DNA of 63,944 nt, counting the filler, from Stramenopiles sp. TOSAG23-6 (Eukaryota), in assembly GCA_900128565.1 (NCBI GenBank). It is 8 parts of 8 records of this genome, joined end to end, with 100 filler letters (N's around TTAATTAATTAA, not from the genome) between each part and the next. Parts side by side here need not be neighbours in the genome. Positions count along the whole stretch, not along the records: positions 1 to 11,822 come from LT636235.1; 7 more parts are not named here. The stretch is one strand, 5' to 3'. This document shows, piece by piece, positions 1 to 63,944 of this stretch. The position numbers were made by a program, and so were the translations under genes. Every line of letters starts with the position of its first letter. Within the stretch, counting starts at the first letter, position 1. The notes beneath the pieces were generated by a model. It saw only the letters and a program-made list of their open reading frames with translations. It was not told the origin of the DNA and searched no databases.

Positions 1-69
1 TGTTAGGTACAAAATTTCGTACGAAAAAAAAAATTCGATTTTTTTGTTAAAAAAATAAATAAAACATTC
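1..69 (-). mobile_element. Introner-like intron A (partial), apparent GA donor
   Basis: GAT|GAATGTTTT...TTTTCGTACGAAATTTTGTACCTAAC up to the contig end. Confidence 0.65.
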
Positions 70-1450
70 ATCATTATTCACACGTTGGTGGGCAGGAGCG
101 AAAGGAACTCGTGAGAGCGAGGATATCATTTTTGTGGAATGTTTTTTCTCGTTTGGGTTAGGGTTATATGATGTAGACTCTTTATTAGGGTTAGGGGACT
201 GATCTTCTACAATTGATGCTCTTGATAAAATGTATTTTGGAAAAATATTTCAGAAAAAAAATCGTTAGGTACAAAATTTCGTACGAAAAAAACAAATCGA
301 ATTTGAAAAAAAATAAAACGTACATATATTCACCTAAAAACACACCCGATTCTAGTGGCTTTAACAAAAAAAGTATGAAAAGTAATACAAAATATTCAGT
401 TATTCTATAAAAAAAAAGAATATTTGTTGAATAATAATCTTGTTTTCGTGCATGGTGTAGAGTGTTACGATTATATATGAAAAAGTAACCAATCAATAAT
501 GTATATCGAATTGAGCTATCAAAAAAGCATTCAGATTTTTCATTACATGCAGCTCCATTTTGTTTCCCACAAAATGTTGTTGTACAAATCCAACTAAGAC
601 CAATAAAGAGAAGCAAAATTATAGACAAATATACAAAAATGTATGCAATATTGTATGAAAATATCATAAAAAGCAATACTAAATGTACTGTACGGTGACA
701 AAGCTCAAATATTCTAATTATAGCCAATGATGATATAATAAATGTTTTCCCATCATTTTTAGGTTTCGTGCTTTTTCGTATTTCTGTGTCGTGTGAAATA
801 CTGATTTCCTCATTCATTTTACAATGACCAAAAAATTTCAAACTAAACAAATCAAACCACCATAATAAATATAATTCAGCAGATGACGTGTACCAGTCAA
901 GGAGTGTTAAAGCATATACATTGACAGCAAATGATTCAAGTAGTAAAGTCCAAAGTATGAGCTCACTGGATTGTGAAAACATATTTTTTTTAACTCGTTA
1001 CGTACAAAATTTCGTACAAAAACAAAATCAAAATTTAATTTTGAAAACATACGTGGTTGAGGAGGGCGAATAAAGTCCAGATGCTTTAAGTAATAGAAGC
1101 CAAAGTGCAGCTGACGAAATCAATATATTACCACAAAAGCTTAAAGAGATGAGCGGTACAATAAGTGAATTGATAAAAAAGCAAGACTTGTTTTTCTTGT
1201 TTTTACCCAGTAGTACAGACCTCTTACGACAAAAATACCACATTAATAAAATAGTCATAAAAATTACGCATATTGGGAATGTATAAGAAACTATGGACCA
1301 AGCATAAGCTACCATGAAGCTGTCACGGGGATCTGGAATATCCGATGTGTGTAGAATAATCAATGCAATGGTAGATGTAATGGTTATCGAAGAAATTAGA
1401 AATAAAGCAAGTTTCAAAGTCCATCGTCTACTTCCCTCAAGGTTTTGCAT
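70..1450 (-). CDS. Multi-pass membrane protein, 3' end truncated; exons 1053-1450, 324-965, 70-229
   Basis: Hydrophobic ORFs 1028..1450 and 191..982 join in frame once the family introns are removed; the frame continues into 70-229. Confidence 0.7.
230..323 (-). mobile_element. Introner-like intron B, GT-AT, 94 nt
   Basis: AT|GTACGTTTT...core motif...TTTTCCAAAATACAT|TTTA; removal gives an open frame. Confidence 0.8.
966..1052 (-). mobile_element. Introner-like intron C, GT-AG, 87 nt
   Basis: AC|GTATGTTTT...TTTTCACAATCCAG|TGAG; joins two ORFs. Confidence 0.85.
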
Positions 1451-1773
1451 ACTTAGTTATACTATTATAAAATGCACTCTCGTCTGCAAGTCACTCAAAT
1501 ACTGAAAACATATCGAGACTACAATGAATTGACAATAACTGGTAATGATTACTAGAAAAATATTTCTTCTTTGAGTTAAAAAATACTACAGTGAGGAATC
1601 TCTTGAGTCACGAAATCACGTGTTTCGTGTGATGAATGACACGTACCACATCGCAAAAATTGTATTTCCCTTTCTTTCCTTCCTTGAGTGACTGGCTTTT
1701 TGTTGCTTGTGCGTGTCAAGGTACTACAAATAAAATTAGTTAGTCATTACTAATTGGGTTTTAATACCCCATA

Positions 1774-4700
1774 ATGGCAAATGTGGAACTTCCTGGCCTT
1801 TCGTCATTTTGGCAAATGCTGGGTAAGAAACAAAAGCGAGATCTTATGAATGTGCAGCGCACTGCCGTTCTTTCTTATGTCACTTGTACTAATGGCTGTG
1901 GCGAATTACTAGAAGAAAGCTTGGACTACCTCACTCCTCAAATTGAAAATTTGAGTCGCTATATAACTATGCGTCTTCATCGCCTACCGAATGGCGAATT
2001 TAAAGCTGTTTCTTTTAGTAAGGGTATAAAGCCTAAGAAAAATGCGAGTTCTGGTGAACCTTTTGTTGACATCAAGCCGGACTCATTTTCTATTGTTAAC
2101 CCTGAAACTTTTGATCCGACTGCACCACCAGAGAGTTTGACCTTAGAATCGAAGAAGAAACAATTGTGCCTGACTAACAGTGATTCTTCACATACATCTA
2201 ATGACAAGCGTGTAACAGTTTCTAGTATGAATCCAAAAGAACGGAAAAAACATGAAAAGTGGTTAAGGCATTTGGAAAAGCGACAGAAGAAATGTTGTTG
2301 GTATTGTCGAGATAAACTTAACTTACACTTTATTGATATGCTAACTTACCCTCGACCAATAAGACAATTTGATTTGTTGGTCTCTGAATCAAGTAATATT
2401 GGTGATATTCGTGCGTTGATGGCTTCTGAAGTGAATATTGATGTGAATACTTTAATTTTGATATCAAAGGGGAAAAAGTTAGAAGATGACTCGCTAACCC
2501 TAGCCGATTTACGTTTTCGGAATAAACAAACTGTTATTTTATCTAAAACCATGCCTACAAATGCTGGAGGTACTCCAGGTTTGGAAGAAAAGAATAAACA
2601 ATTTGTAGGTGATTTACTATTTGGTCAGGCTGGTGTGGCTTGTGATCTTGGGGAAAGGTACGTTTTCATCATTCATTTTAAATGTTTTTTTCGTAGAAAA
2701 TTTCATACCTAACGATTTTCAAAAAAATATTTTTCACAATTACAGGGATGGGTCTGTTATTGATCGATTTAGAGTGATGCAGGGTAACCAATTATTAGGT
2801 TTAGCTATTGAAAAGGTACTACGTGGTCGTGTTTGTGATGCATGGCAGGCTGAAGTGCTTGCGCGGTCAAATGAATTAGCATGTACGTTTTAATTTTTTG
2901 AAACTCGATTTTTTTTTTGTACGAAATTTTGTACCTAACATTTTTTTTTTGAAATATTTTTCCAAAATACATTATTGAACTCTTTATTGGAGGATAAAAA
3001 GAATGAAATAAAAGACAAGACAAAATCAAATAAGAAGAAGAATAAAAAGAAAAAAGCCCGAGATAAAAAAAGAGATTTGGCAAAAAAGAGACAAAAAGCA
3101 GAAGAAGCTGCGGCAGTCTCTGAAGCACAGAAGAAAATGGAAGCTAAAAAAGCTCGCAAAGCTAGACAAGCTTTACTTAAAAGTGAACAAGAGGAAGCCG
3201 CAAAAGTAGTAAAAGAACGTCTCGAAAAAGAAAATGCAAAAAAACATGAAGAAAGACGTGCAAAAGCTGATGCTTTACGTCTCCAACTTCGAAAAGAAGA
3301 AGAAGAAAGAGTTGAACGTGAAGCGGCTGCATTAGCATTGCAACATATCATGGAAGAGGAGGAGGCTGCAAGAGTAGCAAAGCTTGAAACTGAAGCTAGT
3401 ACGTTTTCATCATGAATTTTATTTTTTTTTTTGGTTTTCATACGAAATTTTGTACCTAACAAAACAATTTTGAGTGTGTTTTTTTTTCACAATTTTATTT
3501 TTTTTTATTATTATGAAATTTTGAACCTAACAAATATTAAAAAAACAATGTGGTATATTTTTCACAGTGCATGGCGGAAAGAAAAGAAAAAAACAAAAAA
3601 AGCGTTAAAAAAGAAAATGTTTGAAGAGCAACAACAACAACAAAAACAAAAACAACAACAACAACAACAACAAAAACAACAACAATTCCACTTACAAAAG
3701 AATATTTCATCTAGCTGGGATAAAAACGTTGCACGAAATAGACCTGTGGCATCTGAAGAGTGGGAGAAATCTAGAGTTATCAAATGTAGTTCTTGTGGTA
3801 CATTAAATAAAACATCCGGGAATTTTTGCAGTAATTGTGGGACTCGATTACCTACTTCTCCAACACAACAACAAAGTTCGTTTTCTTCTCCACCACAACA
3901 ACAAAGTTCGTTTTCTTCACCACCACAACAACAAAGTACTATGACGAGAAATAAGGAACTTTTACAGTCTCAGGTACAAATTCCTACGAATGAATCTTTA
4001 GAACGAAATGATCGAAATGATTTATTTATTCTTCAGCAACAACAACAGCAAGCTTTGATTCAGCAACGACAATTGGCGATTCTTCGACGTCAACAACAAC
4101 AACAACAGCAACAACAACGTAAAACACAGCAATCTCAAAAAGGAATTTGGAATATGTCCAATCATCCAACGGCTTCCGCTATTAGTAGAACCGTAAACCC
4201 TAACCCGAATCATCAAGCGACTTCCGATATGAATAGGCCGAATCTTTTTCCACCTGGTTTTCCTTTGAAGAATAATGTTGGTGGATCTTTGGTGAATGCA
4301 AATTCTTCCATAATAGGAGGCTTTACAAATGAAAACAGTGTGATGAAATCTTCTGGTATTATTGGACATCGAATAAAAAGTGATGATGTTAGTCGTATAA
4401 ATGCTAATAAAGCGTTTAGGAATCATGGACTTGGTACTGCGCCCTTAGTCCAATATCCTATTGGCAACACTAGAAATTCAAATAAGAATAATCTTATTCC
4501 TAATCCTAACCCTAACCCGAATCCTATTGGCAACACTAGAAATTCAAATAAGAATAATCTTATTCCTAATCCTACAGCTGCGCTATTATTACCAACTTCT
4601 TTACGATCTGTATCGACAGGTCTACGTATGTTTTATATGAATTTCTAATTTAATTTTTCATACGAAATTTCGTACCTAACAAATTTTAGTTTTTTTTTTT

Positions 4701-5131
4701 AAATATTTTTTCACAATACATCTACTAGTCTATCTACTAGTCCAAAACATGATGCTGTACTCCCATTCTTTGAGCAGATGCGTTCTGGGAAAACATCTCA
4801 ACAGTATAATAGTTCGTTTTCTAGAAGAGACGATCCAGTCCATGCCCCGGTTAGATCTCCGGGTAGAGGAGTAAAAGATTTGTCACTCAATCTTGGGAAT
4901 GAGGGGATGGGTACTCAACAAATTGGAAATTCACTAGGTACGAAGTTTGGTACGAACTCAATTTCGAATATTGGTGTCCAATTGAATGCTCCGGTTGGGA
5001 ATATTGGTAATATTGGTGTTCCAGTGAATAATGCGTTATGTGATGATGTTACTACTAGGCAAGAGCCATTTGATCCAAAATTATTGAGCGTACCATTAGA
5101 TCAGTTAAAATACAATAGTCTTTTCTTTTGA
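1774..5131 (+). CDS. Ubiquitin-like domain, coiled-coil, zinc-ribbon, Gln-rich protein; exons 1774-2657, 2746-2882, 2973-3398, 3573-4625, 4722-5131
   Basis: Five ORFs join into one after removing four family introns; UBL-like LISKGKKLEDDSLTLADL, CxxC-CxxC ribbon, polyQ. Confidence 0.75.
2658..2745 (+). mobile_element. Introner-like intron D, GT-AG, 88 nt
   Basis: AG|GTACGTTTT...TACCTAAC...TTTTCACAATTACAG|GG. Confidence 0.88.
2883..2972 (+). mobile_element. Introner-like intron E, GT-AT, 90 nt
   Basis: GCAT|GTACGTTTT...TTTTCCAAAATACAT|TA; gives ELALLNSLL. Confidence 0.85.
3399..3572 (+). mobile_element. Introner-like intron F with internal duplication, GT-AT, 174 nt
   Basis: Two core/branch motifs; removal gives ETEARRKEKKK. 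Confidence 0.75.
4626..4721 (+). mobile_element. Introner-like intron G, GT-AT, 96 nt
   Basis: AC|GTATGTTTT...TTTTCACAATACAT|CT. Confidence 0.82.
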
Positions 5132-5310
5132 AATCATAATAAATCATAAAAAAAACAATACAATAGTCTTTTATTTTGTTAAACTCTTTACAATCTAAAT
5201 TTCACTACTTCATTTTACATTCCTATTATTATACATATTTTTACAACATTTGGTACGGATTAAATTTCGAAATTGATGAGTTCCGCATACAAAGACAAAC
5301 TCGTGATCAT

Positions 5311-8300
5311 TCAATACTCTGGGTTCCAAACCTTTTGGACTACTTCGGGTATGAATGAACTCGATGTTGAATCTAATTTTGGGGCTTTTTGCTTGTCATA
5401 CCAATTAGGATTAGAATTTGACATTGATGGATTTTGGAAAAATATTTAAATTTTGTTTTTGTTAGGTACAAAATTTCGTATGAAAACAAAATTCAAATTT
5501 GAAAAAAATTAAAACATACATGGATTGGATAGCGACCCGTTCGATACGTCACTCTGGCGACGAGAATGATCCCATTGATTAGTTTCACAGTGATTACCAT
5601 ACTGAGTATTTGAATATATATTCGTATTATAATTCATTTTAGACTTATGTTGCGGAAATCCTAAATCGTTCGCAGTATGACCAAATCCTTTAGAAGACGA
5701 ATATACACCAATAGATCGCCCACTAGACTGTATATTAGTTGAGTGTGAATTGTGTTGATGATAGGAAGGATAACTCCCTCTAAGGCTTTCATGATGATAT
5801 TGGCCCTGATTTTGATTATAAGAGGCATTCTGACTATTACAAAAACTAGACGATGTACCGTAACTATCACTGTGATCATTATTTCCATAATATTGTTCAT
5901 TCCTCCAAGTTTGAATATTATTAGAATGACTATTCCCACCAACTTCCTTTCGATACTGATAATCATTTCGATGGTCGTTTCGATGATATTGGTCAATCCC
6001 AGCATTAGTATTAGTGTTATGCGAACGAAAATTGAAATTACTTCTCTGAGAATTTTGATAATGATAATTATTAGAGTTAGTGTGATTATTACGATTTCTT
6101 CGACGATTCTCAAAACTTCCTCCTCCACGATACCCACCTCCACTATTTATTGAACTTTGGTCTCTGTTGTTTCTACTATAATGTGAGCGATCAACCTTGG
6201 AGCGATATGATCGATTCTCGTTATAGGACGAATTAGAAGACTTCATATCTTGTGCCCTAGGAAGACTTGGAGTATACTTTTTCATATGTTCAGTAGCATA
6301 TTGACATCCCTCGGGAAAGCCCCAGTATCGAAGCTTAATTTTTTTTCCTGATATAATAATTGAATTATTATTATTGAAACGATTCAATGCTTCTTTAGGT
6401 CCTCGGGAGTTTTGATAATGAGCAATACTAAATCCGTGTTCTATAAAATTTTCAACAGAAACCGCATGCTTAAAAATAATCTTTAGTAAACTAATTTCTG
6501 TATTCTGAGGGATATTGCCAATATACAGACAATTTGCAGAAGTATATCTTTGAGACGTTGAAGTATCTCCAACGGAAGAGGTCTTAGATAAAGGCTGAAT
6601 ATCTTCACCAAGTCCTTTCGCTTTCAGACAAATTTCCTTGTGCTCGCGAAAAATCGCCAATGCATTTTCTTTCATACTCATTTCACCAAGTACAAAATTT
6701 GGCCATGAGCCCTTAGGTCCATACTCTTGGCTGTAACGATTTGTTGCCAATACAACAGATTTCACTGCTCTGGCAATTGCACCATCTGTTAGATAAGTCA
6801 TTTCACCATCTTCGCTCACAGCTGCACGGATTCTTTGTTCAGTATAGCCTTTATTTACATCTACTGGTAATATGTTTAAGAGATCATTTGTTTGAGACGT
6901 GATAAATGAGTGTAAATTTCCTGCATCGTATATTTGAGCCTCGAAATCAGCGTATTTGGCTGTTCCAGAAGACCATTCTTTAGGTGGATGATTCTCGTTC
7001 CAGTGGGGAGTGTAATATGTTGTATTACCAGGGAAAAAATCTCCTCCACGAATTCCAGGATTCAAAACACATTTCACAAATTCATTAAATGAAGATATAG
7101 GTTGAGCTCCGCATTCTACAAGTGCCCAAAAAAGTGCATTTTGTACATTTATTCTAGTCTGAGGGGAAAGAGATGTTGAATTTTTTGACCCTTCTACATT
7201 TTTTGAATTAATATCTGTAGAATTTGATGAAGCAGGCTCGTTTACTCCAATTACAATCTGATTCTTTGGACTAGTTTTCACCATTGTTTGATATGGATTA
7301 TGAGCATCTGTATCATCAAATATTGATTTCGAAGATGACTTTGAAGCATTATTAATCGTAGTATTCATATAGGGAGGAGCTTCAGAAAATGATTCAGTAT
7401 TATTTCGATCTCTTGTCGTCGTATTCATGTAGGACAAAGATTCAGAAAATGATTCGGTATTATTTCGATTCATAATTTCATTTTGTGTCTCCTTGGTATT
7501 ATTTGGACCTACTGATTCAGTATTTAAACCTACATGTGTCTCATTTATATCAACATCAATCATACCATTTTTTTTAGAATCTTTCTTTTCTTCAAGTTTA
7601 CTCAAAACACCTTCAATTCGTTTTGAGAAATCGATCGACTTATCGAGCACTTCTTCTTCGTTATACCATTTAGCCTTTAGTAAAGGGTTATTCTTTTCAT
7701 TTACCGATAGATATGGCCAACGCTCGCCAGTAAGGGCTTCAATGAGTAAATCGCCGCGATCTCGACTAGATACTTCCAGAGTACAACTAAGAAAATTGCT
7801 ATTATCATACGGCTCTTCTATAAGCTGAACATTACCAAAACTTCCAAATGCACGAATTACTTGATGTTGAGAGGTCTTCGGGGGTAATCTCATAATGAGA
7901 ATCTTCTCTATCTTTTCAGAAGGACTTATATCATTCACAGTTGCTTTCTTTGTCACACTTACTTTATTTATCGTATTGTAAGCACCACCAATAGCACGTA
8001 AGGCAGACATAGAAGCGAGTTGAGCTGTTGATGATGCCAAGAGTGATGCAGACTTTGCACGTTCCATCTGCATAGCTACTGCGGCCGCGGCTTCTTTCTC
8101 TTTATCTCTCAAAATCGACGCAGCATTAGACGCGTTTAATGCTTTCCCAGCAGCTCTGAATGCAAAATGTGTTGCAAGACTTGATACAGAAGTTGCTAAA
8201 GATGATGCTGATGCTGCTTTGGCTGCTTCTAATTTTTCTAACTCGCGTTTTTTTAAAGCCTCTTCTTCCATTTGTTTTTGTAAAGCCTCTTCTTCCATTT

Positions 8301-11300
8301 GTTTTTTCAAAGCCTCTTCTTCCATTTGTTTTTTCAAAGCCTCGTCTTCCAATTGTTTTTTTCGAATTTTTTCAATCTTCGAACGCTGGATAGAACGAGA
8401 AGCACGATCAGAAGATCGAGATGCAGAACTAGATGCACTAAACGCTACTGATACTGCGTTTCGATTTGCCATCAATGATTCACGTTCTGCTACCTCAGCT
8501 TTCTTCTTAGCAATAGCAGCCGCACGTTTAGTCGCATCGGCAAGTTTCTTTAAAGCGTCATCTTTTTGTTTTTGTGCCTCTTCTACCGCAATTTGAGCTT
8601 CCGCTTCACGTTTCGCAGACTCAATTAGTTCTAATTCAGCTAAGCGACGTTTTTCTACAGCAAGTAGTTTTGCTTTACTTCGCTCAACTTTTTCAAATTC
8701 GCGATTTCTTTCTTCTTCACTTTTGTCATATTTAGCACTTTTTGCGGCTTTCACTGCAATCGCTTTTGCAATACACGCGAATTTTGCTGCATTAATTGCA
8801 ATAACACTCGCTAAACCTGCAATTCTAGATATTTCGCGTTCTTTTTTTAGCCTTGCCTCTTTTTGTTCTTTCGCTTTTTCAGCTGCCATTCTATCTTTTT
8901 TTTGCTTGAGTTTTTCCTTCTTCTTTTCAATTTTAGCTTTTCGTTTTTCCTCTTCAGCTAACAATTCTTTTTCAGCAAGGCTCGCTTTACTGGAAACGAC
9001 AGTTGGTCTGCCCGTAGTTTTGTCTTTTTTCTTGCCTCGTTTCTTCTTCTTTTTCATCTCAACAACCTTATTGCTAAGAAACTTTATGATATTCTCCTGT
9101 ACTTCATTACAATTATTATTTTCATTCCGCCTCGCATGCCAAAGAGCGGTATGTTTTTCGTCGTCGACGCGATCTATTCTAGCACCACTTTCAACTAATA
9201 ATTTCACGACACCAAATGAACCTGAAATACATGCAAGCATCAGACACGTATAGCCTATCGAGTTAACATAATTAATCTCAGCGCCGGATGAAATTAGTTT
9301 TTCCACAGTAGCAATAAAATGACCATTATCTGGATTTCCCATGCAAGCATTACCAAGAGCTGTATTCCCCAACACATCAACATCATCAATATTTTCATTA
9401 TCTATTTTAGATATAATAATATCAACAATTTCATCACGGCCATACCTAGCTGCATCCATTAATGCACTGTATTCATTATCAGTACATTTTATTTCTCCAC
9501 AGTCCGCACCAAAATCATTAATTAGCATTCGTACAATATCTGAACGGCCATACTGTATAGCATATGACAATACAGTACGCCGTTTATGATTGAACATATT
9601 TACACTAAAACCACAAGCTAAAATCACACGACATTGTGTTTCCACCCTTTTTAGATTTCCTTGTTCGATAGCATTAAAAATTGATACTTTAGCAGGATAT
9701 CCATGTAGTGAAGCTAATACAGACAACCTCTTCATCTTGTAGATTTCCGCGTCAAAGACGTTTTTGATTCCATCGGTGTCGAGAGTAGCATTTTCTCGCG
9801 CAAAATGAATCGTTTGTGAGAGACGTTTTAAAGAAAAACTTGACATATTATTTTTCCAAAATTCATTTTGAACTTTTTGTTGTTGGGCATATATCGTGGA
9901 TTTTGATGATGATCCAAACAAACAACACAAAGAGTGTTCTTCACAAGACCCTAGTATTTTATCTATTAAACCATCAGAGAGAGAAAATCCTTGATAAGCA
10001 AAAAGACAACGAAGAAGAGCAGAAAATAATAAAGTACGACGAGATGCCGCAACGTCTTCAGTGACTTTGGGATCACGAAGCTTTTCTTTATTCTCTCTCT
10101 TCTTTGCATCTGTTTTATCTCTACTTTTAGATTCATCATTGTCTTCGGATTTTTCTTTTGACTTTTCTTTCCCGTCTTTAGACGTTTCATCTTTATTTTT
10201 AAAAGATTTTGTGTTTTCCTTAGATTCTTTTTCTTTTCTATCCATTTCACCCTTTTCAATAGAATCATCATTTGTATTATTTTCTGATGTTTCCTTTTTT
10301 TTNAATGCTTCTTTCACATCTTTTTCTGTGAGTGTATTTACCTCCGTATATCCATTCCGATAAATAAATATTCGTGTAAAATCATCAGCTTTTGAAGAAT
10401 CGAGAGAATCTTGTACTGAATTAATAATTTCATTATCCTTTTTTGTCACAAATACGAAATCAGATAATGTTGAGACAGGTAATCCTATTATACACTCATG
10501 TAGAGATTTAGCACCAAAAATATATTTGAATATTGAATTCACATCCAAATTTAGAGAATATTTACCAATTGATAATTTAGTATTTGCGCGTTTAGTACGC
10601 CAAAGACAATACTTTTGAAGTACCTCCATCATTTTTCTCACATTACGGACATAATCACTATAAATAGACGAAACATTTCGATTTCGATATTTTTCCAAAA
10701 CTTGACCTATTTCAGCATCTGTGGCAATATCGGACATAATCACACCACTACTGATACAATTATAACCATCGCTGGACATTGTTAAAAATTCACTTGGGGT
10801 ATAATAATGGGTTTCAGAGCAGCTATCATTATAAAAAAGGCACGCTTTCAAACAACTTTTAATGATGGTATGTATCAATTTTGTAATTTCCTCTGATTTT
10901 GTTTTACATTTTAGTAATTGTAAAATCCAATAGAAATAAGACACCCACGAGTATCGAAGCAACATATTAGAGTTTTGTTCAAAATGTAATCGTATATCTT
11001 TCCATATATACTCACAATCGGGAGTTGCTATTGGCGAATACGAAACTTTTACTTTTGTACCATCATTTACAGATTCGACATCTGATGGAGGTATATAAAT
11101 ACCGCGCAGCGAATTCTCTCTAATAGATTCTGTGAGAGAATCTTCGATCTTATTTATATGACCTTCCACAAGTAAAATAGAAACAAACACTGAGATGATT
11201 GTCCTTTCCTTTTCGCTATTTTTTGGGGTTGTAGGAACAAAATATTTATTTGAAGTTTCTTTTTTCTCACGGGCAAGGATAGCTCCTGCTACACCAGTCT

Positions 11301-11766
11301 TTACCATGTATTGTGAAAAAACATTTTTTTTGATTTTTTTTTTGTTAGGTACGAAATTTCGTACGAAAAAAAAATTTAGATAAAAATTTGAAAAAAATAA
11401 AACATGCATGTGAACACTTCGACTTAGAACACTAACAGACTCTCGAATTTCATGTACGGTGGAAAAAGATTTCAAAATTTTTAAATTAGTTAGGTACAGA
11501 TTTTTTTACGAAAAGAAAAAAATAAAAAAAAAATAAATTAGAAATCGAAAACGTACATCATCTTTCAACATTTCTGATCCTTCTCCTTTTTCAATTTCTT
11601 GCATACCTTCATCAATAGATTGAGCAAGAAAAGAACCATAATTGTCACATGATGTTATTATGGCCTCAACACCATCAATTTTAACCTCCCAGTCTTCTAG
11701 AACAATATCATCAAACAAATCGTGAAACTCAGAAGAATCGAGAATTTTCTGAGTGATATAACGATG
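5311..11766 (-). CDS. Large ankyrin-repeat, coiled-coil, RRM-containing protein, 5' truncated; exons 11557-11766, 11408-11451, 5520-11305, 5311-5426
   Basis: Ankyrin repeats (TVLSYAIQYGRSDIVRMLI), RRM-like CLYIGNIP; 1988-aa ORF extended through family introns. Confidence 0.8.
5427..5519 (-). mobile_element. Introner-like intron H, GT-AT, 93 nt
   Basis: CCAT|GTATGTTTT...TTTTCCAAAATCCAT|CAATG. Confidence 0.78.
11306..11407 (-). mobile_element. Introner-like intron I, GC-AT, 102 nt
   Basis: CACAT|GCATGTTTT...TTTTCACAATACAT|GG. Confidence 0.8.
11452..11556 (-). mobile_element. Introner-like intron J, GT-AT, 105 nt
   Basis: GAT|GTACGTTTT...TACCTAAC...TTTTCCACCGTACAT|GAA. Confidence 0.8.
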
Positions 11767-11822
11767 ATGTATTTTGGAAAAATATTTCAAAAAAAATCTA
11801 AAAAAAATTGTTAGGTACAAAA
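11767..11822 (-). mobile_element. Introner-like intron K (3' part, ends AT)
   Basis: TTGTACCTAAC...TTTTCCAAAATACAT at contig end. Confidence 0.75.
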
Positions 11823-11922
11823 NNNNNNNNNNNNNNNNNNNNNNNNNNNNNNNNNNNNNNNNNNNNTTAATTAATTAANNNNNNNNNNNNNNNNNNNNNN
11901 NNNNNNNNNNNNNNNNNNNNNN
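11823..11922. other. Artificial contig linker (also 23742-23841, 35651-35750, 47546-47645, 59438-59537, 60941-61040, 62444-62543)
   Basis: Identical N44-TTAATTAATTAA-N44 with stops in all six frames; contigs in decreasing length. Confidence 0.97.
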
Positions 11923-11974
11923 TTCGTACGAAAAATAAATTCGATTTTTTTGTAAAAAAAAAAATAAAACATAC
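11923..11974 (-). mobile_element. Introner-like intron L (5' part)
   Basis: GGAT|GTATGTTTT...TTTTTCGTACGAA at contig end. Confidence 0.75.
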
Positions 11975-13487
11975 ATCCATCTGGCTTTACAAATCCTGAG
12001 CTACTTGTAGTAGCGACAATAGGGTTAGGGTTAGGAGTGTTTACAGCATCAGTATTAGGTTTTGATGATTTCATCATTGTTAGAGATCTAGAATTATAAT
12101 CATTTTCATTTTGAATTTGTACGGCAGAACACGAAACATCATCAAAAAATGAATCATCATAAGTATCACAAGCTTCAATGGTCTGTATTTTTTTAGTACA
12201 ATCTTGTGACTCATTTGAAACATCCATAGATTCCAATGTAGTTTCGATGGACGTTGAAGCGATACGCTTTTTCACAGCTTCTTTACGCAATCTTCTCTTC
12301 TTAGCCTTAGACATTTGATCCCATCCTTCAGGTTTCTTGAATGCTGTAGGGTCACTAGAAATAGAATTAACCGTATTGATATCTCCAGAAATAGAATTAA
12401 CCGTATTGATATCTCCAGAAATAGGACTACATTGTACACTTGATGTGATAGTTGCTGATACTATGTTCTTGTGCACTGTTTCGTCAATGTCTGTATTAGT
12501 TTTTTTTGATACTTTTTTCAAAGTTTCAGATTCTTCACATTTCAATGATTTCACCGGGCCTTCAGACTCAACAGAGGAAACTTTTAGCAGACTTAACTTT
12601 TTTTGGGCACGTATTTTTCGAAGGCGTCGACGTTTTGCCTTTGACATGACCTGAGTTTCCTTCTCAGCTCCCTCGACTGTCTCTAAGACATTTGTTTCAT
12701 CTGTGACAGAGGCACGAACAACGCTGGATTTCTCTTCACGCTTCCGTTTCATCTCTTTTTTAGGATTTTTACTAGATAGTTTTTCATCATTCACCACAGG
12801 AATGACATCATTTTGAGTCAGAATCGTTTTCTTGCGCATTGATTCAAGGATTTCATGTTTCGCCGCTTTTCGTTCAGCTTTGCGTTTGGCTTTACGTTCA
12901 AGTTTGGCAGCTGGACTATTGTCTTTCAATGATTTTTTTATCGCTTTTCGTTCAGCTTTGCGTTTGGCTTTACGTTCAAGTTTGGCGGCTGGACTATTGT
13001 CTTTTATTGGCTTTATTGATTCTACAGATTTTGGCACAGATATTACTGGTAGATTACTACTTTTAACCAATGAATCAGGCGCAGTATTTGCTTCTTTTGC
13101 AGCAAACAACTTCTCTAATCTGGCGAGACGTTTTTTCAATTCGTCATTCTCCACTTTCAACTCACGAAACTTTATAGGCTCATTATTCTTTCTAGATATG
13201 TCCTCTTTTGAACGCTGTATATTTTGCTCAGAATTTTGCATTTGGCATTGCCAAGCTAATTGCTCTGCCTGTAATTCAGAGAATGCAGTCATAATATTAT
13301 ATACTCTATCTTCTCGTAGTGGTGCCAAGCAGCAGTACTTCAATTTAGACTGACTACTCGCACTCGCTTTGGCTTGGCTTGGGAGGGATTTCGTGTTTTC
13401 GTTTTTTTTGTAACTGCTGAAAAGTTTGTACCATTTTTCATTAGGTAAAAAAAAATTGTCGGTTGTCTTACCGTATCCTTCCTTCAA
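11975..13487 (-). CDS. Lys-rich hypothetical protein, 3' truncated (ATG possibly 13292)
   Basis: Long ORF with repeated MSKAKRRRLRK and KDNSPAAKLERKAK motifs. Confidence 0.65.
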
Positions 13488-13548
13488 CTACGCTTCTTCC
13501 AAAATACGCAAAAGAACGTGTTTCAACTTACTGTATCACTCGAATATC

Positions 13549-16374
13549 ATGTTTATGAATCAGAGTAACTTTTCAGATGGAGATTCTTCATCTGATGATC
13601 CTTTTGGAGACAGCCCGTCTCGAATTCGAAGCTCTGGAGCTCTAGGAGGTCGTTCAACACTATCAAATAGTAGTGGTCGTACCCCGTCCCCTCAAGCACC
13701 AACCACACCGGTGGGCAGTGGTGGAGCTTTTACGTATAGTGGTGGATTTAGTAGTAGCGGATTCTCTTCAAGAAAAAATCAAAAGTCATATTCTCATTCT
13801 TTACATGGCGAAAACGACGATGGTCCACCTGGTGATAATTTTGAACGATCTCAAAAGATGGAAAGACAACGCGAACGGGAAGCGAAGAAACAAACTGAAA
13901 GTTTAGGTAGTCGTTCTAATGGAGGTATTATGATGTCATCCACTGCAAAACCTCACCGACGACGTATCATGCAACAATTTTCAGCTCCTCGACGTTTTGA
14001 AGATGATTTTTCAGCACCTAAACGTAAAAGAGAGAAACCAAAAGCACCCGTGTTTGATCGACGTAACCGTTTTCAGGAATCTTCAAGCGATGATGATCAA
14101 AATGATTTTGATGAAGAAGAGACGACTGTTCGAAAAGTAAATAATCATAATAATAATAACGTTTCGCTAAATGGGGCATTTGGTAAGGCACTTTTTGTTG
14201 AAGACGAAAGTGTTCCTGATAATAAAAAAACACTTTCTGAATTGTTTGGCAAAGAACGAGGAAGAAAAAAAGAAAAAAGAGAGAAAAAAACTCGATCAAA
14301 AAAACCAAGGAGTACTTTTCAGAATGAGAGTAAACAAATTGTTGATAACCTCAAATCTACGTTCTTTGCTGATGAGGTTGTTTCATACAGGACTGGAAGT
14401 AAATCTCCAGTTATCGATCTAAGTCCTACTAGTGAGTCGAAAACAAAGGCATCAACTTTTAGTTCCTCCGACCGTAGAAAAAGACCAAAGCGCTCAAAAA
14501 GGCCGAAACGATCAAGTGGTCCTCCTCCTAACACAATAGATACGTTTTTTGATGATGATCAAAACGCTGGAAATACTTCAGTCACGATACAACTTCCAGG
14601 GATCAGAGATTCTAATTCAGATTCAGGTAGCGATGGAAGTGGTGTAAGTATTGTGACACCACCGGGGGAAAGGGGAAAAACGCCCCCTCGTAAACATTAC
14701 CACAAGCGCAATGATAATAGTAACGAAAATCTATCTGAAGATTCTAATGAACCAAAAAGATATAAAGGTTCACAAAGAAATTCTCGAACCAAAAGAAAGA
14801 ATTCATCAAATACAAAAGAAAAATATCACTACGGCGACAGAGAAAGCAATTCAAATTCTTTTAGTGCTGATGACTATGATGAAACCTCACAAGGAAAGAA
14901 AATACCTAAGCAACATGATGACAAATACGAAGCTTTGTACAAAAGTCGTCGAAGTCAAGAGAAACGCGACAATCGTAGGAATAAAAGACGCGATCGTGGT
15001 CCGAGAGAAAATAACAGGTATAACGACAAATCCAAAAAAAGTAATGCGGAACTTGAAAGAAGGGGACCAAGAGCCGAAAGAGCACTCACTGATAGTAACG
15101 ATAGTGATGATAGTTATCGCAGATCAAAGAAAAAGAAGAATACACGTCGAAGTCTGAGTGATAGTAACGATAGTGATGATAGTTATCGCAGATCAAAGAA
15201 AAAGAAGAATACACGTCGAAGTCTGAGTGATAGTAACGATAGTGATGATAGTTATCGCAGATCAAAGAAAAAGAAGAATACAAATGATAGTGATGATAGT
15301 TATCATAGATCAAAGAAAAAGAAGAATTCACGTCGAAGTCTGAGTGATAGTAATGATAGTGATGATAGTGATGGTAGTTATCATAAATCAAAGAAAAAGA
15401 CCAAAAAACGTTCACCAAAAGAGAGAAGTTCTCGTTCATCAAAGTCTGCTCGTCGTGAAGAATTTTCACCACCAGCAATGCAACCTGTAACTTTTAATTT
15501 TTCAAATATGAAAATATTTAATACAGCACCACCTCCTAAGAGGGCTGGTACTATAGAATGTTATATAGAAAGAAAGAAAAGCGGTCTTAAAAAAATGTAT
15601 CCTGAATATTATTTATATATGAAGAAAGGTCAACGATTTCTTTTGGCGGCAAAAAAACGTAAGAATAATAAGACTTCAAATTATAATATTACTTGGGCCA
15701 AAGAAGGTATAAAAAAACGAAAAAGTGCATCATTTATAGGAAAATTGAGATCAAATTTTGTTGGCACAGAATTTACTTGCTACGATGATGGCATCAACCC
15801 TAAAGATATAGATTCTGTCGACTATAATGGAGCAATGGGAGCAGTGAGGAAAGAGCTAGTAAGTATTCAGTATGCTTCGAATGTAATGGGTTCAAGGGGA
15901 CCAAGAAAAATGAAGGTTTGCGTACGTTTTCATCGTTAATTGTTTTCCTAAACTTTTTCCTTAGTAAATTTTGTACCTAACGTTTTTTTTTACGAAAAAA
16001 AAATATTTTTCACAAAACATGTACCTGCTGTAAAAAATGGCCGAGCAGAGATATTTAAACCATTGAAACGTTCGGAAGGTTTAGCTGCGAAAGCAAAACA
16101 ACAAGAATATAGTAATTGTTTTGTTCTTATTAATAAACCACCGCGCTGGAATGAAAATGTTGGGGCTTATGTATTAAACTTTTGTGGACGAGTGACAATG
16201 GCGTCTGTGAAGAATTTCCAATTAGTTTCACCAGATGATCATGATACAGTTGTATTGCAATTTGGTAGAGTAGGGAAGCATATGTTCACAATGGATTATC
16301 ACTGGCCATTGTCACCTTTTCAAGCATTCGCAATTTGTCTTAGTTCATTTGATTATAAACTAGCTTGCGAGTGA
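13549..16374 (+). CDS. Tubby-like protein; exons 13549-15921, 16021-16374
   Basis: Tubby motifs [42 protein letters not shown]. Confidence 0.92.
15091..15400 (+). repeat. 69-bp coding tandem repeat ([23 protein letters not shown])
   Basis: About 4-5 imperfect copies visible. Confidence 0.9.
15922..16020 (+). mobile_element. Introner-like intron M, GT-AT, 99 nt
   Basis: TGC|GTACGTTTT...TTTTCACAAAACAT|GTACCT restores [10 protein letters not shown]. Confidence 0.88.
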
Positions 16375-16506
16375 AGGTAGTCAATGGACACGAAATAATT
16401 TAAAATTTTTCAAAAATAAAGCATATCTATTAGTACTACATTTATTTATGCATATATATATGTATTGTTATGATGTTATCACACACAAAAATCTACTTTA
16501 AAAATA

Positions 16507-16812
16507 TCAGATTGCAGTATCCTCACACAAGTTGTCTTCCCAGGTTTTAATCAGTTTCATATACTTCGAGAGTAGCTGTTTCTTCTTCAATAGTTCTGCT
16601 TCGAGTTTTGCTATTTGTTCCTCTTCGCTTTCAGCGAGGATAATACTTTCCTGAGTTTCAATTTGTGCATTTTCAAAGTACAGTTGTAGTAACCCTGCGA
16701 CACTTTCAAACTCTTCCAAATGAGAAACGTCATCAGACGCAGGGTCACTATTATTAAGTTTAGCAACACAAACAGAAAAGGACTCTCGCAATGCAACAAG
16801 AATACTTGTCAT
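16507..16812 (-). CDS. Small coiled-coil hypothetical protein
   Basis: 101-aa ATG-started ORF with protein-like composition. Confidence 0.55.
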   Translation of the reverse strand: MTSILVALRESFSVCVAKLNNSDPASDDVSHLEEFESVAGLLQLYFENAQIETQESIILAESEEEQIAKLEAELLKKKQLLSKYMKLIKTWEDNLCEDTAI

Positions 16813-17152
16813 ATTTCGGAGAATGCGGACACAGCTTTATCAAAAGTAATTAATAAAGTGTTTTTTTAAATAATATTAAAATCAGCAATTCAAGGATTAT
16901 CCAATACCTACCACACAGCTGCCACTATTATGAATTTTATGAACTAGCTATACCTGAAATAGAAAATAATATCGTTTAATACCGGTCCCGAGGGTCTTTA
17001 TGTCAGGTCAGTTTGCAACTCGTTGGCCAGTACCGGGTATCGGGAAATTGACAGTACGCGTACTACGAACTTCGAAGTACTACCGAGTACTACCTTAATT
17101 GTATTGTATAATATAGTACAATGCTTTATTTTTGTGTTCTCCAAATTCTACC

Positions 17153-17902
17153 ATGAGACATAGGATGCGTGATAAAAACGGCGATACTTCAAAGTTGAGT
17201 GATGTAAAAGGTAGAAGTGATGGTATTATTCCCAAGGCTAGACGGATTTCTTCATTGATAGGTTTTTCAATGAAAGGAAAAACTAGCACTACTCCTGTTG
17301 CTTTTGTTGCTGACCACACTCGTGAGTGGGTTACTATGATAGTTTTTTTTGTGCTTATCATTTCGGATGGTTCAACTTTTATTGTTAGTGTCATTATTGG
17401 TGCTCTTGGGAATGCCATAATTGCGAAACTTTTAAAGCGTATTTTTAAGCAACCTCGACCACCTACGTCTACACTGACAGATTTTGGGTTGCCATCAAGC
17501 CATGCGTGCTCTTTGTTCTTTCTATCTACGTTTGTGTCGTCTTATGCATACAACTGGAGGAGTCAAACAGGGATCGAATTTGGTCTTACTCTTTGTAGCT
17601 TCCCACTGCAATTGGCTGCTATGTTATCATGGTGGAGAGTCAGACGAGGACATCATACAAAAGAACAGGTTTTTATTGGAGGAGCTTTAGGAGTAGTGAA
17701 CGGGATTTTATGGACTTATGTCGTTCCAAGTCTATCAAAGTCTATTGACACATTCTTAATTACTGTGGATGCAACTAGACCTAATGGAATAAGTGGTTCA
17801 TGTCTTAGACTTTTCGGAATATCCGTTTTAATGTTTTTTGTTGTGTTGATTATGGTTTCCGCTGAACGATATTTTTTTGATTCGCTGAAAGCACACCGTT
17901 GA
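17153..17902 (+). CDS. PAP2-family dolichyldiphosphatase-like protein
   Basis: KRIFKQPRP, PSSHA and RVRRGHHT motifs. Confidence 0.85.
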   Translation: MRHRMRDKNGDTSKLSDVKGRSDGIIPKARRISSLIGFSMKGKTSTTPVAFVADHTREWVTMIVFFVLIISDGSTFIVSVIIGALGNAIIAKLLKRIFKQPRPPTSTLTDFGLPSSHACSLFFLSTFVSSYAYNWRSQTGIEFGLTLCSFPLQLAAMLSWWRVRRGHHTKEQVFIGGALGVVNGILWTYVVPSLSKSIDTFLITVDATRPNGISGSCLRLFGISVLMFFVVLIMVSAERYFFDSLKAHR

Positions 17903-17978
17903 TAACAATGTATTAAAAATAGATAAATAAAATTAAGTTATAATTTCGATAGTTCATTTAATGGTATTATTTCTCAAA

Positions 17979-18479
17979 TTAAGCTCCAGATAGAGGGCGT
18001 ACCCGAGGTTCCAGAGCAACTTTATCAACAAGATTGGCGTCTGGCATGTTTCTAATACCTAAAAGCCGTAAAGCAGTTCTAATTGCCCATAGAGCATCCC
18101 TCTGCTGTCTAGCTAATACCTGCCTAAAACGACTCTGAAGACGAGTTGCCGCACCATGTGCCTGTCTCCTCCTTTCTTCAACTAGTAGCTGCCGAAATAA
18201 CGCTTGAAGACGTATCAAAGCTTGAAGGCGAATTGCTCGACGGTTGCGTTCTTCAACCATNATTTGCCTAAATAGAGCTTGAAGACGAGTCGCAGCTCCA
18301 TGAGCTTGTCGTCTACGATATTCACCCAACATTTGTCTAATTCGTGACTGGAGAGTCAAAGCAGCTGCATGCTCCTCTTCGATATTTTTTACACTAGCGT
18401 CAGAAACAGTAACTTGCTTCTGTGGAGGATGAAAGCTTTTCGTAGTTAACGAAACTCTTTTTCTTCGACTTTTTTCCAT
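17979..18479 (-). CDS. IQ-motif-like repeat protein
   Basis: Repeated AATRLQALFRQ. Confidence 0.65.
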   Translation of the reverse strand: MEKSRRKRVSLTTKSFHPPQKQVTVSDASVKNIEEEHAAALTLQSRIRQMLGEYRRRQAHGAATRLQALFRQXMVEERNRRAIRLQALIRLQALFRQLLVEERRRQAHGAATRLQSRFRQVLARQQRDALWAIRTALRLLGIRNMPDANLVDKVALEPRVRPLSGA

Positions 18480-18993
18480 GCTTACCACCAAATATAACTA
18501 CTTACTTCTTGTCAAATAACAATAGTTCTGATTCAGATTGAATACAATCTTGTGTGAAGTATTTGTCAGTTTTGTGTTCCTAGTAGTACCTGTGAACTGG
18601 TACCTATAGTTAACAGTTTGGTAACAATATCGTCGACAACCTGTGTCAAGAAATTTCTTTTTTCAAAGTTTTTTTTTGTCCTTTTTTTCGGAGACTTTCA
18701 TCTGCTATATTTTACAGCAGTTTTGTTCCCAAAGATTTTGCGGAGAAGGATGCCTCAAATTAAATTTATGGTATACCTTAACAAGCAAGCTCACTTACCT
18801 GAACGTGCTATATTGCAGAGTCTTCGAAATATATCTTTATCAAAATCCCTCCATAGCTAGTCTGGGAAACAAAAGAAGCATTTCCGTTGACTACAGATCA
18901 TGCAATAGGTATTACTCTAGTTGGATTTATCACATTTATTGATTTCAAGTTGTACAGGGAAGCAAATACTATTTTTCCGCGAAATACTTTTCA

Positions 18994-21252
18994 ATGGGGA
19001 GTGGTGCCTCAAAAACGGATTCTCGCGTAACTCAAGCAAAGGTAAAAGCAGTCATGCAATTCGCAGTAAATTCTTCTAAAACAGGATCCACTGGAAATAA
19101 AAACGTTAAAACTGTTCCGCATTTACATATTTCATTTCCTGAAATACCAGAGACTTTATTAAATTCGCCAAAAGGAATTCAAGACAAATCACATCTTCGT
19201 CCAAGTCTCGACGCAACTGCGGAAGAGCGCGTAAAAACAAACATACAAAGACGTAAACTCGCACAAAAAGCAAAAATTTGCCGACCACGACGTTCTCGCG
19301 GACATTCTGCTATAGTACGAGAGGGAAATAATGAGGTATTTGGTGGCAGATTGTCGGCGTCTCTAGTAGAAGGAAAAGAAGTGTATCGAAAAGAAGATCA
19401 TTTCGTTGAAAAAACAGATGAAGATCATTTTCTTGTTCGGCGTTCATTGCAGGATCACTTCCTCTTTCAAACTCTCCCAACACAAGTAATTATTGATGTC
19501 GTTGATGTNATGACTCCAGTGGTTGTCAAATGCGGGGATATTATAATTAATCAAGGGGACACTAAGGGTGACACATTTTATGTCATTGCTAGTGGCCTTT
19601 TTGATATAATTGTGGACAATGAGCGTTGTGTAACTTATAGACATGGTCAAAACTTCGGTGAGCTTGCACTGATGTATGATTCCCCTCGTGCTGCGACAGT
19701 GAAGGCAAAAACTGATGGTGTTTTATGGGCATTGGATAGGATTCCATTTAGAATGTTTGTTACATCAAACGTAGAGCAGGAATTTCAAACAATCGAAGAG
19801 ACTCTTCTCGGGGTGAAGGCTTTTCAACCCCCAAACGTTTCCAAAGAAGGGGTACAACAACTTGCACAGTTACTCAATCGCCAGCATATTCACAAAAATA
19901 AAGTTATAATCAATCAAGGAGACAAAGGCGAAGTATTCTATCTCATTGAAACAGGAAAAGTTTCATGCAGAAAAGATGGGAAACACACAATAATGTTGGG
20001 CCCAGGAGAGTATTTCGGAGAACAAGCTCTACTAACAAAGAACAAACGAGCAATGACTGTTGTCGCAATTTCTAATTGTCAAGTGTTCACGGTACACAAA
20101 ACTGAGTTTGAGAACTTTATCAAAAAATATCCTGCTGTAGTGACAGAAATGAATAAAAATCATGATACACGAGTTTGTGTTGAGCTAGAAGCCTTAGCGA
20201 GGGTTCGCCGCCCTTTGCTAGATCTGAAACTTCAAGATTTAACTACTGTGCGAATCATAGGTAAGGGAGCATATGGAATGGTCCGGCTTGTTCGTTGTCG
20301 TAATACAAATACTCCATACGCTGTAAAAGTAATGCAAAAAGCAAGGGTAGTAGAAAATCAACAAGCAATCAATGTTATCACTGAAAGGAATATTATGCAT
20401 GAACTAGACCACCCATTCTTAGTCCGACTTGAGGGAGCTTTATCGGATAAAAATTGTCTATACATTGTCACTGAGTTCCTTGGCGGTGGCGATTTGTTCA
20501 ATTTGTTGTGTGAGTTTGATGGTGTTCTAGAATCGGAGCCAGCGTCATTTTATACAGCTTGTATAATAAGTGCATTTAGTTACCTCCACAAGCACAATTT
20601 TATTTACCGTGACCTCAAGCCAGAAAATATTGTCCTTGATTCTAATGGATACATAAAATTGGTTGATTTGGGTATGGCCAAGGCAGTTTACCTTCGTACA
20701 TATACAATTTGTGGAACTCCAGAATATATGGCACCTGAAATTATCCATGGCACAGGTCATGGGAGAGGGGTTGACTATTGGGCACTTGGTATTGTACTAT
20801 ATGAAATGTTATGTGGCGTGACTCCTTTTGCAGATGACGATAACAAAAATCACCTGGAAATTTACAAACGTGTTGACACTTATTGCAACTTATACCCAAC
20901 TCATGCATTTGATTCTAAAAGGAGTTTAATCGAATGGCCTAAATGGATTTTTGCAGAGCCTATCCGAGATTTAGTAACTAAGCTATTGAATCCTCAAGTA
21001 TCTTCCAGACTTGGTGTTGACTCAGACATTGATATTCGCAATCACACTTGGTTTTCTGAATCAATGATGTCCATTGATTGGAATAGTCTGGAAAATATGG
21101 AAGTAACAGCGCCAATTGTTCCATGCATGGACAATGACTTTGATACTCAAAACTTTGATGACTGGGGTAAAGAGAAAGATGTTACTGACTATGAGCCTAC
21201 AGGATCCCATTACGAAAAACTATGGAAAAATAGTTTTGGTGAAATTCAGTAA
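18994..21252 (+). CDS. cGMP-dependent-type (AGC) protein kinase with two cNMP-binding domains
   Basis: N-terminal MGSG, FGELAL/FGEQAL, GKGAYG, YRDLKPEN, TICGTPEY. Confidence 0.92.
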   Translation: MGSGASKTDSRVTQAKVKAVMQFAVNSSKTGSTGNKNVKTVPHLHISFPEIPETLLNSPKGIQDKSHLRPSLDATAEERVKTNIQRRKLAQKAKICRPRRSRGHSAIVREGNNEVFGGRLSASLVEGKEVYRKEDHFVEKTDEDHFLVRRSLQDHFLFQTLPTQVIIDVVDXMTPVVVKCGDIIINQGDTKGDTFYVIASGLFDIIVDNERCVTYRHGQNFGELALMYDSPRAATVKAKTDGVLWALDRIPFRMFVTSNVEQEFQTIEETLLGVKAFQPPNVSKEGVQQLAQLLNRQHIHKNKVIINQGDKGEVFYLIETGKVSCRKDGKHTIMLGPGEYFGEQALLTKNKRAMTVVAISNCQVFTVHKTEFENFIKKYPAVVTEMNKNHDTRVCVELEALARVRRPLLDLKLQDLTTVRIIGKGAYGMVRLVRCRNTNTPYAVKVMQKARVVENQQAINVITERNIMHELDHPFLVRLEGALSDKNCLYIVTEFLGGGDLFNLLCEFDGVLESEPASFYTACIISAFSYLHKHNFIYRDLKPENIVLDSNGYIKLVDLGMAKAVYLRTYTICGTPEYMAPEIIHGTGHGRGVDYWALGIVLYEMLCGVTPFADDDNKNHLEIYKRVDTYCNLYPTHAFDSKRSLIEWPKWIFAEPIRDLVTKLLNPQVSSRLGVDSDIDIRNHTWFSESMMSIDWNSLENMEVTAPIVPCMDNDFDTQNFDDWGKEKDVTDYEPTGSHYEKLWKNSFGEIQ

Positions 21253-21321
21253 TAATTTGTAACCAATTGATGAAGAAAGAATGTTGAGAGACATTTAGTA
21301 TCGGGTATTCTAAACTGAATA

Positions 21322-21449
21322 AAATTTAACTTAATCTTATTAATAACAATTACAAATTTAACTCAGTCTTATTAATAACAATTACAAATTTAACTCAGTC
21401 TTATCAATAACAATTACAAATTTAACTCAGTCTTATCAATAACAATTAT
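21322..21449. repeat. 32-bp tandem repeat, 4 copies
   Basis: AAATTTAACTCAGTCTTATYAATAACAATTAC units between convergent genes. Confidence 0.9.
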
Positions 21450-21547
21450 AAACTGTGTTGGAGCTGACGGATTCACTTTTGGACATATTTCAATTAAGGT
21501 TTGAAATTCTCCATATTTTCTTATTGCTATGCTGATGAGTAATCAGT

Positions 21548-22366
21548 CTATAGTTCATGTTCATCTGCGCACTCTTTTGGATTTTCTAAGCAATCTCTAT
21601 AATATTCTGCTTTTCCCAGAATTTCACGCCTGTATTTTTGAAAAATATTTCACAAAAAAAAACGTTAGGTACGAAATTTCGTATGAAAAAAATATTCGAA
21701 ATTGAAAACAAATAAAACAAACATCATATTCTTTATATCATCGTTTTTGGCACAATCAGGAAGTTTATCTGTATGCGTTTGCAGTGCAATGTGTCGGTAT
21801 AACTTTTTTGCTTTTCTAAGGCTTCTTTTTCCAGGAGATAACCGACGAAGTTGAGCAAAATCACTGTAGTTCGAGGCTAGAAATTTCCAAAACTCTTTTT
21901 TGTTATCTACGTGTGTTTTATAGTGTAGGATCCACTGTTTATACAAAGTGCATCGCCCACGGTTTTCTCTCCGTCGACGTTTCTGGAGTTCGGCAGACTC
22001 AGATGTGTCCCCCGCAAGTCTGTCAAGTTCTGCTTGTTTATCGAGGCGTAACAATTCTTGCCTCTTTATGTCCTCCTGTGTACGATATTTTCGATCTTCC
22101 CATTCTGACACATCACACACAAAACCAATACTTTCAACCTTACTAGACTTACACTTTATTTTCTTTATCTCTCTTCCTAGTTTAATGACACGACCATAAG
22201 AGTCAAATACTGATGCATATTTTTCTAGAAAACGGGCTTTTGCCTTTTTTTTGGCTAGCCTTTTCAACACGGCAGATTTATTGACTGTGCCATTACAAAC
22301 AATCTCTATTGGATACTGAAGAAGGAAGATAAAAGACACGGTTAAAAATAAATTAAGAAGAAACAT
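21548..22366 (-). CDS. Putative ER-luminal protein with degenerate J-domain; exons 21723-22366, 21548-21629
   Basis: Hydrophobic N-terminus, KKLYRHIALQTHTDK, spliced C-terminus ADEHEL*. Confidence 0.7.
21630..21722 (-). mobile_element. Introner-like intron N, GT-AG, 93 nt
   Basis: AT|GTTTGTTTT...TTTTCAAAAATACAG|GCG. Confidence 0.85.
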
Positions 22367-22699
22367 GATGACCAAAATACGTATTACGATGACTCAATTT
22401 CTCCTGTGGTTGGATGGATTTAGATTTCTGGAGACCAAAGGAATCGAAATGAAAATTTCGAAGGTAGTTTTTTTCTTCTTCGTTCCAGTAAGTAGCTAAA
22501 TATAAAAATTTTTCCAAAAAATGAAAACGCAACAACGCAACCCTAATTTATTTCGATTTCGGATTTCGTGCGAGCCGTTGGATCTGACGGTTATAAATTA
22601 TAATACTTCAAAGGTAAATAGATTATTACTTCTCGCGTTTTTGTCATTTTTTTCTATTAATTAGTACCTAAGAAATATCAACGTACTCATAGAAGCTCA

Positions 22700-23681
22700 A
22701 TGTCAAAAGATATAGAACATAAAGCGCCACAGTCTACTCCTGTAATAGATAAAATATGGGAAGAAAGAATCAAAGAAGTATATTTAAAAGTAGATCCAGA
22801 AAAGTTGCATAAGCATCCAGATTACGTTAAACATATGTTGGAACCTCATAAAGGCAACCTGCACGAATATTTTGATGCTCTCGCAAACACTTATTTATTA
22901 TCTAAAGAAGATATTGATGATATTTGTAATAGTGGTATTTCTACAAAGACTAGCACAANAAGTGTCAAGGATACAGATGAAAAATGTGAAACAAAAAGGA
23001 TAATTCCAGAGTATGAAGTAAATGATAATAAATTAGATGAACTCTTTGGCGTACATTCAGAACAAGGAGCTATAGTAAAAGCTATAGTAAAAAAACAAGA
23101 ATTAGATGAAGAACAAATAGAAAAAAGTGATAGTGTAAAAGCTACATTAAAAAACAAAGAAATAGATGAAAACGAAATTGTAACAAAGACGACCAGAATA
23201 GGAGAAGCAAATCAAAACAAAACAGAAACAGAATCAAAAAAAGAAGCAACATCATTTGAAACATCAATAGAAAAAGCAAAAACAAAAGCAAACAAAGAAG
23301 CAACATCATTAGCAAAAGCAAAAGCAGCATGTAAAGAACCAATCCTTTCAAAACTTGAAATAGTAAAGGAAGGACATTTAGAAAAGTTATTTATTGCAGA
23401 AGATGAAACACAATTTTGGAGAAAACGTAGAGTTACACTAAATAAAATTGAATTGACAGTTGGAAGTCTCAGTAAACCTCAAGATTTTGATGGCTATTTT
23501 CAAATTTTTTCTCTCAGTGAGATATTTGATACAGTTTTTCAATCTGAAAGACTTTTTGTGATTACACTTGGAAAGGATGAAAAAAATACTCCATATGAAA
23601 CTGTCAAAAAAAAATCACATACTTTTCGGTGTACAACAAATATTGAGGCAGAACGCTGGGTAGACTTGCTGAAAGAACTAT
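22700..23681 (+). CDS. PH-domain protein, 3' truncated
   Basis: VKEGHLEK...WRKRRV...EAERWVDLL. Confidence 0.75.
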
Positions 23682-23741
23682 GTACGTTTTTTTTCGTACG
23701 AAATTTTGTACCTAACAATTTTTTTTAGATTTTTTTTGAAA
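23682..23741 (+). mobile_element. Introner-like intron O (partial, short variant)
   Basis: CTAT|GTACGTTTTTTTTCGTACGAAATTTTGTACCTAAC. Confidence 0.78.
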
Positions 23742-23841
23742 NNNNNNNNNNNNNNNNNNNNNNNNNNNNNNNNNNNNNNNNNNNNTTAATTAATTAANNN
23801 NNNNNNNNNNNNNNNNNNNNNNNNNNNNNNNNNNNNNNNNN

Positions 23842-23942
23842 GAAAAATATTTCAAAAAAAATTCTAAAAAATTTGTTAGGTACAAAATTTCGTACGAAAA
23901 ATAAATTCGATTTTTTTGTTGAAAAAAAAAAATAAAACGTAC
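23842..23942 (-). mobile_element. Introner-like intron P in HSP70 (partial)
   Basis: AAAT|GTACGTTTT...core...GAAATATTTTTC at contig end. Confidence 0.82.
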
Positions 23943-24933
23943 ATTTAGCACGTTCACAAGCTGTACGTAGTCGTCGAAGTGCACGTGGATCTTTTTCAAC
24001 TCCTGAACCTTTTCCACGGTTTTGTTTCCGAAATTCACGAACACAATGTTGAACCATTGTCGAATCGAAATCTTCCCCTCCAAGATGAGTATCACCAGCA
24101 GTTGCACGTACTTCAAAAATACCATCTTCAATTTGGAGAAGGGATACATCAAATGTACCACCACCAAGATCAAATATTAATACAGACTGTGGGGTATCGC
24201 TACTCCCTTTCATGCCATATGCTATAGCTGCAGCAGTAGGTTCATTGATAATTCTCATGACATTAAGGCCAGCAATACGACCAGCATCTTTAGTAGCATT
24301 ACGTTGACTATCGTTAAAATATGCAGGAACTGTAATCACAGCATTCTTTACTTCACTACCGATGCGTGTTTCTGCAATTTTTTTCATTTTTTGAAGTATA
24401 AATGCTGATATCTCCTCTGGTCGAAAACGTTTGACATCACCTTTATAACTTACCTCAATCCATGGTTTGTTATCCTGTTGAGTGTGTATAGTTTAAACAT
24501 TTAAAAAATGTAAATAACTTTAATATATATATATTATTGACAGTGAATGTCAAGATATGGTTTATAATGGGAATATGGTTTGTAATGGGAATAACACAGG
24601 AATAATATAAGTAATACTTACCTTATCAGGGACAACACTAAATGGCCATAACTTGATGTCTTCGCGCACAGCTGGATCGTTAAATTTTCTACCAATAAGA
24701 CGCTTAGCATCGAAAACAGTATTTTTGGGGTTTACAGAACACTGCTCTTTTGCAGCAGGGCCAATGAGTCTTTCAGACTTGGTAAACGCTACATAAGAAG
24801 GCGTCGTTCGAGACCCTTGTTCATTTGATACAATGTGTACCTGACCACCCATAAAGTGACCCACGCATGAATACGTTGTCCCTAAGTCAATACCAATTGA
24901 ATGACCGGTAAACTTGGAGCCACCATCTGCCAT
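23943..24933 (-). CDS. HSP70: Cytosolic-type HSP70, 3' truncated; exons 24622-24933, 23943-24474
   Basis: [42 protein letters not shown]. Confidence 0.95.
24475..24621 (-). other. Canonical GT-AG intron
   Basis: AAG|GTAAGT...CAACAG|GAT; joins [12 protein letters not shown]. Confidence 0.92.
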
Positions 24934-25331
24934 TGTATGTAGCTAATACAGTTGTCTCTGGAGACAAATTTATATACTGTTTTTGGGTGTTATATAATCG
25001 TTGTGTAGAGGTACAGTTTTTTACACCACCACACCACACAACAAAATCCGATTTTTGATGGTTAATAATGATCTGAATCATCTGATCTCGAGACAAAGAT
25101 GTTACCCGGGTCACATAGTTTTTTGCGAATTTTTTTGAGATTCAGTCAGTGTCACAGTAGCCAATTCTTTCCTCTTTAGAACTACTTTATAGAGTAATTA
25201 ATTACCTAGCTAGTTGATGAATAGCTAGATTTTGTAAAGCCAGGTAGAAGCATCTCTTTCTCGAACGACAAAGGAAGATTCACTAATAGTATATTTTTAC
25301 TTTGATTGTACTCAAATCTAAAGTTCATCAA

Positions 25332-26427
25332 ATGGAAACGTTCTCTTTTGAAGCCATTGGAAAACTAGAAAGTGTTTTTAGAGATTGTCGAGGGACTCCA
25401 CGACAGGGCTTATTAACACCTTTAACACGAAGCAGACTCACTTTACGACGTGATATTGCAAGTTATGCATTAGAAGGACTAGAGTTATATTCGCATGTAT
25501 GGTTATTTTTTGTATTTCATGCAAATACATTGTCTAAAACAGCGATAGGAAATAACAAAAAAAGTATGAGTGCATCGAGCGAGAATGAAACTATAGATGA
25601 GACAGATNAAAAAAAAACGNAATNAANAGAGGATAAAGAAAGGAAACTCTATTAAAGTAAAAATTAGGCCTCCAAAACATTCTTCAAAAGTCGGCGTCTT
25701 TGCAACAAGGTCTCCGCATAGACCAAATCCTATCGGTCAAACACTTGCCAAAATTGATAAAATTGAAGGTTCTACTATACATCTCTCTGGTATTGACCTT
25801 ATTGATGGCACGCCTATTCTAGATATCAAACCATATGTAACATTATATGATAGTCTTGATAATGCATGTGTTGCACCTTGGGTACAAAAAGCATTTGATG
25901 CACCTTCTATTGTTGTGAAGTTTTCAAAACAGGCTGAAGTTGATCTGTACACTCTCTTTGAGAATAGCCCTAACCCTAACATGGATATAGATACAAATAC
26001 ATTGAATGATATAAAAACAAATACTACAAATACTACAAATGCATTGAATGATATAAATACAAATACATTGAATGATATAAGAATAAATAGTGATGAAAAA
26101 AAGAAACATTCCAATAAAACTCAAATTCAAAATAGAAAAGAAAAACGTAAAAAAAACAAAAAAAAATCAAAAAAATATTTCAAATTCTATAACACAGTGA
26201 ATGAAGTAAAGTCAGTTCTTAATCAAATTTTATCACAAGATATACGTAGTGGTGGAGCTAGAACAAGAAGACGTAATAGAGGTGAATATGTTGATGAAGT
26301 TGGTGATATTTTTTGTATTACTTTTGATGGTGTTGATGTAAAATCAATTATTAAAACACAATGTGAATTTGGTATTGCAACTACTGTTGAAGTTAAAAGT
26401 ATAGTCCCTTCTATACATACTAAATAA
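25332..26427 (+). CDS. TRMO: TsaA/TRMO tRNA m6t6A37 methyltransferase (apparent frameshift in an N-containing patch)
   Basis: GTPRQG, SHVWLFFVFH, GVFATRSPHRPNPIG, DGTPILDIKPY. Confidence 0.88.
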
Positions 26428-26774
26428 ACTGTTACAATTAAAAAAAGATTTAATATATATTAAATAAACTGTTGAAGTTAAAAGTATAGTCCCTTCTATA
26501 CATACTAAATAAACTGTTGAAGTTAAAAATAGATTTAATACATACTAAATAAACTTGATGTTGCAACTATTATTAAAAGTCTTCTTAAATATATATACTT
26601 TATTCGTCTATATACCATTTAATATCCATCAATTCACACATGGTCTCGTAATTAATAGTTAATAGTATAGATATTTTACATTTTTTGTTTTTTTGAGATT
26701 TAAATAATCCATCAAGTTAATAGACTATAATGTTCTACGCATTGTGAGATTCTGTACCATTTGTTTCTACCTAA

Positions 26775-27683
26775 TTACGATTCAGAGACTCCATTTTCAT
26801 CAATGTAAAGCAAAGTTTTTCGTGTCACTTGCTTCCGTTGTTGTTTAATTCCATCTACACAAACTCGAAGTGTTACATTAATAATAGTTCTCTGCTGTAA
26901 TGAATTGTTTTCAATACCATACCACTCCACTTGTAAAGTTGATTTCGGTCTCTGTTGACGCCAAAACAAAGGTCTAGAATCAAACTTTTTTGAATTAAAC
27001 AGTTGTGGCAAAGTTGCACAGAGAAGCAACTTTGAAGTACATCGAAATCGTTTCAATACAAGAGATAATGCTTTTTGTATACTTGCGTCATTTTGATTTC
27101 GCTTGGTATATGTTTGATACATTCTATCAGACCAGTAAAATGTTGTCAAGGAATCAATTAGAAGAAGTTTGACACAAAACTGCCTTTCTGTTGATAATTT
27201 ATCTAATGTGACAAACATTTGAATCGAACTACCGCAACGATACACAAGTAATCGAGATAGACTTGATTTCATTATATTTTCCATGTCAATGTTTGTATTT
27301 GTATCAGAAAAAGAGGAACGCTGAAGGATGCGACGTCGTAGGATATTCTGTAAAACTGATAAGTTTAAGTGTGACTCATTATCAAAGTATACTGCATATG
27401 ATTCCAAACCACCTATGTTTTGTGGTAGAATACACGATGCAACTAAATGAAGCATAATCATACTTTTTCCACTCCCACTCTCGCCGGCTATTTCTAATGT
27501 GCTACCAAGAGAGAGCAAACAGTCATCTGGATCATTTCGATATTTTGTTATCCCATCTTCTGAAACAGTTTTTGCATCATCAAACAAACGAAAACCAGTT
27601 CGAAACGGTTGATTAATTGCTCTCGAATATAAATCAAAGGCGGTTTCATCTGCAATAAAATGGAAAGACTTTGAAGAGTGCAT
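26775..27683 (-). CDS. XRCC2: RAD51 paralog XRCC2-like
   Basis: GESGSGKS, CILP..GG, LLLIDSLTTFYWSDR. Confidence 0.85.
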   Translation of the reverse strand: MHSSKSFHFIADETAFDLYSRAINQPFRTGFRLFDDAKTVSEDGITKYRNDPDDCLLSLGSTLEIAGESGSGKSMIMLHLVASCILPQNIGGLESYAVYFDNESHLNLSVLQNILRRRILQRSSFSDTNTNIDMENIMKSSLSRLLVYRCGSSIQMFVTLDKLSTERQFCVKLLLIDSLTTFYWSDRMYQTYTKRNQNDASIQKALSLVLKRFRCTSKLLLCATLPQLFNSKKFDSRPLFWRQQRPKSTLQVEWYGIENNSLQQRTIINVTLRVCVDGIKQQRKQVTRKTLLYIDENGVSES

Positions 27684-27909
27684 TAAGACTATGGTAAATC
27701 CATACTGTAAACACTCGCTTTGTCTTTTTTATTGAATATTTTCATAAAAAATCTAGGATGATGAGAAAAAATTTCATTTTGATGTTTTTGACAGTTACCC
27801 GGTACTGATATTCGACGGTTACTTCTGTTCTCTATAAAATGTTTTTCTTTTTTATCATACTTAAAACTATATTGTGTATAGATTTGAGAGTAAAAGCGGA
27901 GTAATAATA

Positions 27910-30900
27910 ATGGAGTCTAAAAGAGAAAGACTTGCAAGATTAACTAGTGAGAGAAGTACTGTAGACAAAACGTCGAAAACAAATACGTTTGATTCAACAG
28001 ACTCAAAAGATAATGAAACTACAAATATATCAACAACCAAAATACCATTGGCAACAAATGACGAGGCAGCACAACCAACGATAGAAACAAAGACTAATAA
28101 ACAAAAAATCCCTCAAAATACGGATCTTGTTGTCAATACAAAGAGTGTAGCAAAGAAGAAAGAAACCGTTAAAAATGTTGTCGATACAAAGGCTACCACA
28201 AAAAAAAAAGATATAAGAAAACAACCTCGATCCAATACGGCTGATTCCAATGACACAAAAAATGACACAAAAAAACCTACTTTAAATCCTTCAAAAACTC
28301 AAACTTCAAATGCTAACAATAGTAAACAAGATAAACCCAAAACAACACTTGATACAAAAGACTCCAATAAAAACAAAACAACACTTAATACGGATAAAAA
28401 AGTCCCAAATAAACGACTTCAATCAAGTCAATGGAAAACTTCTTGGGGTTATAAAAGTTCCGGTTGTCTTTGTATGCCTTTACAAAGTTGTTGGATTTCA
28501 TTTGCAAAGAGACTTGTTGGAAAATTTGGTATGTCAAGACAAGAAAGTCAAAAAAATCTTTTAGATAGAGAATTTGGTACGTCTGAATGGATCAAAAATA
28601 AAAATGTAACTGACAATTCAGAACAATCAGAACATTCAGAACAATCAGAACATTCTTCNAATNAAACNAAAANTTGNTTTTATNAATACTGCACGATACA
28701 ATACAATGAAAAAGATTTTCCCAGGTGGTAAAGAAGAATCCCAAAAAAAAAATTGGTTTTGTATCCGAATCCATTCAACTGATGCATTACCATTGACAGA
28801 GTTTCTTCGCGAACCTGTTGTGAAAGTTCACATTGTCAATGCAATGACTGGTGAATATATTTCTAAATCAAATTTAACTTCAAAAAATGAATTTTTTAAA
28901 AAAGGAAACAATGAAAATGAACATAAAGAAACAGAAGAAGATGGAATACGAAATGAATTTGGAGTGATAAGTCGAACTGAAAATGCTACATGTATAAAAA
29001 CAATGGCAAATGTACGTTGAAAATATTTAAAAAGAAAAAAAAAAACTCAATTTTTTTTTCGTACGAAAATTTGTACCTAACAAAAAATCCAAATTTTTTT
29101 TTTTTCACAATATATGGAAAACGCGTTCGAAAAGAAAGCTATTGTACAATCATAACACCAAATATGACTCAATGTTCTACTATTTCAAAAAAGACAAGAT
29201 CTGCTATATGGAATGAATCTCTTTATTTTAGATGTCCAATAGAAAATATTTTAAGTCCAAATATAATCATATTTTTTGAACTTTTAGATCGAGGTAATAC
29301 GATAAATCGAAAACTTACATATGCAGGACGTGGTTATGTATCTTTAGCATGTACGTGTTTATCATTAATTTCGACTTTTTTANTTTTTTTTTANTTTTTT
29401 TTTNGGTATGAAATTTTGTACCTAACGATTTTTTTTAATTTTTTTTTTTTTCACATTACATGGGGATTTCTGCGTCCTCTGGCCATCGGTGGACATCCTT
29501 ATATTGGAGAAAAAGACACGATCCGTCGTATTCAATTATTCAAACATGTAACACTTGGTCGACTGGCGAGAGCTCAGCAATGTAGTTCTGCAGTAGGAGC
29601 TGGAAATCCAACTTTAGTTCCAGATGTGTTTTTTCAATATAAGTTACTGAAAAAGCGCAAATCATTTACATCTTTATTAAATGTCTCGATCTTTCCAAGT
29701 GAAAACCTCGTTGACAAAAATGTTTCATATAATCCAACCATGCCACATGAGTTAGAAGTTATGCCATCGAATGAAACGTATTACGAGAATAGTGTTTCTC
29801 CAAAAGCTAGAATGACTACTATTCCAGTTGACCATGTTGAAAAAGAAAAAAAGATGAGTTCTTTACGATTACGCAGATTTCGTGGTAAAGACAAGCCATG
29901 TTTACTTCCTGATCGATTGTTACATCGAATCCCTACAAACTCTACACTAGGTTGTCTTACTTTATTATTTTCACCAAATGGTCGAATTCTTGCCGCGGCT
30001 TGTGTTGATGGTACTACATACCCAATACGATTGTATGACGTTCAAAGTGGCGCTTTGCTAGATTCTCTCACTGGTCATTTAGGCCTAGTGCACTCTATGG
30101 TGTGGACAGGGGGTAGTCTTAGTGAGGTTGTTGAATTATTATCTGCATCTGCAGATGGCACTTGTAAAATATGGAACTCACCTGCTTCATTAGAAAGTAT
30201 GAATGGATTTGGGAGTGGCACAGTGAAAACGAATAATGACTCGGGTAATGGAGAAGCAAAAGGATTTAGAACACAATTATTACAGCAAACATTAAAACAT
30301 CCTACAGCATCATTTGTGTATTCAGCAATAATGCATCCTATGTATCACTTACGATTAGCTGTAACAGCAGCATCGGATTCACAAATTAGACTCTGGAATG
30401 TTGATACAGGTTTGAGTATAGGAAGTATCGGGTCAAAATCAAATCTTCCACATAAATCACATGTTAATTCCATTATTTTTGATAGAAAGGCAAGAAAACT
30501 ATTCAGTGCTGATGGTGATGGAATTTTAGTTGTCTGGCGAATTACTGGTACTCCAAGTGAGACTGGTTCTTATCAATTAGTTAGAATCATCTCAAAATAT
30601 CAAAATTGCTCAATACTTAATTTAGTAGCAAAACCAGATACGAATGATTTTGCTATTCTTGCCCAGAGCAGTATTTTACGAATTCACGAAATGCTTTCAC
30701 CTTATAAAGAAGTAAAACTTCTTCGTGGCTTCAAGTGCAATGAATCAACTGATACTCAATGTTGTTTCTCACCTGATGGACAGTTTGTACTTAGCGGAGC
30801 TGAAGATGGAAATGCTCACTTGTGGGAGACAAAAAAGGGTAGGAGACTTGGTGGTGATCAATGGGAGCTCTTTTTATCAAATGGGATATCTGGAGTAGCT

Positions 30901-31053
30901 TGGTCTCCTGTGGAACATGTCATTGCATTGGCATCTTTTGGAGGGAATAGTCCAATCCTCCTGTATGAGCATCAAAGTGTTTCCAAATCTCAAAATTCCA
31001 AATTGAATAATGCAGAAAGTAAAAATGAAAAAAAAACTACAACACCAGTATAG
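27910..31053 (+). CDS. AHI1: Jouberin/AHI1-like C2 plus WD40 ciliary protein (introns 29012-29115, 29351-29461; low-quality patch about 28650-28690)
   Basis: PVVKVHIVNAMTGEY, IIFFELLD, AWGFL after splicing, CLLPD, FSPNGRILAAAC, HPTASFVYSA. Confidence 0.8.
29012..29115 (+). mobile_element. Introner-like intron Q, GT-AT, 104 nt
   Basis: AAT|GTACGTTG...TTTTCACAATATAT|GGA. Confidence 0.8.
29351..29461 (+). mobile_element. Introner-like intron R, GT-AT, 111 nt
   Basis: GCAT|GTACGTG...TTTTCACATTACAT|GG restores LAWGFLR. Confidence 0.85.
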
Positions 31054-31212
31054 GATTATTATATTATGATACTATGGTAGATCACTAATAAAAAGTATTA
31101 AAACATAGAAAAAGTTAACCATTTCTTTCAAAATGTTTCTTTTGTATCAAATATTGTACAAAATGCNAACNAAAAAAAAACTNTTTTNANTTTTCACTGT
31201 ACTTTTTGTGTT

Positions 31213-31878
31213 TCAAATTCGTCTACGAATTTCCAAAAAACGCTTTAAAAAAATAACCTGACCAGCTGTAATGACCAAAACACTTACCACTTCCAGCATA
31301 CTCCAATGTAAAATACGACTATTGGAAGCAAGCATTGTTTTCTGTTGGCGCGCTTCTCTCTGTGCTAAATAGTCTACCGCATCTTTCAACATGTCTAATT
31401 TTCCTGAGAAAGACATTACATCTGAATAAATCTCAGGTATTTGCTCTTGATTGGCAGCTTTATCTCCAGGGTGATAGTTTTGGTGAATACTGAAACTGAT
31501 TTCGCTACCACCACGGACAAAGAGTCCACCAGCGATATTGAAACATATTCGGTACTTTGTATTTTGTTCACCATCTTTCAAAAGGGAACCGACACCATGT
31601 AAAGGTGACTCCCAATACACTCTATCGGACACTTTTTTCTCCACTTTAAGTTGAAGCTTTTCACCTCCATCTTTCTGAAGTAAAAACACTTCAAGTTCCA
31701 CAGCAACCTGTTTTGCTAAACTAAGAACTTCGTAGTCAAGGTGAACAGTACTATCAGGTTCAGCAGTATAAAAAAAACACTCAGGTAAGCCTCCTTTTAC
31801 AGCGACTGTTATTGAAAGTGTATGCGAACAAAAATTTAATAGAATAGTACATATCAGTAGATATACCATATGACACAT
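31213..31878 (-). CDS. p24/emp24 (TMED) GOLD-domain protein
   Basis: Signal peptide, ECFF, YRICF, C-terminal TM with QVIFLKRFLE. Confidence 0.88.
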   Translation of the reverse strand: MCHMVYLLICTILLNFCSHTLSITVAVKGGLPECFFYTAEPDSTVHLDYEVLSLAKQVAVELEVFLLQKDGGEKLQLKVEKKVSDRVYWESPLHGVGSLLKDGEQNTKYRICFNIAGGLFVRGGSEISFSIHQNYHPGDKAANQEQIPEIYSDVMSFSGKLDMLKDAVDYLAQREARQQKTMLASNSRILHWSMLEVVSVLVITAGQVIFLKRFLEIRRRI

Positions 31879-32206
31879 TGTATAACGTTAGATGGACTAA
31901 AGAGTGAAGAAATCTAATGCAATGAATACTTGGCGATATGTGCCTATATTCAATCTTGTATTATTATTTAATAATCACTACTTTTCATGCCCTTGGAGGT
32001 ACCTAATAATATATCGCTTTGTGCAAGGAAGCCAAATTGATTGGCCACCACGTGTCGTACAATTTTTAGTACCGGGTAAAACCATCGGCTATATAATGAC
32101 TTAAACGACTTAAAACTTTGAAAGTCTACTTAAAACATGTTAAATGTAAAACAAAAATACTGTATACTCTATATTATATTCTAATAAATCTAATAAATTC
32201 AAAAGA

Positions 32207-32983
32207 TTAATTCATCGTACGTAAATTTGCTAATAATTTCCTACACATTACATTGATTTGGACGTCAGTCAAATGTTCTGAATTTCGAATTGCATTTGAT
32301 ATAACAACTGTTTCAGACTTAGAGCTAGCATGAATCCATACCATACCATTAGCACCGACAGCAATTTCAAAGGCCAATACATTACCAATGCAATTTAGAA
32401 CAGTACATTGTGTACTACGCAACATTTTAGCCAACGATAAGGTGACTCTAAACACGAAACCTCCGTTTAATTCACCAAAAATAGACTGCCCTGTGACCCA
32501 GTCTCTCTTCTTTCCTTCTAGAGCTGTGACACACGTAACTTCTGGATCCATATCTCTATGTGCAACTTCTACACGAGCATATACAGCTGTGCCAATTTCA
32601 AAGTTTGGCTTATTGCGTTTACTCGCACCATCAAAAGCTAGCGCAGGTAAAATTGCGAGTGCAGGTCCACCCACATTTAGACGATATTCTTCTGAATGTT
32701 TCGAGACAACTACACCAATCACTGCGTCACCTACTACTGGTGAATATCTACGCTGTGAATTTTCTACCCAAAAGCGATTTGGTGTTCGAAATTGAAACAC
32801 CCCGGCCTTTGTTGCCTTGACACTTTCGTCTATATTTTGAATACCTTTCCCGATCCGGATTTTTTTCGCAAATGGACGGATATCGTTTGCTAAGTCATCA
32901 CCTGGAATAACTACACGTGCCTTAAAATCATGAGCTGACATTTCATTCCTAATTCCATCGAGTAGAGCATCTGCAGTAGACAT
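32207..32983 (-). CDS. RRP40: Exosome subunit RRP40/EXOSC3
   Basis: VIPGD, RYSPVVGDAVIG, AFDGASKRNKP, FEIAVGANG. Confidence 0.9.
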   Translation of the reverse strand: MSTADALLDGIRNEMSAHDFKARVVIPGDDLANDIRPFAKKIRIGKGIQNIDESVKATKAGVFQFRTPNRFWVENSQRRYSPVVGDAVIGVVVSKHSEEYRLNVGGPALAILPALAFDGASKRNKPNFEIGTAVYARVEVAHRDMDPEVTCVTALEGKKRDWVTGQSIFGELNGGFVFRVTLSLAKMLRSTQCTVLNCIGNVLAFEIAVGANGMVWIHASSKSETVVISNAIRNSEHLTDVQINVMCRKLLANLRTMN

Positions 32984-33310
32984 TTTGATTCTAAAAGAAG
33001 ATGGTGCCTTTTTTCTTTCTTTTTTTCGAGTGAGTTCGTCAAGACTATCTACACAGTAGTCGTATAAGTTTGAGTGTAGCGTGTGTTTCACTGTTGTGTC
33101 ATCATCACTCCCAATTTTTTTTGACTGGCTTGATGGCGCAGGTTTGTGTTGAAAAGCCAAAATAAAAAAGCTAAAAAAATCTTGAAAATATAGTCAAAAA
33201 GAGTCAGTTATGTCTAGCTCTAGTATCGTAAAAAAAAAAAGAAACATTCCACGCTGTAAATGTAAATCAAGTGTAATTGGAGAACTTTATTTACTACTGT
33301 CCTCTTCTTC

Positions 33311-35598
33311 ATGAACATCATGAATAATCTGCATTCTATTTATTGTTTATGTTTCATTGTGCTGATTGCTCACTGTCCTCGGTGTAAAAGTGCAATGCAA
33401 CGTCAGAAATCGGAAAGACCAGAGGGTATGCCAACGCAAGGAAGGCAAAAAAGAGTTCGTACGGGTATGTTGCATAGATCTAATCCACACGGCGAGGATT
33501 ATGAACCTCATTCGGTTTTTAGAAAGTCAGAAGAATGCTCGCAGGCAATTCTGGGTGACCTGTCCGCGGAAGACTTGAAGGATCTTGTAAAAATGAAACC
33601 TTTTATGCAGTGCGTTGTGTCTAAAAAGGGGCAGTTACTTCGAGAAGCATCTGGTGAAATTCAAGATGACAAACATATTGTTTTAACAGCAGTCAGACAG
33701 AACGGTTTAGCCATCGAATTTGCCTCACCAAGACTAAAACAAGATAAACAAGTGGCAATAACAGCAGTACAACAAAATGCAAAATCATGGAGATTGCTTC
33801 CAGAACCCTTCCGAAACAATCCCAGTATTGTTGAAGCAACTATTGAAAAGGATGGACTCATGATAACAGAGATGGCCGAGCAATTTTTGACCGATGAACG
33901 CCTCCTACTGAAAGCGATACAACATAATGGATATGTAATCCTTCAATTACATGGAGCGCTCACTACAAAAATTGCTAAAGAGCAAGGTTCGGGTTTAACT
34001 TCGCTAATTAAAAATGCTGTTGTACAACACCCAGCAATAGCTCTTTTCTTCCAAACAGCCTCATTGAACTATGCATATCAAACTTTAGAAGACGTGAGAG
34101 AAATCATCGCTATTGAACGCTTATCTGGCTTTTGGTACGCTTATCTACCTCCAGATTCAAAATTCAGACAGAACGGAGACTTACTCACTCTAGCTATGGA
34201 AATGTTTTGGAAATATCCACATGAAGAGGAAAGGCTTAAATATTTTTTTTCTGCTTTACGTCAGTATTGGACACTTTCATTCAGAGAAAAATGTGCGCGT
34301 ATCTTGAAATTAAAGAATAGATCTTGCGATGATGAAACTATATCAAAAAGATTTAAACCATTTATCTTGAAAGTTCCAATACAAAATGCACCAGAATCGC
34401 TTAAAAAAGATAAAGAACTGATGCTTGGTTTGATAAAGCAAGGCGCTGGACGAGGGACATATAAATGGATACAGTTCATTGATGCTACTTTGCTTGGTGA
34501 TAAAGATTTCATGATGGCAGCTGTAGCACTATGGCCAGATAGTATTGCATATGCATCTATCAATTTGAAGCGAGATGAAGAATTTGTGAAAATGACCGTA
34601 TCAAAGTATGGGCATTTGATTATTCACACACCATTTTCACCCCATTCCATAAATCGCCCCGATAATGAAGACGTTCTCATTGCAGCTTTAACTAGTGGGG
34701 AGGAAATGCTAAAAAAACTTCCCACTTTCCCAATTCTCCAAATTCCGGAGAATCCTTTTTACACTAGAGATTCCAGAAGACAAGACAATTTTGACAGTCG
34801 TCAATTCAAGAATCTCATAAACGTCATGAAAAAAGCAATTGCGCATGATGGAAATAATTTTTATCACCTCAAGATTGCACGTGAGCATAAGGAAATTCTA
34901 AGGTTTGCTCTTTCACATGGTATAGATGTCTTCAGACGAAGAGATCGAGACTGGAGAAGCAAACGACCGCTTGATGAAAAGATGCTGTCTGTACTTTTTT
35001 CTCCTGATTCATTGCAAGGTTTGGGACTTGATGCCAATAGCATAACATTTATTATTCGTTCAATTGAAAATGCAAAAACATCAAAATATGTACTAAATTT
35101 TTTTCTGGAGGAACGTTATCGTCGTTTCGACAAGATAATTTTTGAACACGTTGAGTTACTACTTACAATACTCTCTTACTGGCCATCTCCAGAGAAATAT
35201 CAATACGAAAAAAAAATTGAACTTAATGATTTGTACAAGAATAAGTTGTTTATAAGGGAAGAAAGGAAACTGGCATTTCATTGTTTAGGAATAAGGGACC
35301 TTAATTTCAATGATATGGAGGTTCTCAAAGAAAAATCCAAACAAGTTTTGAATAAGGCTAATAATTTCAGGTTAACTATGTTTGAGCGGCGGCTTTCCTT
35401 GGCTAAAATTCTCTATTTAAAAGGAAAAGGACGAATAATTCAGGGAGAAAATGAAGACGTTGAAACACTTCTTAAACATCATGTTATTTCAAAAACGACG
35501 GAAGAACATCCAAATTACCTCTATAAAGATGCGCCACCTGTTGTGTATAATGCTATTTGTATCGGCCAAAAACAAAAACATAAATCAGGAACGCATAT
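33311..35598 (+). CDS. DUF4116-like repeat protein with putative signal peptide, 3' truncated
   Basis: DKHIVLTAVRQNGLAIEFASPRLKQDK-type repeats. Confidence 0.75.
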
Positions 35599-35650
35599 GT
35601 ATGTTTTATTTTTTTTTCAATTTCGAATTTATTTTTCGTACGAAATTTTG
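35599..35650 (+). mobile_element. Introner-like intron S (5' part)
   Basis: ATAT|GTATGTTTT...TTTTTCGTACGAAATTTTG at contig end. Confidence 0.78.
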
Positions 35651-35750
35651 NNNNNNNNNNNNNNNNNNNNNNNNNNNNNNNNNNNNNNNNNNNNTTAATT
35701 AATTAANNNNNNNNNNNNNNNNNNNNNNNNNNNNNNNNNNNNNNNNNNNN

Positions 35751-36993
35751 AAAAATATCATCTACAAATATCGATAATAGTTTACTAAGTACATTAACAT
35801 TTAATGAAAATAAACTCGACGAAGAAAGCTCTAATCATGAAGTCCTCGTCCCTCTAACCGGGCGTGTATTTGAAAATGCAGTTGATGAAGTTATAGACCT
35901 AGAAGGTGAAGATAACGATATTAATAGTGAAATTAGTTCCAGTGATGTTGAAGATAATATTACTGAATTCAAAATATCTAGCAATGATGTAAGGAATTTA
36001 GATAAGAAAGATTATAATCCTCTTGAAGCGAATGTTGAATCAAGTGTTGAGTTGCTTTTACAACGAGTTGTTCAAGAAGCTGCAATACCAAATATGAAAT
36101 CACCACTACGCCTTGAAATGCAACAAAATCGAAAACAAGGAAAAGATATTGAAACTTTAAGTGATATGATGGGTGCTATAGACCATTTGCTTGCTTCATC
36201 GCGGATTACAACAGAAAAGATTCGAAGCAAAATACAAAGTGAGCATAAACAACAAAATGAAAAAGATGCAAATTTATACACAAGTAAATTTTTTGATGCT
36301 TACCAAAATGTGTCGAAAGAACAAAATGCTGATATACTTGAGCTCATGAGTAGAAAACATAAAAAACATAAAAGACATAGGAATCGAAGAAGAAAAAAAG
36401 AACATAGACATCATCGAAAATATGAGAAAGAAGAAGAAGGAAAAGTTGAAATAAATCAGACAAACACAAATGAGGAAAAACAAGATAAAAATGTGCAAAA
36501 ACCGAGTTCATTATTGATAGATTGGGAAAAGAAAGCTAGAGCAGCACATATTTTGGCATTACATAAACTTACACGTGAAGTCGATGAAAGATTAGAAAGG
36601 CATGAAAATTTACAAAGCGTTCGCAGAGATAAAATATTTGGGTCATATGGTGAATATAGTGACAATATTTACACACAAGAAACTCACCCAATTACCTATG
36701 ATGAGTATCTGCAATATGAAGATGAAGCCATTAGTAACCTTATCAGCGAGAAACCAAAAGTAAAGCATCGATTATCATTGAGCGATAGGATATCTTCAGA
36801 GGCAGGAAGTAATATAGATTTGCATTGGATTTCTGCTGGGCAAAAGAATCCATCCAAATATAGTATGAAAAAATCTGGTCGAACTTTGCGTGACAAAAAT
36901 AAACAGAAAATATACAGAAAAAGAGAAGCAAAAAAGTCTCATTTAGAATGGAAGAATAGAATCAAAAAAGAATTAAAGATTGACTTAAAATGA
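35751..36993 (+). CDS. Hypothetical protein, 5' truncated
   Basis: Open frame from the contig start to the stop at 36993. Confidence 0.6.
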
Positions 36994-37324
36994 AGAAAAT
37001 ACACTACTCGACGATATTGCATTTTTTCGATGATACAAGTAGTTTAAACTAATGACTAATCTATCCATATTGTATTGTGTATTTTCCTAATCTCAATCAA
37101 TTTTTCCATTATAATAAAAATAATCATGAAAAAAATGATAGAAATCAAATCGGAAATCACTCAACATTTTTAAAAATTTCAATTTTTTCAAATTTCAGCA
37201 CATTTCGTTTCGTCGCTGCTGTGAACATTCGCGCTCGTAGCCATATCCAAAATATCGTATTAGGACTGCGGTACACTGTTGAGGGAAAATAGATTGAACG
37301 TAAAAAGTAGCATTACATGGCATA

Positions 37325-39568
37325 ATGGCAAAAAAGAAAAAAGGTTCTCCAAAGAAAGCAGCAAAAGTTAAACAAAAGAGTGAGGATTATCCATGGTGGA
37401 ATCCAACTGGTAAAAAAATAGAGAAGCGCACGGAGAAGCTTAATTTCAATGAAGCTTCTGCGGAACTGATTGGTGAAGTAACTAGTTTCAGTGAAACATT
37501 ATGTAAATTTCTCGCAAAAGCAATACAGGAAGGAGCTATTACTGAATGGGATGATCTTTTGAAGGGTAAACCTCGATCCGTATGGAGCTTTGGCCCTAAA
37601 AAACTAGTCATATTACGTGAGCTTTTTTTTCTTGGTCCAGGTGCTCCAGAAACAGATGAAGTGAAGGCGAAGCTTGCTGTCTATAGGGCGAAGGTTGTCG
37701 CTCATTTGGCGAAAGTTGCTGCCAATAAAGCTTCAAGGGTTAATATTTCAAAATCCAAGAAGAGCAAAAATATCTCACCCAAAAGGAGAAAAATATCGCC
37801 TAACGGAAGTGAAGCTGAAAAAGTCAAAAACTACAAAGTTGGTAAACGTGGATGGCCAGATTTTTTCTTCTTAGAAAACTTATTGAGTGAATGTATTAAC
37901 GAAGAACAAGCAATATCCAAAAGTATTGATAATTCAATGTGGAAAATACCTGTTAAAGATATAAATGCATTAACTTCCTCTGAAGCGTCACAATATTTTT
38001 ATGGAGAAAACGTAGTGGGAATTCCTGAAGCTGTTTTGTCAGATGTTGGAAACTTTCGGACGAAACCTGACTCGTCTATACAAAAAAATGTCGATATAGA
38101 AATTCAAGCTGGTGGGACTGTAACAGCATTGGATTGGTATCATGGTAGTACACAAAGTCAGTCATATCTTGCTGTAGGATGTCACACAACGTCAACTGCA
38201 AATAATAGATACCCTCTTGGTAAACTTGTCAAAGGGAAATGTGCTATTCAAATATGGCGTATTCACCAAACGAAGACGAAGTTAATGTTTGCTATTGCTG
38301 TTGATTCAGCTTTTGTATCTGACATAAAGTGGAAGCCAGGACAAGTTATTGGTGGTAGTGGCAATAGAAAAAGTTCAACAGAAATTCCAAGTCTTGGTCT
38401 TCTAGCTGCTGTTTTAAGTACAGGAAATATTATAGTGTGGGATGTTCCTAATCCAGAGACTCAAGTCACTGAAATATCTCATAAAGGTAAAGAAATATTA
38501 TTATCGTCAAGTTCAAACAGTCCTCCTTGTCGTATTGTAAAATTACAACCTGTATTGGTTGCATCAATGCCAAGTACAATGATGTATCGAATTACTTGGG
38601 CACCTTGGAATTTTGGTAGCAGTACCTCTGGTGAAGAGATTCAACAAAGTCATTATAGGTATGGATTTTTATTAGGAGGTTCATGTGATGGTCGTATTGG
38701 GCTTTGGAATGTAACATCGTCGAGTACTAGTCATGATCGTGATGATGCGAAACAACCATTAAGAGTTATTGCTCCTTTTAAAGCAACTCATCTTCCTCCT
38801 GCTGTTAATGCAATAACATCTATCGCATTTTGTCCCCATAATTCATATATATTTTCTTCAAGTTCATATGATAATTGTGTAAGAGTGTGGGATATTCGAT
38901 CTCCTGGTTTGCCTATAGCATCTCATGGTTTTGATGTACCTGTAGTAGGTGTTGTATGGCCTGAAGGTCATAGTATAATAGCTACTACTACTAGTGGTGA
39001 CATCTTGTATTTGCCGTTGGAATCTTTTTCTCGTGAGGATATAAAGATCAATAGAATGGAATCTGGTTTGTATAGTAGAAATCTACTACAAAAGAAGCGT
39101 TCCGCAAAACTTGTGAAACATCAAAATCGATATGATCGATGTGTAAATTGTTCGACAAGAGCGTATCTATTTAATAATCCGAAATATGTTAGTATCCTTG
39201 CCGTGACTGACATTGGAGAGGCTAATGTCTATTCTACAACACTTGCATCGTACCATTCCGGATTAGACTATTCTAAGGGTGATCTTTCGAAACTATTGAT
39301 GCTTGCAAAAGATGAAGGGCTCAGTGTGACTATTATGCGCCCTGCAGAAAGTAATGGTATTAGAGAGAAATTGGAAAATTTTGATAATGAATATAGAATG
39401 ACAGATAGTTTATTAGCCACTGCGGCATCAAAACCAGTGAAAGTGACTCAAAAGAATAATGAACCAAATAGCGAATCAAATATTACTACAGTGTCTTGGG
39501 TTGCTATGGGTGGTCGATGGGGGAAAGTCCACTTAATACGAAATGAGTTGTATGATATTTGCAATTAG
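37325..39568 (+). CDS. WD40 protein, TFIIIC subunit GTF3C2-like
   Basis: AGGTVTALDW, YLAVG, IQIW, LGLLAAV and WD repeats. Confidence 0.7.
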   Translation: MAKKKKGSPKKAAKVKQKSEDYPWWNPTGKKIEKRTEKLNFNEASAELIGEVTSFSETLCKFLAKAIQEGAITEWDDLLKGKPRSVWSFGPKKLVILRELFFLGPGAPETDEVKAKLAVYRAKVVAHLAKVAANKASRVNISKSKKSKNISPKRRKISPNGSEAEKVKNYKVGKRGWPDFFFLENLLSECINEEQAISKSIDNSMWKIPVKDINALTSSEASQYFYGENVVGIPEAVLSDVGNFRTKPDSSIQKNVDIEIQAGGTVTALDWYHGSTQSQSYLAVGCHTTSTANNRYPLGKLVKGKCAIQIWRIHQTKTKLMFAIAVDSAFVSDIKWKPGQVIGGSGNRKSSTEIPSLGLLAAVLSTGNIIVWDVPNPETQVTEISHKGKEILLSSSSNSPPCRIVKLQPVLVASMPSTMMYRITWAPWNFGSSTSGEEIQQSHYRYGFLLGGSCDGRIGLWNVTSSSTSHDRDDAKQPLRVIAPFKATHLPPAVNAITSIAFCPHNSYIFSSSSYDNCVRVWDIRSPGLPIASHGFDVPVVGVVWPEGHSIIATTTSGDILYLPLESFSREDIKINRMESGLYSRNLLQKKRSAKLVKHQNRYDRCVNCSTRAYLFNNPKYVSILAVTDIGEANVYSTTLASYHSGLDYSKGDLSKLLMLAKDEGLSVTIMRPAESNGIREKLENFDNEYRMTDSLLATAASKPVKVTQKNNEPNSESNITTVSWVAMGGRWGKVHLIRNELYDICN

Positions 39569-39617
39569 TGAAGCATCGAAAATAAATGTTATTATATCTA
39601 TTTTTTTAATTAAACTT

Positions 39618-41684
39618 TCAAGACCAACTCTTTACTAAATGAGGATACGCAATTCTCATCTTATCTAAACATTTTCTGGGCAAAGATCCAGCGGGTCGTT
39701 TCCGAAACTCTGCCATTACGTCATTGATATTTGTTTTTGATACAAAATTTTCTGTTATAGCTACAGTGTCTTGGGTATTTAGCACTGCATGCCACCAACC
39801 TGTGGGTAAAAATATTAATTCTCCAGGACGTTGTGTACATAGTAGAGGCCTATCCTTACCATTGAGATTCGGCAATGTATTGTTAAAATATTGAAACGGA
39901 TGTTCCTCGGCACTTAATGGAGAAGTAGTTCCCCAATCCTGTAGACCAACATTTTCATCACTCCAGTCATTCAATATTTCAAATGGTTTAGTTATATTTT
40001 TCTGCTGATCCGGATTCTTTACTAAAATATCATAATTTTTAGGTAATTCAAATTGCTTCAAGCCAGGTGGCCAATGATGTGCTCCTGGTGCATACAGAGC
40101 CCATTGCTTTGTCCCTGTAAGTAGTGCATTCCACGCAGAAGTATTAAAGGGGTCAACATGCCAAGCAGACCCTGATCCACTTGCCGATACAAGAATCCAA
40201 CGTCTTGAACCACCTGCAGATTTTTGCCACATTCCTTCTAAACCACAAATCTCTGATAAATCAGGTTCAAATATTTTGGGTATATCGTATGAATGTAAAA
40301 TATTTTCGAGTACTTCGTTACTCATTGTCCCAGCTTTAAAATGATCAGATCGAAGAGGTGTATAGAAATTTCTAGGAGGAGGACCAACTTCATTCATTCC
40401 ACCAATCATTAAATAATCCATTTTCCCTCGTATAGTTTTCCTCATAAAACGCATGTAGGATTGAAGCACAGCTAGATTGGGCAATGTTGTTGTAGATTCT
40501 TCATAATCAGAAAATATACGATGTTTAAATGCAGGGTTAACTCTGTGTCTAAATATGTCGCTTCCATAGTTAGAATTTCTTTCAGTATTATTATAACTAT
40601 TATAGTTCGTATTCAATTCGGAATTAGGGATTTCAAGACGTAACCAATCCTTAAAAGCAGGCCACTTTAAGTCAAATAAACCACGTAGCATTACTGGCAC
40701 TCTTTTCTTCTGATATAAGCGTGCGAATTCGCCACGAGTCATATTTCGTGCATCTATTCTTTGTATGTCACAACGATCACCATAAATATACTTTTCAGGC
40801 GAACGTAAAGACTCTTGGGTTTTAACCTTTTTCACCTTCAATCCTTCTGGTATGAATTCCCCAGAACCAACACCTACATGCATTACTTCAGATGATTTTG
40901 CTTTATTTTTCATATAGTCATCATCTCTGAGAATTTGGCGAAATATATCGTATACGGAAGTTCTCGAAACTTCACTCAAATTTGATGTTACAATATTTTT
41001 TAATTGTACCGCAAGATTAGATGTTCTCTCTGACGAATCTCGACAACGACGAGTCTCCTGGTCAATTTCATTGTCCAACTCGAATAAAAGTACACGGGAA
41101 TCCATTGGAATAATATTGGTTGCTTCCTCACTCTGAGGACTTCTATACAAACTATTACTTTTTGCAAGTGCCTCATCGGGAAAGGTCGCTACTTTTACTG
41201 CTTCCTTCACTTGACGTAGAATTTTATTATACAAAAGTTCAACTGTAATAAATGCATAAGGAGTAAGAAAACGCTCTAATTGATTTCTTAGACTTGCGCC
41301 GAGTATTTCAGATTGACGTCGACAGTTTAGCCAAACATCAAGACGCTGCTTTCGCTCATGAAATAACGTTTCAAATGATAAAGTTTCAACTTCACTTTCT
41401 AATATCTGCAATGTAATACCCGCCTTTAATCGTAATGAATTTGCAATTGCCGTTAAACATGTCTCTCCAGAATGATGTTCTGAACCTTTTTCCAAACCAT
41501 GTTCGACACAGAAGTCTTTTGCCACCTGCTCAATTGAGTGACTTTCGCCAGGTATCCAGGTTGCACTAACTTCACGCCCACCTTGTAAAGTTACATGTGT
41601 TGTGATTGGTTCCGATGCCCAAATTGAAGGAAGGTAGAACAATATGCAACAAGAAAGCAACGCTTGTAATTCAATGCCAAGCAT
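39618..41684 (-). CDS. JmjC-domain protein (JMJD6-like) with putative signal peptide
   Basis: HVDPFNTSAWNALLTGTK, QRPGELIFLPTGWWHAVLN, AITENF. Confidence 0.88.
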   Translation of the reverse strand: MLGIELQALLSCCILFYLPSIWASEPITTHVTLQGGREVSATWIPGESHSIEQVAKDFCVEHGLEKGSEHHSGETCLTAIANSLRLKAGITLQILESEVETLSFETLFHERKQRLDVWLNCRRQSEILGASLRNQLERFLTPYAFITVELLYNKILRQVKEAVKVATFPDEALAKSNSLYRSPQSEEATNIIPMDSRVLLFELDNEIDQETRRCRDSSERTSNLAVQLKNIVTSNLSEVSRTSVYDIFRQILRDDDYMKNKAKSSEVMHVGVGSGEFIPEGLKVKKVKTQESLRSPEKYIYGDRCDIQRIDARNMTRGEFARLYQKKRVPVMLRGLFDLKWPAFKDWLRLEIPNSELNTNYNSYNNTERNSNYGSDIFRHRVNPAFKHRIFSDYEESTTTLPNLAVLQSYMRFMRKTIRGKMDYLMIGGMNEVGPPPRNFYTPLRSDHFKAGTMSNEVLENILHSYDIPKIFEPDLSEICGLEGMWQKSAGGSRRWILVSASGSGSAWHVDPFNTSAWNALLTGTKQWALYAPGAHHWPPGLKQFELPKNYDILVKNPDQQKNITKPFEILNDWSDENVGLQDWGTTSPLSAEEHPFQYFNNTLPNLNGKDRPLLCTQRPGELIFLPTGWWHAVLNTQDTVAITENFVSKTNINDVMAEFRKRPAGSLPRKCLDKMRIAYPHLVKSWS

Positions 41685-42085
41685 TGCTCGTTTATAGAAG
41701 TTTTTTCCTCAAGAAGAAGCTACTAGTATTATCTTCGACAATCTTTTTAGATACGTACCGGATAATTTTGCGGTTGGGGAGATTTTGATTCGCGAAAAGA
41801 TACGGTAACGCCCGGGCCGGTAACCGGGTAATAACACGTGTACGTCCTTATGCAAATGACAATGTCATCTGAGTTTATCATAATAGTAGTTAGATGTGTT
41901 AGTTGAGTGATAGAACATTAATTATTGTTTTTACGAAATATTTTATTCTTAGTACAATAAAATCATTTAAGAATAAATTTTTTACACGTTTTAGTTTCCA
42001 CTAAAATCCGCACAATTTTTGAAGCATATAATCCTTTTTTACCGGTTTTTTACATTATAAAAAAAATAGTTTCTTTAAAGTTTCT

Positions 42086-44907
42086 TTAAAGTTTATCAAG
42101 ATAACGTCCAAGAGGTGGAAGATCTTCGTTCATACCTTTGCGTTTACGTGTCTCTCGGACAGCATCAAAAGACATACCCTTTTCAACAGCATTACCTGGG
42201 AGAGTTTGCCAATGATCAAAACAACACTGAGGGAAAGCCTGACCACCAGTAGCAGCACGGAGAGCAGAATCAAAACCAAAAGACTCCTTGACTGGAAGGT
42301 AAGCCTTGACAACGTTCATTGGAGTTCCAGCACGTGGAGTTTCAGCAAAGACATGACCACGACGCTGAGTAAGTGTTCCATAGATACCACCACAAGCTGA
42401 CATTGGGCAAGTAATTTCTACAAGGAAGACTGGCTCGCACAAAGATGGCTTGGAAACATAAACACCAGCAAAAAGAGCACGACGTGTTGGAGGCATGATC
42501 TGACCCATACCACGATGGATAGAATCCGCGTGCATGGTAACATCATCAAGTTCAAACATGATACCACGCATTTTTTCACCACAGAGAGGACCTTCGCGAG
42601 TAGCCCATTGAAAACCACCATTGACGGATTCCTTAATCTCATTTAAGTATTGGACACCCTTGGTAGCATCAGTGAAGAGATTTGGACCAGTGCCATCAGG
42701 GCCAAAAGCCCAAATCTTTTGAGCATCTTTAGCATCCCAACCATAAGTATCTGCCATATGACGAGCACGCTTCTTCTTATCCTGACGAGCATCAATAGTT
42801 CCGTCCTCAATTTCTTTGATCATTTGCTCTTCAAGAGGTAAAGCATGAAGGTAAAGACGGTTGTGCTTATTTGGCGACTTGGAAAGAACTTGTGGGCCTT
42901 CCTCTGTGATTGTTTCACAATATTGAACAACTGGTGGAGAAATCTTAATTTTGCATCCTTTCATGTAATCATCCTGAAGATCCTTCAAGCAAATCTCAAG
43001 ATGGAGCTCACCACAACCAGCAACGACGTGTTCACCAGATTCTTCGTGAGTAATTTGGACCATAGGATCAGATTTGGAAAGACGTTTGAGTCCTTCGACA
43101 AGCTTTGGAAGATCACCAGCAGAGCAACATTCAACAGCAACACGTACAACAGGAGATACAGAAAACTTCATCATCTTAATTGGATGACATTCTTCTTCTT
43201 TAGCATCACACAGAGTACCACACTTGAGAATGTATGCGTCAATACCGACAAGAGCACAAGTATTACCACATGGAATGTCAGCAACCTGATCGACGGATCG
43301 TCCCATCATAATAACAGTACGTTGGACAGGTTTGACTTTCAAATCAGTCTTCCTTCCAACTTCGTAGTTTGGACCCATGATACGGCACTTTTGTCCAGTT
43401 CTAATGGTACCGGAAAAAACACGACCAAAGGCATAGAAGCGACCCTTGTCACTGGTTGGAACCATCTTGGAAATGTACATAAGCATGCAACCTTCACGAT
43501 CACAATCGCGCATAGCTTTAGCGTACTTATCATCCTGAGGACCGGTATAGAGAAGCTCAGTACGGTATTTCTGTGCCTTCCATGGAGATGGAAGGTGAAG
43601 AACAATCATTTCCATAAGAGCTTCAGCAGCAGGTAACCAACGCTGCATAGCACGCTTGAGAAGAGGTTTTTGACGGAGGTCAAGTTCATCTTTCTTGAGT
43701 TTAATACCAAGTTGTTTGAACATCTTGAAGCAAGCAAGAACTTCTTTTCCAGTCTTCTTGTTGATACGTTTGGTTTCGTTAATTACACACTCAAAAAGTT
43801 GGTACAATGGATCAAGAATGAAATGTACAAAACCACGTTTGATACCTTTGGACTTTTTGTTGGTAAAACAACGTTTTGTAGGATTGTAGAAAGCTTCACC
43901 CCAAAGTTTGTCACGCATAATAGCTTCAGGAATACCAAACTTGGAAGCATACATCTTAGCAAAGTATACAATGGTAAAACCCCACTGGTGGAGACCAGAA
44001 CCGAAAGCAACTGTACCCTTGGTTGGGTCGACAAGAATATTCTCAACACCTCCATAGAATTCAGAAAAGTTTTTGTCAGCGTATGTGTTAATAATGACGT
44101 TGACATCCTCAATTACACGGGTAAGATTAGTATAACATTCCTCAGGAGGAAGGTTAAGCTCGAGAAGGACACGGTCAAGTTTGTTACACATGACAACAGG
44201 TTTGACACGTTCACCAAGAGCTTGGCGTAGGACAGTTTCAGTTTGAACAGCGACACCTTCGACACAGTCGACGACAACAAGAGCACCATCAGTGACACGA
44301 AGAGCAGCAGTTACCTCAGATGAGAAATCAACGTGGCCTGGTGAATCAATAAGATTGATGAGGTATGATTGAGAACCAAACTCAACTTCTTCTCCCTTTA
44401 CACCTTCCTCGCCTTCCTCTCCAGCAACAGTTCCAGTGGCAGCATCATACTCGAAATACAAGGAAATACCAGTGGATTTAATTGTAATACATCGGTCCTG
44501 TTCATCTTGACGAGTGTCAGTAAAACGAGCATCACCAGCCTTTTTACCAGCGATAATACCAGCCTTACAAACGAGAGAATCAGTAAGTGTGGACTTTCCG
44601 TGATCAACATGAGCAATGACTGACATATTACGAATTTGCTTCGTAAAGTTCATCATCTCACGCATTTGTTCTACTGTGAAGTTAACCTAATAGGTACAGT
44701 ATAACATGGATATTTATAAATGTTAGTCATTTGATATAAAGAAAAGTTTCGACAAAGAAAAAGAAACACAAACAAACTCAAAGTTAGCTCCTGGTCTATT
44801 TCAATTTCAGCGACGACATGTCAACGAAAATCGCGACCCACAGATAGCAATTGGAAAATGCGATACAGAAGTGTATAACAATAATGTAAAGAAGATAAAC
44901 TTACCAT
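42086..44907 (-). CDS. EEF2: Translation elongation factor 2; exons 44905-44907, 42086-44686
   Basis: [31 protein letters not shown] start after splicing. Confidence 0.98.
44687..44904 (-). other. Canonical GT-AG intron after the start codon
   Basis: ATG|GTAAGT...GACTAAC...TATTAG|GTTAAC. Confidence 0.9.
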
Positions 44908-45306
44908 TTTGAGCGAATTGTGTATTTACAAAGAATAAATTCGACAGTAAAAGTTTATTGCGCAGAAAACCAAAAACACAGAGACGCACCACCACACACT
45001 CGTGTGCGAAGAATCGAATGCGAGGCACGTGTCAGTGCTGAATCGATTAGTTTTAAGTACAAAAATTAACTAGAAAACGTGAGGTAACGAAATCTAGCAA
45101 ATTCGAGTAAATCAACACCACTCATATGGCGCATCATACCTTCAACTATAAACTTTCGTACTAATTTTTGTACTCTAAATGTGGCAGTTTTGTGACTCGC
45201 CGCAACAAAAAATGTAACGCAGATATACAATATCGCACCTATACAGTATACTATTAGCTAGTATCATCAAAAAGATACAGACTACCTAAGGATAATATAG
45301 TATAAC

Positions 45307-47379
45307 ATGAACCATGACGATCCACTTCCTGGGCAATCACATCCTTCACGGGATCAATCATCAGTAATAAAGAAACAAAATTCATACGAAAAATATATTT
45401 CACAAGTCCTGGCAGTCCCTGTCGCTAAAGTAGATAATACTGTATCTCAAATGAATGTGTTGACTAAACTATCCGTAAATCAGGTTCATCAACTCAAGAA
45501 TACTTTAGAATATATAGATGATTCAAAATCACCACACATAAAAAGTAATGATGATCAATTGCAAAATAAATGTAAAAAAACTTTGTATTCTTCCTCAACG
45601 CATGAAGAGATAGGGCACTATTCAAATCAACGCGATGGTTGGAAACACGCGGAGCTATTACAACAGCAGATTAACCGCTCAACTGATGAATACTATTGTC
45701 AACTAAAGGCTCATTCAGACAGAAGTCGCGCAGAATTCAATGCTGAAATAAGTAACTTCCAAAATCAACGTTCAGAGCTTTTGTCAGAATTAAGCCAAGT
45801 ATCTAATAATAATTCAACCGTTGACAAACTCGAGACATTAGTTGAGTACAATCGTAACCTAAAAGGTGAATATGAATCCCTGATGGAACAAAAACATATT
45901 GCTGAAACTGAACAAAAAGTAGCACTTGACAAGATGCACCTAGAAGTATTAAATGCCTTGGCAGCCGTGAAAAAAGCGAATATTGCTACAGCAGAAAAAT
46001 CTTCGAATATGACTTCTAATCCCCCTATAAAACAAGAAAATTTAGTTCAATCATTATCTACAATTGAAAAGAGAATAGACGCAAAATTGGATAAATTAGT
46101 TTTGTTAGATTCTGGTGATAAAAAGAAAAGACTATTGTCCGAGGTATATGCTGTGAAAGCAAAGCTCTTTCAGATAGTTGGAAATATTTCAGAAACCTTT
46201 GAGTCAGAAGGTATATCATTAAATATGGCAGAGATAAATCAAACAATATTAACTGAATCCAATGTTTCAAGCACAGTTGATCAGATTGTAAATGAAGAAA
46301 AAGCAATAAACGAAAAAACAAGTGAAACAAAAGATAAAAACAATATTAAACAGACAAATAAAACAAGTATAACAAAAGATAAAAAAGCAACAAACGAAAA
46401 CATAACAAATGAAAAAACAGGTGAAATAAAAGATAAAAAAAATATTAAACAGACAAATAAAACAAATACAATAAATAAAACAGATATAACAAAAGGCATT
46501 AAACAAACAAATAAAGCAAATAAAACAAAAGATAAAACAGATATTAAAAGAACAAAAGGCAATACATTTTTAAAATTGGAAAATCCAGCAAGTGTATTTC
46601 AAAATGCAGCAAACAAATTTCAAGACGCATCAGAGGAATTTAGGGAAAATGAGAATGATTCACATGAAGCTCAAATGAGAGAAAAACTTGAAAAATCTTC
46701 AAAGATTATCAAAACTATTGCGGAAGATACAATCGAACTAGCTCATTTAGAACATCCAATGCCAGGTGTATTATCTATAAAAATTATACGAGGGGCACAT
46801 TTGCCAAGTAAGGCAAGGTCGAAGTCTTTTACAGGATATATTACAGTCGAGAACAAATGTGAAGATGGTACTTCTCTTGGTGTACTACAACAATTACGTC
46901 ATGACGGTTTGAAAGTGAAACGTGATAGCATTGGTAGAGCAAGAACTGCTACTGTAAAAAAGACTCGAAATCCATCATTCATGAATGAAACTTTTTGTTA
47001 TGATTTCCCATCATGGAGTAGTCTGTTACGATCTCAAATAGAACTTACTTTGTTCACAAGCCAGTTTGTGGGAAAAAATACTCAAGTTGGTCATGGAGTA
47101 ATCCCGAAAGGTGGAATTATCACACAAGATTTATTGCTTAGTGCGCTAGGTGACTCTGTTGATCGTGAGATTGATATTATATCTGATGTGCAATTTCAAG
47201 GTGCAGGGAAACATGGAGAAACTACATATAAGAAAGGGGATATTATTGGTGATATAATATGTTTTATTGAAATAGAAGGATTTGGACAATCTGCTAAAGC
47301 AGCACAGCTAATTTCAGCACAAAAGGCAAATAGGGAATCTACTAAATGGTTTGAAAGTAAAGAAAAGAAAACTGAATGA
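45307..47379 (+). CDS. Coiled-coil protein with C-terminal C2 domain
   Basis: GVLSIKIIRGAHL...RTATVKKTRNP. Confidence 0.75.
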   Translation: MNHDDPLPGQSHPSRDQSSVIKKQNSYEKYISQVLAVPVAKVDNTVSQMNVLTKLSVNQVHQLKNTLEYIDDSKSPHIKSNDDQLQNKCKKTLYSSSTHEEIGHYSNQRDGWKHAELLQQQINRSTDEYYCQLKAHSDRSRAEFNAEISNFQNQRSELLSELSQVSNNNSTVDKLETLVEYNRNLKGEYESLMEQKHIAETEQKVALDKMHLEVLNALAAVKKANIATAEKSSNMTSNPPIKQENLVQSLSTIEKRIDAKLDKLVLLDSGDKKKRLLSEVYAVKAKLFQIVGNISETFESEGISLNMAEINQTILTESNVSSTVDQIVNEEKAINEKTSETKDKNNIKQTNKTSITKDKKATNENITNEKTGEIKDKKNIKQTNKTNTINKTDITKGIKQTNKANKTKDKTDIKRTKGNTFLKLENPASVFQNAANKFQDASEEFRENENDSHEAQMREKLEKSSKIIKTIAEDTIELAHLEHPMPGVLSIKIIRGAHLPSKARSKSFTGYITVENKCEDGTSLGVLQQLRHDGLKVKRDSIGRARTATVKKTRNPSFMNETFCYDFPSWSSLLRSQIELTLFTSQFVGKNTQVGHGVIPKGGIITQDLLLSALGDSVDREIDIISDVQFQGAGKHGETTYKKGDIIGDIICFIEIEGFGQSAKAAQLISAQKANRESTKWFESKEKKTE

Positions 47380-47859
47380 ATGAATGAATGAATAAAGATT
47401 ACAGGTGCATGTAGCTACAGGTACAGGAAAATATAAAAATTATTTTTAAACAATTACACACTTTTCACATGTAAAACAAGTTGTATCGTTTTCCTTTTGA
47501 GGGTCAGAAAAAACTTCTCTCCTTGCAACAAATATTTCATTATCTNNNNNNNNNNNNNNNNNNNNNNNNNNNNNNNNNNNNNNNNNNNNTTAATTAATTA
47601 ANNNNNNNNNNNNNNNNNNNNNNNNNNNNNNNNNNNNNNNNNNNNTAAAGAACACTGAAAACCCCAACCAATTGCATTTATACTAGTCATCTGCAATTGA
47701 CACCTCGCATACGATCCTACATTCACATAACAAGTGAACTGGTACATCGAAATCGCACTCAAACTTCGAAACGCAGAAGTCGAAATTCACATTTTCATCG
47801 CAAAGATTGCAAAACACTCGAACTCATATTTCACGAAAAGTCCCCATAAATCCGTCAAT

Positions 47860-48035
47860 AAATACATCCAATACGATCGATATACTCGTTACATTTGATA
47901 CATTTATTACATATAATACATTCAATACATTAAATACGTTGAATACATCAAATACATTGAATACATACAATATACTCAATACATTCAGTACATTGCATAC
48001 ATTAAATACATCCAATACAAATTCTACAAATTCAA
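47860..48035. repeat. Degenerate 9-bp-period repeat (AATACATTN-like)
   Basis: Visible periodicity upstream of the homeobox gene. Confidence 0.7.
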
Positions 48036-48262
48036 TCCCGGGTAACACGAAATCCCACTNAAANCNGTTNCNCTCAAAGGAAAAACACGAAAAAAAAGAT
48101 AAACACGAAAAAATGAACGGACAGTATTGATTTTGATAAACTTTTTTGATGTCTTGAAAAGATTGTATGGTGTGACTTTGTGTTTTGTGATATCCCGTCA
48201 ACGTTCCTGGTAGCTCTCGATAATCCAATTCATTGGGTGGGTAAGAGCCCATCTCCGAAGTG

Positions 48263-51200
48263 ATGCCATCCTTGACTCCTACAGAAGGCGTTGAAAATAC
48301 GCGAGGCAATGAGTCCCCTTTGGCAGCTTTACGCTCTTCTTCCCCCCAAAAAATAATTCCACTTTCACCGTGTGGTGAAGGAACGGCGTCACGTCAATCA
48401 GCTCGACAGAGAGCTCGTCAAAAACAAAAAGTCATTCATAGTGAAGCTCAAGAGCGTGGTGGTATTCTAAATGCTGCATTAAAAGAAAATAAAAACGTTC
48501 GTGATCAAATGCAACCAGATCAAAGTGGATCGCAACAAAATGTTTCGTCTACCCTCTCCTCTAAAAATTCCCCCGGTTCCGAAATCTCAGTCAGCCCGAA
48601 CAAAAGCAAGCTCAAACCAAAACAAAGTGGAAAGCCCAAATCAAAGGTTAAAGCAAACAACGGCGATACAAAATCTAAGAAAGCCCCAGAAAAGCGGAAA
48701 AAGAGTGTGCTTCCATCTCGTTGTGTTTTAATACTAAAAACTTGGATGATGTCACCGGAACATATTCACCACCCTTATCCCACTGAAGAGCAAAAGTTAG
48801 AACTATGCCACCGTACTGGTATTGGATTAAAACAGCTTACTAATTGGTTTACAAATAATCGAAAACGTCTTTGGCGACCGCATATGCGACAACTAATTGC
48901 TCAGCGTGAAGAGGCAGGTCTTAGTGCACTCCCGGAGCATGCTTCTCTCACTCTTGGGCAGCATAAACCCGGTTCTAAAGCCGCAATACGTGCAGCAAAA
49001 CAGTTGAAAACTAAATTAGGTATGGATACAGCAGCAGATTTTGCAGCTGCTGCAGCACTTGCGACTGGAATGCGTGGACCGNCAAAGAAGAAGAAAGCTG
49101 AAGGCTTGAGTTGTCTTGATGGAATGCCACTGTCTCGTTCCACATCGTATAATGCTTACGATACTCAAAAAATAGATCGTGGAGAGAGACTATTTGGTGG
49201 TGCAATAATTGTTCCTATGCCTAAAATGGGTCCTTTAGATCCTAGATCTGTCGAAGCAGCAGACACTTTAGCAAAGATGTCACCTCATGTCGTTCCTATG
49301 AGTGCAGGTGGATCTATTCCTCTGTTATCTTCGCACCTTCCACCCTCATCATCAGTTTCGTCTACACTTGGAGGAGGAGGATATAGCATTGGAGCGCGAT
49401 ATTTAATGACTCGAACTGTATCAATTTCATCTCTTGATGGTGTTGACTCAGACACGTCGGATGCTGCCATTACCTTAGCGGCATTAGTCGGAAGTCCTCG
49501 TATTGGCCCACAGGGAATTGGTCCTGATGATGGTAGGCGAGGCCGACCGAGATCAAATACATGGCCACTTAATTCTGCCCCTGGTGGAGAAAATTTGTCT
49601 GCTGGTAAAGAAGGAAAAGATGAAATACAATCTGGAGCACCTAATCATATTGGGCACTTAAGTCAAAACGCTGCTTCAGTCTCTTTTGGCCGCCAAGGTC
49701 CTTTGAATATGAACAGTCTGAGCTCATTCGAAACAAAAGAAGAATGGGTTGACATATATATTTTATCGCCTGAGTACCGTGATGTTTTGATGGGAGCAAA
49801 ATGTGACGAGAAATTTTCTGGAAAGTTGAAGAGAGGAACTGGTGCAGGTGTATTTGGTTCCTCCTGTGTTGGAAATAGCATGAACCCCCCTACGAATAGC
49901 AAAACTATAGACCATTCTGCTTTGTCTGCTTTTGATTTATTACTTAAAACAGATGAGAAAGCAGTTGGTATATACGATACACAAGATAATGGTCAAGAGG
50001 AATTTAAAATGAACCGAAGCGACCCTGTGAATGGTAATATATTAAATGTTGTTAGTAAAGTTAAACTTCGACCACCGCGTTTGATTGATGTGACTACAAA
50101 GACACCTCCATTATGGGCTGTCGCTAGAGGCTTTGTTTTGAATAAATGCATTAATCAGAAAATTACCTATTCATATCCTAGAGCTCATAAAAATGATCGT
50201 CGTGTGGTACGCGGAAGACGAGGAGAAGAGATAACGCGTTTAAAAGAACATTTCCTTAATCGATATTTGATACAAATGGGTTGTCCAACAATCCCAAAGA
50301 GACCAAAGCTTCACAATTCTAAAGTTAAAGGTAAGAGAAAACTTGGTGGTAGACGTGATTCGAATAAAAGTAAGACGCGTGACGAAATGTTGATGTTGAA
50401 TACGGATCTCGCAAAGTATGATTCAAACATTGATCTTAAGCGACAAAGAACTGGTGACAGTCACCATCGTGATAGTTCCGTTTCCACAGGTAAACGTAAT
50501 TTACCAAAACAGTCGACAAAGCTTCTGAAGGATTGGTTACTATCCCCGGAACATATTCATCACCCTTATCCCACTGATGAAGAAAAAGAATTACTCATGG
50601 AAGATACTGGAATTGGAATGAAACAGTTAACGAATTGGTTTACAAATGCTAGAAAACGTATTTGGCAACCTATGTTTACGAGTAGCTCATCTGCATCTGT
50701 AACAGCAACTGCTACTGCTGCTGCTGCTGCGGCATCTCTTGGTATTATTGACATTGATATCGCGCGAGTTCAAAGAGGAGCAAAGGCTGCTCTATCAGCG
50801 CGCAATGCTAAGAAAGGAGGCCGCGCCGCTCACGATGCGTCTGCTGTAAGTGGGGGTATGCATACATTGAGTGGAAGTCCTAGATCACAAGCACGTTGTA
50901 GAAAAAAAGGAAATGGCAGAACTCTTGCTAACGCAAGTGAGGTGGCAGTTAAACCTGCTTCTAGAAATGATTTCATGTTATATGTACAGTGTCTCAGTTG
51001 TAAAAAGTGGCGAAAACTCCCTATAGGTACTTTCGATGTATCAGATGTTCCACGAAAGTGGACGTGTTCCATGGCGCACAATGGAGGTTTTTCATCGAAA
51101 GAAGCACAGAAAAAAGCCAATCAAGAATTTAACGAACAACAAGAACTCCGTGATAAAACAGGTCTTGGACATTGGTTGTCACCTTCATGTCGTATCCTTC

Positions 51201-51694
51201 AACAGAAACTTCTACCTGGTCGTGCCCCTCCCTGGCCAAGTCTCGATTCCGAAGGAGGGTGTTTACCGGTGAAGTTGCAGCCACCAGTAGTTCGAGTTTC
51301 TGTAAAACATGAGGTGAAGAAAAAAGAAATGAATGCCATGCGAGATTATGTTCGCAATGATACAGAAGCTAAAGATGCACGAGCAACGACTGCTCTTGCA
51401 GGATTTGGTGAGCCGATTGAATGGACTCCTGGCCATGTTGATGATATAGATAACGCCTGGGCTACGAACATCGATGTTGCAGCTGTTGCGATACCTGCTA
51501 CACAAATAACAGATCCAAATGGTGTTCTTGTTATTAATCCTGTCAATAATATAAGCGATATAAAGCTATGTGTTGATGTTTCTAATTCGATAAAAAATCA
51601 AAATACGAATATCGTAAATGATGATGATACAGATCGCCAGTCAATGGATATTGATGAAAAAGGTACTTCTTCTCAAGCGGAAGTTCCGACATAA
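48263..51694 (+). CDS. Protein with two TALE homeodomains and a CW-type zinc finger
   Basis: Two HPYPT..K..L...TG....QLTNWFTN.RKR.W; YVQCLSCKKWRKL...WTC. Confidence 0.88.
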   Translation: MPSLTPTEGVENTRGNESPLAALRSSSPQKIIPLSPCGEGTASRQSARQRARQKQKVIHSEAQERGGILNAALKENKNVRDQMQPDQSGSQQNVSSTLSSKNSPGSEISVSPNKSKLKPKQSGKPKSKVKANNGDTKSKKAPEKRKKSVLPSRCVLILKTWMMSPEHIHHPYPTEEQKLELCHRTGIGLKQLTNWFTNNRKRLWRPHMRQLIAQREEAGLSALPEHASLTLGQHKPGSKAAIRAAKQLKTKLGMDTAADFAAAAALATGMRGPXKKKKAEGLSCLDGMPLSRSTSYNAYDTQKIDRGERLFGGAIIVPMPKMGPLDPRSVEAADTLAKMSPHVVPMSAGGSIPLLSSHLPPSSSVSSTLGGGGYSIGARYLMTRTVSISSLDGVDSDTSDAAITLAALVGSPRIGPQGIGPDDGRRGRPRSNTWPLNSAPGGENLSAGKEGKDEIQSGAPNHIGHLSQNAASVSFGRQGPLNMNSLSSFETKEEWVDIYILSPEYRDVLMGAKCDEKFSGKLKRGTGAGVFGSSCVGNSMNPPTNSKTIDHSALSAFDLLLKTDEKAVGIYDTQDNGQEEFKMNRSDPVNGNILNVVSKVKLRPPRLIDVTTKTPPLWAVARGFVLNKCINQKITYSYPRAHKNDRRVVRGRRGEEITRLKEHFLNRYLIQMGCPTIPKRPKLHNSKVKGKRKLGGRRDSNKSKTRDEMLMLNTDLAKYDSNIDLKRQRTGDSHHRDSSVSTGKRNLPKQSTKLLKDWLLSPEHIHHPYPTDEEKELLMEDTGIGMKQLTNWFTNARKRIWQPMFTSSSSASVTATATAAAAAASLGIIDIDIARVQRGAKAALSARNAKKGGRAAHDASAVSGGMHTLSGSPRSQARCRKKGNGRTLANASEVAVKPASRNDFMLYVQCLSCKKWRKLPIGTFDVSDVPRKWTCSMAHNGGFSSKEAQKKANQEFNEQQELRDKTGLGHWLSPSCRILQQKLLPGRAPPWPSLDSEGGCLPVKLQPPVVRVSVKHEVKKKEMNAMRDYVRNDTEAKDARATTALAGFGEPIEWTPGHVDDIDNAWATNIDVAAVAIPATQITDPNGVLVINPVNNISDIKLCVDVSNSIKNQNTNIVNDDDTDRQSMDIDEKGTSSQAEVPT

Positions 51695-52567
51695 AATTCC
51701 AATTTATTTCAAGCTAAATAGAAATTATCTTGGTAAAAATTGGTAAAAAAAATAAATTTGTTCGAAAGACATCAATGACTATTGCCTAGAAATGCGAGCG
51801 TTATTTTTGTTTTTTTGTTGAGAAGGAAATAAAAAAGACAATTGTCTATTATGTTTTTTTTGTGTAGTTAATACAAAATTTAATTTTTTTTACGTGATAA
51901 TTATTAATATCAAGTCGAAGTCACCGTGGAGCTATCAAACAAATCAAGAGTATAATATTTTGAATTCTTGATTCGATTTCTAACGATTTATTATTACTAC
52001 GAATAGAATCATTAAAATATTAAAATATTTGAACGACAATTAATTGTAAAGGAAAAGGCTTGAATATTCCATGGAAAAAAAAACGAAAACAATGGAATAT
52101 TCCATGGAAAAAAAAAGCCTGAAGAAGTCGTAACTAAAACACTTGGATCACACTGAAAAACGTGTAGAGAAAAATCATGAAAGAAATGTACAAAAAAAAA
52201 AAAAAGTAAAATATGACAATGTCATTGTAGCTATATCCAATAGTGATTTAATTAAAAAACTGGATTATATTTGAAAAAGAGGTAAAGAAAAATCGCGAAA
52301 GAAATGAAATCTACATTAAAGTTTTTGTACAAATAAATTTATAAAAATAAAATAAGCTTTTTCCACTTTTGTTTTACACAAGCAAGTAAATGCCATTGTG
52401 ATTACTGCCACTTTGAAAATCCTCCTCCGAGTTATTCTTGAACAACAAAGAGGACACAGTTAGGAGCAGTTGAAAAAAGTTACGTATTCATATAGATAGA
52501 AATGAAATCAATCTGGCAAGGAAAGACGGAGTTGCCCTATTGTATCAATGGTGTAGCTCCGTCGTTA

Positions 52568-54256
52568 TCACTCTGATTGACTTTTGTATTTGCTGTTTGA
52601 TGCACCCACAAACTCTGGGTCTAAGGTTTTAAGTAGTCGAACGACTCCCGCATGATCTGCATGTGAAGCAATAAGCAATGGGGTAACTCCGGCAAATGGT
52701 CCACTTGTCACAGCCTGATTGACATCAGCGCCAGCATCAAGTAATACTTGAACTACTTCTTCATGACCTGTCCATGAAGCAACCCACAATGGTGTAGCTC
52801 CGTATTTTGTAGCTAGATTGACATTAGCACCTTTACCAAGAAGTAGTCCAACTATTCCAACATGACCATTTTGTGAAGAAATATACAATGGGGTAGCTCC
52901 ATTTTCGTTAGCCTTATCGACATTAGCACTTTCTTTGATAAGTAGTTCAACTACTCTAACACGACCATTCTGTGAAGCAATCATCAATGGGGTCAATCCA
53001 TTGAAATTAGCCTTGGCATCAGCATGTGCAGCAATAAGTTTTGCAACTACTTTTAAATGACCAGACTGTGAAGCAACATGCAACGGGGTAACTCCATCAT
53101 CATCATCATCATTTACATTAGCACCATGATCAATAAGTTGTTCAACTACTCCAACATGACCATTTATTGAAGCAGCATACAACGGTGTAGCTCCACTTTG
53201 AAGAGCCTTATTGACATCAGCACCAGCAGCGATAAGTTGTTCAACTACTTTATCATAACCGCTGTGTGAAGCAACAAATAATGGTGTAGCCCCGCTTGCC
53301 GCTCCACTTGTCAGAGCCTGATTGACTTTTGCTTTAGCGCCGAGAAGAAGTTGGACTACTTTTTCATGACCCTTTGATGAAGCATTAAACAATGGCGTAT
53401 ATTCGTTGTTATCAGCCTGATTGACATCGGCACCCTTATCAAGAAGTAGTCGAACTACTCCAACATGACCATTTAATGAAGAAATATACAATGGGGTAAA
53501 TCCGCCTTCCCTAGCCTGGTTGACATCAGCACCAGCAGCGATAAGTTTTGCAACAACTCCCGCATGACCTTCCTGTGAAGCAATAAGCAATGGGGTATCT
53601 CCGTCGCCATTAGCCTGATTGACATTCTCACCTAGAACAATTAAAGTCTCGACCTTCATGACGTCATTTTTATTTGCAGCTTCCAACAAAGGGGAATAAA
53701 AAGGAGCTTTCATTTCCAAGCCACGTATCTCGACTTCTCTCGCAAAACGTTCCTTCTTCTCATCCAGTGATAACTGTGTCCATCCATATTCACGAAACAT
53801 CCGATTAACAACGTCTTGAACTGGTGTACCAGTTTCAATACGTCGTTGCAAATCGTCTGCTGGTATCTGATTTTTCGAGAATTTTTCAAAGACGTGGAGT
53901 GGGTAGATCATTTTATCAACGACTTTTCTTAAACAAGTCTTTGACCAAGGATTCAAAAATGATAATCCCAGAAAGTCTAGGATATCTCGGCTGGGCAGCT
54001 CTGGTGATAATTTATCCAAGCTCCATATAGATGCCACACGTTGATCGTTGCGCATAGCCAAGTTATTATTGGTATCATACTCAGCTCGGAGCGGATTCCA
54101 TATAACTTCTAGTCCGTCCTCGTTAAATTTCAAGTTTCTTTTTGATTTGTATTCTTCCGGTTGTTGTTCATGGTTTTCACCACGTAAATGTGACGTAGCA
54201 GCAAATGATGATACAATCAAGCATGATAGTATGACAGAATATAGTACAATCTTCAT
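52568..54256 (-). CDS. Ankyrin-repeat protein with putative signal peptide
   Basis: About 10 GxTPL..AS..GH..VV..LL repeats; hydrophobic N-terminus. Confidence 0.9.
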   Translation of the reverse strand: MKIVLYSVILSCLIVSSFAATSHLRGENHEQQPEEYKSKRNLKFNEDGLEVIWNPLRAEYDTNNNLAMRNDQRVASIWSLDKLSPELPSRDILDFLGLSFLNPWSKTCLRKVVDKMIYPLHVFEKFSKNQIPADDLQRRIETGTPVQDVVNRMFREYGWTQLSLDEKKERFAREVEIRGLEMKAPFYSPLLEAANKNDVMKVETLIVLGENVNQANGDGDTPLLIASQEGHAGVVAKLIAAGADVNQAREGGFTPLYISSLNGHVGVVRLLLDKGADVNQADNNEYTPLFNASSKGHEKVVQLLLGAKAKVNQALTSGAASGATPLFVASHSGYDKVVEQLIAAGADVNKALQSGATPLYAASINGHVGVVEQLIDHGANVNDDDDDGVTPLHVASQSGHLKVVAKLIAAHADAKANFNGLTPLMIASQNGRVRVVELLIKESANVDKANENGATPLYISSQNGHVGIVGLLLGKGANVNLATKYGATPLWVASWTGHEEVVQVLLDAGADVNQAVTSGPFAGVTPLLIASHADHAGVVRLLKTLDPEFVGASNSKYKSQSE

Positions 54257-54570
54257 TTTATTCTTTGCGAACTTTTGGAATTACTTTTTACAACTTTTAC
54301 AACACACTGGCTATATGAACGGCAGGTTGCAGGTAAGCTGACCAATTATTTAGGTATGAAATTCTCTATGAAAAAAAAGGCAAGTTCGGAGAATTTCACG
54401 TGCACAAACATGTTCTGATGATCCTCATTAATTTCATACGTTACTTTCAGGTTAGCTAATTGTGTGAATTAACGTTTTTCTGTTAGTAAGACACTTTCAC
54501 ACAAACGGTCATATCCTCTATCTAATTGCCATTTTAGAAATTTCAAGACTAATTCATATTTAAGTGTAGC

Positions 54571-55365
54571 ATGGTTGGATTCACAGTTATTGGAACGAAT
54601 CTGGAAATGGAGAAAAAGTCAAGGTATAAAAAGAGGAAACAAGGAAAACGTTGGGGCTGCAAATTTGTGGATAAGAAGTCTGGTATTTCTTGTACGAAGA
54701 AGGCACAAGGCGCGTCAACATTTTGTTGCGCACACGGAGGAGGCAACCGTTGTCAAGTTAAAGGATGTACAACAAGTGCTAGAGGAGCAAAGAGCGGAAG
54801 ATGCATGCGACATGTTTGTTGTCCACTTTCATTTCAAATTTATTTCTTTTTCACGCTTTTCCATAGAAAATTTCTCACTAAACAATTTTTAGTTTTTTAC
54901 TTTTTCACAATACTTGGTGGTGGTCGAAGGTGTGAAATGAAAAACTGTTGTAAAGGCGCACAGGGTCGAACTCCTTACTGTATTGCCCATGGAGGTGGGC
55001 GGAGATGCTCTTTCCTAAATTGTGATAAAGGAGCCACAAATAAAGTAAGTTGTGCAAAAAGTTTATGCAAAAGGCACACTCGACTAGAAGAAGAGAGAAA
55101 GAAAAAAAACGGAAAAAAAGAAATGAAGTTTGATCAAATAGAAAAGAAGACACTAAAACGTCAGTTACCCGATGACATATCATTCTCTCAAATTCAGCAG
55201 CCCTTTAAACAGACACGAGTCAATTCAATCAACTGTGAGAGTATTCAACTTCATGATTTTTCAAATGCAAATTGTTTTGGAGACTGGCAAATATTTGGAA
55301 TGAATGAACTGATGAAAATTGAAAAACTTATGAATGATGCGCAAAATATCGCAGTGATCACTTGA
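54571..55365 (+). CDS. WRKY19-like (CxxHGGG repeat) zinc-finger protein; exons 54571-54813, 54916-55365
   Basis: CCAHGGGNRC, CMRH|GGGRRC, CIAHGGGRRC. Confidence 0.82.
   Translation: MVGFTVIGTNLEMEKKSRYKKRKQGKRWGCKFVDKKSGISCTKKAQGASTFCCAHGGGNRCQVKGCTTSARGAKSGRCMRHVCCPLSFQIYFFFTLFHRKFLTKQFLVFYFFTILGGGRRCEMKNCCKGAQGRTPYCIAHGGGRRCSFLNCDKGATNKVSCAKSLCKRHTRLEEERKKKNGKKEMKFDQIEKKTLKRQLPDDISFSQIQQPFKQTRVNSINCESIQLHDFSNANCFGDWQIFGMNELMKIEKLMNDAQNIAVIT
54814..54915 (+). mobile_element. Degenerate introner-like intron T, GT-TT, 102 nt
   Basis: CAT|GTTTGTTG...TTTTCACAATACTT|GGTGGTGGT restores HGGG. Confidence 0.8.
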
Positions 55366-55946
55366 GTACTGCTTTAGTATAGGTATCGGGTTAATTCAAC
55401 ATGTACATATATATATATATAGATCCGTATATATAAGCGTATATAAGATCCTATTATATATTATAATCCGTTTATATTTTTATACGTTTTTATATCAGAT
55501 TATTTTCGACTATTTTGGGACTATTTCGTGTTAAACTTACAGAAAATTACTGATGACTTGTAAACTACTCATTGAATGAAAACTGGCAATGTTTACAATT
55601 ATACTTGCAAAATAAACTATAGTTATACAATGACTTCAGATTAGATTTAAATTTTGAGATTCTCCATCTAGAACAAAACGCAACAAAATCGAACAAAATC
55701 ATCACGCAAAATCCATGATACCCGGTAACATGAAAACGTGCGCATCTCGACCACGATGGCCGCGGTCACATAGTACACGATTAAATACAAGACTTTGGCC
55801 TGTAGCTGCTAGCACTCCGCAAGTTTTTTTGCATTCGACAAACGAATTTGATTGTAGACATTTTGTAAAGCTTTCACATATAAAGGGAGTTATATATATT
55901 GTTGGAGAATAGTTTCATCGATATCTGTATTAGACTAGGTAGGGAA

Positions 55947-56252
55947 ATGGTATGTGTGACAAATTCTCAGTTTTTAACAGCACTCACGAGGATGTTTGAA
56001 GCAACGAAAGAATCAGGTTACTCAGTCAACGTGACTTCCAAGCAGCATAAATCGAAGGAAGGTAGAAGTTGCTTCCTCATTAGATGTAGTTGTAATGGTT
56101 CAAATGGTAAATCATTCAGCACAATGATCTCTGCTAAAGGCCAGCAAAAGTTTCAAGAGCAGTACTCGAATATCCTCATGGTAAGACTTTATGGCTTGAA
56201 GAAAAGAGAGAAAAAACAAAAGAAGAAGATTCATCGACGTGCCTCGGAATGA
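55947..56252 (+). CDS. SRP14: Signal recognition particle 14 kDa protein
   Basis: NSQFLTALTRMFE...GYSVNVTSK...LKKREKK. Confidence 0.85.
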   Translation: MVCVTNSQFLTALTRMFEATKESGYSVNVTSKQHKSKEGRSCFLIRCSCNGSNGKSFSTMISAKGQQKFQEQYSNILMVRLYGLKKREKKQKKKIHRRASE

Positions 56253-56356
56253 ATATGTACACTATAGTCAGTATAGAAAATGTTGATTGCATAAATACCT
56301 GAATTATTAATAATTTTGTTCTATCACAAGGCTCTGTTTTTATTATCAATACTGTT

Positions 56357-59300
56357 TTACTCTTTATCATCTTGTTTTTCTGAAGGTAAAGTGCTCACAC
56401 TGGAAGGTCGACCAGTAGTTATAGGTGATTCAATAGATTTGGAGTCTACAGAAATGTCTAGTTCACTTTCTGTTACTTCTCTTCCACCTGATGCTAAAGA
56501 TGCGTCTAAGTTAGAGTCATAATCATATCTATTGTCCAAACTATTCCTCCCACCTAGTCCTACTGAAGAATTAGCGGGTGATTCCAATTCACCCCGTTTC
56601 ATACCTAAAGTATTTCTCGTCAAACCTAAACTTAAATCATCATTAAATTCGGAGAACATTGATGCATCACTTTCTTTATCATCTTTTTTATGTTTTTGAA
56701 CAATTCTGTCTGCGGCTTTCTCCAATGAAGTCGATGACTGAAGCCCTCCTAAGTAGTTTTGATCACCTGCGCTATCTAGTGCAATACTATCATTTAAATA
56801 TTGACTACTGTCAAACGACGACATTGGACCTATACTGTTACTAGTATCCATACTGAGACCAATATTATTTTCATCAGTAGACAATTTCTTTTGATGACCT
56901 TTGGAAAATTTTTCCTGAAGATTTTTCTGGATCTCAAAAAGTTGTTTCTCTCGCTCTGCCATTAATTTTGACATAAATTCTTCATGCTTACGACGTTCCA
57001 TAAGAAGTTTTTCATCAGTTTCGCGTCTAATCTTTTGAACCATAGATTCTTGTTGATGGCCATGACGACGGACCATTTCATCCTCTAACTTCTGTTGCGC
57101 ACGAACAAAAGCAAGACGTTCCTGCAATTCTTGATCACGGAGCATCATTTCATGCTCAATTAGACGATGTTTTGCATGCTCTTTTTCAAGTTCCACCATT
57201 TGCTTTGATACCGATTCTTCATCTGCAATAATCTTTTGAGTCTCTTCGCGATGCATAGTACGTGTAGCTTCTTCCCACTGACGACGTTTTTGGTCTGCTT
57301 CAAGTTTTTTTAAACGTTCGTTCCACTGCTTAGTTTTTTCTTCATGAGCTTCACGAGTTTTTTTTAATCTTTCTGTGCGCTCTTCATTACGCTTTTTTAA
57401 AGCTTCATTGCGATCATCAATTAATTTTTGTTGCTCGCGTTGCTCTTCTTCAAGTAATACCTTCTGTGCTTTTTCACGTTGCTGAACCTGCATTTGTGCT
57501 ATCTTCAATTCATCTTCGGCTGAATGACGAAGTCGTCGCTCACGTTCAATTGCTGCCATTTTTTCTGAATGCTTGGCGCGTTTTGCTTGCAATTGAGCCA
57601 AAAGACCTCGCTGTACCTCGATTTGTTGATCGACCTGTAACATTTGTTGTTGTTTTTCCAATTCAATGCGTCGCCTTAATTGTCGTTCTTCGTCCTCCGC
57701 GCGCCAAGCCTCATGGGTTGCCTTATCCTCCTTTTCTAATACATCAAGTTGAACCTGAATTTGACTACGCATATCATGCAGATTCTGCTGCTGCATAGCC
57801 TCTTCTTGTAATTCGGCGATTCGTTGGTCACTCTGGAATTCAAGATTTTGTAACGCTTCTTCATCACGTAAACGATCTACATCTTTTTTATTATTTATCT
57901 GTTGAGTTTCCAACCAAGTTGAAAGTTCTTCTGCATTAGCCTCCATACGAAGTCGGGTATTGCGCACTGCTTCAACTGAAGATTTCTCACGCGCACCGAG
58001 ATGTTCAAGTCTTCGTAGACGCATCTTATGTGCTAGGTCATTTTGCTCTTCAGTGAGTTTTGCATTGATCTCAGAATCTTTTTCAATTCTTCGCTTCTCT
58101 GTGATATCTAGAAGTTCCCTAGTTCGCTGCAATTTTTTTCGTTCTTCCTCCATTTCTTTAGTGATTTGAGCCAACGCATTGAGCTTTCTCTGTTGTCCTT
58201 CCACGCGCGATTGTTCAGCTTCTATCTGTTTTCGTCTTGCAGCTTGAAAATCAACGACTGCTTTTGGAAAACCAATGAATAATGGATATTGCCCACGCGA
58301 CAATATTGGTTCAATACTGCTGCCCGCACCACCACATTTACCTAGATCTTCTTCTACAGCAGAAGGAATTTCTTTTGATGTACGAAGTAATAATTGGGAC
58401 ATTTTCCACAAACGTCTCACATCAATAGCATTCTGTCGTCTCAGAAATTGACGAACTTCTTCAGCCGTATGACAGCCAAGTAATGCAGTTCGAAAAATAC
58501 GAATATATGCAAGAGCACATAATGGAAATAAGCTTGGTTCTCTCCAATTAGCTATGAGATTATCCCATAATTTTAACCATTGGGGTCGGGTGAGAACTTC
58601 TGAAAATGCACTCTGTAACATCGGCCAGCAATATTCATCAGCAGCGATTCCAATATCTGTAAAGTGACGATGAAGAGTAGCATCATGAGAAATAAGGCAT
58701 CGCTCAAAACTTTCTAGCAATACTACAGGAGGACCTGGCATATTGGCATACCAGCCTTTACACCAATGCATAAGAACACACGACAATAATTCAAATGAAA
58801 CAACATCATCAGAAGTAGATGTTGTCTTCACAAATGGGAATGATAGGACTGGGAGATAGGGTAATTCAGCGAATACAGGCGACCAATGACCCAATGCTGA
58901 TAAAATTCGTTGTAATCTAGCAAGCAATCGTCTGTTCTTTATCGGGTACCTGTCGGATAATGATTTAAATGCAGGGTGTATACCTCGCTGTCTAAGAGCA
59001 TCAAATGCAACGCGATTTTCTGGAAGTCTCAATAGAAATCGCCAACATAAAAGTCGATGTTTTACGGGAAATGTATTTTGGAAAAATATTTGAAAAGTTT
59101 TTTCGTTAGGTACAAAATTTCGTACGAAACAAAATTCGAATTTGAAAAAAAATAAAACATACATTCACCATGGCTTGATAATAATCTAAGTAGTGACTCC
59201 TCATTGATATTCGACTCCGCGTCAGATACTCTGGTCAGTCTATGTAGTGGTGGATTGGCTTTGGGTTCAAGAAAATTTTCTTCCTCCTTGATTATAACAT

Positions 59301-59437
59301 TTGCCATGGCTTGTCTCTTTAGACTCTTCATCTGTCTCTCGCGTAAATGTAACTTTCCCATTTTAGGATTTGTTTTAGTAGATTTCCACTTACTTGACCC
59401 ATCAGTCTTTTGGTCATTTTTACTTAAAATAGATCTG
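56357..59437 (-). CDS. TBC1D31: TBC1D31-like (Rab-GAP TBC plus coiled-coil), 5' truncated; intron 59071-59162
   Basis: GE|FPVKHRLLCWRFLLRLPEN, SALGHWSPVF, WLKLWDN. Confidence 0.82.
59071..59162 (-). mobile_element. Introner-like intron U, GT-AT, 92 nt
   Basis: GAAT|GTATGTTTT...TTTTCCAAAATACAT|TTCCC. Confidence 0.88.
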
Positions 59438-59566
59438 NNNNNNNNNNNNNNNNNNNNNNNNNNNNNNNNNNNNNNNNNNNNTTAATTAATTAANNNNNNN
59501 NNNNNNNNNNNNNNNNNNNNNNNNNNNNNNNNNNNNNTAGCACAAATCCAACTGCCCATTTATCCA

Positions 59567-60940
59567 TCATAAGTTGTCCGCTTTGGCTAGTAACTCGTGA
59601 AACTGGGCCTGCGTTGCGCCTTTGTGGTAAATTAATGTGTTGAGAACAGTGTTGGGGAGTACCACGAAATCAGGCCAGTACATGAGTTTAGGGGCGTCTT
59701 TTTCCTTCCATTTCATATGCAAATCCCCCCAGTCGACTTCTCCCTTGGGTTTCCGCCACTCAAAATCCTTGAGGCAATTCTTCTCCTGAACAGTGGTAAG
59801 GTCTTCACAAGTGCCCTCGAGCGTAATATCCTCTGGTTTTTCCCCTCCAGCGGTCTCGACCCTGGTCCAAAACACCTTTTCAACGCACTGAGCCAATTGA
59901 ACAGCCGTAATCTCAGAATCGTCACAAACGGCCTCTTCCCCAATGTTTGTCAAGAGCAGTTGGCTGGTAATCCCGTATGCTACGCCCAGATAAAACAGTT
60001 GTTTCTCCTCATCCGTCCAGTCAAACCAAGACTGTCGTGAAAGCTTAGCTTCCTCTTTCTTTTTTATCGGGAGCGCATTCTCGATTGGAACCTTCCACCC
60101 CTCGCTACCTTGTAACACGAGCGCTACAATGTGGACACGGGCGGCGGTTGCCTCCTGCTCTTGCGTTATGCAAGATTCCCCGATCTTGTCACTTGGCAAG
60201 ACGCAAGTTTCTTCACTCATGACCAAAGTGGAGTACTTGTTGTTGCGGTACAGGTTAACGAGCAGCTTCATTCTCGCCTCCATTAGCCTCAGGTTGTCCA
60301 TGATCATTGATACAACAGAAATCAAGCGACGGGCACGAGCTTCTTTTGAGTTGTCCAGGGGAAAGTACCGATTGCGAAGTTTTTCGTAAATTTTCAGATC
60401 CTTGACAAAGACCTTGAAAATTTCATAGCTGTACAGAGATACCTTACCCACCAGAGGCACGAAACCGCCACCGATATTCCCCGAGGCACCAATGATCTCA
60501 TTGACACGCAGCGCGTTGTCTTTATTCGTGGTTGACGGATCGCAATTTCCAGCGAGTTCGTTCAGTTTTGCTTGGCGCTTGGACATTATCGCAAGTAGCG
60601 ACTGAATATCAACGTACAGTCGTGCTGTCTGGCGAAAAGTCAACTTGGCCAGATTGGCGTTGCTGTAGAACATTGTATGTTCCTGATGCTTGTTTATGAA
60701 TGAACTCATATCCTCTAAAAGGTCTTCGTAGTGCGAAAAATATGCCGTGTCGTCGCATTTATCGGATCTCCAAATATCCATCGTGTTGGTAAAGATCTTG
60801 AGCGCGTCCGGGAGAATTGTCGCCATGTCTGTTTTCCCACCGAGTTGCTCGCCGACGAGATGGAGTTTGTGCGCGCGTGACTCGCTTCGACAGAGGTGGG
60901 CCAATGTGTAGCATTTGCTGCAGAGCCGCGCAAGCGTCCG
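59567..60940 (-). CDS. Hypothetical protein on a GC-richer contig, 5' truncated
   Basis: 445-aa ORF, no recognised domain. Confidence 0.65.
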   Translation of the reverse strand, partial: RTLARLCSKCYTLAHLCRSESRAHKLHLVGEQLGGKTDMATILPDALKIFTNTMDIWRSDKCDDTAYFSHYEDLLEDMSSFINKHQEHTMFYSNANLAKLTFRQTARLYVDIQSLLAIMSKRQAKLNELAGNCDPSTTNKDNALRVNEIIGASGNIGGGFVPLVGKVSLYSYEIFKVFVKDLKIYEKLRNRYFPLDNSKEARARRLISVVSMIMDNLRLMEARMKLLVNLYRNNKYSTLVMSEETCVLPSDKIGESCITQEQEATAARVHIVALVLQGSEGWKVPIENALPIKKKEEAKLSRQSWFDWTDEEKQLFYLGVAYGITSQLLLTNIGEEAVCDDSEITAVQLAQCVEKVFWTRVETAGGEKPEDITLEGTCEDLTTVQEKNCLKDFEWRKPKGEVDWGDLHMKWKEKDAPKLMYWPDFVVLPNTVLNTLIYHKGATQAQFHELLAKADNL

Positions 60941-61040
60941 NNNNNNNNNNNNNNNNNNNNNNNNNNNNNNNNNNNNNNNNNNNNTTAATTAATTAANNNN
61001 NNNNNNNNNNNNNNNNNNNNNNNNNNNNNNNNNNNNNNNN

Positions 61041-61632
61041 TATAGCCCTGAGATATCCAATTTTTTGCAGCTTTATCACTCGGGGTATTGAGAATAAACT
61101 GTTGAGTTTTGGAGCACCACTCTGCCGTTGTTTCGACAATGAGACCAGATAATACTCCTGCTTGCATTTCTGTTAATAGAAAGCAACCTAACTGCCCTTT
61201 TTTCTGAATATCTTCTAGCATTCCAATTTGATTTGGCCCTGCAAGTCCTACAATACTTCCTGCGAATAGATTAAACTGCACAGTAAAACGGATTCCAAAT
61301 CCACCTAATCCGACAGTTGCCAAAAGTCTGTGTGCAAGGAAGAATTTTTCTGGTGCATTTACCATATCCATAAAATTTAAGACCCTAGACTTTACAAGTG
61401 TTCGAAGAACATTTGAACTCTGTAAAGGATCAGTTGCCATTGGGACATCTTTGACTTCTGCTAGAAACTTTTCTGTGAACTTTTCTTGGTCAAATGGTTC
61501 AACTGCATGACTCTCTGTAGATAAACTGACACGCCCAATTCGAGAAGCAAGCACACCAAAACGATGTGAATTCAATTTTGATTGAGAAAAGACACGGTAT
61601 ATTGATTGCGATGCACGAGGTATACGCAACAT
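61041..61632 (-). CDS. Acyl-CoA oxidase/dehydrogenase-like, N-terminal part
   Basis: FTVQFNLFAGSI, GCFLLTE, FILNTP...AKNWISQG. Confidence 0.85.
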
Positions 61633-61927
61633 CTTTTTAAGTTATTAAAAAAATGCAAATGAAATGCTGCTGTTGTCCGAGGCCGGTAAAAAGTCTCTTT
61701 TTGCCTCTTTTTGTGTCTCTTTCTGTTTTTATGCCTTTTGTTGTTGGCCATGAAAAAAAGAAAGGCAGTTTTGTTCCAAAAATATTTTGACGGATCAGTC
61801 AGTCTTGACAAGTTTGTTGAAGGTAATTCTTCAATCTTCGATACAACAAAGAGAGTGTTTCATTCTCACCCATCCAAGTTTTGGTAATGGAACTATTTTT
61901 GCTGGTGATACATCAGTAGGGACTCCA

Positions 61928-62443
61928 ATGGATTCATCTACTAATGAGGACATGTTTGAACTCCTCCCATTACTCCTTTCTCTCTTTGGAGGTCTTCTTC
62001 TGGCTTATGTGATTGCAAGACAGCCATCCGTTGATGAAGAAGTACCCAAGAATGCACTACAACGCCCAACGCAGAAGGAACGCCCCATCACAATGACAGA
62101 GTTACATGTACACAATGGTGAAGATGGTGGGGATATTTGGGTAGCTGTTAAAGGAAAAGTATTTGATGTCACCTCGCATCCTTCTGGACGTGACTTATAT
62201 GGCAAGGATTCCGTGTACAATAGTTTCGCAGGCAAAGATGCGACTATAGGCCTAGCTTTAGGAACGTATGATATGTCAGAGATTTCTAGTGTTACATTTG
62301 AAAGTTTAGATATATGTCAGCTTGATATGTTAGAGGAATGGTATCTTACATTTCGAAAGAAATATAATGTTGTGGGACTTTTATGTAGTGATGATTGTAG
62401 TACAAAAAAAACAAAAAAAACAAAAAAAACAAAAAAAACAGAC
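61928..62443 (+). CDS. Membrane-associated cytochrome b5-like heme/steroid-binding (MAPR) protein
   Basis: TM, IWVAVKGKVFDVT, FAGKDAT, KYNVVG. Confidence 0.85.
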
Positions 62444-62543
62444 NNNNNNNNNNNNNNNNNNNNNNNNNNNNNNNNNNNNNNNNNNNNTTAATTAATTAAN
62501 NNNNNNNNNNNNNNNNNNNNNNNNNNNNNNNNNNNNNNNNNNN

Positions 62544-62665
62544 ATTTGCTTTACCAGTTAATTCCACATTATGAACGATTGACGCTGAATTAGTGCACAC
62601 TGATAAAACAGCAGCAGAATCGCCACAATTTGCAGAGAAGACTTTATGACCATCTAGAATGACAA
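62544..62665 (-). CDS. PP2C-like phosphatase exon fragment
   Basis: After a TTTAG acceptor reads VILDGHKVFSANCGDSAAVL...VELTGKAN. Confidence 0.6.
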
Positions 62666-62906
62666 CTAAAGTAATAGAAAAAAAGACTTATTTGTATGTT
62701 TATCATTTTGATTAATTATTATAATGTTAATAAAACAATTCAGTTAGTTTACAATACTCTTCGACTATATAAGTGTTCATCCGTCTGTTAGTTAAGGCAG
62801 CACTATGCAAGAACAGCACATTGTAATTTATAATTTAATTTATAGTGAGTGTGACTGGATAGTAAAAACTCAGTCAACAGCAACATTTACATTATAACTA
62901 CTATAA

Positions 62907-63400
62907 TCACCACGAAGAATCAGCAGATGATTCGTCCTCTTCATCTATTTCGTTTAGTGACATCATAGAACTTACGAAAGTTTGCCGATTCTGCAAACTC
63001 AAAGCTGAAGTCAACCGCGAAGAAAACATAGAAGTGCATGAGCTTTTTGGAAACCATTCTTCACAATTCATCGGTTTTGTCCAATTTCCATTAAAGTGAC
63101 TACAAAATTGATTACATTGGTGGTTAGCAAAAAACGAGTCAATACCCTTTTCACCTAAATCTGTCGGACCATAAAGACGATCACGAGAACAAATCGCAGG
63201 ATCAGTTAGCTCGAAACGACATCGACTAGCCTTCCGAGTATCTTTTCTATATCGACCTTGAAGATCACATATCAATAGTTCTCCATCAGATATGTGATAG
63301 CTATAATGAGCAAATGCTTCCATATATAGCACATCATGTGCATTACTTGGGTCAATCCAACCGTTGTTTGACGTAAATTTTTTGAAATATCGAATCAGTG
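62907..63400 (-). CDS. Alpha-kinase (eEF2K/MHCK family) C-terminal fragment
   Basis: FKKFTSNNG, AFAHYSY, ICDLQG, LTDPAI, GPTDLG, HQCNQFC. Confidence 0.88.
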
Positions 63401-63851
63401 GAGTTAACTGGTAAAGCAAATTGGCCTATTAAGCCTCATAATGCAGATTTCTTTGCGGATTATTCACCTCCAACTCATTCTTCGAGCAATACCCGGGACC
63501 CTACGATTGTATCGACAGACTCAAATCCTGTCCCTCATTTAGCCGACCCTACAGCAGCGTGTACTGGTAGTTCGGCCGCTTGCTCTGGACGAGGACTACC
63601 AGGAATACATGGTATAGAACTTACTTCAACACATTCTCCTGAAGATCCAGATGAATATTGTCGAATGCGAAATTTTCGACCGAAAAAAAATAATTCAACT
63701 TTGCCTGAAATTCGTTTTGTATATGATTCTTTATCACTTACAAAAGCAAAATGTGCTGATATTTTTTATACAAATAAAGACGGTGGTCCTATGGTCACTA
63801 ATAATGGTAGTTACTATAAAAATGTCTGTAACGAATGGGCGTCTCTAATAT
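63398..63851 (+). CDS. PP2C-like phosphatase fragment, continuation
   Basis: VELTGKAN overlap with the 62544 fragment; ELTSTHSPEDPDEYCRM resembles the PP2C LTxDHxP...ExxRI motif. Confidence 0.55.
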
Positions 63852-63944
63852 GTATGTTTTCATCATGAATTTCAAATTTATTTATTTTTTCATACGAAAT
63901 TTTGTACCTAACAAATTCTATTTTTTTTTGAAATATTTTTTCAC
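63852..63944 (+). mobile_element. Introner-like intron V (partial)
   Basis: ATAT|GTATGTTTTCATC...TACGAAATTTTGTACCTAAC...TTTTCAC. Confidence 0.8.

Follow-up and report, generated by a model that had tools for sequence, protein, structure and literature searches.

The window, as we call the whole 63,944-nt stretch of DNA that was analysed, carries on its plus strand at 2883-2972 a 90-nt intron copy that begins with GTACGT, ends in ATACAT and has AT/AT flanks, the pair giving the dinucleotide before the donor and the last two bases of the copy. The donor is preceded by an exonic AT at 2881-2882 (+), as it is in 16 of the 21 family copies described below. With carets setting off the two ATs, 2881-2972 reads AT^GTACGTTTT...TTTGTACCTAAC...CCAAAATAC^AT, or, written in another way, AT^GTACGTTTT...TTTGTACGAAATTTTGTACCTAAC...GAAATATTTTTCCAAAATAC^AT. 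The conserved core of the copy lies at 2919-2939 (+) and consists of a small stem (GTACGA/TTGTAC) and the branch-like motif TACCTAAC at 2932-2939; TTTGTACCTAAC occupies 2928-2939, the core columns are invariant in the alignment, and the putative branch A is 34 nt upstream of the 3' end. When the copy was removed exactly, 91 and 147 codons were open on its two sides; when it was read through, a stop was met after 3 codons. The first AG past the branch motif, at +20, is out of frame. No canonical pair with the family GT donor left 30 codons open on each side of this copy, and the sole canonical pair that kept them needs a GC donor 4 nt upstream.

This copy belongs to a family of short repeated elements. 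A profile built from 11 seed copies gave 21 matches at E<1e-3 in the window, and a profile rebuilt from 13 copies returned the same set together with a diverged copy at 54814-54915. One copy is interrupted by the gap at 11823-11922; counted once, it brings the profile search to 21 loci of an element of 87-174 nt, most of them 87-111 nt long, in about 64 kb. In motif scans of the window, GTACGTTTT occurred 40 times with at most one mismatch against 19.7 expected, and TTTGTACCTAAC 30 times with at most two mismatches against 7.1 expected. All 21 copies are sense-oriented and lie inside ORF-bearing genes, at least 12 different genes being involved, and the element interrupts most genes of its host; no intergenic or antisense copy was found in the window, although about 19% of it lies outside long ORFs, which make up the other 81%. 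Pairwise identity among the copies is 53-85% (median 69%), which suggests that they are old and that their flanks may therefore have drifted. Five of the 21 are cut by gaps or window ends, and the 3' end is readable in the other 16. Three 100-bp N gaps fall within copies, as is expected from assemblers at repeats. The window is eukaryotic in character, with a low GC content of about 0.29-0.43.

On the plus strand lie an 88-nt copy at 2658-2745 (AG^GT...AG), a composite copy of 174 nt with two branch motifs at 3399-3572 (TA^GT...GCAT) and a 96-nt copy with discordant flanks at 4626-4721 (AC^GT...AT). For the composite copy, a 410-aa frame is continued only by the AT end at 3572 and not by the out-of-frame CAG at 3567. 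The same strand has a 99-nt copy in a Tubby-domain gene (15922-16020, GC^GT...AT), a 104-nt copy at 29012-29115 (AT^GT...ATATAT), a 111-nt copy with AT/AT flanks in a WD40 gene (29351-29461) and the diverged copy, 102 nt long, in a zinc-finger repeat gene (54814-54915, AT^GTTTGT...ACTT), whose GT-TT ends are hard to explain by any known rule. Two 5' parts run into gaps (23682-23741, AT^GTACG; 35599-35650, AT^GTATG), and a further copy is cut by the window end (63852-63944, AT^GTATG). On the minus strand, a copy with an AT^GAATGT donor is cut by the window start (1-71). It is followed by a 94-nt AT/AT copy at 230-323, for which a canonical end is possible since a further in-frame AG follows 9 nt downstream, and by an 87-nt copy with a canonical end at 966-1052 (AC^GT...AG). 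The other minus-strand copies are found at 5427-5519 (93 nt, AT^GT...CCAT), 11306-11407 (102 nt, AT^GC...AT, with a GC donor), 11452-11556 (105 nt, AT^GT...GTACAT), 21630-21722 (93 nt, AT^GTTTGT...AG) and, in a TBC/RabGAP gene, 59071-59162 (92 nt, AT/AT). The gap-split copy spans 11767-11974 (-); AT^GTATG begins the half to one side of the gap, ...ATACAT ends the half across it, and we infer that the halves are one copy. The 5' part of a copy in an HSP70 gene runs into a gap at 23842-23942 (-; AT^GTACG).

The first-pass annotation had reported the exonic AT before most donors, an AT at most 3' ends and one copy with AG on both sides, and our counts bear this out. The five donors without AT are preceded by AC (twice), AG, TA or GC, the 16 readable 3' ends comprise 12 AT, three AG and one TT, and 2658-2745 is the copy with AG/AG flanks. 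In the long ORFs of the window, AT stands before GT at 306 of 3055 sites (10%); against this background, AT upstream of 15 of 20 copies has a binomial probability of about 1e-11. Family members share a GTAYGT donor, a conserved core with TACCTAAC at its end, then a T-rich tract, and finally an ...ACAT end. Among 13 aligned copies the consensus of the last six bases is ATACAT; position -2 is always A and position -3 almost always C, and the end thus resembles the usual CAG acceptor with T replacing G. The distance between the branch A and the 3' end ranges over 32-42 nt among the copies. Conservation is best in an internal core of about 25 nt, which comprises a 12-bp palindrome and the small stem beside the branch motif. 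Two ordinary introns (n=2, as recognised and not from an exhaustive annotation) were seen in the HSP70 gene at about 24474-24621 (-) and in an EF2 gene just past the start codon. Both have the form GTAAGT...AG, indicating that the AT end is a property of the repeated family.

Exact removal was evaluated for 16 complete copies, 15 in the window and one on a metagenome contig (L003). After removal of the GT...AT type, the frame stayed open for 27 codons or more to either side of all 16. The complete copies are 87-174 nt long, five of the lengths not being multiples of 3, and as judged by reading the translations, read-through gives a stop or a frameshift in 13 of the 16. Thirteen copies end in something other than AG, and in only two of them is the first AG past the branch motif frame-compatible, at +9 for 230-323 and at +48 for 29351-29461, and the latter is ruled out because WD40 homologues are contiguous across the joint. 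No canonical pair of any kind keeps 30 codons on each side of the copies at 29351-29461 and 59071-59162. Canonical GT-AG splicing was rejected as a general alternative, being possible at only a few copies.

Three joints could be compared with related proteins or repeat units. In the Tubby gene (15922-16020), 11 homologues with 50-59% identity run ungapped through the ...RKM.V-x-VP... joint. In the WD40 gene (29351-29461), two homologues have a contiguous ...AWG[FY][IL]RP..., and the window gene reads ...LA, a W codon split by the element, and then GFLRP.... In the zinc-finger gene (54814-54915), the unit C..HGGG.RC is intact twice beside the copy and is restored there only by the joint H^GGG. 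Transcript proteins of the same species were found neither for the Tubby exon (best match 59% identity) nor for the WD40 exon (best match 42%), and these protein searches turned up no close relative. With the frame restored in 16/16 copies and three joints confirmed by homologues or a repeat motif, the earlier reading of an intron-like repeated element, an introner, is well supported at the level of sequence, as is its exact excision. The accompanying claim that one AT must remain in the mRNA is also supported.

The RNA material consisted of contigs, not reads, of two metatranscriptome runs from one seawater sample. The two runs contain 13-17% of the words of the window. Their contigs match unique exons exactly at a depth of 2-7, indicating that the organism or a near-identical strain was present in the sample. 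No intron-skipping joint was found in the contigs of the two runs (about 1500 contigs per run, with an exon depth of only 2-7). At the elements, the RNA contigs show only copy-to-copy chimeras, and one contig runs from within the intron at 2658-2745 into the exon. Bins that contain the element have a summed contig depth of 270-4600, which is not a copy number and which we read as showing that many distinct copies exist, nothing more.

The abundance of element sequence in RNA-library contigs also bears on whether the elements are spliceosomal introns at all. They might instead be cut from DNA, or structure might guide their removal from RNA, as has been proposed for the nonconventional introns of euglenids. 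Such a process would fit the non-AG boundaries, at which one unit of a 2-bp direct repeat is retained, as also happens at some DNA-elimination junctions. Against elimination or structure-guided removal stand the RNA abundance itself and the conservation of donor, branch motif and T-tract. Nor was there any sign in the copies of ends that pair stably, as is expected of the hairpin-type elements of euglenids and Amoebophrya: RNAalifold gave a consensus structure with 0 pairs, and single-copy folds were no better than shuffles (z-scores -1.7 to +0.4). We regard non-spliceosomal removal of the elements as very improbable indeed.

Splicing of the elements can be written in three registers, GT-AT, TG-CA and AT-AC, which were correctly said to give the same mRNA wherever both ATs are intact. 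The registers are separable at copies with discordant flanks. In register 0 (GT...AT), the donor is GT in 15/16 complete copies and GC in 1/16. Shifting by -2 yields AT-AC in 10/16 and elsewhere AC-CC, AG-AC, TA-GC, AC-AC, GC-AC or AT-AT, and at 54814-54915 it places Leu where a zinc-ligand His is expected. With donors at 16/16 copies and this His kept, GT...AT is preferred. The Tubby joint has C, M or A in the homologues; register 0 gives C there and the AT-AC register Y. Judged on these sequences, register 0 fits best of the three and is favoured.

The ten AT-AC pairs of the -2 register raise the alternative that a spliceosome of the minor (U12-like) type, or one that tolerates AT-AC ends, excises the introns as ATGTAY...ATAC. 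The donor had been described as not matching the U12 consensus RTATCCTT, and this was confirmed: whether taken as GTAYGTTT or as ATGTAYGT, it matches 5-6 of 8 positions and has no CC, so that the ATCC core is absent. In U12 introns the branch motif is closer to the 3' end than the 32-42 nt measured here, and a T-rich tract such as that of the family also speaks against the AT-AC reading. An Rfam scan of the window alone gave 0 hits. At four copies the -2 register produces AC-CC, TA-GC, GC-AC or AT-AT, and at two of the joints compared with related proteins or units it exchanges His for Leu at the zinc-ligand site and puts Tyr where the Tubby homologues have Cys, Met or Ala. In its favour, the family has extended, highly conserved motifs at the 5' end and the branch site, a trait of minor introns according to the available text of a review. 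The available text of one preprint credits Blastocystis, a stramenopile, with minor introns in the hundreds, most of them AT-AC, and lists GT-AT as a known rare minor-intron type (bioRxiv 10.1101/2022.09.24.509304). Taking both sides together, we consider removal as AT-AC introns improbable.

Copies also occur beyond the window. A metagenome scan with the 19-nt core gave four loci, of which one, on contig L003, is a true copy with AT/AT flanks; a scan of viral sequences gave 0 loci. The sole locus of the prokaryote scan, in a Bacteroidales MAG (L005), is a short partial match to the core and was taken as chance. Copies are translated as CDS in the public proteins P0094-P0096, with peptides such as FVRNFVPN, and a word search found element translations in these three. 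A search of 1.84 billion representatives likewise gave only three proteins, a number too small for statistics on the flanks. The three read-through proteins are two EukProt entries and one ENA metagenome ORF, and from their labels the two EukProt entries presumably come from a MAST-3 marine stramenopile. The best named relative of the WD40 protein is from a brown alga, and the window ORFs include DUF4116 and WRKY19-type zinc fingers, both of which are common in stramenopiles. The host is probably a marine stramenopile near MAST-3, an assignment that holds at the taxon level only.

The first-pass annotation explained the paired ATs as a target-site duplication made by a MITE-like element. A 2-bp AT duplication of MITE origin is plausible but unproven, as the match between flanks is near chance, the terminal repeat is 5-6 bp and the window has no transposase. 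Comparison of upstream exonic with terminal intronic dinucleotides, a missing genome-wide correlation between which was to refute the duplication, gave 10 concordant pairs of 16 against 8.4 after shuffling (P=0.15), with six pairs in disagreement. Adding the gap-split copy made this 11/17. Among the copies with a non-AT upstream dinucleotide, one of five was concordant, the AG/AG copy. The proposed search for a transposase, carried out for the window, revealed no transposase domain in its 32 ORFs. The imperfect inverted repeats reported between ATGTAYGTTTT and the reverse complement of AAAATACAT are real but short, with 5-6 contiguous matches. Nine matches with a 2-nt gap are reached in the CCAAAATACAT subfamily only, and in the CACAATACAT subfamily the repeat is limited to ATGTA(T); in MITEs and related elements, such terminal repeats are expected to reach about 10 bp at least.

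AT reads the same on both strands, and three readings therefore look alike: AT may have been duplicated, the inverted repeat may extend 2 bp further, or an element-borne AT may lie beside a target that has to be AT. The available text of Gozashti 2022 states the same ambiguity (PMC9860276). An empty site would look identical under all three readings of the AT. Eight flank substitutions suffice to reconcile a duplication with the data, which do not themselves demand one. The same introner, excised in the same way, could have arisen with no duplication, either because the element ends in ...CAT and inserts after AT or because it spreads by reverse splicing into transcripts; the two ATs would then match only since both are nearly fixed. 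The chance-level agreement of the flanks, with only 1/5 concordant where the upstream dinucleotide is not AT, is what this would predict, and the genic and sense position of 21/21 copies with none intergenic, the absence of a long inverted repeat and the peaks of conservation at the splicing signals and core instead of the termini point the same way. The AG/AG copy, however, fits a duplication. The second copy in P0094 has an Arg codon (second base G) before it and a Val codon (GTN) after it, where AT would be expected, and these flanks are a weak hint, at the protein level, towards duplication. Reverse splicing is expected to favour ordinary exon junction contexts, which the AT context here does not resemble. 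Insertion with no duplication seems to us unlikely, though it deserves serious weight.

In the mechanism that we prefer, a non-autonomous element of about 90-110 nt would act as a spliceosomal intron. The major spliceosome would presumably remove it by means of the GTAYGT donor, the TACCTAAC branch motif, the T-rich tract and the ...ACAT end, cutting from the G of GTA to the final T and leaving one AT in the mRNA. Removal through the final T means that the acceptor would be CAT rather than CAG in about three quarters of the copies, a few having CAG. The ATs before the donor and at the end would be the footprint of insertion at AT, for which a 2-bp duplication by a cut-and-paste transposase is the likeliest source, the downstream AT having become the acceptor. 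That the family is a high-copy introner of a stramenopile-like protist, spliced as GT...AT, with AT flanks that derive most simply from a 2-bp transposase duplication turned acceptor, appears to us somewhat probable. We are inclined to doubt, while keeping it as a tentative possibility, the stronger proposal that the major spliceosome routinely uses a CAT acceptor made by the AT duplication of a transposon and that the copies are most of the introns of the genome.

If the CAT-acceptor reading is true, a protist would have arrived independently at introns like those of Fritillaria, with normal donor and branch and only the rule for the 3' site relaxed. If RNA confirms it, the copies would provide many natural examples of GT-AT introns whose other signals are of textbook type, 3' splice-site choice would be directly testable in a new lineage, and a further case would be added of a mobile element imposing its own end on the splicing machinery. 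The family is relevant to intron gain as well as to 3' splice-site choice. There is also a consequence for annotation: gene finders that expect AG cannot remove the elements, and public proteins translate them, so that gene models and gene counts of such genomes are probably distorted.

Introners as such are already known, as are the non-canonical transposon-derived introns of Fritillaria and Amoebophrya. Introners have been described in Micromonas, Aureococcus, dinoflagellates and others (Gozashti 2022, PMC9860276; 2025, PMC12130899). As far as the available text of these surveys goes, the present family is like them in consisting of many similar short introns in unrelated genes, with a gene and sense bias and no coding capacity, and in that the element carries one splice site while the flank may provide the other; it differs from those surveyed in that the acceptor is AT in 12/16 copies, not AG. 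The same surveys, by the text available, begin from annotated introns and drop mainly non-canonical families that lack RNA support (PMC9860276, PMC12130899), and a GT-AT family would therefore be missed. No paper connecting introners to MAST or MAST-3 came up in our literature search. In their available text, two single-cell genome papers (PMC5778133; bioRxiv 10.64898/2026.04.17.719054) do not mention such introns, and their supplements may have intron tables.

Among DNA transposons, ISL2EU elements of the PHIS superfamily are reported to make a 2-bp duplication, typically AT (PMC4122938, PMC4482050), a precedent that makes the duplication reading plausible. In the portion of the survey available, their inverted repeats usually start with GG and they were found in animals only (PMC4482050), whereas the ends here are GTA...TAC. 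The introner elements of Amoebophrya resemble the family in that they are repeated introns, have non-canonical ends and are bordered by direct repeats, and are reported in the available text to have hairpin-forming inverted repeats of 8-20 nt, direct repeats of 3-5 nt and highly variable termini (PMC7789003); the family described here has no hairpin and one dominant terminus. Parallels in mechanism are offered by the non-canonical introns, proposed to derive from MITEs, of Fritillaria borealis, which is also marine, where the available text proposes a duplicated target as the non-AG 3' end and removal by the major spliceosome (PMC11282704, PMC13326754). The non-AG acceptors there are reported to have arisen from a duplicated exonic TAC (PMC11282704), and the introns, which follow TAC in the exon, have AG-AC and AG-AT termini; in the present family the GTAYGT donor is standard, and the acceptor alone is odd. 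Fritillaria is a tunicate, whereas the present host is a protist.

The core of every copy of the introner-like element holds a near-perfect 12-bp palindrome (for example at 2916-2927), which lies immediately 5' of the branch motif and reads TTTCGTACGAAA in most copies. The tetramer GTAC is repeated across the element: it occurs near the branch motif as well as in the core and at the 5' end, and some copies also have it at the 3' end. A composite copy at 3399-3572 (+) comprises one and a half units and carries a second branch-like motif, GAACCTAAC. Its AT end is in frame, and a CAG 5 nt earlier is out of frame. A weak profile match (E=0.003) was found at about 54300-54410 (-), upstream of the ankyrin gene, with the sequence AT|GTTTGTGC...TTTCATACCTAAAT...CATATAG. 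This may be a decayed member of the family, located in a 5' leader and having an AG end.

The element was found translated as coding sequence in the public protein entries P0094, P0095 and P0096, each with two or three copies, and also in the open reading frame at 56357-59164 (-) of the window. The start codon of several such protein entries was the ATG made by AT|G at the 5' end of the element. Introns of this family probably distort gene models in the host lineage.

The scaffold gap fillers at 11823-11922, 23742-23841 and 35651-35750 lie inside element copies, and the assembly evidently broke at the element repeat. In each filler a 12-base linker with stops in all frames is flanked by 44 N on either side. 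At 23742-23841 the filler was flanked by two 5' halves of the element on opposite strands and facing one another, indicating that sequence is missing there.

In each of two metatranscriptome runs from one seawater sample, X1 and X2, about 1500 contigs matched the element copies of window positions 1-11822 at ≥90%, whereas unique exons of the same part had a depth of only 2-7. The sample is thus rich in element RNA, or in contaminating DNA, of many copies.

For comparison, ordinary GTAAGT...AG introns were identified in the HSP70 (24474-24621, -) and EF2 (44692-44903, -) genes. An ordinary-looking donor, CAAG|GTAAGT, was also seen on an independent metagenome contig, L003 (-), about 80 nt downstream of its single element copy with AT/AT flanks. 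The HSP70 and EF2 introns, with the branch-like motifs CTCAAC and GACTAAC, were unlike the repeated element family.

What the first reader, a model, noticed from the sequence alone, without database searches (positions are those of the whole stretch)
15922..16020. Tubby intron supports an AT acceptor
Removing GTACG...AAAACAT gives [12 protein letters not shown], matching the Tubby KMxVxxP pattern. No AG lies between the CCTAAC and the AT end, and the next in-frame AG (16050) would delete the conserved Pro. A flanking GTAC repeat allows sliding, but no register gives AG.
Basis: partly seen in the sequence, partly recalled or inferred. Interest (0 to 1): 0.75.

Follow-up and report, generated by a model that had tools for sequence, protein, structure and literature searches.

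The report
Repeated intron family ending in AT
The 99-base insert in this Tubby gene is one copy of a short repeated element that has spread into many genes of a marine protist and that, to leave the proteins intact, must be cut out at a normal GT start but an unusual AT end instead of AG.

Summary
Window 15922-16020 (99 nt, GTACGT...CCTAAC...AAAACAT) interrupts a Tubby-domain gene. Removing it gives [12 protein letters not shown], collinear with solved TULP1 and with 40 of 40 aligned homologues. No AG lies between the branch motif and the end. The only in-frame AG (16050) would delete [10 protein letters not shown].

- 21 copies of about 87-111 nt lie in this 64-kb window, about one per 3 kb.
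- All lie in coding ORFs. 20 of 20 tested are in sense orientation.
- Cutting from GTAYGT to the last base rejoins the flanking ORFs in frame in 14 of 14 complete copies.
- 12 of 15 known 3' ends are ..CAT or ..TAT; 3 are ..CAG.

A second junction, in a Jouberin-like gene (29351-29461), is also fixed by homology. With the Tubby junction and the conserved donor, the shared register is GT-AT. Two introns outside the family (HSP70, EF2) are GTAAGT...AG.

I read this as an introner family with canonical donor and branch site but an AT acceptor, in an uncultured stramenopile. No RNA evidence could be obtained. It is a new variant of a known kind.

The parts
13549..15921 (+). Tubby-like gene, exon 1. 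It runs from the first ATG of ORF 13414..15939. The N-terminus is long and low-complexity, and the first half of the Tub domain lies in the last ~130 codons. It ends ...GPRKMKVC.
   Evidence: The choice of start codon is inferred.
15922..16020 (+). 99-nt intron. It is one copy of the repeated element family, with GT...AT boundaries.
   Evidence: (nhmmer E=1e-09).
15922..15927 (+). Donor GTACGT, the family consensus GTAYGT.
15970..15981 (+). Family core motif TTTGTACCTAAC holding the putative branch site CTAAC, 39 nt before the 3' end.
15983..16003 (+). T9-ACG-A9 inverted repeat between the branch motif and the 3' end. It is special to this copy and forms a hairpin in the MFE fold.
16014..16020 (+). 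3' end AAAACAT. The family consensus is ..AATACAT. The terminal dinucleotide is AT.
16021..16374 (+). Tubby-like gene, exon 2 (VPAVKNG...FDYKLACE, stop TGA). Its first four bases, GTAC, repeat 15922-15925.
230..323 (-). Family copy, 94 nt, GTACGT..ATACAT.
966..1052 (-). Family copy, 87 nt, GTATGT..ATCCAG (AG type).
2658..2745 (+). Family copy, 88 nt, GTACGT..TTACAG (AG type).
2883..2972 (+). Family copy, 90 nt, GTACGT..ATACAT.
3399..3572 (+). Composite (double) family copy, 174 nt, GTACGT..GTGCAT. The AG 5 nt upstream (3567) would break the frame.
4626..4721 (+). Family copy, 96 nt, GTATGT..ATACAT. No sliding is possible, so GT-AT is the only register. The nearest downstream AGs (+7, +19, +53, +56, +83) are all out of frame.
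5427..5519 (-). Family copy, 93 nt, GTATGT..AATCCAT.
11306..11407 (-). Family copy, 102 nt, GCATGT..ATACAT (GC donor variant).
11452..11556 (-). Family copy, 105 nt, GTACGT..GTACAT.
21630..21722 (-). Family copy, 93 nt, GTTTGT..ATACAG (AG type), in a gene whose sequence looks like a J-domain (by eye).
29012..29115 (+). Family copy, 104 nt, GTACGT..ATATAT, in the Jouberin-like WD40 gene.
29351..29461 (+). Family copy, 111 nt, GTACGT..TTACAT, in the Jouberin-like gene. Removal makes a TGG (Trp) codon across the junction, giving ..YVSLA-W-GFLRP.., which matches orthologues.
59071..59162 (-). Family copy, 92 nt, GTATGT..ATACAT, in the RabGAP-TBC gene.
24475..24621 (-). Intron outside the family, in HSP70. 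147 nt, GTAAGT...CTCAACAG (canonical).
44687..44904 (-). Intron outside the family, directly after the EF2 start codon. 218 nt, GTAAGT...CCTATTAG (canonical).

Best explanation
The 99-nt insert is a spliceosomal intron created by an introner-like element, that is, a short non-coding repeat that has colonised many genes of this stramenopile in the sense orientation.

Each copy brings:
- a strong U2-type donor (GTAYGT);
- a yeast-like branch motif (TACCTAAC);
- a T-rich tract;
- a conserved 3' end ..AATACAT about 32-41 nt after the branch motif.

For the host proteins to be made, the pre-mRNA must be cut exactly before the GT and exactly after the terminal AT. The acceptor dinucleotide of most copies is therefore AT rather than AG. 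A minority of copies carry G at that last position.

What is shown:
- the precise extent of the piece that has to go, for Tubby and for Jouberin by homology, and for 12 more copies by reading frame;
- the family membership;
- the strand bias;
- the conserved splice-like signals.

What is inferred:
- removal is by the major (U2-type) spliceosome;
- that machinery in this lineage tolerates U in place of G at the last intron position;
- the element spread either by transposition into AT sites or by reverse splicing.
For: **Tubby junction.** It is collinear with TULP1 and with 40 of 40 aligned homologues. 169 of 190 in the wider set have the Pro at the same spacing.

**Repeat family.**
- The 12-mer TTTGTACCTAAC with up to 2 mismatches has 30 matches, against 7.1 expected.
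- nhmmer with a profile of 13 copies finds 20 loci at E<1e-3, plus one 5' fragment.

**ORF restoration.** Excision from the donor to the last base joins the long upstream ORF to the long downstream ORF in frame in 14 of 14 complete copies (chance 1/3 each, 2e-7). For copy 3399-3572, the AG 5 nt upstream breaks the frame while the AT end keeps it.

**3' ends.** 12 of 15 known 3' ends are AT and 3 are AG.

**Orientation.** 20 of 20 tested copies are in sense to the flanking ORF, and there are no intergenic copies.

**Second junction by homology.** Removing 29351-29461 gives YVSLA-W-GFLRP, against IAWAFLKP / IAWGFLRP in Jouberin orthologues.

**Register.** Tubby allows registers 0 to +4 and Jouberin allows -3 to +1. 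The overlap is 0 (GT-AT) or +1 (TA-TG). Only register 0 coincides with the conserved GTAYGT, found in 17 of 20 5' ends.

**Age.** The copies are diverged (mean pairwise identity 0.61, range 0.46-0.88), yet the host ORFs are intact. The insertions are therefore old and tolerated.

**Contrast.** Introns outside the family in HSP70 and EF2 are GTAAGT..AG.
Against: - There is no RNA evidence of any kind. No same-species transcript or protein was found for the Tubby gene (best identity 61-62%).
- ORF restoration by itself only shows that the copies are insertions into older ORFs. It does not show that they are spliced.
- A U at the last intron position is a very poor substrate for the second catalytic step in the model spliceosomes I know of (recalled, not from a call).
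- 12 of the 14 junctions are fixed only modulo 3, not to the base.
- 15 of 20 copies have AT just before the donor. For those copies an AT...AC register cannot be excluded copy by copy.
- The 3n bias in length (10 of 14, P=0.004) is unexplained. It could hint that retention is sometimes tolerated.
Confidence: 0.7

Rival explanations
1. The element is a transposon insertion that is not removed precisely. Either it stays in the mRNA, with a stop after VRFHR that truncates Tubby, or splicing uses the next AG (16050, or the internal CCTTAG at 15964). On this view the AT acceptor is an illusion created by comparing with the pre-insertion protein.
For: - Any clean insertion restores the ORF when removed in silico (logic).
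- An in-frame AG exists at 16050.
- A good-looking TTTTTCCTTAG lies at 15954-15964.
- 10 of 14 copies are 3n long, and 3 of 14 have no stop codon when read through (2 of them in frame: 11407..11306 and 29351..29461; 323..230 is 94 nt and shifts the frame).
Against: - There are 21 copies in 64 kb, hitting most multi-exon genes. That would cripple the genome if they were unspliced.
- 20 of 20 are in sense, which DNA insertion without RNA-level selection does not predict.
- The copies are old (61% mean identity), yet exon 2 still scores E=3.9e-46 against Tub and keeps VPAV as in its nearest homologues.
- Using 16050 deletes ten residues present in 40 of 40 homologues.
- Using 15964 puts TAA in frame at once.
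- For copy 4626 the first five downstream AGs are all out of frame. For the Jouberin copy the first in-frame AG would delete the conserved WGFLRP.
Confidence: 0.08
2. The true boundaries lie in another register. That would be AT...AC (as in minor-spliceosome or U2-type AT-AC introns) for the copies preceded by AT, and GT...AC (15926-16024) for the Tubby copy. The last intron base would then be C, not T.
For: - 15 of 20 copies have AT immediately before GTAYG, against 0.089 expected (P=2e-12).
- 6 of 11 AT-type copies allow an AT..AC register, and Tubby allows GT..AC.
- U12-type introns are known to tolerate odd 3' ends including GT-AT (PMC1557818, passages read).
Against: - No AC-ending register exists for copies 3399, 4626, 5519 and 29012.
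- The Tubby exon ends in GC, so AT-AC is impossible there.
- In the shifted registers the donor would be ATGTAY or GTTTTC, which fit neither the U2 nor the U12 (RTATCCTT, recalled) consensus. Register 0 gives GTAYGT in 17 of 20 copies.
- The branch motif lies 32-41 nt from the end, far beyond the 10-20 nt I recall as typical for U12-type introns.
- No minor snRNA lies in the window, but Rfam found no RNA at all there, so that says nothing about the genome.
Confidence: 0.07
3. The copies are removed by a mechanism other than the standard spliceosome. It would be guided by their terminal repeats (AT...AT direct repeat, ATGTA..TACAT inverted ends), as with euglenid nonconventional introns, the introners of Amoebophrya, or DNA-level excision as for ciliate IESs.
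For: - Short direct repeats across the boundaries in 12 of 14 copies.
- The ends ATGTA / TACAT are mutually complementary, and they pair in the MFE fold of 4 of 13 copies.
- Precedents exist in PMC7789003 and PMC11282704 (passages and section 6 read).
Against: - The folds are not more stable than shuffles (z from +0.6 to -2.3, most near 0).
- The copies carry a textbook donor, branch motif and pyrimidine tract.
- DNA-level excision would be blind to orientation, yet 20 of 20 are in sense.
- 3 copies with G at the last base fit the ordinary GT-AG rule with no other change.
Confidence: 0.08
4. Position 16020 is a base-call or assembly error (T for G) in a draft assembly, and the intron is an ordinary GT-AG intron.
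For: The window is a draft with 644 N, including scattered single N in homopolymer runs. A single T-to-G change would give CACAAAACAG.
Against: 11 other independent copies have the same terminal AT. No N or homopolymer lies at 16014-16024.
Confidence: 0.01

Closest known systems
Introner elements / introners (Micromonas, Aureococcus, dinoflagellates and many other, mostly aquatic, eukaryotes; PMC9860276 and PMC12130899, passages read)
   Same: Short, non-coding, high-copy elements found as introns in unrelated genes. They are in sense orientation, carry one or both splice signals, and their removal restores the host ORF. Some families have short repeats at the boundaries and some have none.
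   Different: The surveys treat AG and AC as the only 3' ends. They discarded families with unfamiliar ends unless RNA data supported them (PMC12130899). Here 12 of 15 known 3' ends are AT. No stramenopile of this lineage is mentioned in the passages I read. Their supplementary tables were not seen.
Transposon-derived non-canonical introns of the tunicate Fritillaria borealis (reviewed in PMC11282704, section 6 read; U2AF paralogues in PMC13326754, abstract read)
   Same: A genome-scale class of recently gained, repeat-derived introns. Many end in AT (AG-AT) or AC and are removed by an adapted major spliceosome. The old conserved introns stay GT-AG, the same contrast as HSP70 and EF2 versus the family here.
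   Different: There the 5' end is also non-canonical (AG) and the ends are very diverse. Here the donor and branch site are canonical and only the last base deviates. The host is a protist, not an animal.
Non-canonical introners of Amoebophrya (PMC7789003, passages read)
   Same: Repeated introns with direct repeats of a few nt over the boundaries and short inverted ends, in a marine protist.
   Different: Amoebophrya shows no preferred terminal dinucleotides and has 8-20-nt inverted repeats forming hairpins. Here there is one dominant pair (GT-AT), only about 5 nt of terminal complementarity, and no significant fold.
Sporadic GT-AT introns of animals (U2-type in DGCR2; seven U12-type GT-AT introns in human and mouse; PMC1557818, passages read)
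   Same: The same terminal dinucleotides. They show that spliceosomes can use AT as an acceptor in rare cases.
   Different: Those are single, isolated introns. Here GT-AT is the majority form of a multi-copy family.
Tubby / TULP proteins (Pfam PF01167; PDB 1c8z, 2fim)
   Same: The host gene encodes a complete Tub domain ending in the usual ...KLACE.
   Different: There is a long low-complexity N-terminus (about 620 residues) with 23-residue acidic/basic repeats. The domain is split by the element.

Membership tests
Tubby family protein gene (PF01167) | Complete Tub domain across the two exons, collinear with solved structures. | tested here: met
   Profile 4-139 lies in exon 1 and 139-255 in the exon 2 frame. 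Exon 1 ends at TULP1 chain residue 158 and exon 2 starts at 159.
U2-type (major) spliceosomal intron | 5' end GT with a GTRNGT-like donor. | tested here: met
   GTACGT at 15922. 17 of 20 family 5' ends are GTACGT or GTATGT.
U2-type (major) spliceosomal intron | Branch-site motif (yUnAy / CTAAC) followed by a pyrimidine tract. | tested here: met
   CTAAC is present in 13 of 14 complete copies, 32-41 nt from the end, followed by T-rich sequence.
U2-type (major) spliceosomal intron | 3' end AG. | tested here: not met
   The terminal dinucleotide is AT in Tubby and in 12 of 15 family 3' ends. No register of the Tubby copy ends in AG.
U2-type (major) spliceosomal intron | Removal from RNA as a lariat. 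| not testable with these tools
   No transcript data were reachable.
U12-type (minor) intron | Donor RTATCCTT, and branch motif TCCTTAAC within about 10-20 nt of the 3' end (consensus recalled). | tested here: not met
   The donor is GTAYGTTTT. The motif GTACCTAAC lies 32-41 nt from the end.
Introner element family | Many sequence-related copies serving as introns of unrelated genes. | tested here: met
   21 loci lie in at least 12 genes of the window.
Introner element family | Sense-strand bias and precise ORF restoration. | tested here: met
   20 of 20 are in sense. 14 of 14 restore the frame. 2 junctions are exact by homology.
Introner element family | Lineage-specific intron positions (absent in relatives). 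| not testable with these tools
   Only proteins of relatives could be fetched, not their genomic DNA.
MITE-type DNA transposon | Terminal inverted repeats, and a target-site duplication of fixed length. | tested here: inconclusive
   The ends ATGTA..TACAT are complementary over about 5 nt. The 2 nt before the donor equal the last 2 nt in 9 of 14 copies (8 AT, 1 AG), but not in Tubby (GC vs AT) or in 4 others. Repeat lengths vary from 0 to 7.
MITE-type DNA transposon | Copies in both orientations and in intergenic DNA. | tested here: not met
   There are no antisense or intergenic copies at E<1e-3, apart from the palindromic core of the same loci. Two weak 40-nt partial matches (4932-4971, 54350-54388) were not counted.

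The most novel reading that the evidence does not exclude
In this uncultured stramenopile lineage, a single introner family with canonical donor and branch site but an AT acceptor supplies most introns of the genome. In the window there are 21 family copies against 2 ordinary introns. The major spliceosome would have relaxed its rule for the last intron base (U accepted as well as G), for instance through changed U2AF1-like or second-step factors. This would be the first protist known with mostly non-AG acceptors alongside fully canonical donors. It would also be a natural system in which only the 3' splice-site rule has moved.
Probability: 0.5. Interest if true: 0.8.

Novelty: new variant of a known kind. 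Interest (0 to 1): 0.7.

Why it matters
[quoted passage not shown] A family in which only that base has changed isolates 3' splice-site recognition from everything else. In Fritillaria or Amoebophrya both ends drift. If confirmed, this case points to where the spliceosome can give way: U2AF small subunit and second-step factors.

**Origin of non-canonical ends.** It gives another independent case in which an invasion by intron-generating repeats goes together with non-canonical ends.

**Annotation.** Gene finders that insist on AG will mis-model most multi-exon genes of such genomes. The one public gene model that matches this window (EF2, P0079) is broken into pieces, although EF2 carries no family copy, so its breaks have another cause.

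**Testability.** Marine metatranscriptomes exist for this kind of organism, so the claim can be tested directly by read mapping.

Tried and rejected
**Base-call error at 16020.** Rejected, because 11 other copies end in AT.

**Acceptor at 16050 or at the internal CCTTAG (15964).** Rejected by homology and by an immediate in-frame TAA.

**AT-AC or U12 reading.** Rejected as a general rule, because 5 of 11 AT-type copies have no AT..AC register and the branch motif is too far from the end.

**Long-hairpin or MITE-like fold.** The 13 copies folded had z-scores from +0.6 to -2.3 and no common structure beyond a small GUAC/GUAC stem.

**Rfam scan of the whole window.** 0 matches at gathering score.

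**Search for the same organism's transcript or protein for the Tubby gene.**
- The best identity was 61-62% among 76 and 150 listed relatives, so there is no direct junction evidence.

**Other limits.**
- Weak nhmmer or motif hits at 31124-31196 and 45100-45420 were read and are not copies.
- Genome contigs was not used, because it holds only bacteria and archaea.

**Literature.**
- Searches found no description of GT-AT introners, or of non-canonical introns in MAST-type stramenopiles.
- The main text of PMC5778133 has 2 mentions of 'intron' and none of splice sites or repeats. Its supplements were not read.
Full report
**1. What is at the coordinates**

The + strand carries a long ORF (13414..15939) whose last ~130 codons are the first half of a Tub domain. 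A second ORF (15952..16374) holds the second half and ends ...[11 protein letters not shown]. Between them lies the 99-nt stretch 15922-16020. It begins GTACGT, contains TTTGTACCTAAC at 15970-15981, and ends AAAACAT.

Exon 1 ends in phase 0 with GPRKMKVC. Exon 2 starts with VPAV.

Against solved TULP1 (2fim_A), exon 1 stops at chain residue 158 and exon 2 starts at 159. I aligned the first 40 of the 76 homologues returned. All 40 read GPRKM-x4-P without a gap, and the closest ones read KMKVCVP or KMKVVVPAV. In a wider count over 210 fetched Tubby relatives, 190 had the PRKM motif with sequence after it. Of those, 169 have Pro five residues after the M. Most of the rest keep the spacing with another residue.

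So exactly 99 nt must disappear.

**2.

- No AG lies between CCTAAC and 16020.
- The next AGs end at 16045, 16048 and 16050, and only 16050 is in frame. It would delete [10 protein letters not shown].
- GTAC at 15922-15925 is repeated at 16021-16024. This gives five equivalent registers, none ending in AG.
- An AG does exist upstream of the branch motif (CCTTAG, 15959-15964). Using it leaves TAA in frame at once.

**3. The insert is a repeat**

While looking for other introns I found the same sequence elsewhere. The 12-mer TTTGTACCTAAC with up to 2 mismatches occurs 30 times, against 7.1 expected.

Alignment of 13 copies gives this consensus:

GTAYGTTTTA..TTTTT.AAATT..(variable)..TTTTTTTCGTACGAAATTTTGTACCTAAC(R)..T-rich..AAATATTTTTC(C/A)A(C/A)AATACAT

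A profile search finds 20 loci at E<1e-3 and one more 5' fragment. Of these 21 loci, 14 are complete and 7 are cut by contig or window ends.

That is one copy per ~3 kb. Pairwise identity averages 0.61 (0.46-0.88), so this is not a burst of yesterday.

**4. The copies behave as introns**

*Frame.* For all 14 complete copies, cutting from the G of the donor to the last base joins the long upstream ORF to the long downstream ORF in frame. By chance this is 1 in 3 each, 2e-7 overall.

*5' ends.* The 20 known 5' ends are GTACGT (10), GTATGT (7), GCATGT (1), GTTTGT (1) and GAATGT (1).

*3' ends.* The 15 known 3' ends are ..AT in 12 and ..AG in 3.

*AG versus AT in single copies.*
- In copy 3399-3572 an AG lies 5 nt before the end. 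Using it breaks the frame, while the AT end keeps it.
- In copy 4626-4721 no sliding is possible at all, and the first five downstream AGs are out of frame.

*Signals.* The branch-like CTAAC lies 32-41 nt from the end in 13 of 14 copies. 12 of 14 have no AG in between.

*Orientation.* 20 of 20 copies tested are in the sense orientation of the flanking ORF. The two intergenic look-alikes I read are not copies.

**5. A second junction fixed by homology**

The WD40 gene at 27865-31050 is a Jouberin (AHI1)-like gene. Removing 29351-29461 (111 nt, GTACGT..TTACAT) makes a TGG codon from T + GG. The result is ..YVSLA-W-GFLRPLAIGG... Orthologues read ..LSKIA-W-AFLKP.. or ..IAWGFLRPIAENG.. with a gap exactly where the element's 37 read-through codons lie.

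**6. Which dinucleotides**

A junction known only from the mRNA leaves the register open wherever exon and intron ends repeat.
- Tubby allows registers 0 to +4.
- Jouberin allows -3 to +1.
- The overlap is 0 (GT-AT) or +1 (TA-TG).

Register 0 coincides with the conserved GTAYGT.

An AT..AC reading is tempting, because 15 of 20 copies have AT just before the donor (expected frequency 0.089, P=2e-12). But it is impossible for copies 3399, 4626 and Tubby. It would give AT-CC for copy 5519 and AT-AT for copy 29012.

GT(GC)-AT is the only pair that fits all 11 complete AT-type copies.

**7. Ordinary introns exist beside the family**

- HSP70 (24621..24475, minus strand): GTAAGT...CTCAACAG, 147 nt.
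- EF2 has an intron right after its ATG (44904..44687, minus strand): GTAAGT...CCTATTAG, 218 nt.

Both are conserved, highly expressed genes. The contrast, old introns canonical and repeat-derived introns not, is what was described for Fritillaria borealis (PMC11282704, section 6 read).

**8. How it most likely works**

*Shown:*
- the extent of the excised piece;
- the family;
- the strand bias;
- the splice-like signals.

*Inferred:*
- The major spliceosome recognises GTAYGT and the CTAAC branch site.
- After a T-rich spacer of fixed length, it uses the CAT at the end of the element where CAG would normally stand.
- The three ..CAG copies differ by that one base only.

In model systems the last G pairs with the first G of the intron in the second step (recalled). 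So this lineage would need a tolerant second step or tolerant 3' site recognition. In Fritillaria, duplicated U2AF subunits bind non-canonical 3' ends (PMC13326754, abstract read), and a similar change is my guess here.

Folding gives no support for a structure-guided mechanism.

**9. How it spread**

This is unresolved.

*In favour of a 2-bp target-site duplication:*
- The 2 nt before the donor equal the last 2 nt in 9 of 14 copies (8 AT, 1 AG).
- The ends ATGTA/TACAT are complementary.

*Against it:*
- Tubby (GC vs AT) and four others do not fit.
- Repeat lengths vary from 0 to 7.
- All copies are genic and in sense.

The last point fits reverse splicing into transcripts, or strong selection, better than free DNA transposition.

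**10. Organism**

- EF2 is 91% identical to an unnamed metatranscriptome protein.
- It is 713 of 715 identical, over aligned blocks, to the EukProt record GSMAST32.ASY1.ANO1.241.1 (P0079). That gene model has eight internal deletions.
- It is about 60-65% identical to Placidida, oomycetes and other stramenopiles.

The window is therefore from a heterotrophic stramenopile. The handle suggests a MAST-3 type lineage, which is my reading of the handle, not a call.

**11. What is known**

- Introners are well described, including in stramenopiles such as Aureococcus and Pelagomonas (PMC9860276, PMC12130899, PMC9481584; passages read).
- The surveys consider AG and AC as the 3' ends, and dropped families with unfamiliar ends unless RNA data supported them.
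- AT acceptors at genome scale are known in Fritillaria (AG-AT). Isolated GT-AT introns are known in mammals (PMC1557818).
- Eight literature searches found no GT-AT introner family and nothing on non-canonical introns in MAST-type stramenopiles.
- The main text of PMC5778133 does not mention them. Supplements were not read.

**12. Verdict**

The larger point is the family.

I rate it a new variant of a known kind, interest 0.7, and confidence 0.7 in the GT-AT spliceosomal reading. What is missing is RNA evidence.

Noticed in passing
11823-11922, 23742-23841, 35651-35750, 47546-47645, 59438-59537, 60941-61040, 62444-62543: Seven spacers of 44 N + TTAATTAATTAA + 44 N. The window is a chain of eight contigs (five of about 11.8 kb, three of about 1.4 kb). 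Five of the contig ends flanking the first three spacers stop inside a copy of the element, as expected if the repeat breaks the assembly.
   Followed up: partly
42089-44686 (-) and P0079: The only public gene model that matches this window (EukProt handle GSMAST32.ASY1.ANO1.241.1) is 713 of 715 identical to the uninterrupted EF2 ORF. It lacks eight internal blocks (7-42 residues) and has a different N-terminus, so false introns were called inside an intact exon.
   Followed up: partly
the 14 complete element copies: 10 of 14 copies have a length divisible by three (P=0.004). 3 of 14 have no stop codon when read through in the host frame (11407..11306 and 29351..29461 stay in frame; 323..230 is 94 nt and shifts the frame). 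Unexplained. It might mean that occasional retention is tolerated.
   Followed up: no
3399-3572: A double copy: a first copy without its 3' end runs into a second copy without its 5' end. It is 174 nt in all and is excised as one unit if the frame is to be kept.
   Followed up: partly
11923-11974 (-) and 11768-11821 (-): The 5' part of a copy (profile 1-47) at the start of one contig and the 3' part (profile 50-94) at the end of the previous contig lie on the same strand either side of a spacer. The two contigs may be neighbours in the genome, or this may be chance.
   Followed up: no
15000-15400 (+): The N-terminal part of the Tubby protein holds about four tandem repeats of a 23-residue unit ([23 protein letters not shown]) within a long Ser/Lys/Arg/Asp-rich region.
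   Followed up: no
25608-25627, 28659-28684, 29383-29404, 31167-31190, 48060-48072: There are clusters of single N inside A- or T-runs. Two apparent frame shifts between overlapping ORFs (TrmO-like gene near 25600, Jouberin-like gene near 28660) sit exactly there. They look like assembly uncertainty, not introns.
   Followed up: partly
element core, e.g. 15960-15981; consensus TTTCGTACGAAATTTTGTAC: The middle of the element is partly palindromic (TTTCGTACGAAA). It therefore matches the profile on both strands and forms a small GUAC/GUAC stem next to the branch motif in many copies. In the Tubby copy this part has decayed to CCTTAGTAAA.
   Followed up: no
27865-31050 (+) and 13549-16374 (+): Two cilium-associated genes (Jouberin/AHI1-like and Tubby-like) lie in the window, which fits a flagellate.
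   Followed up: no
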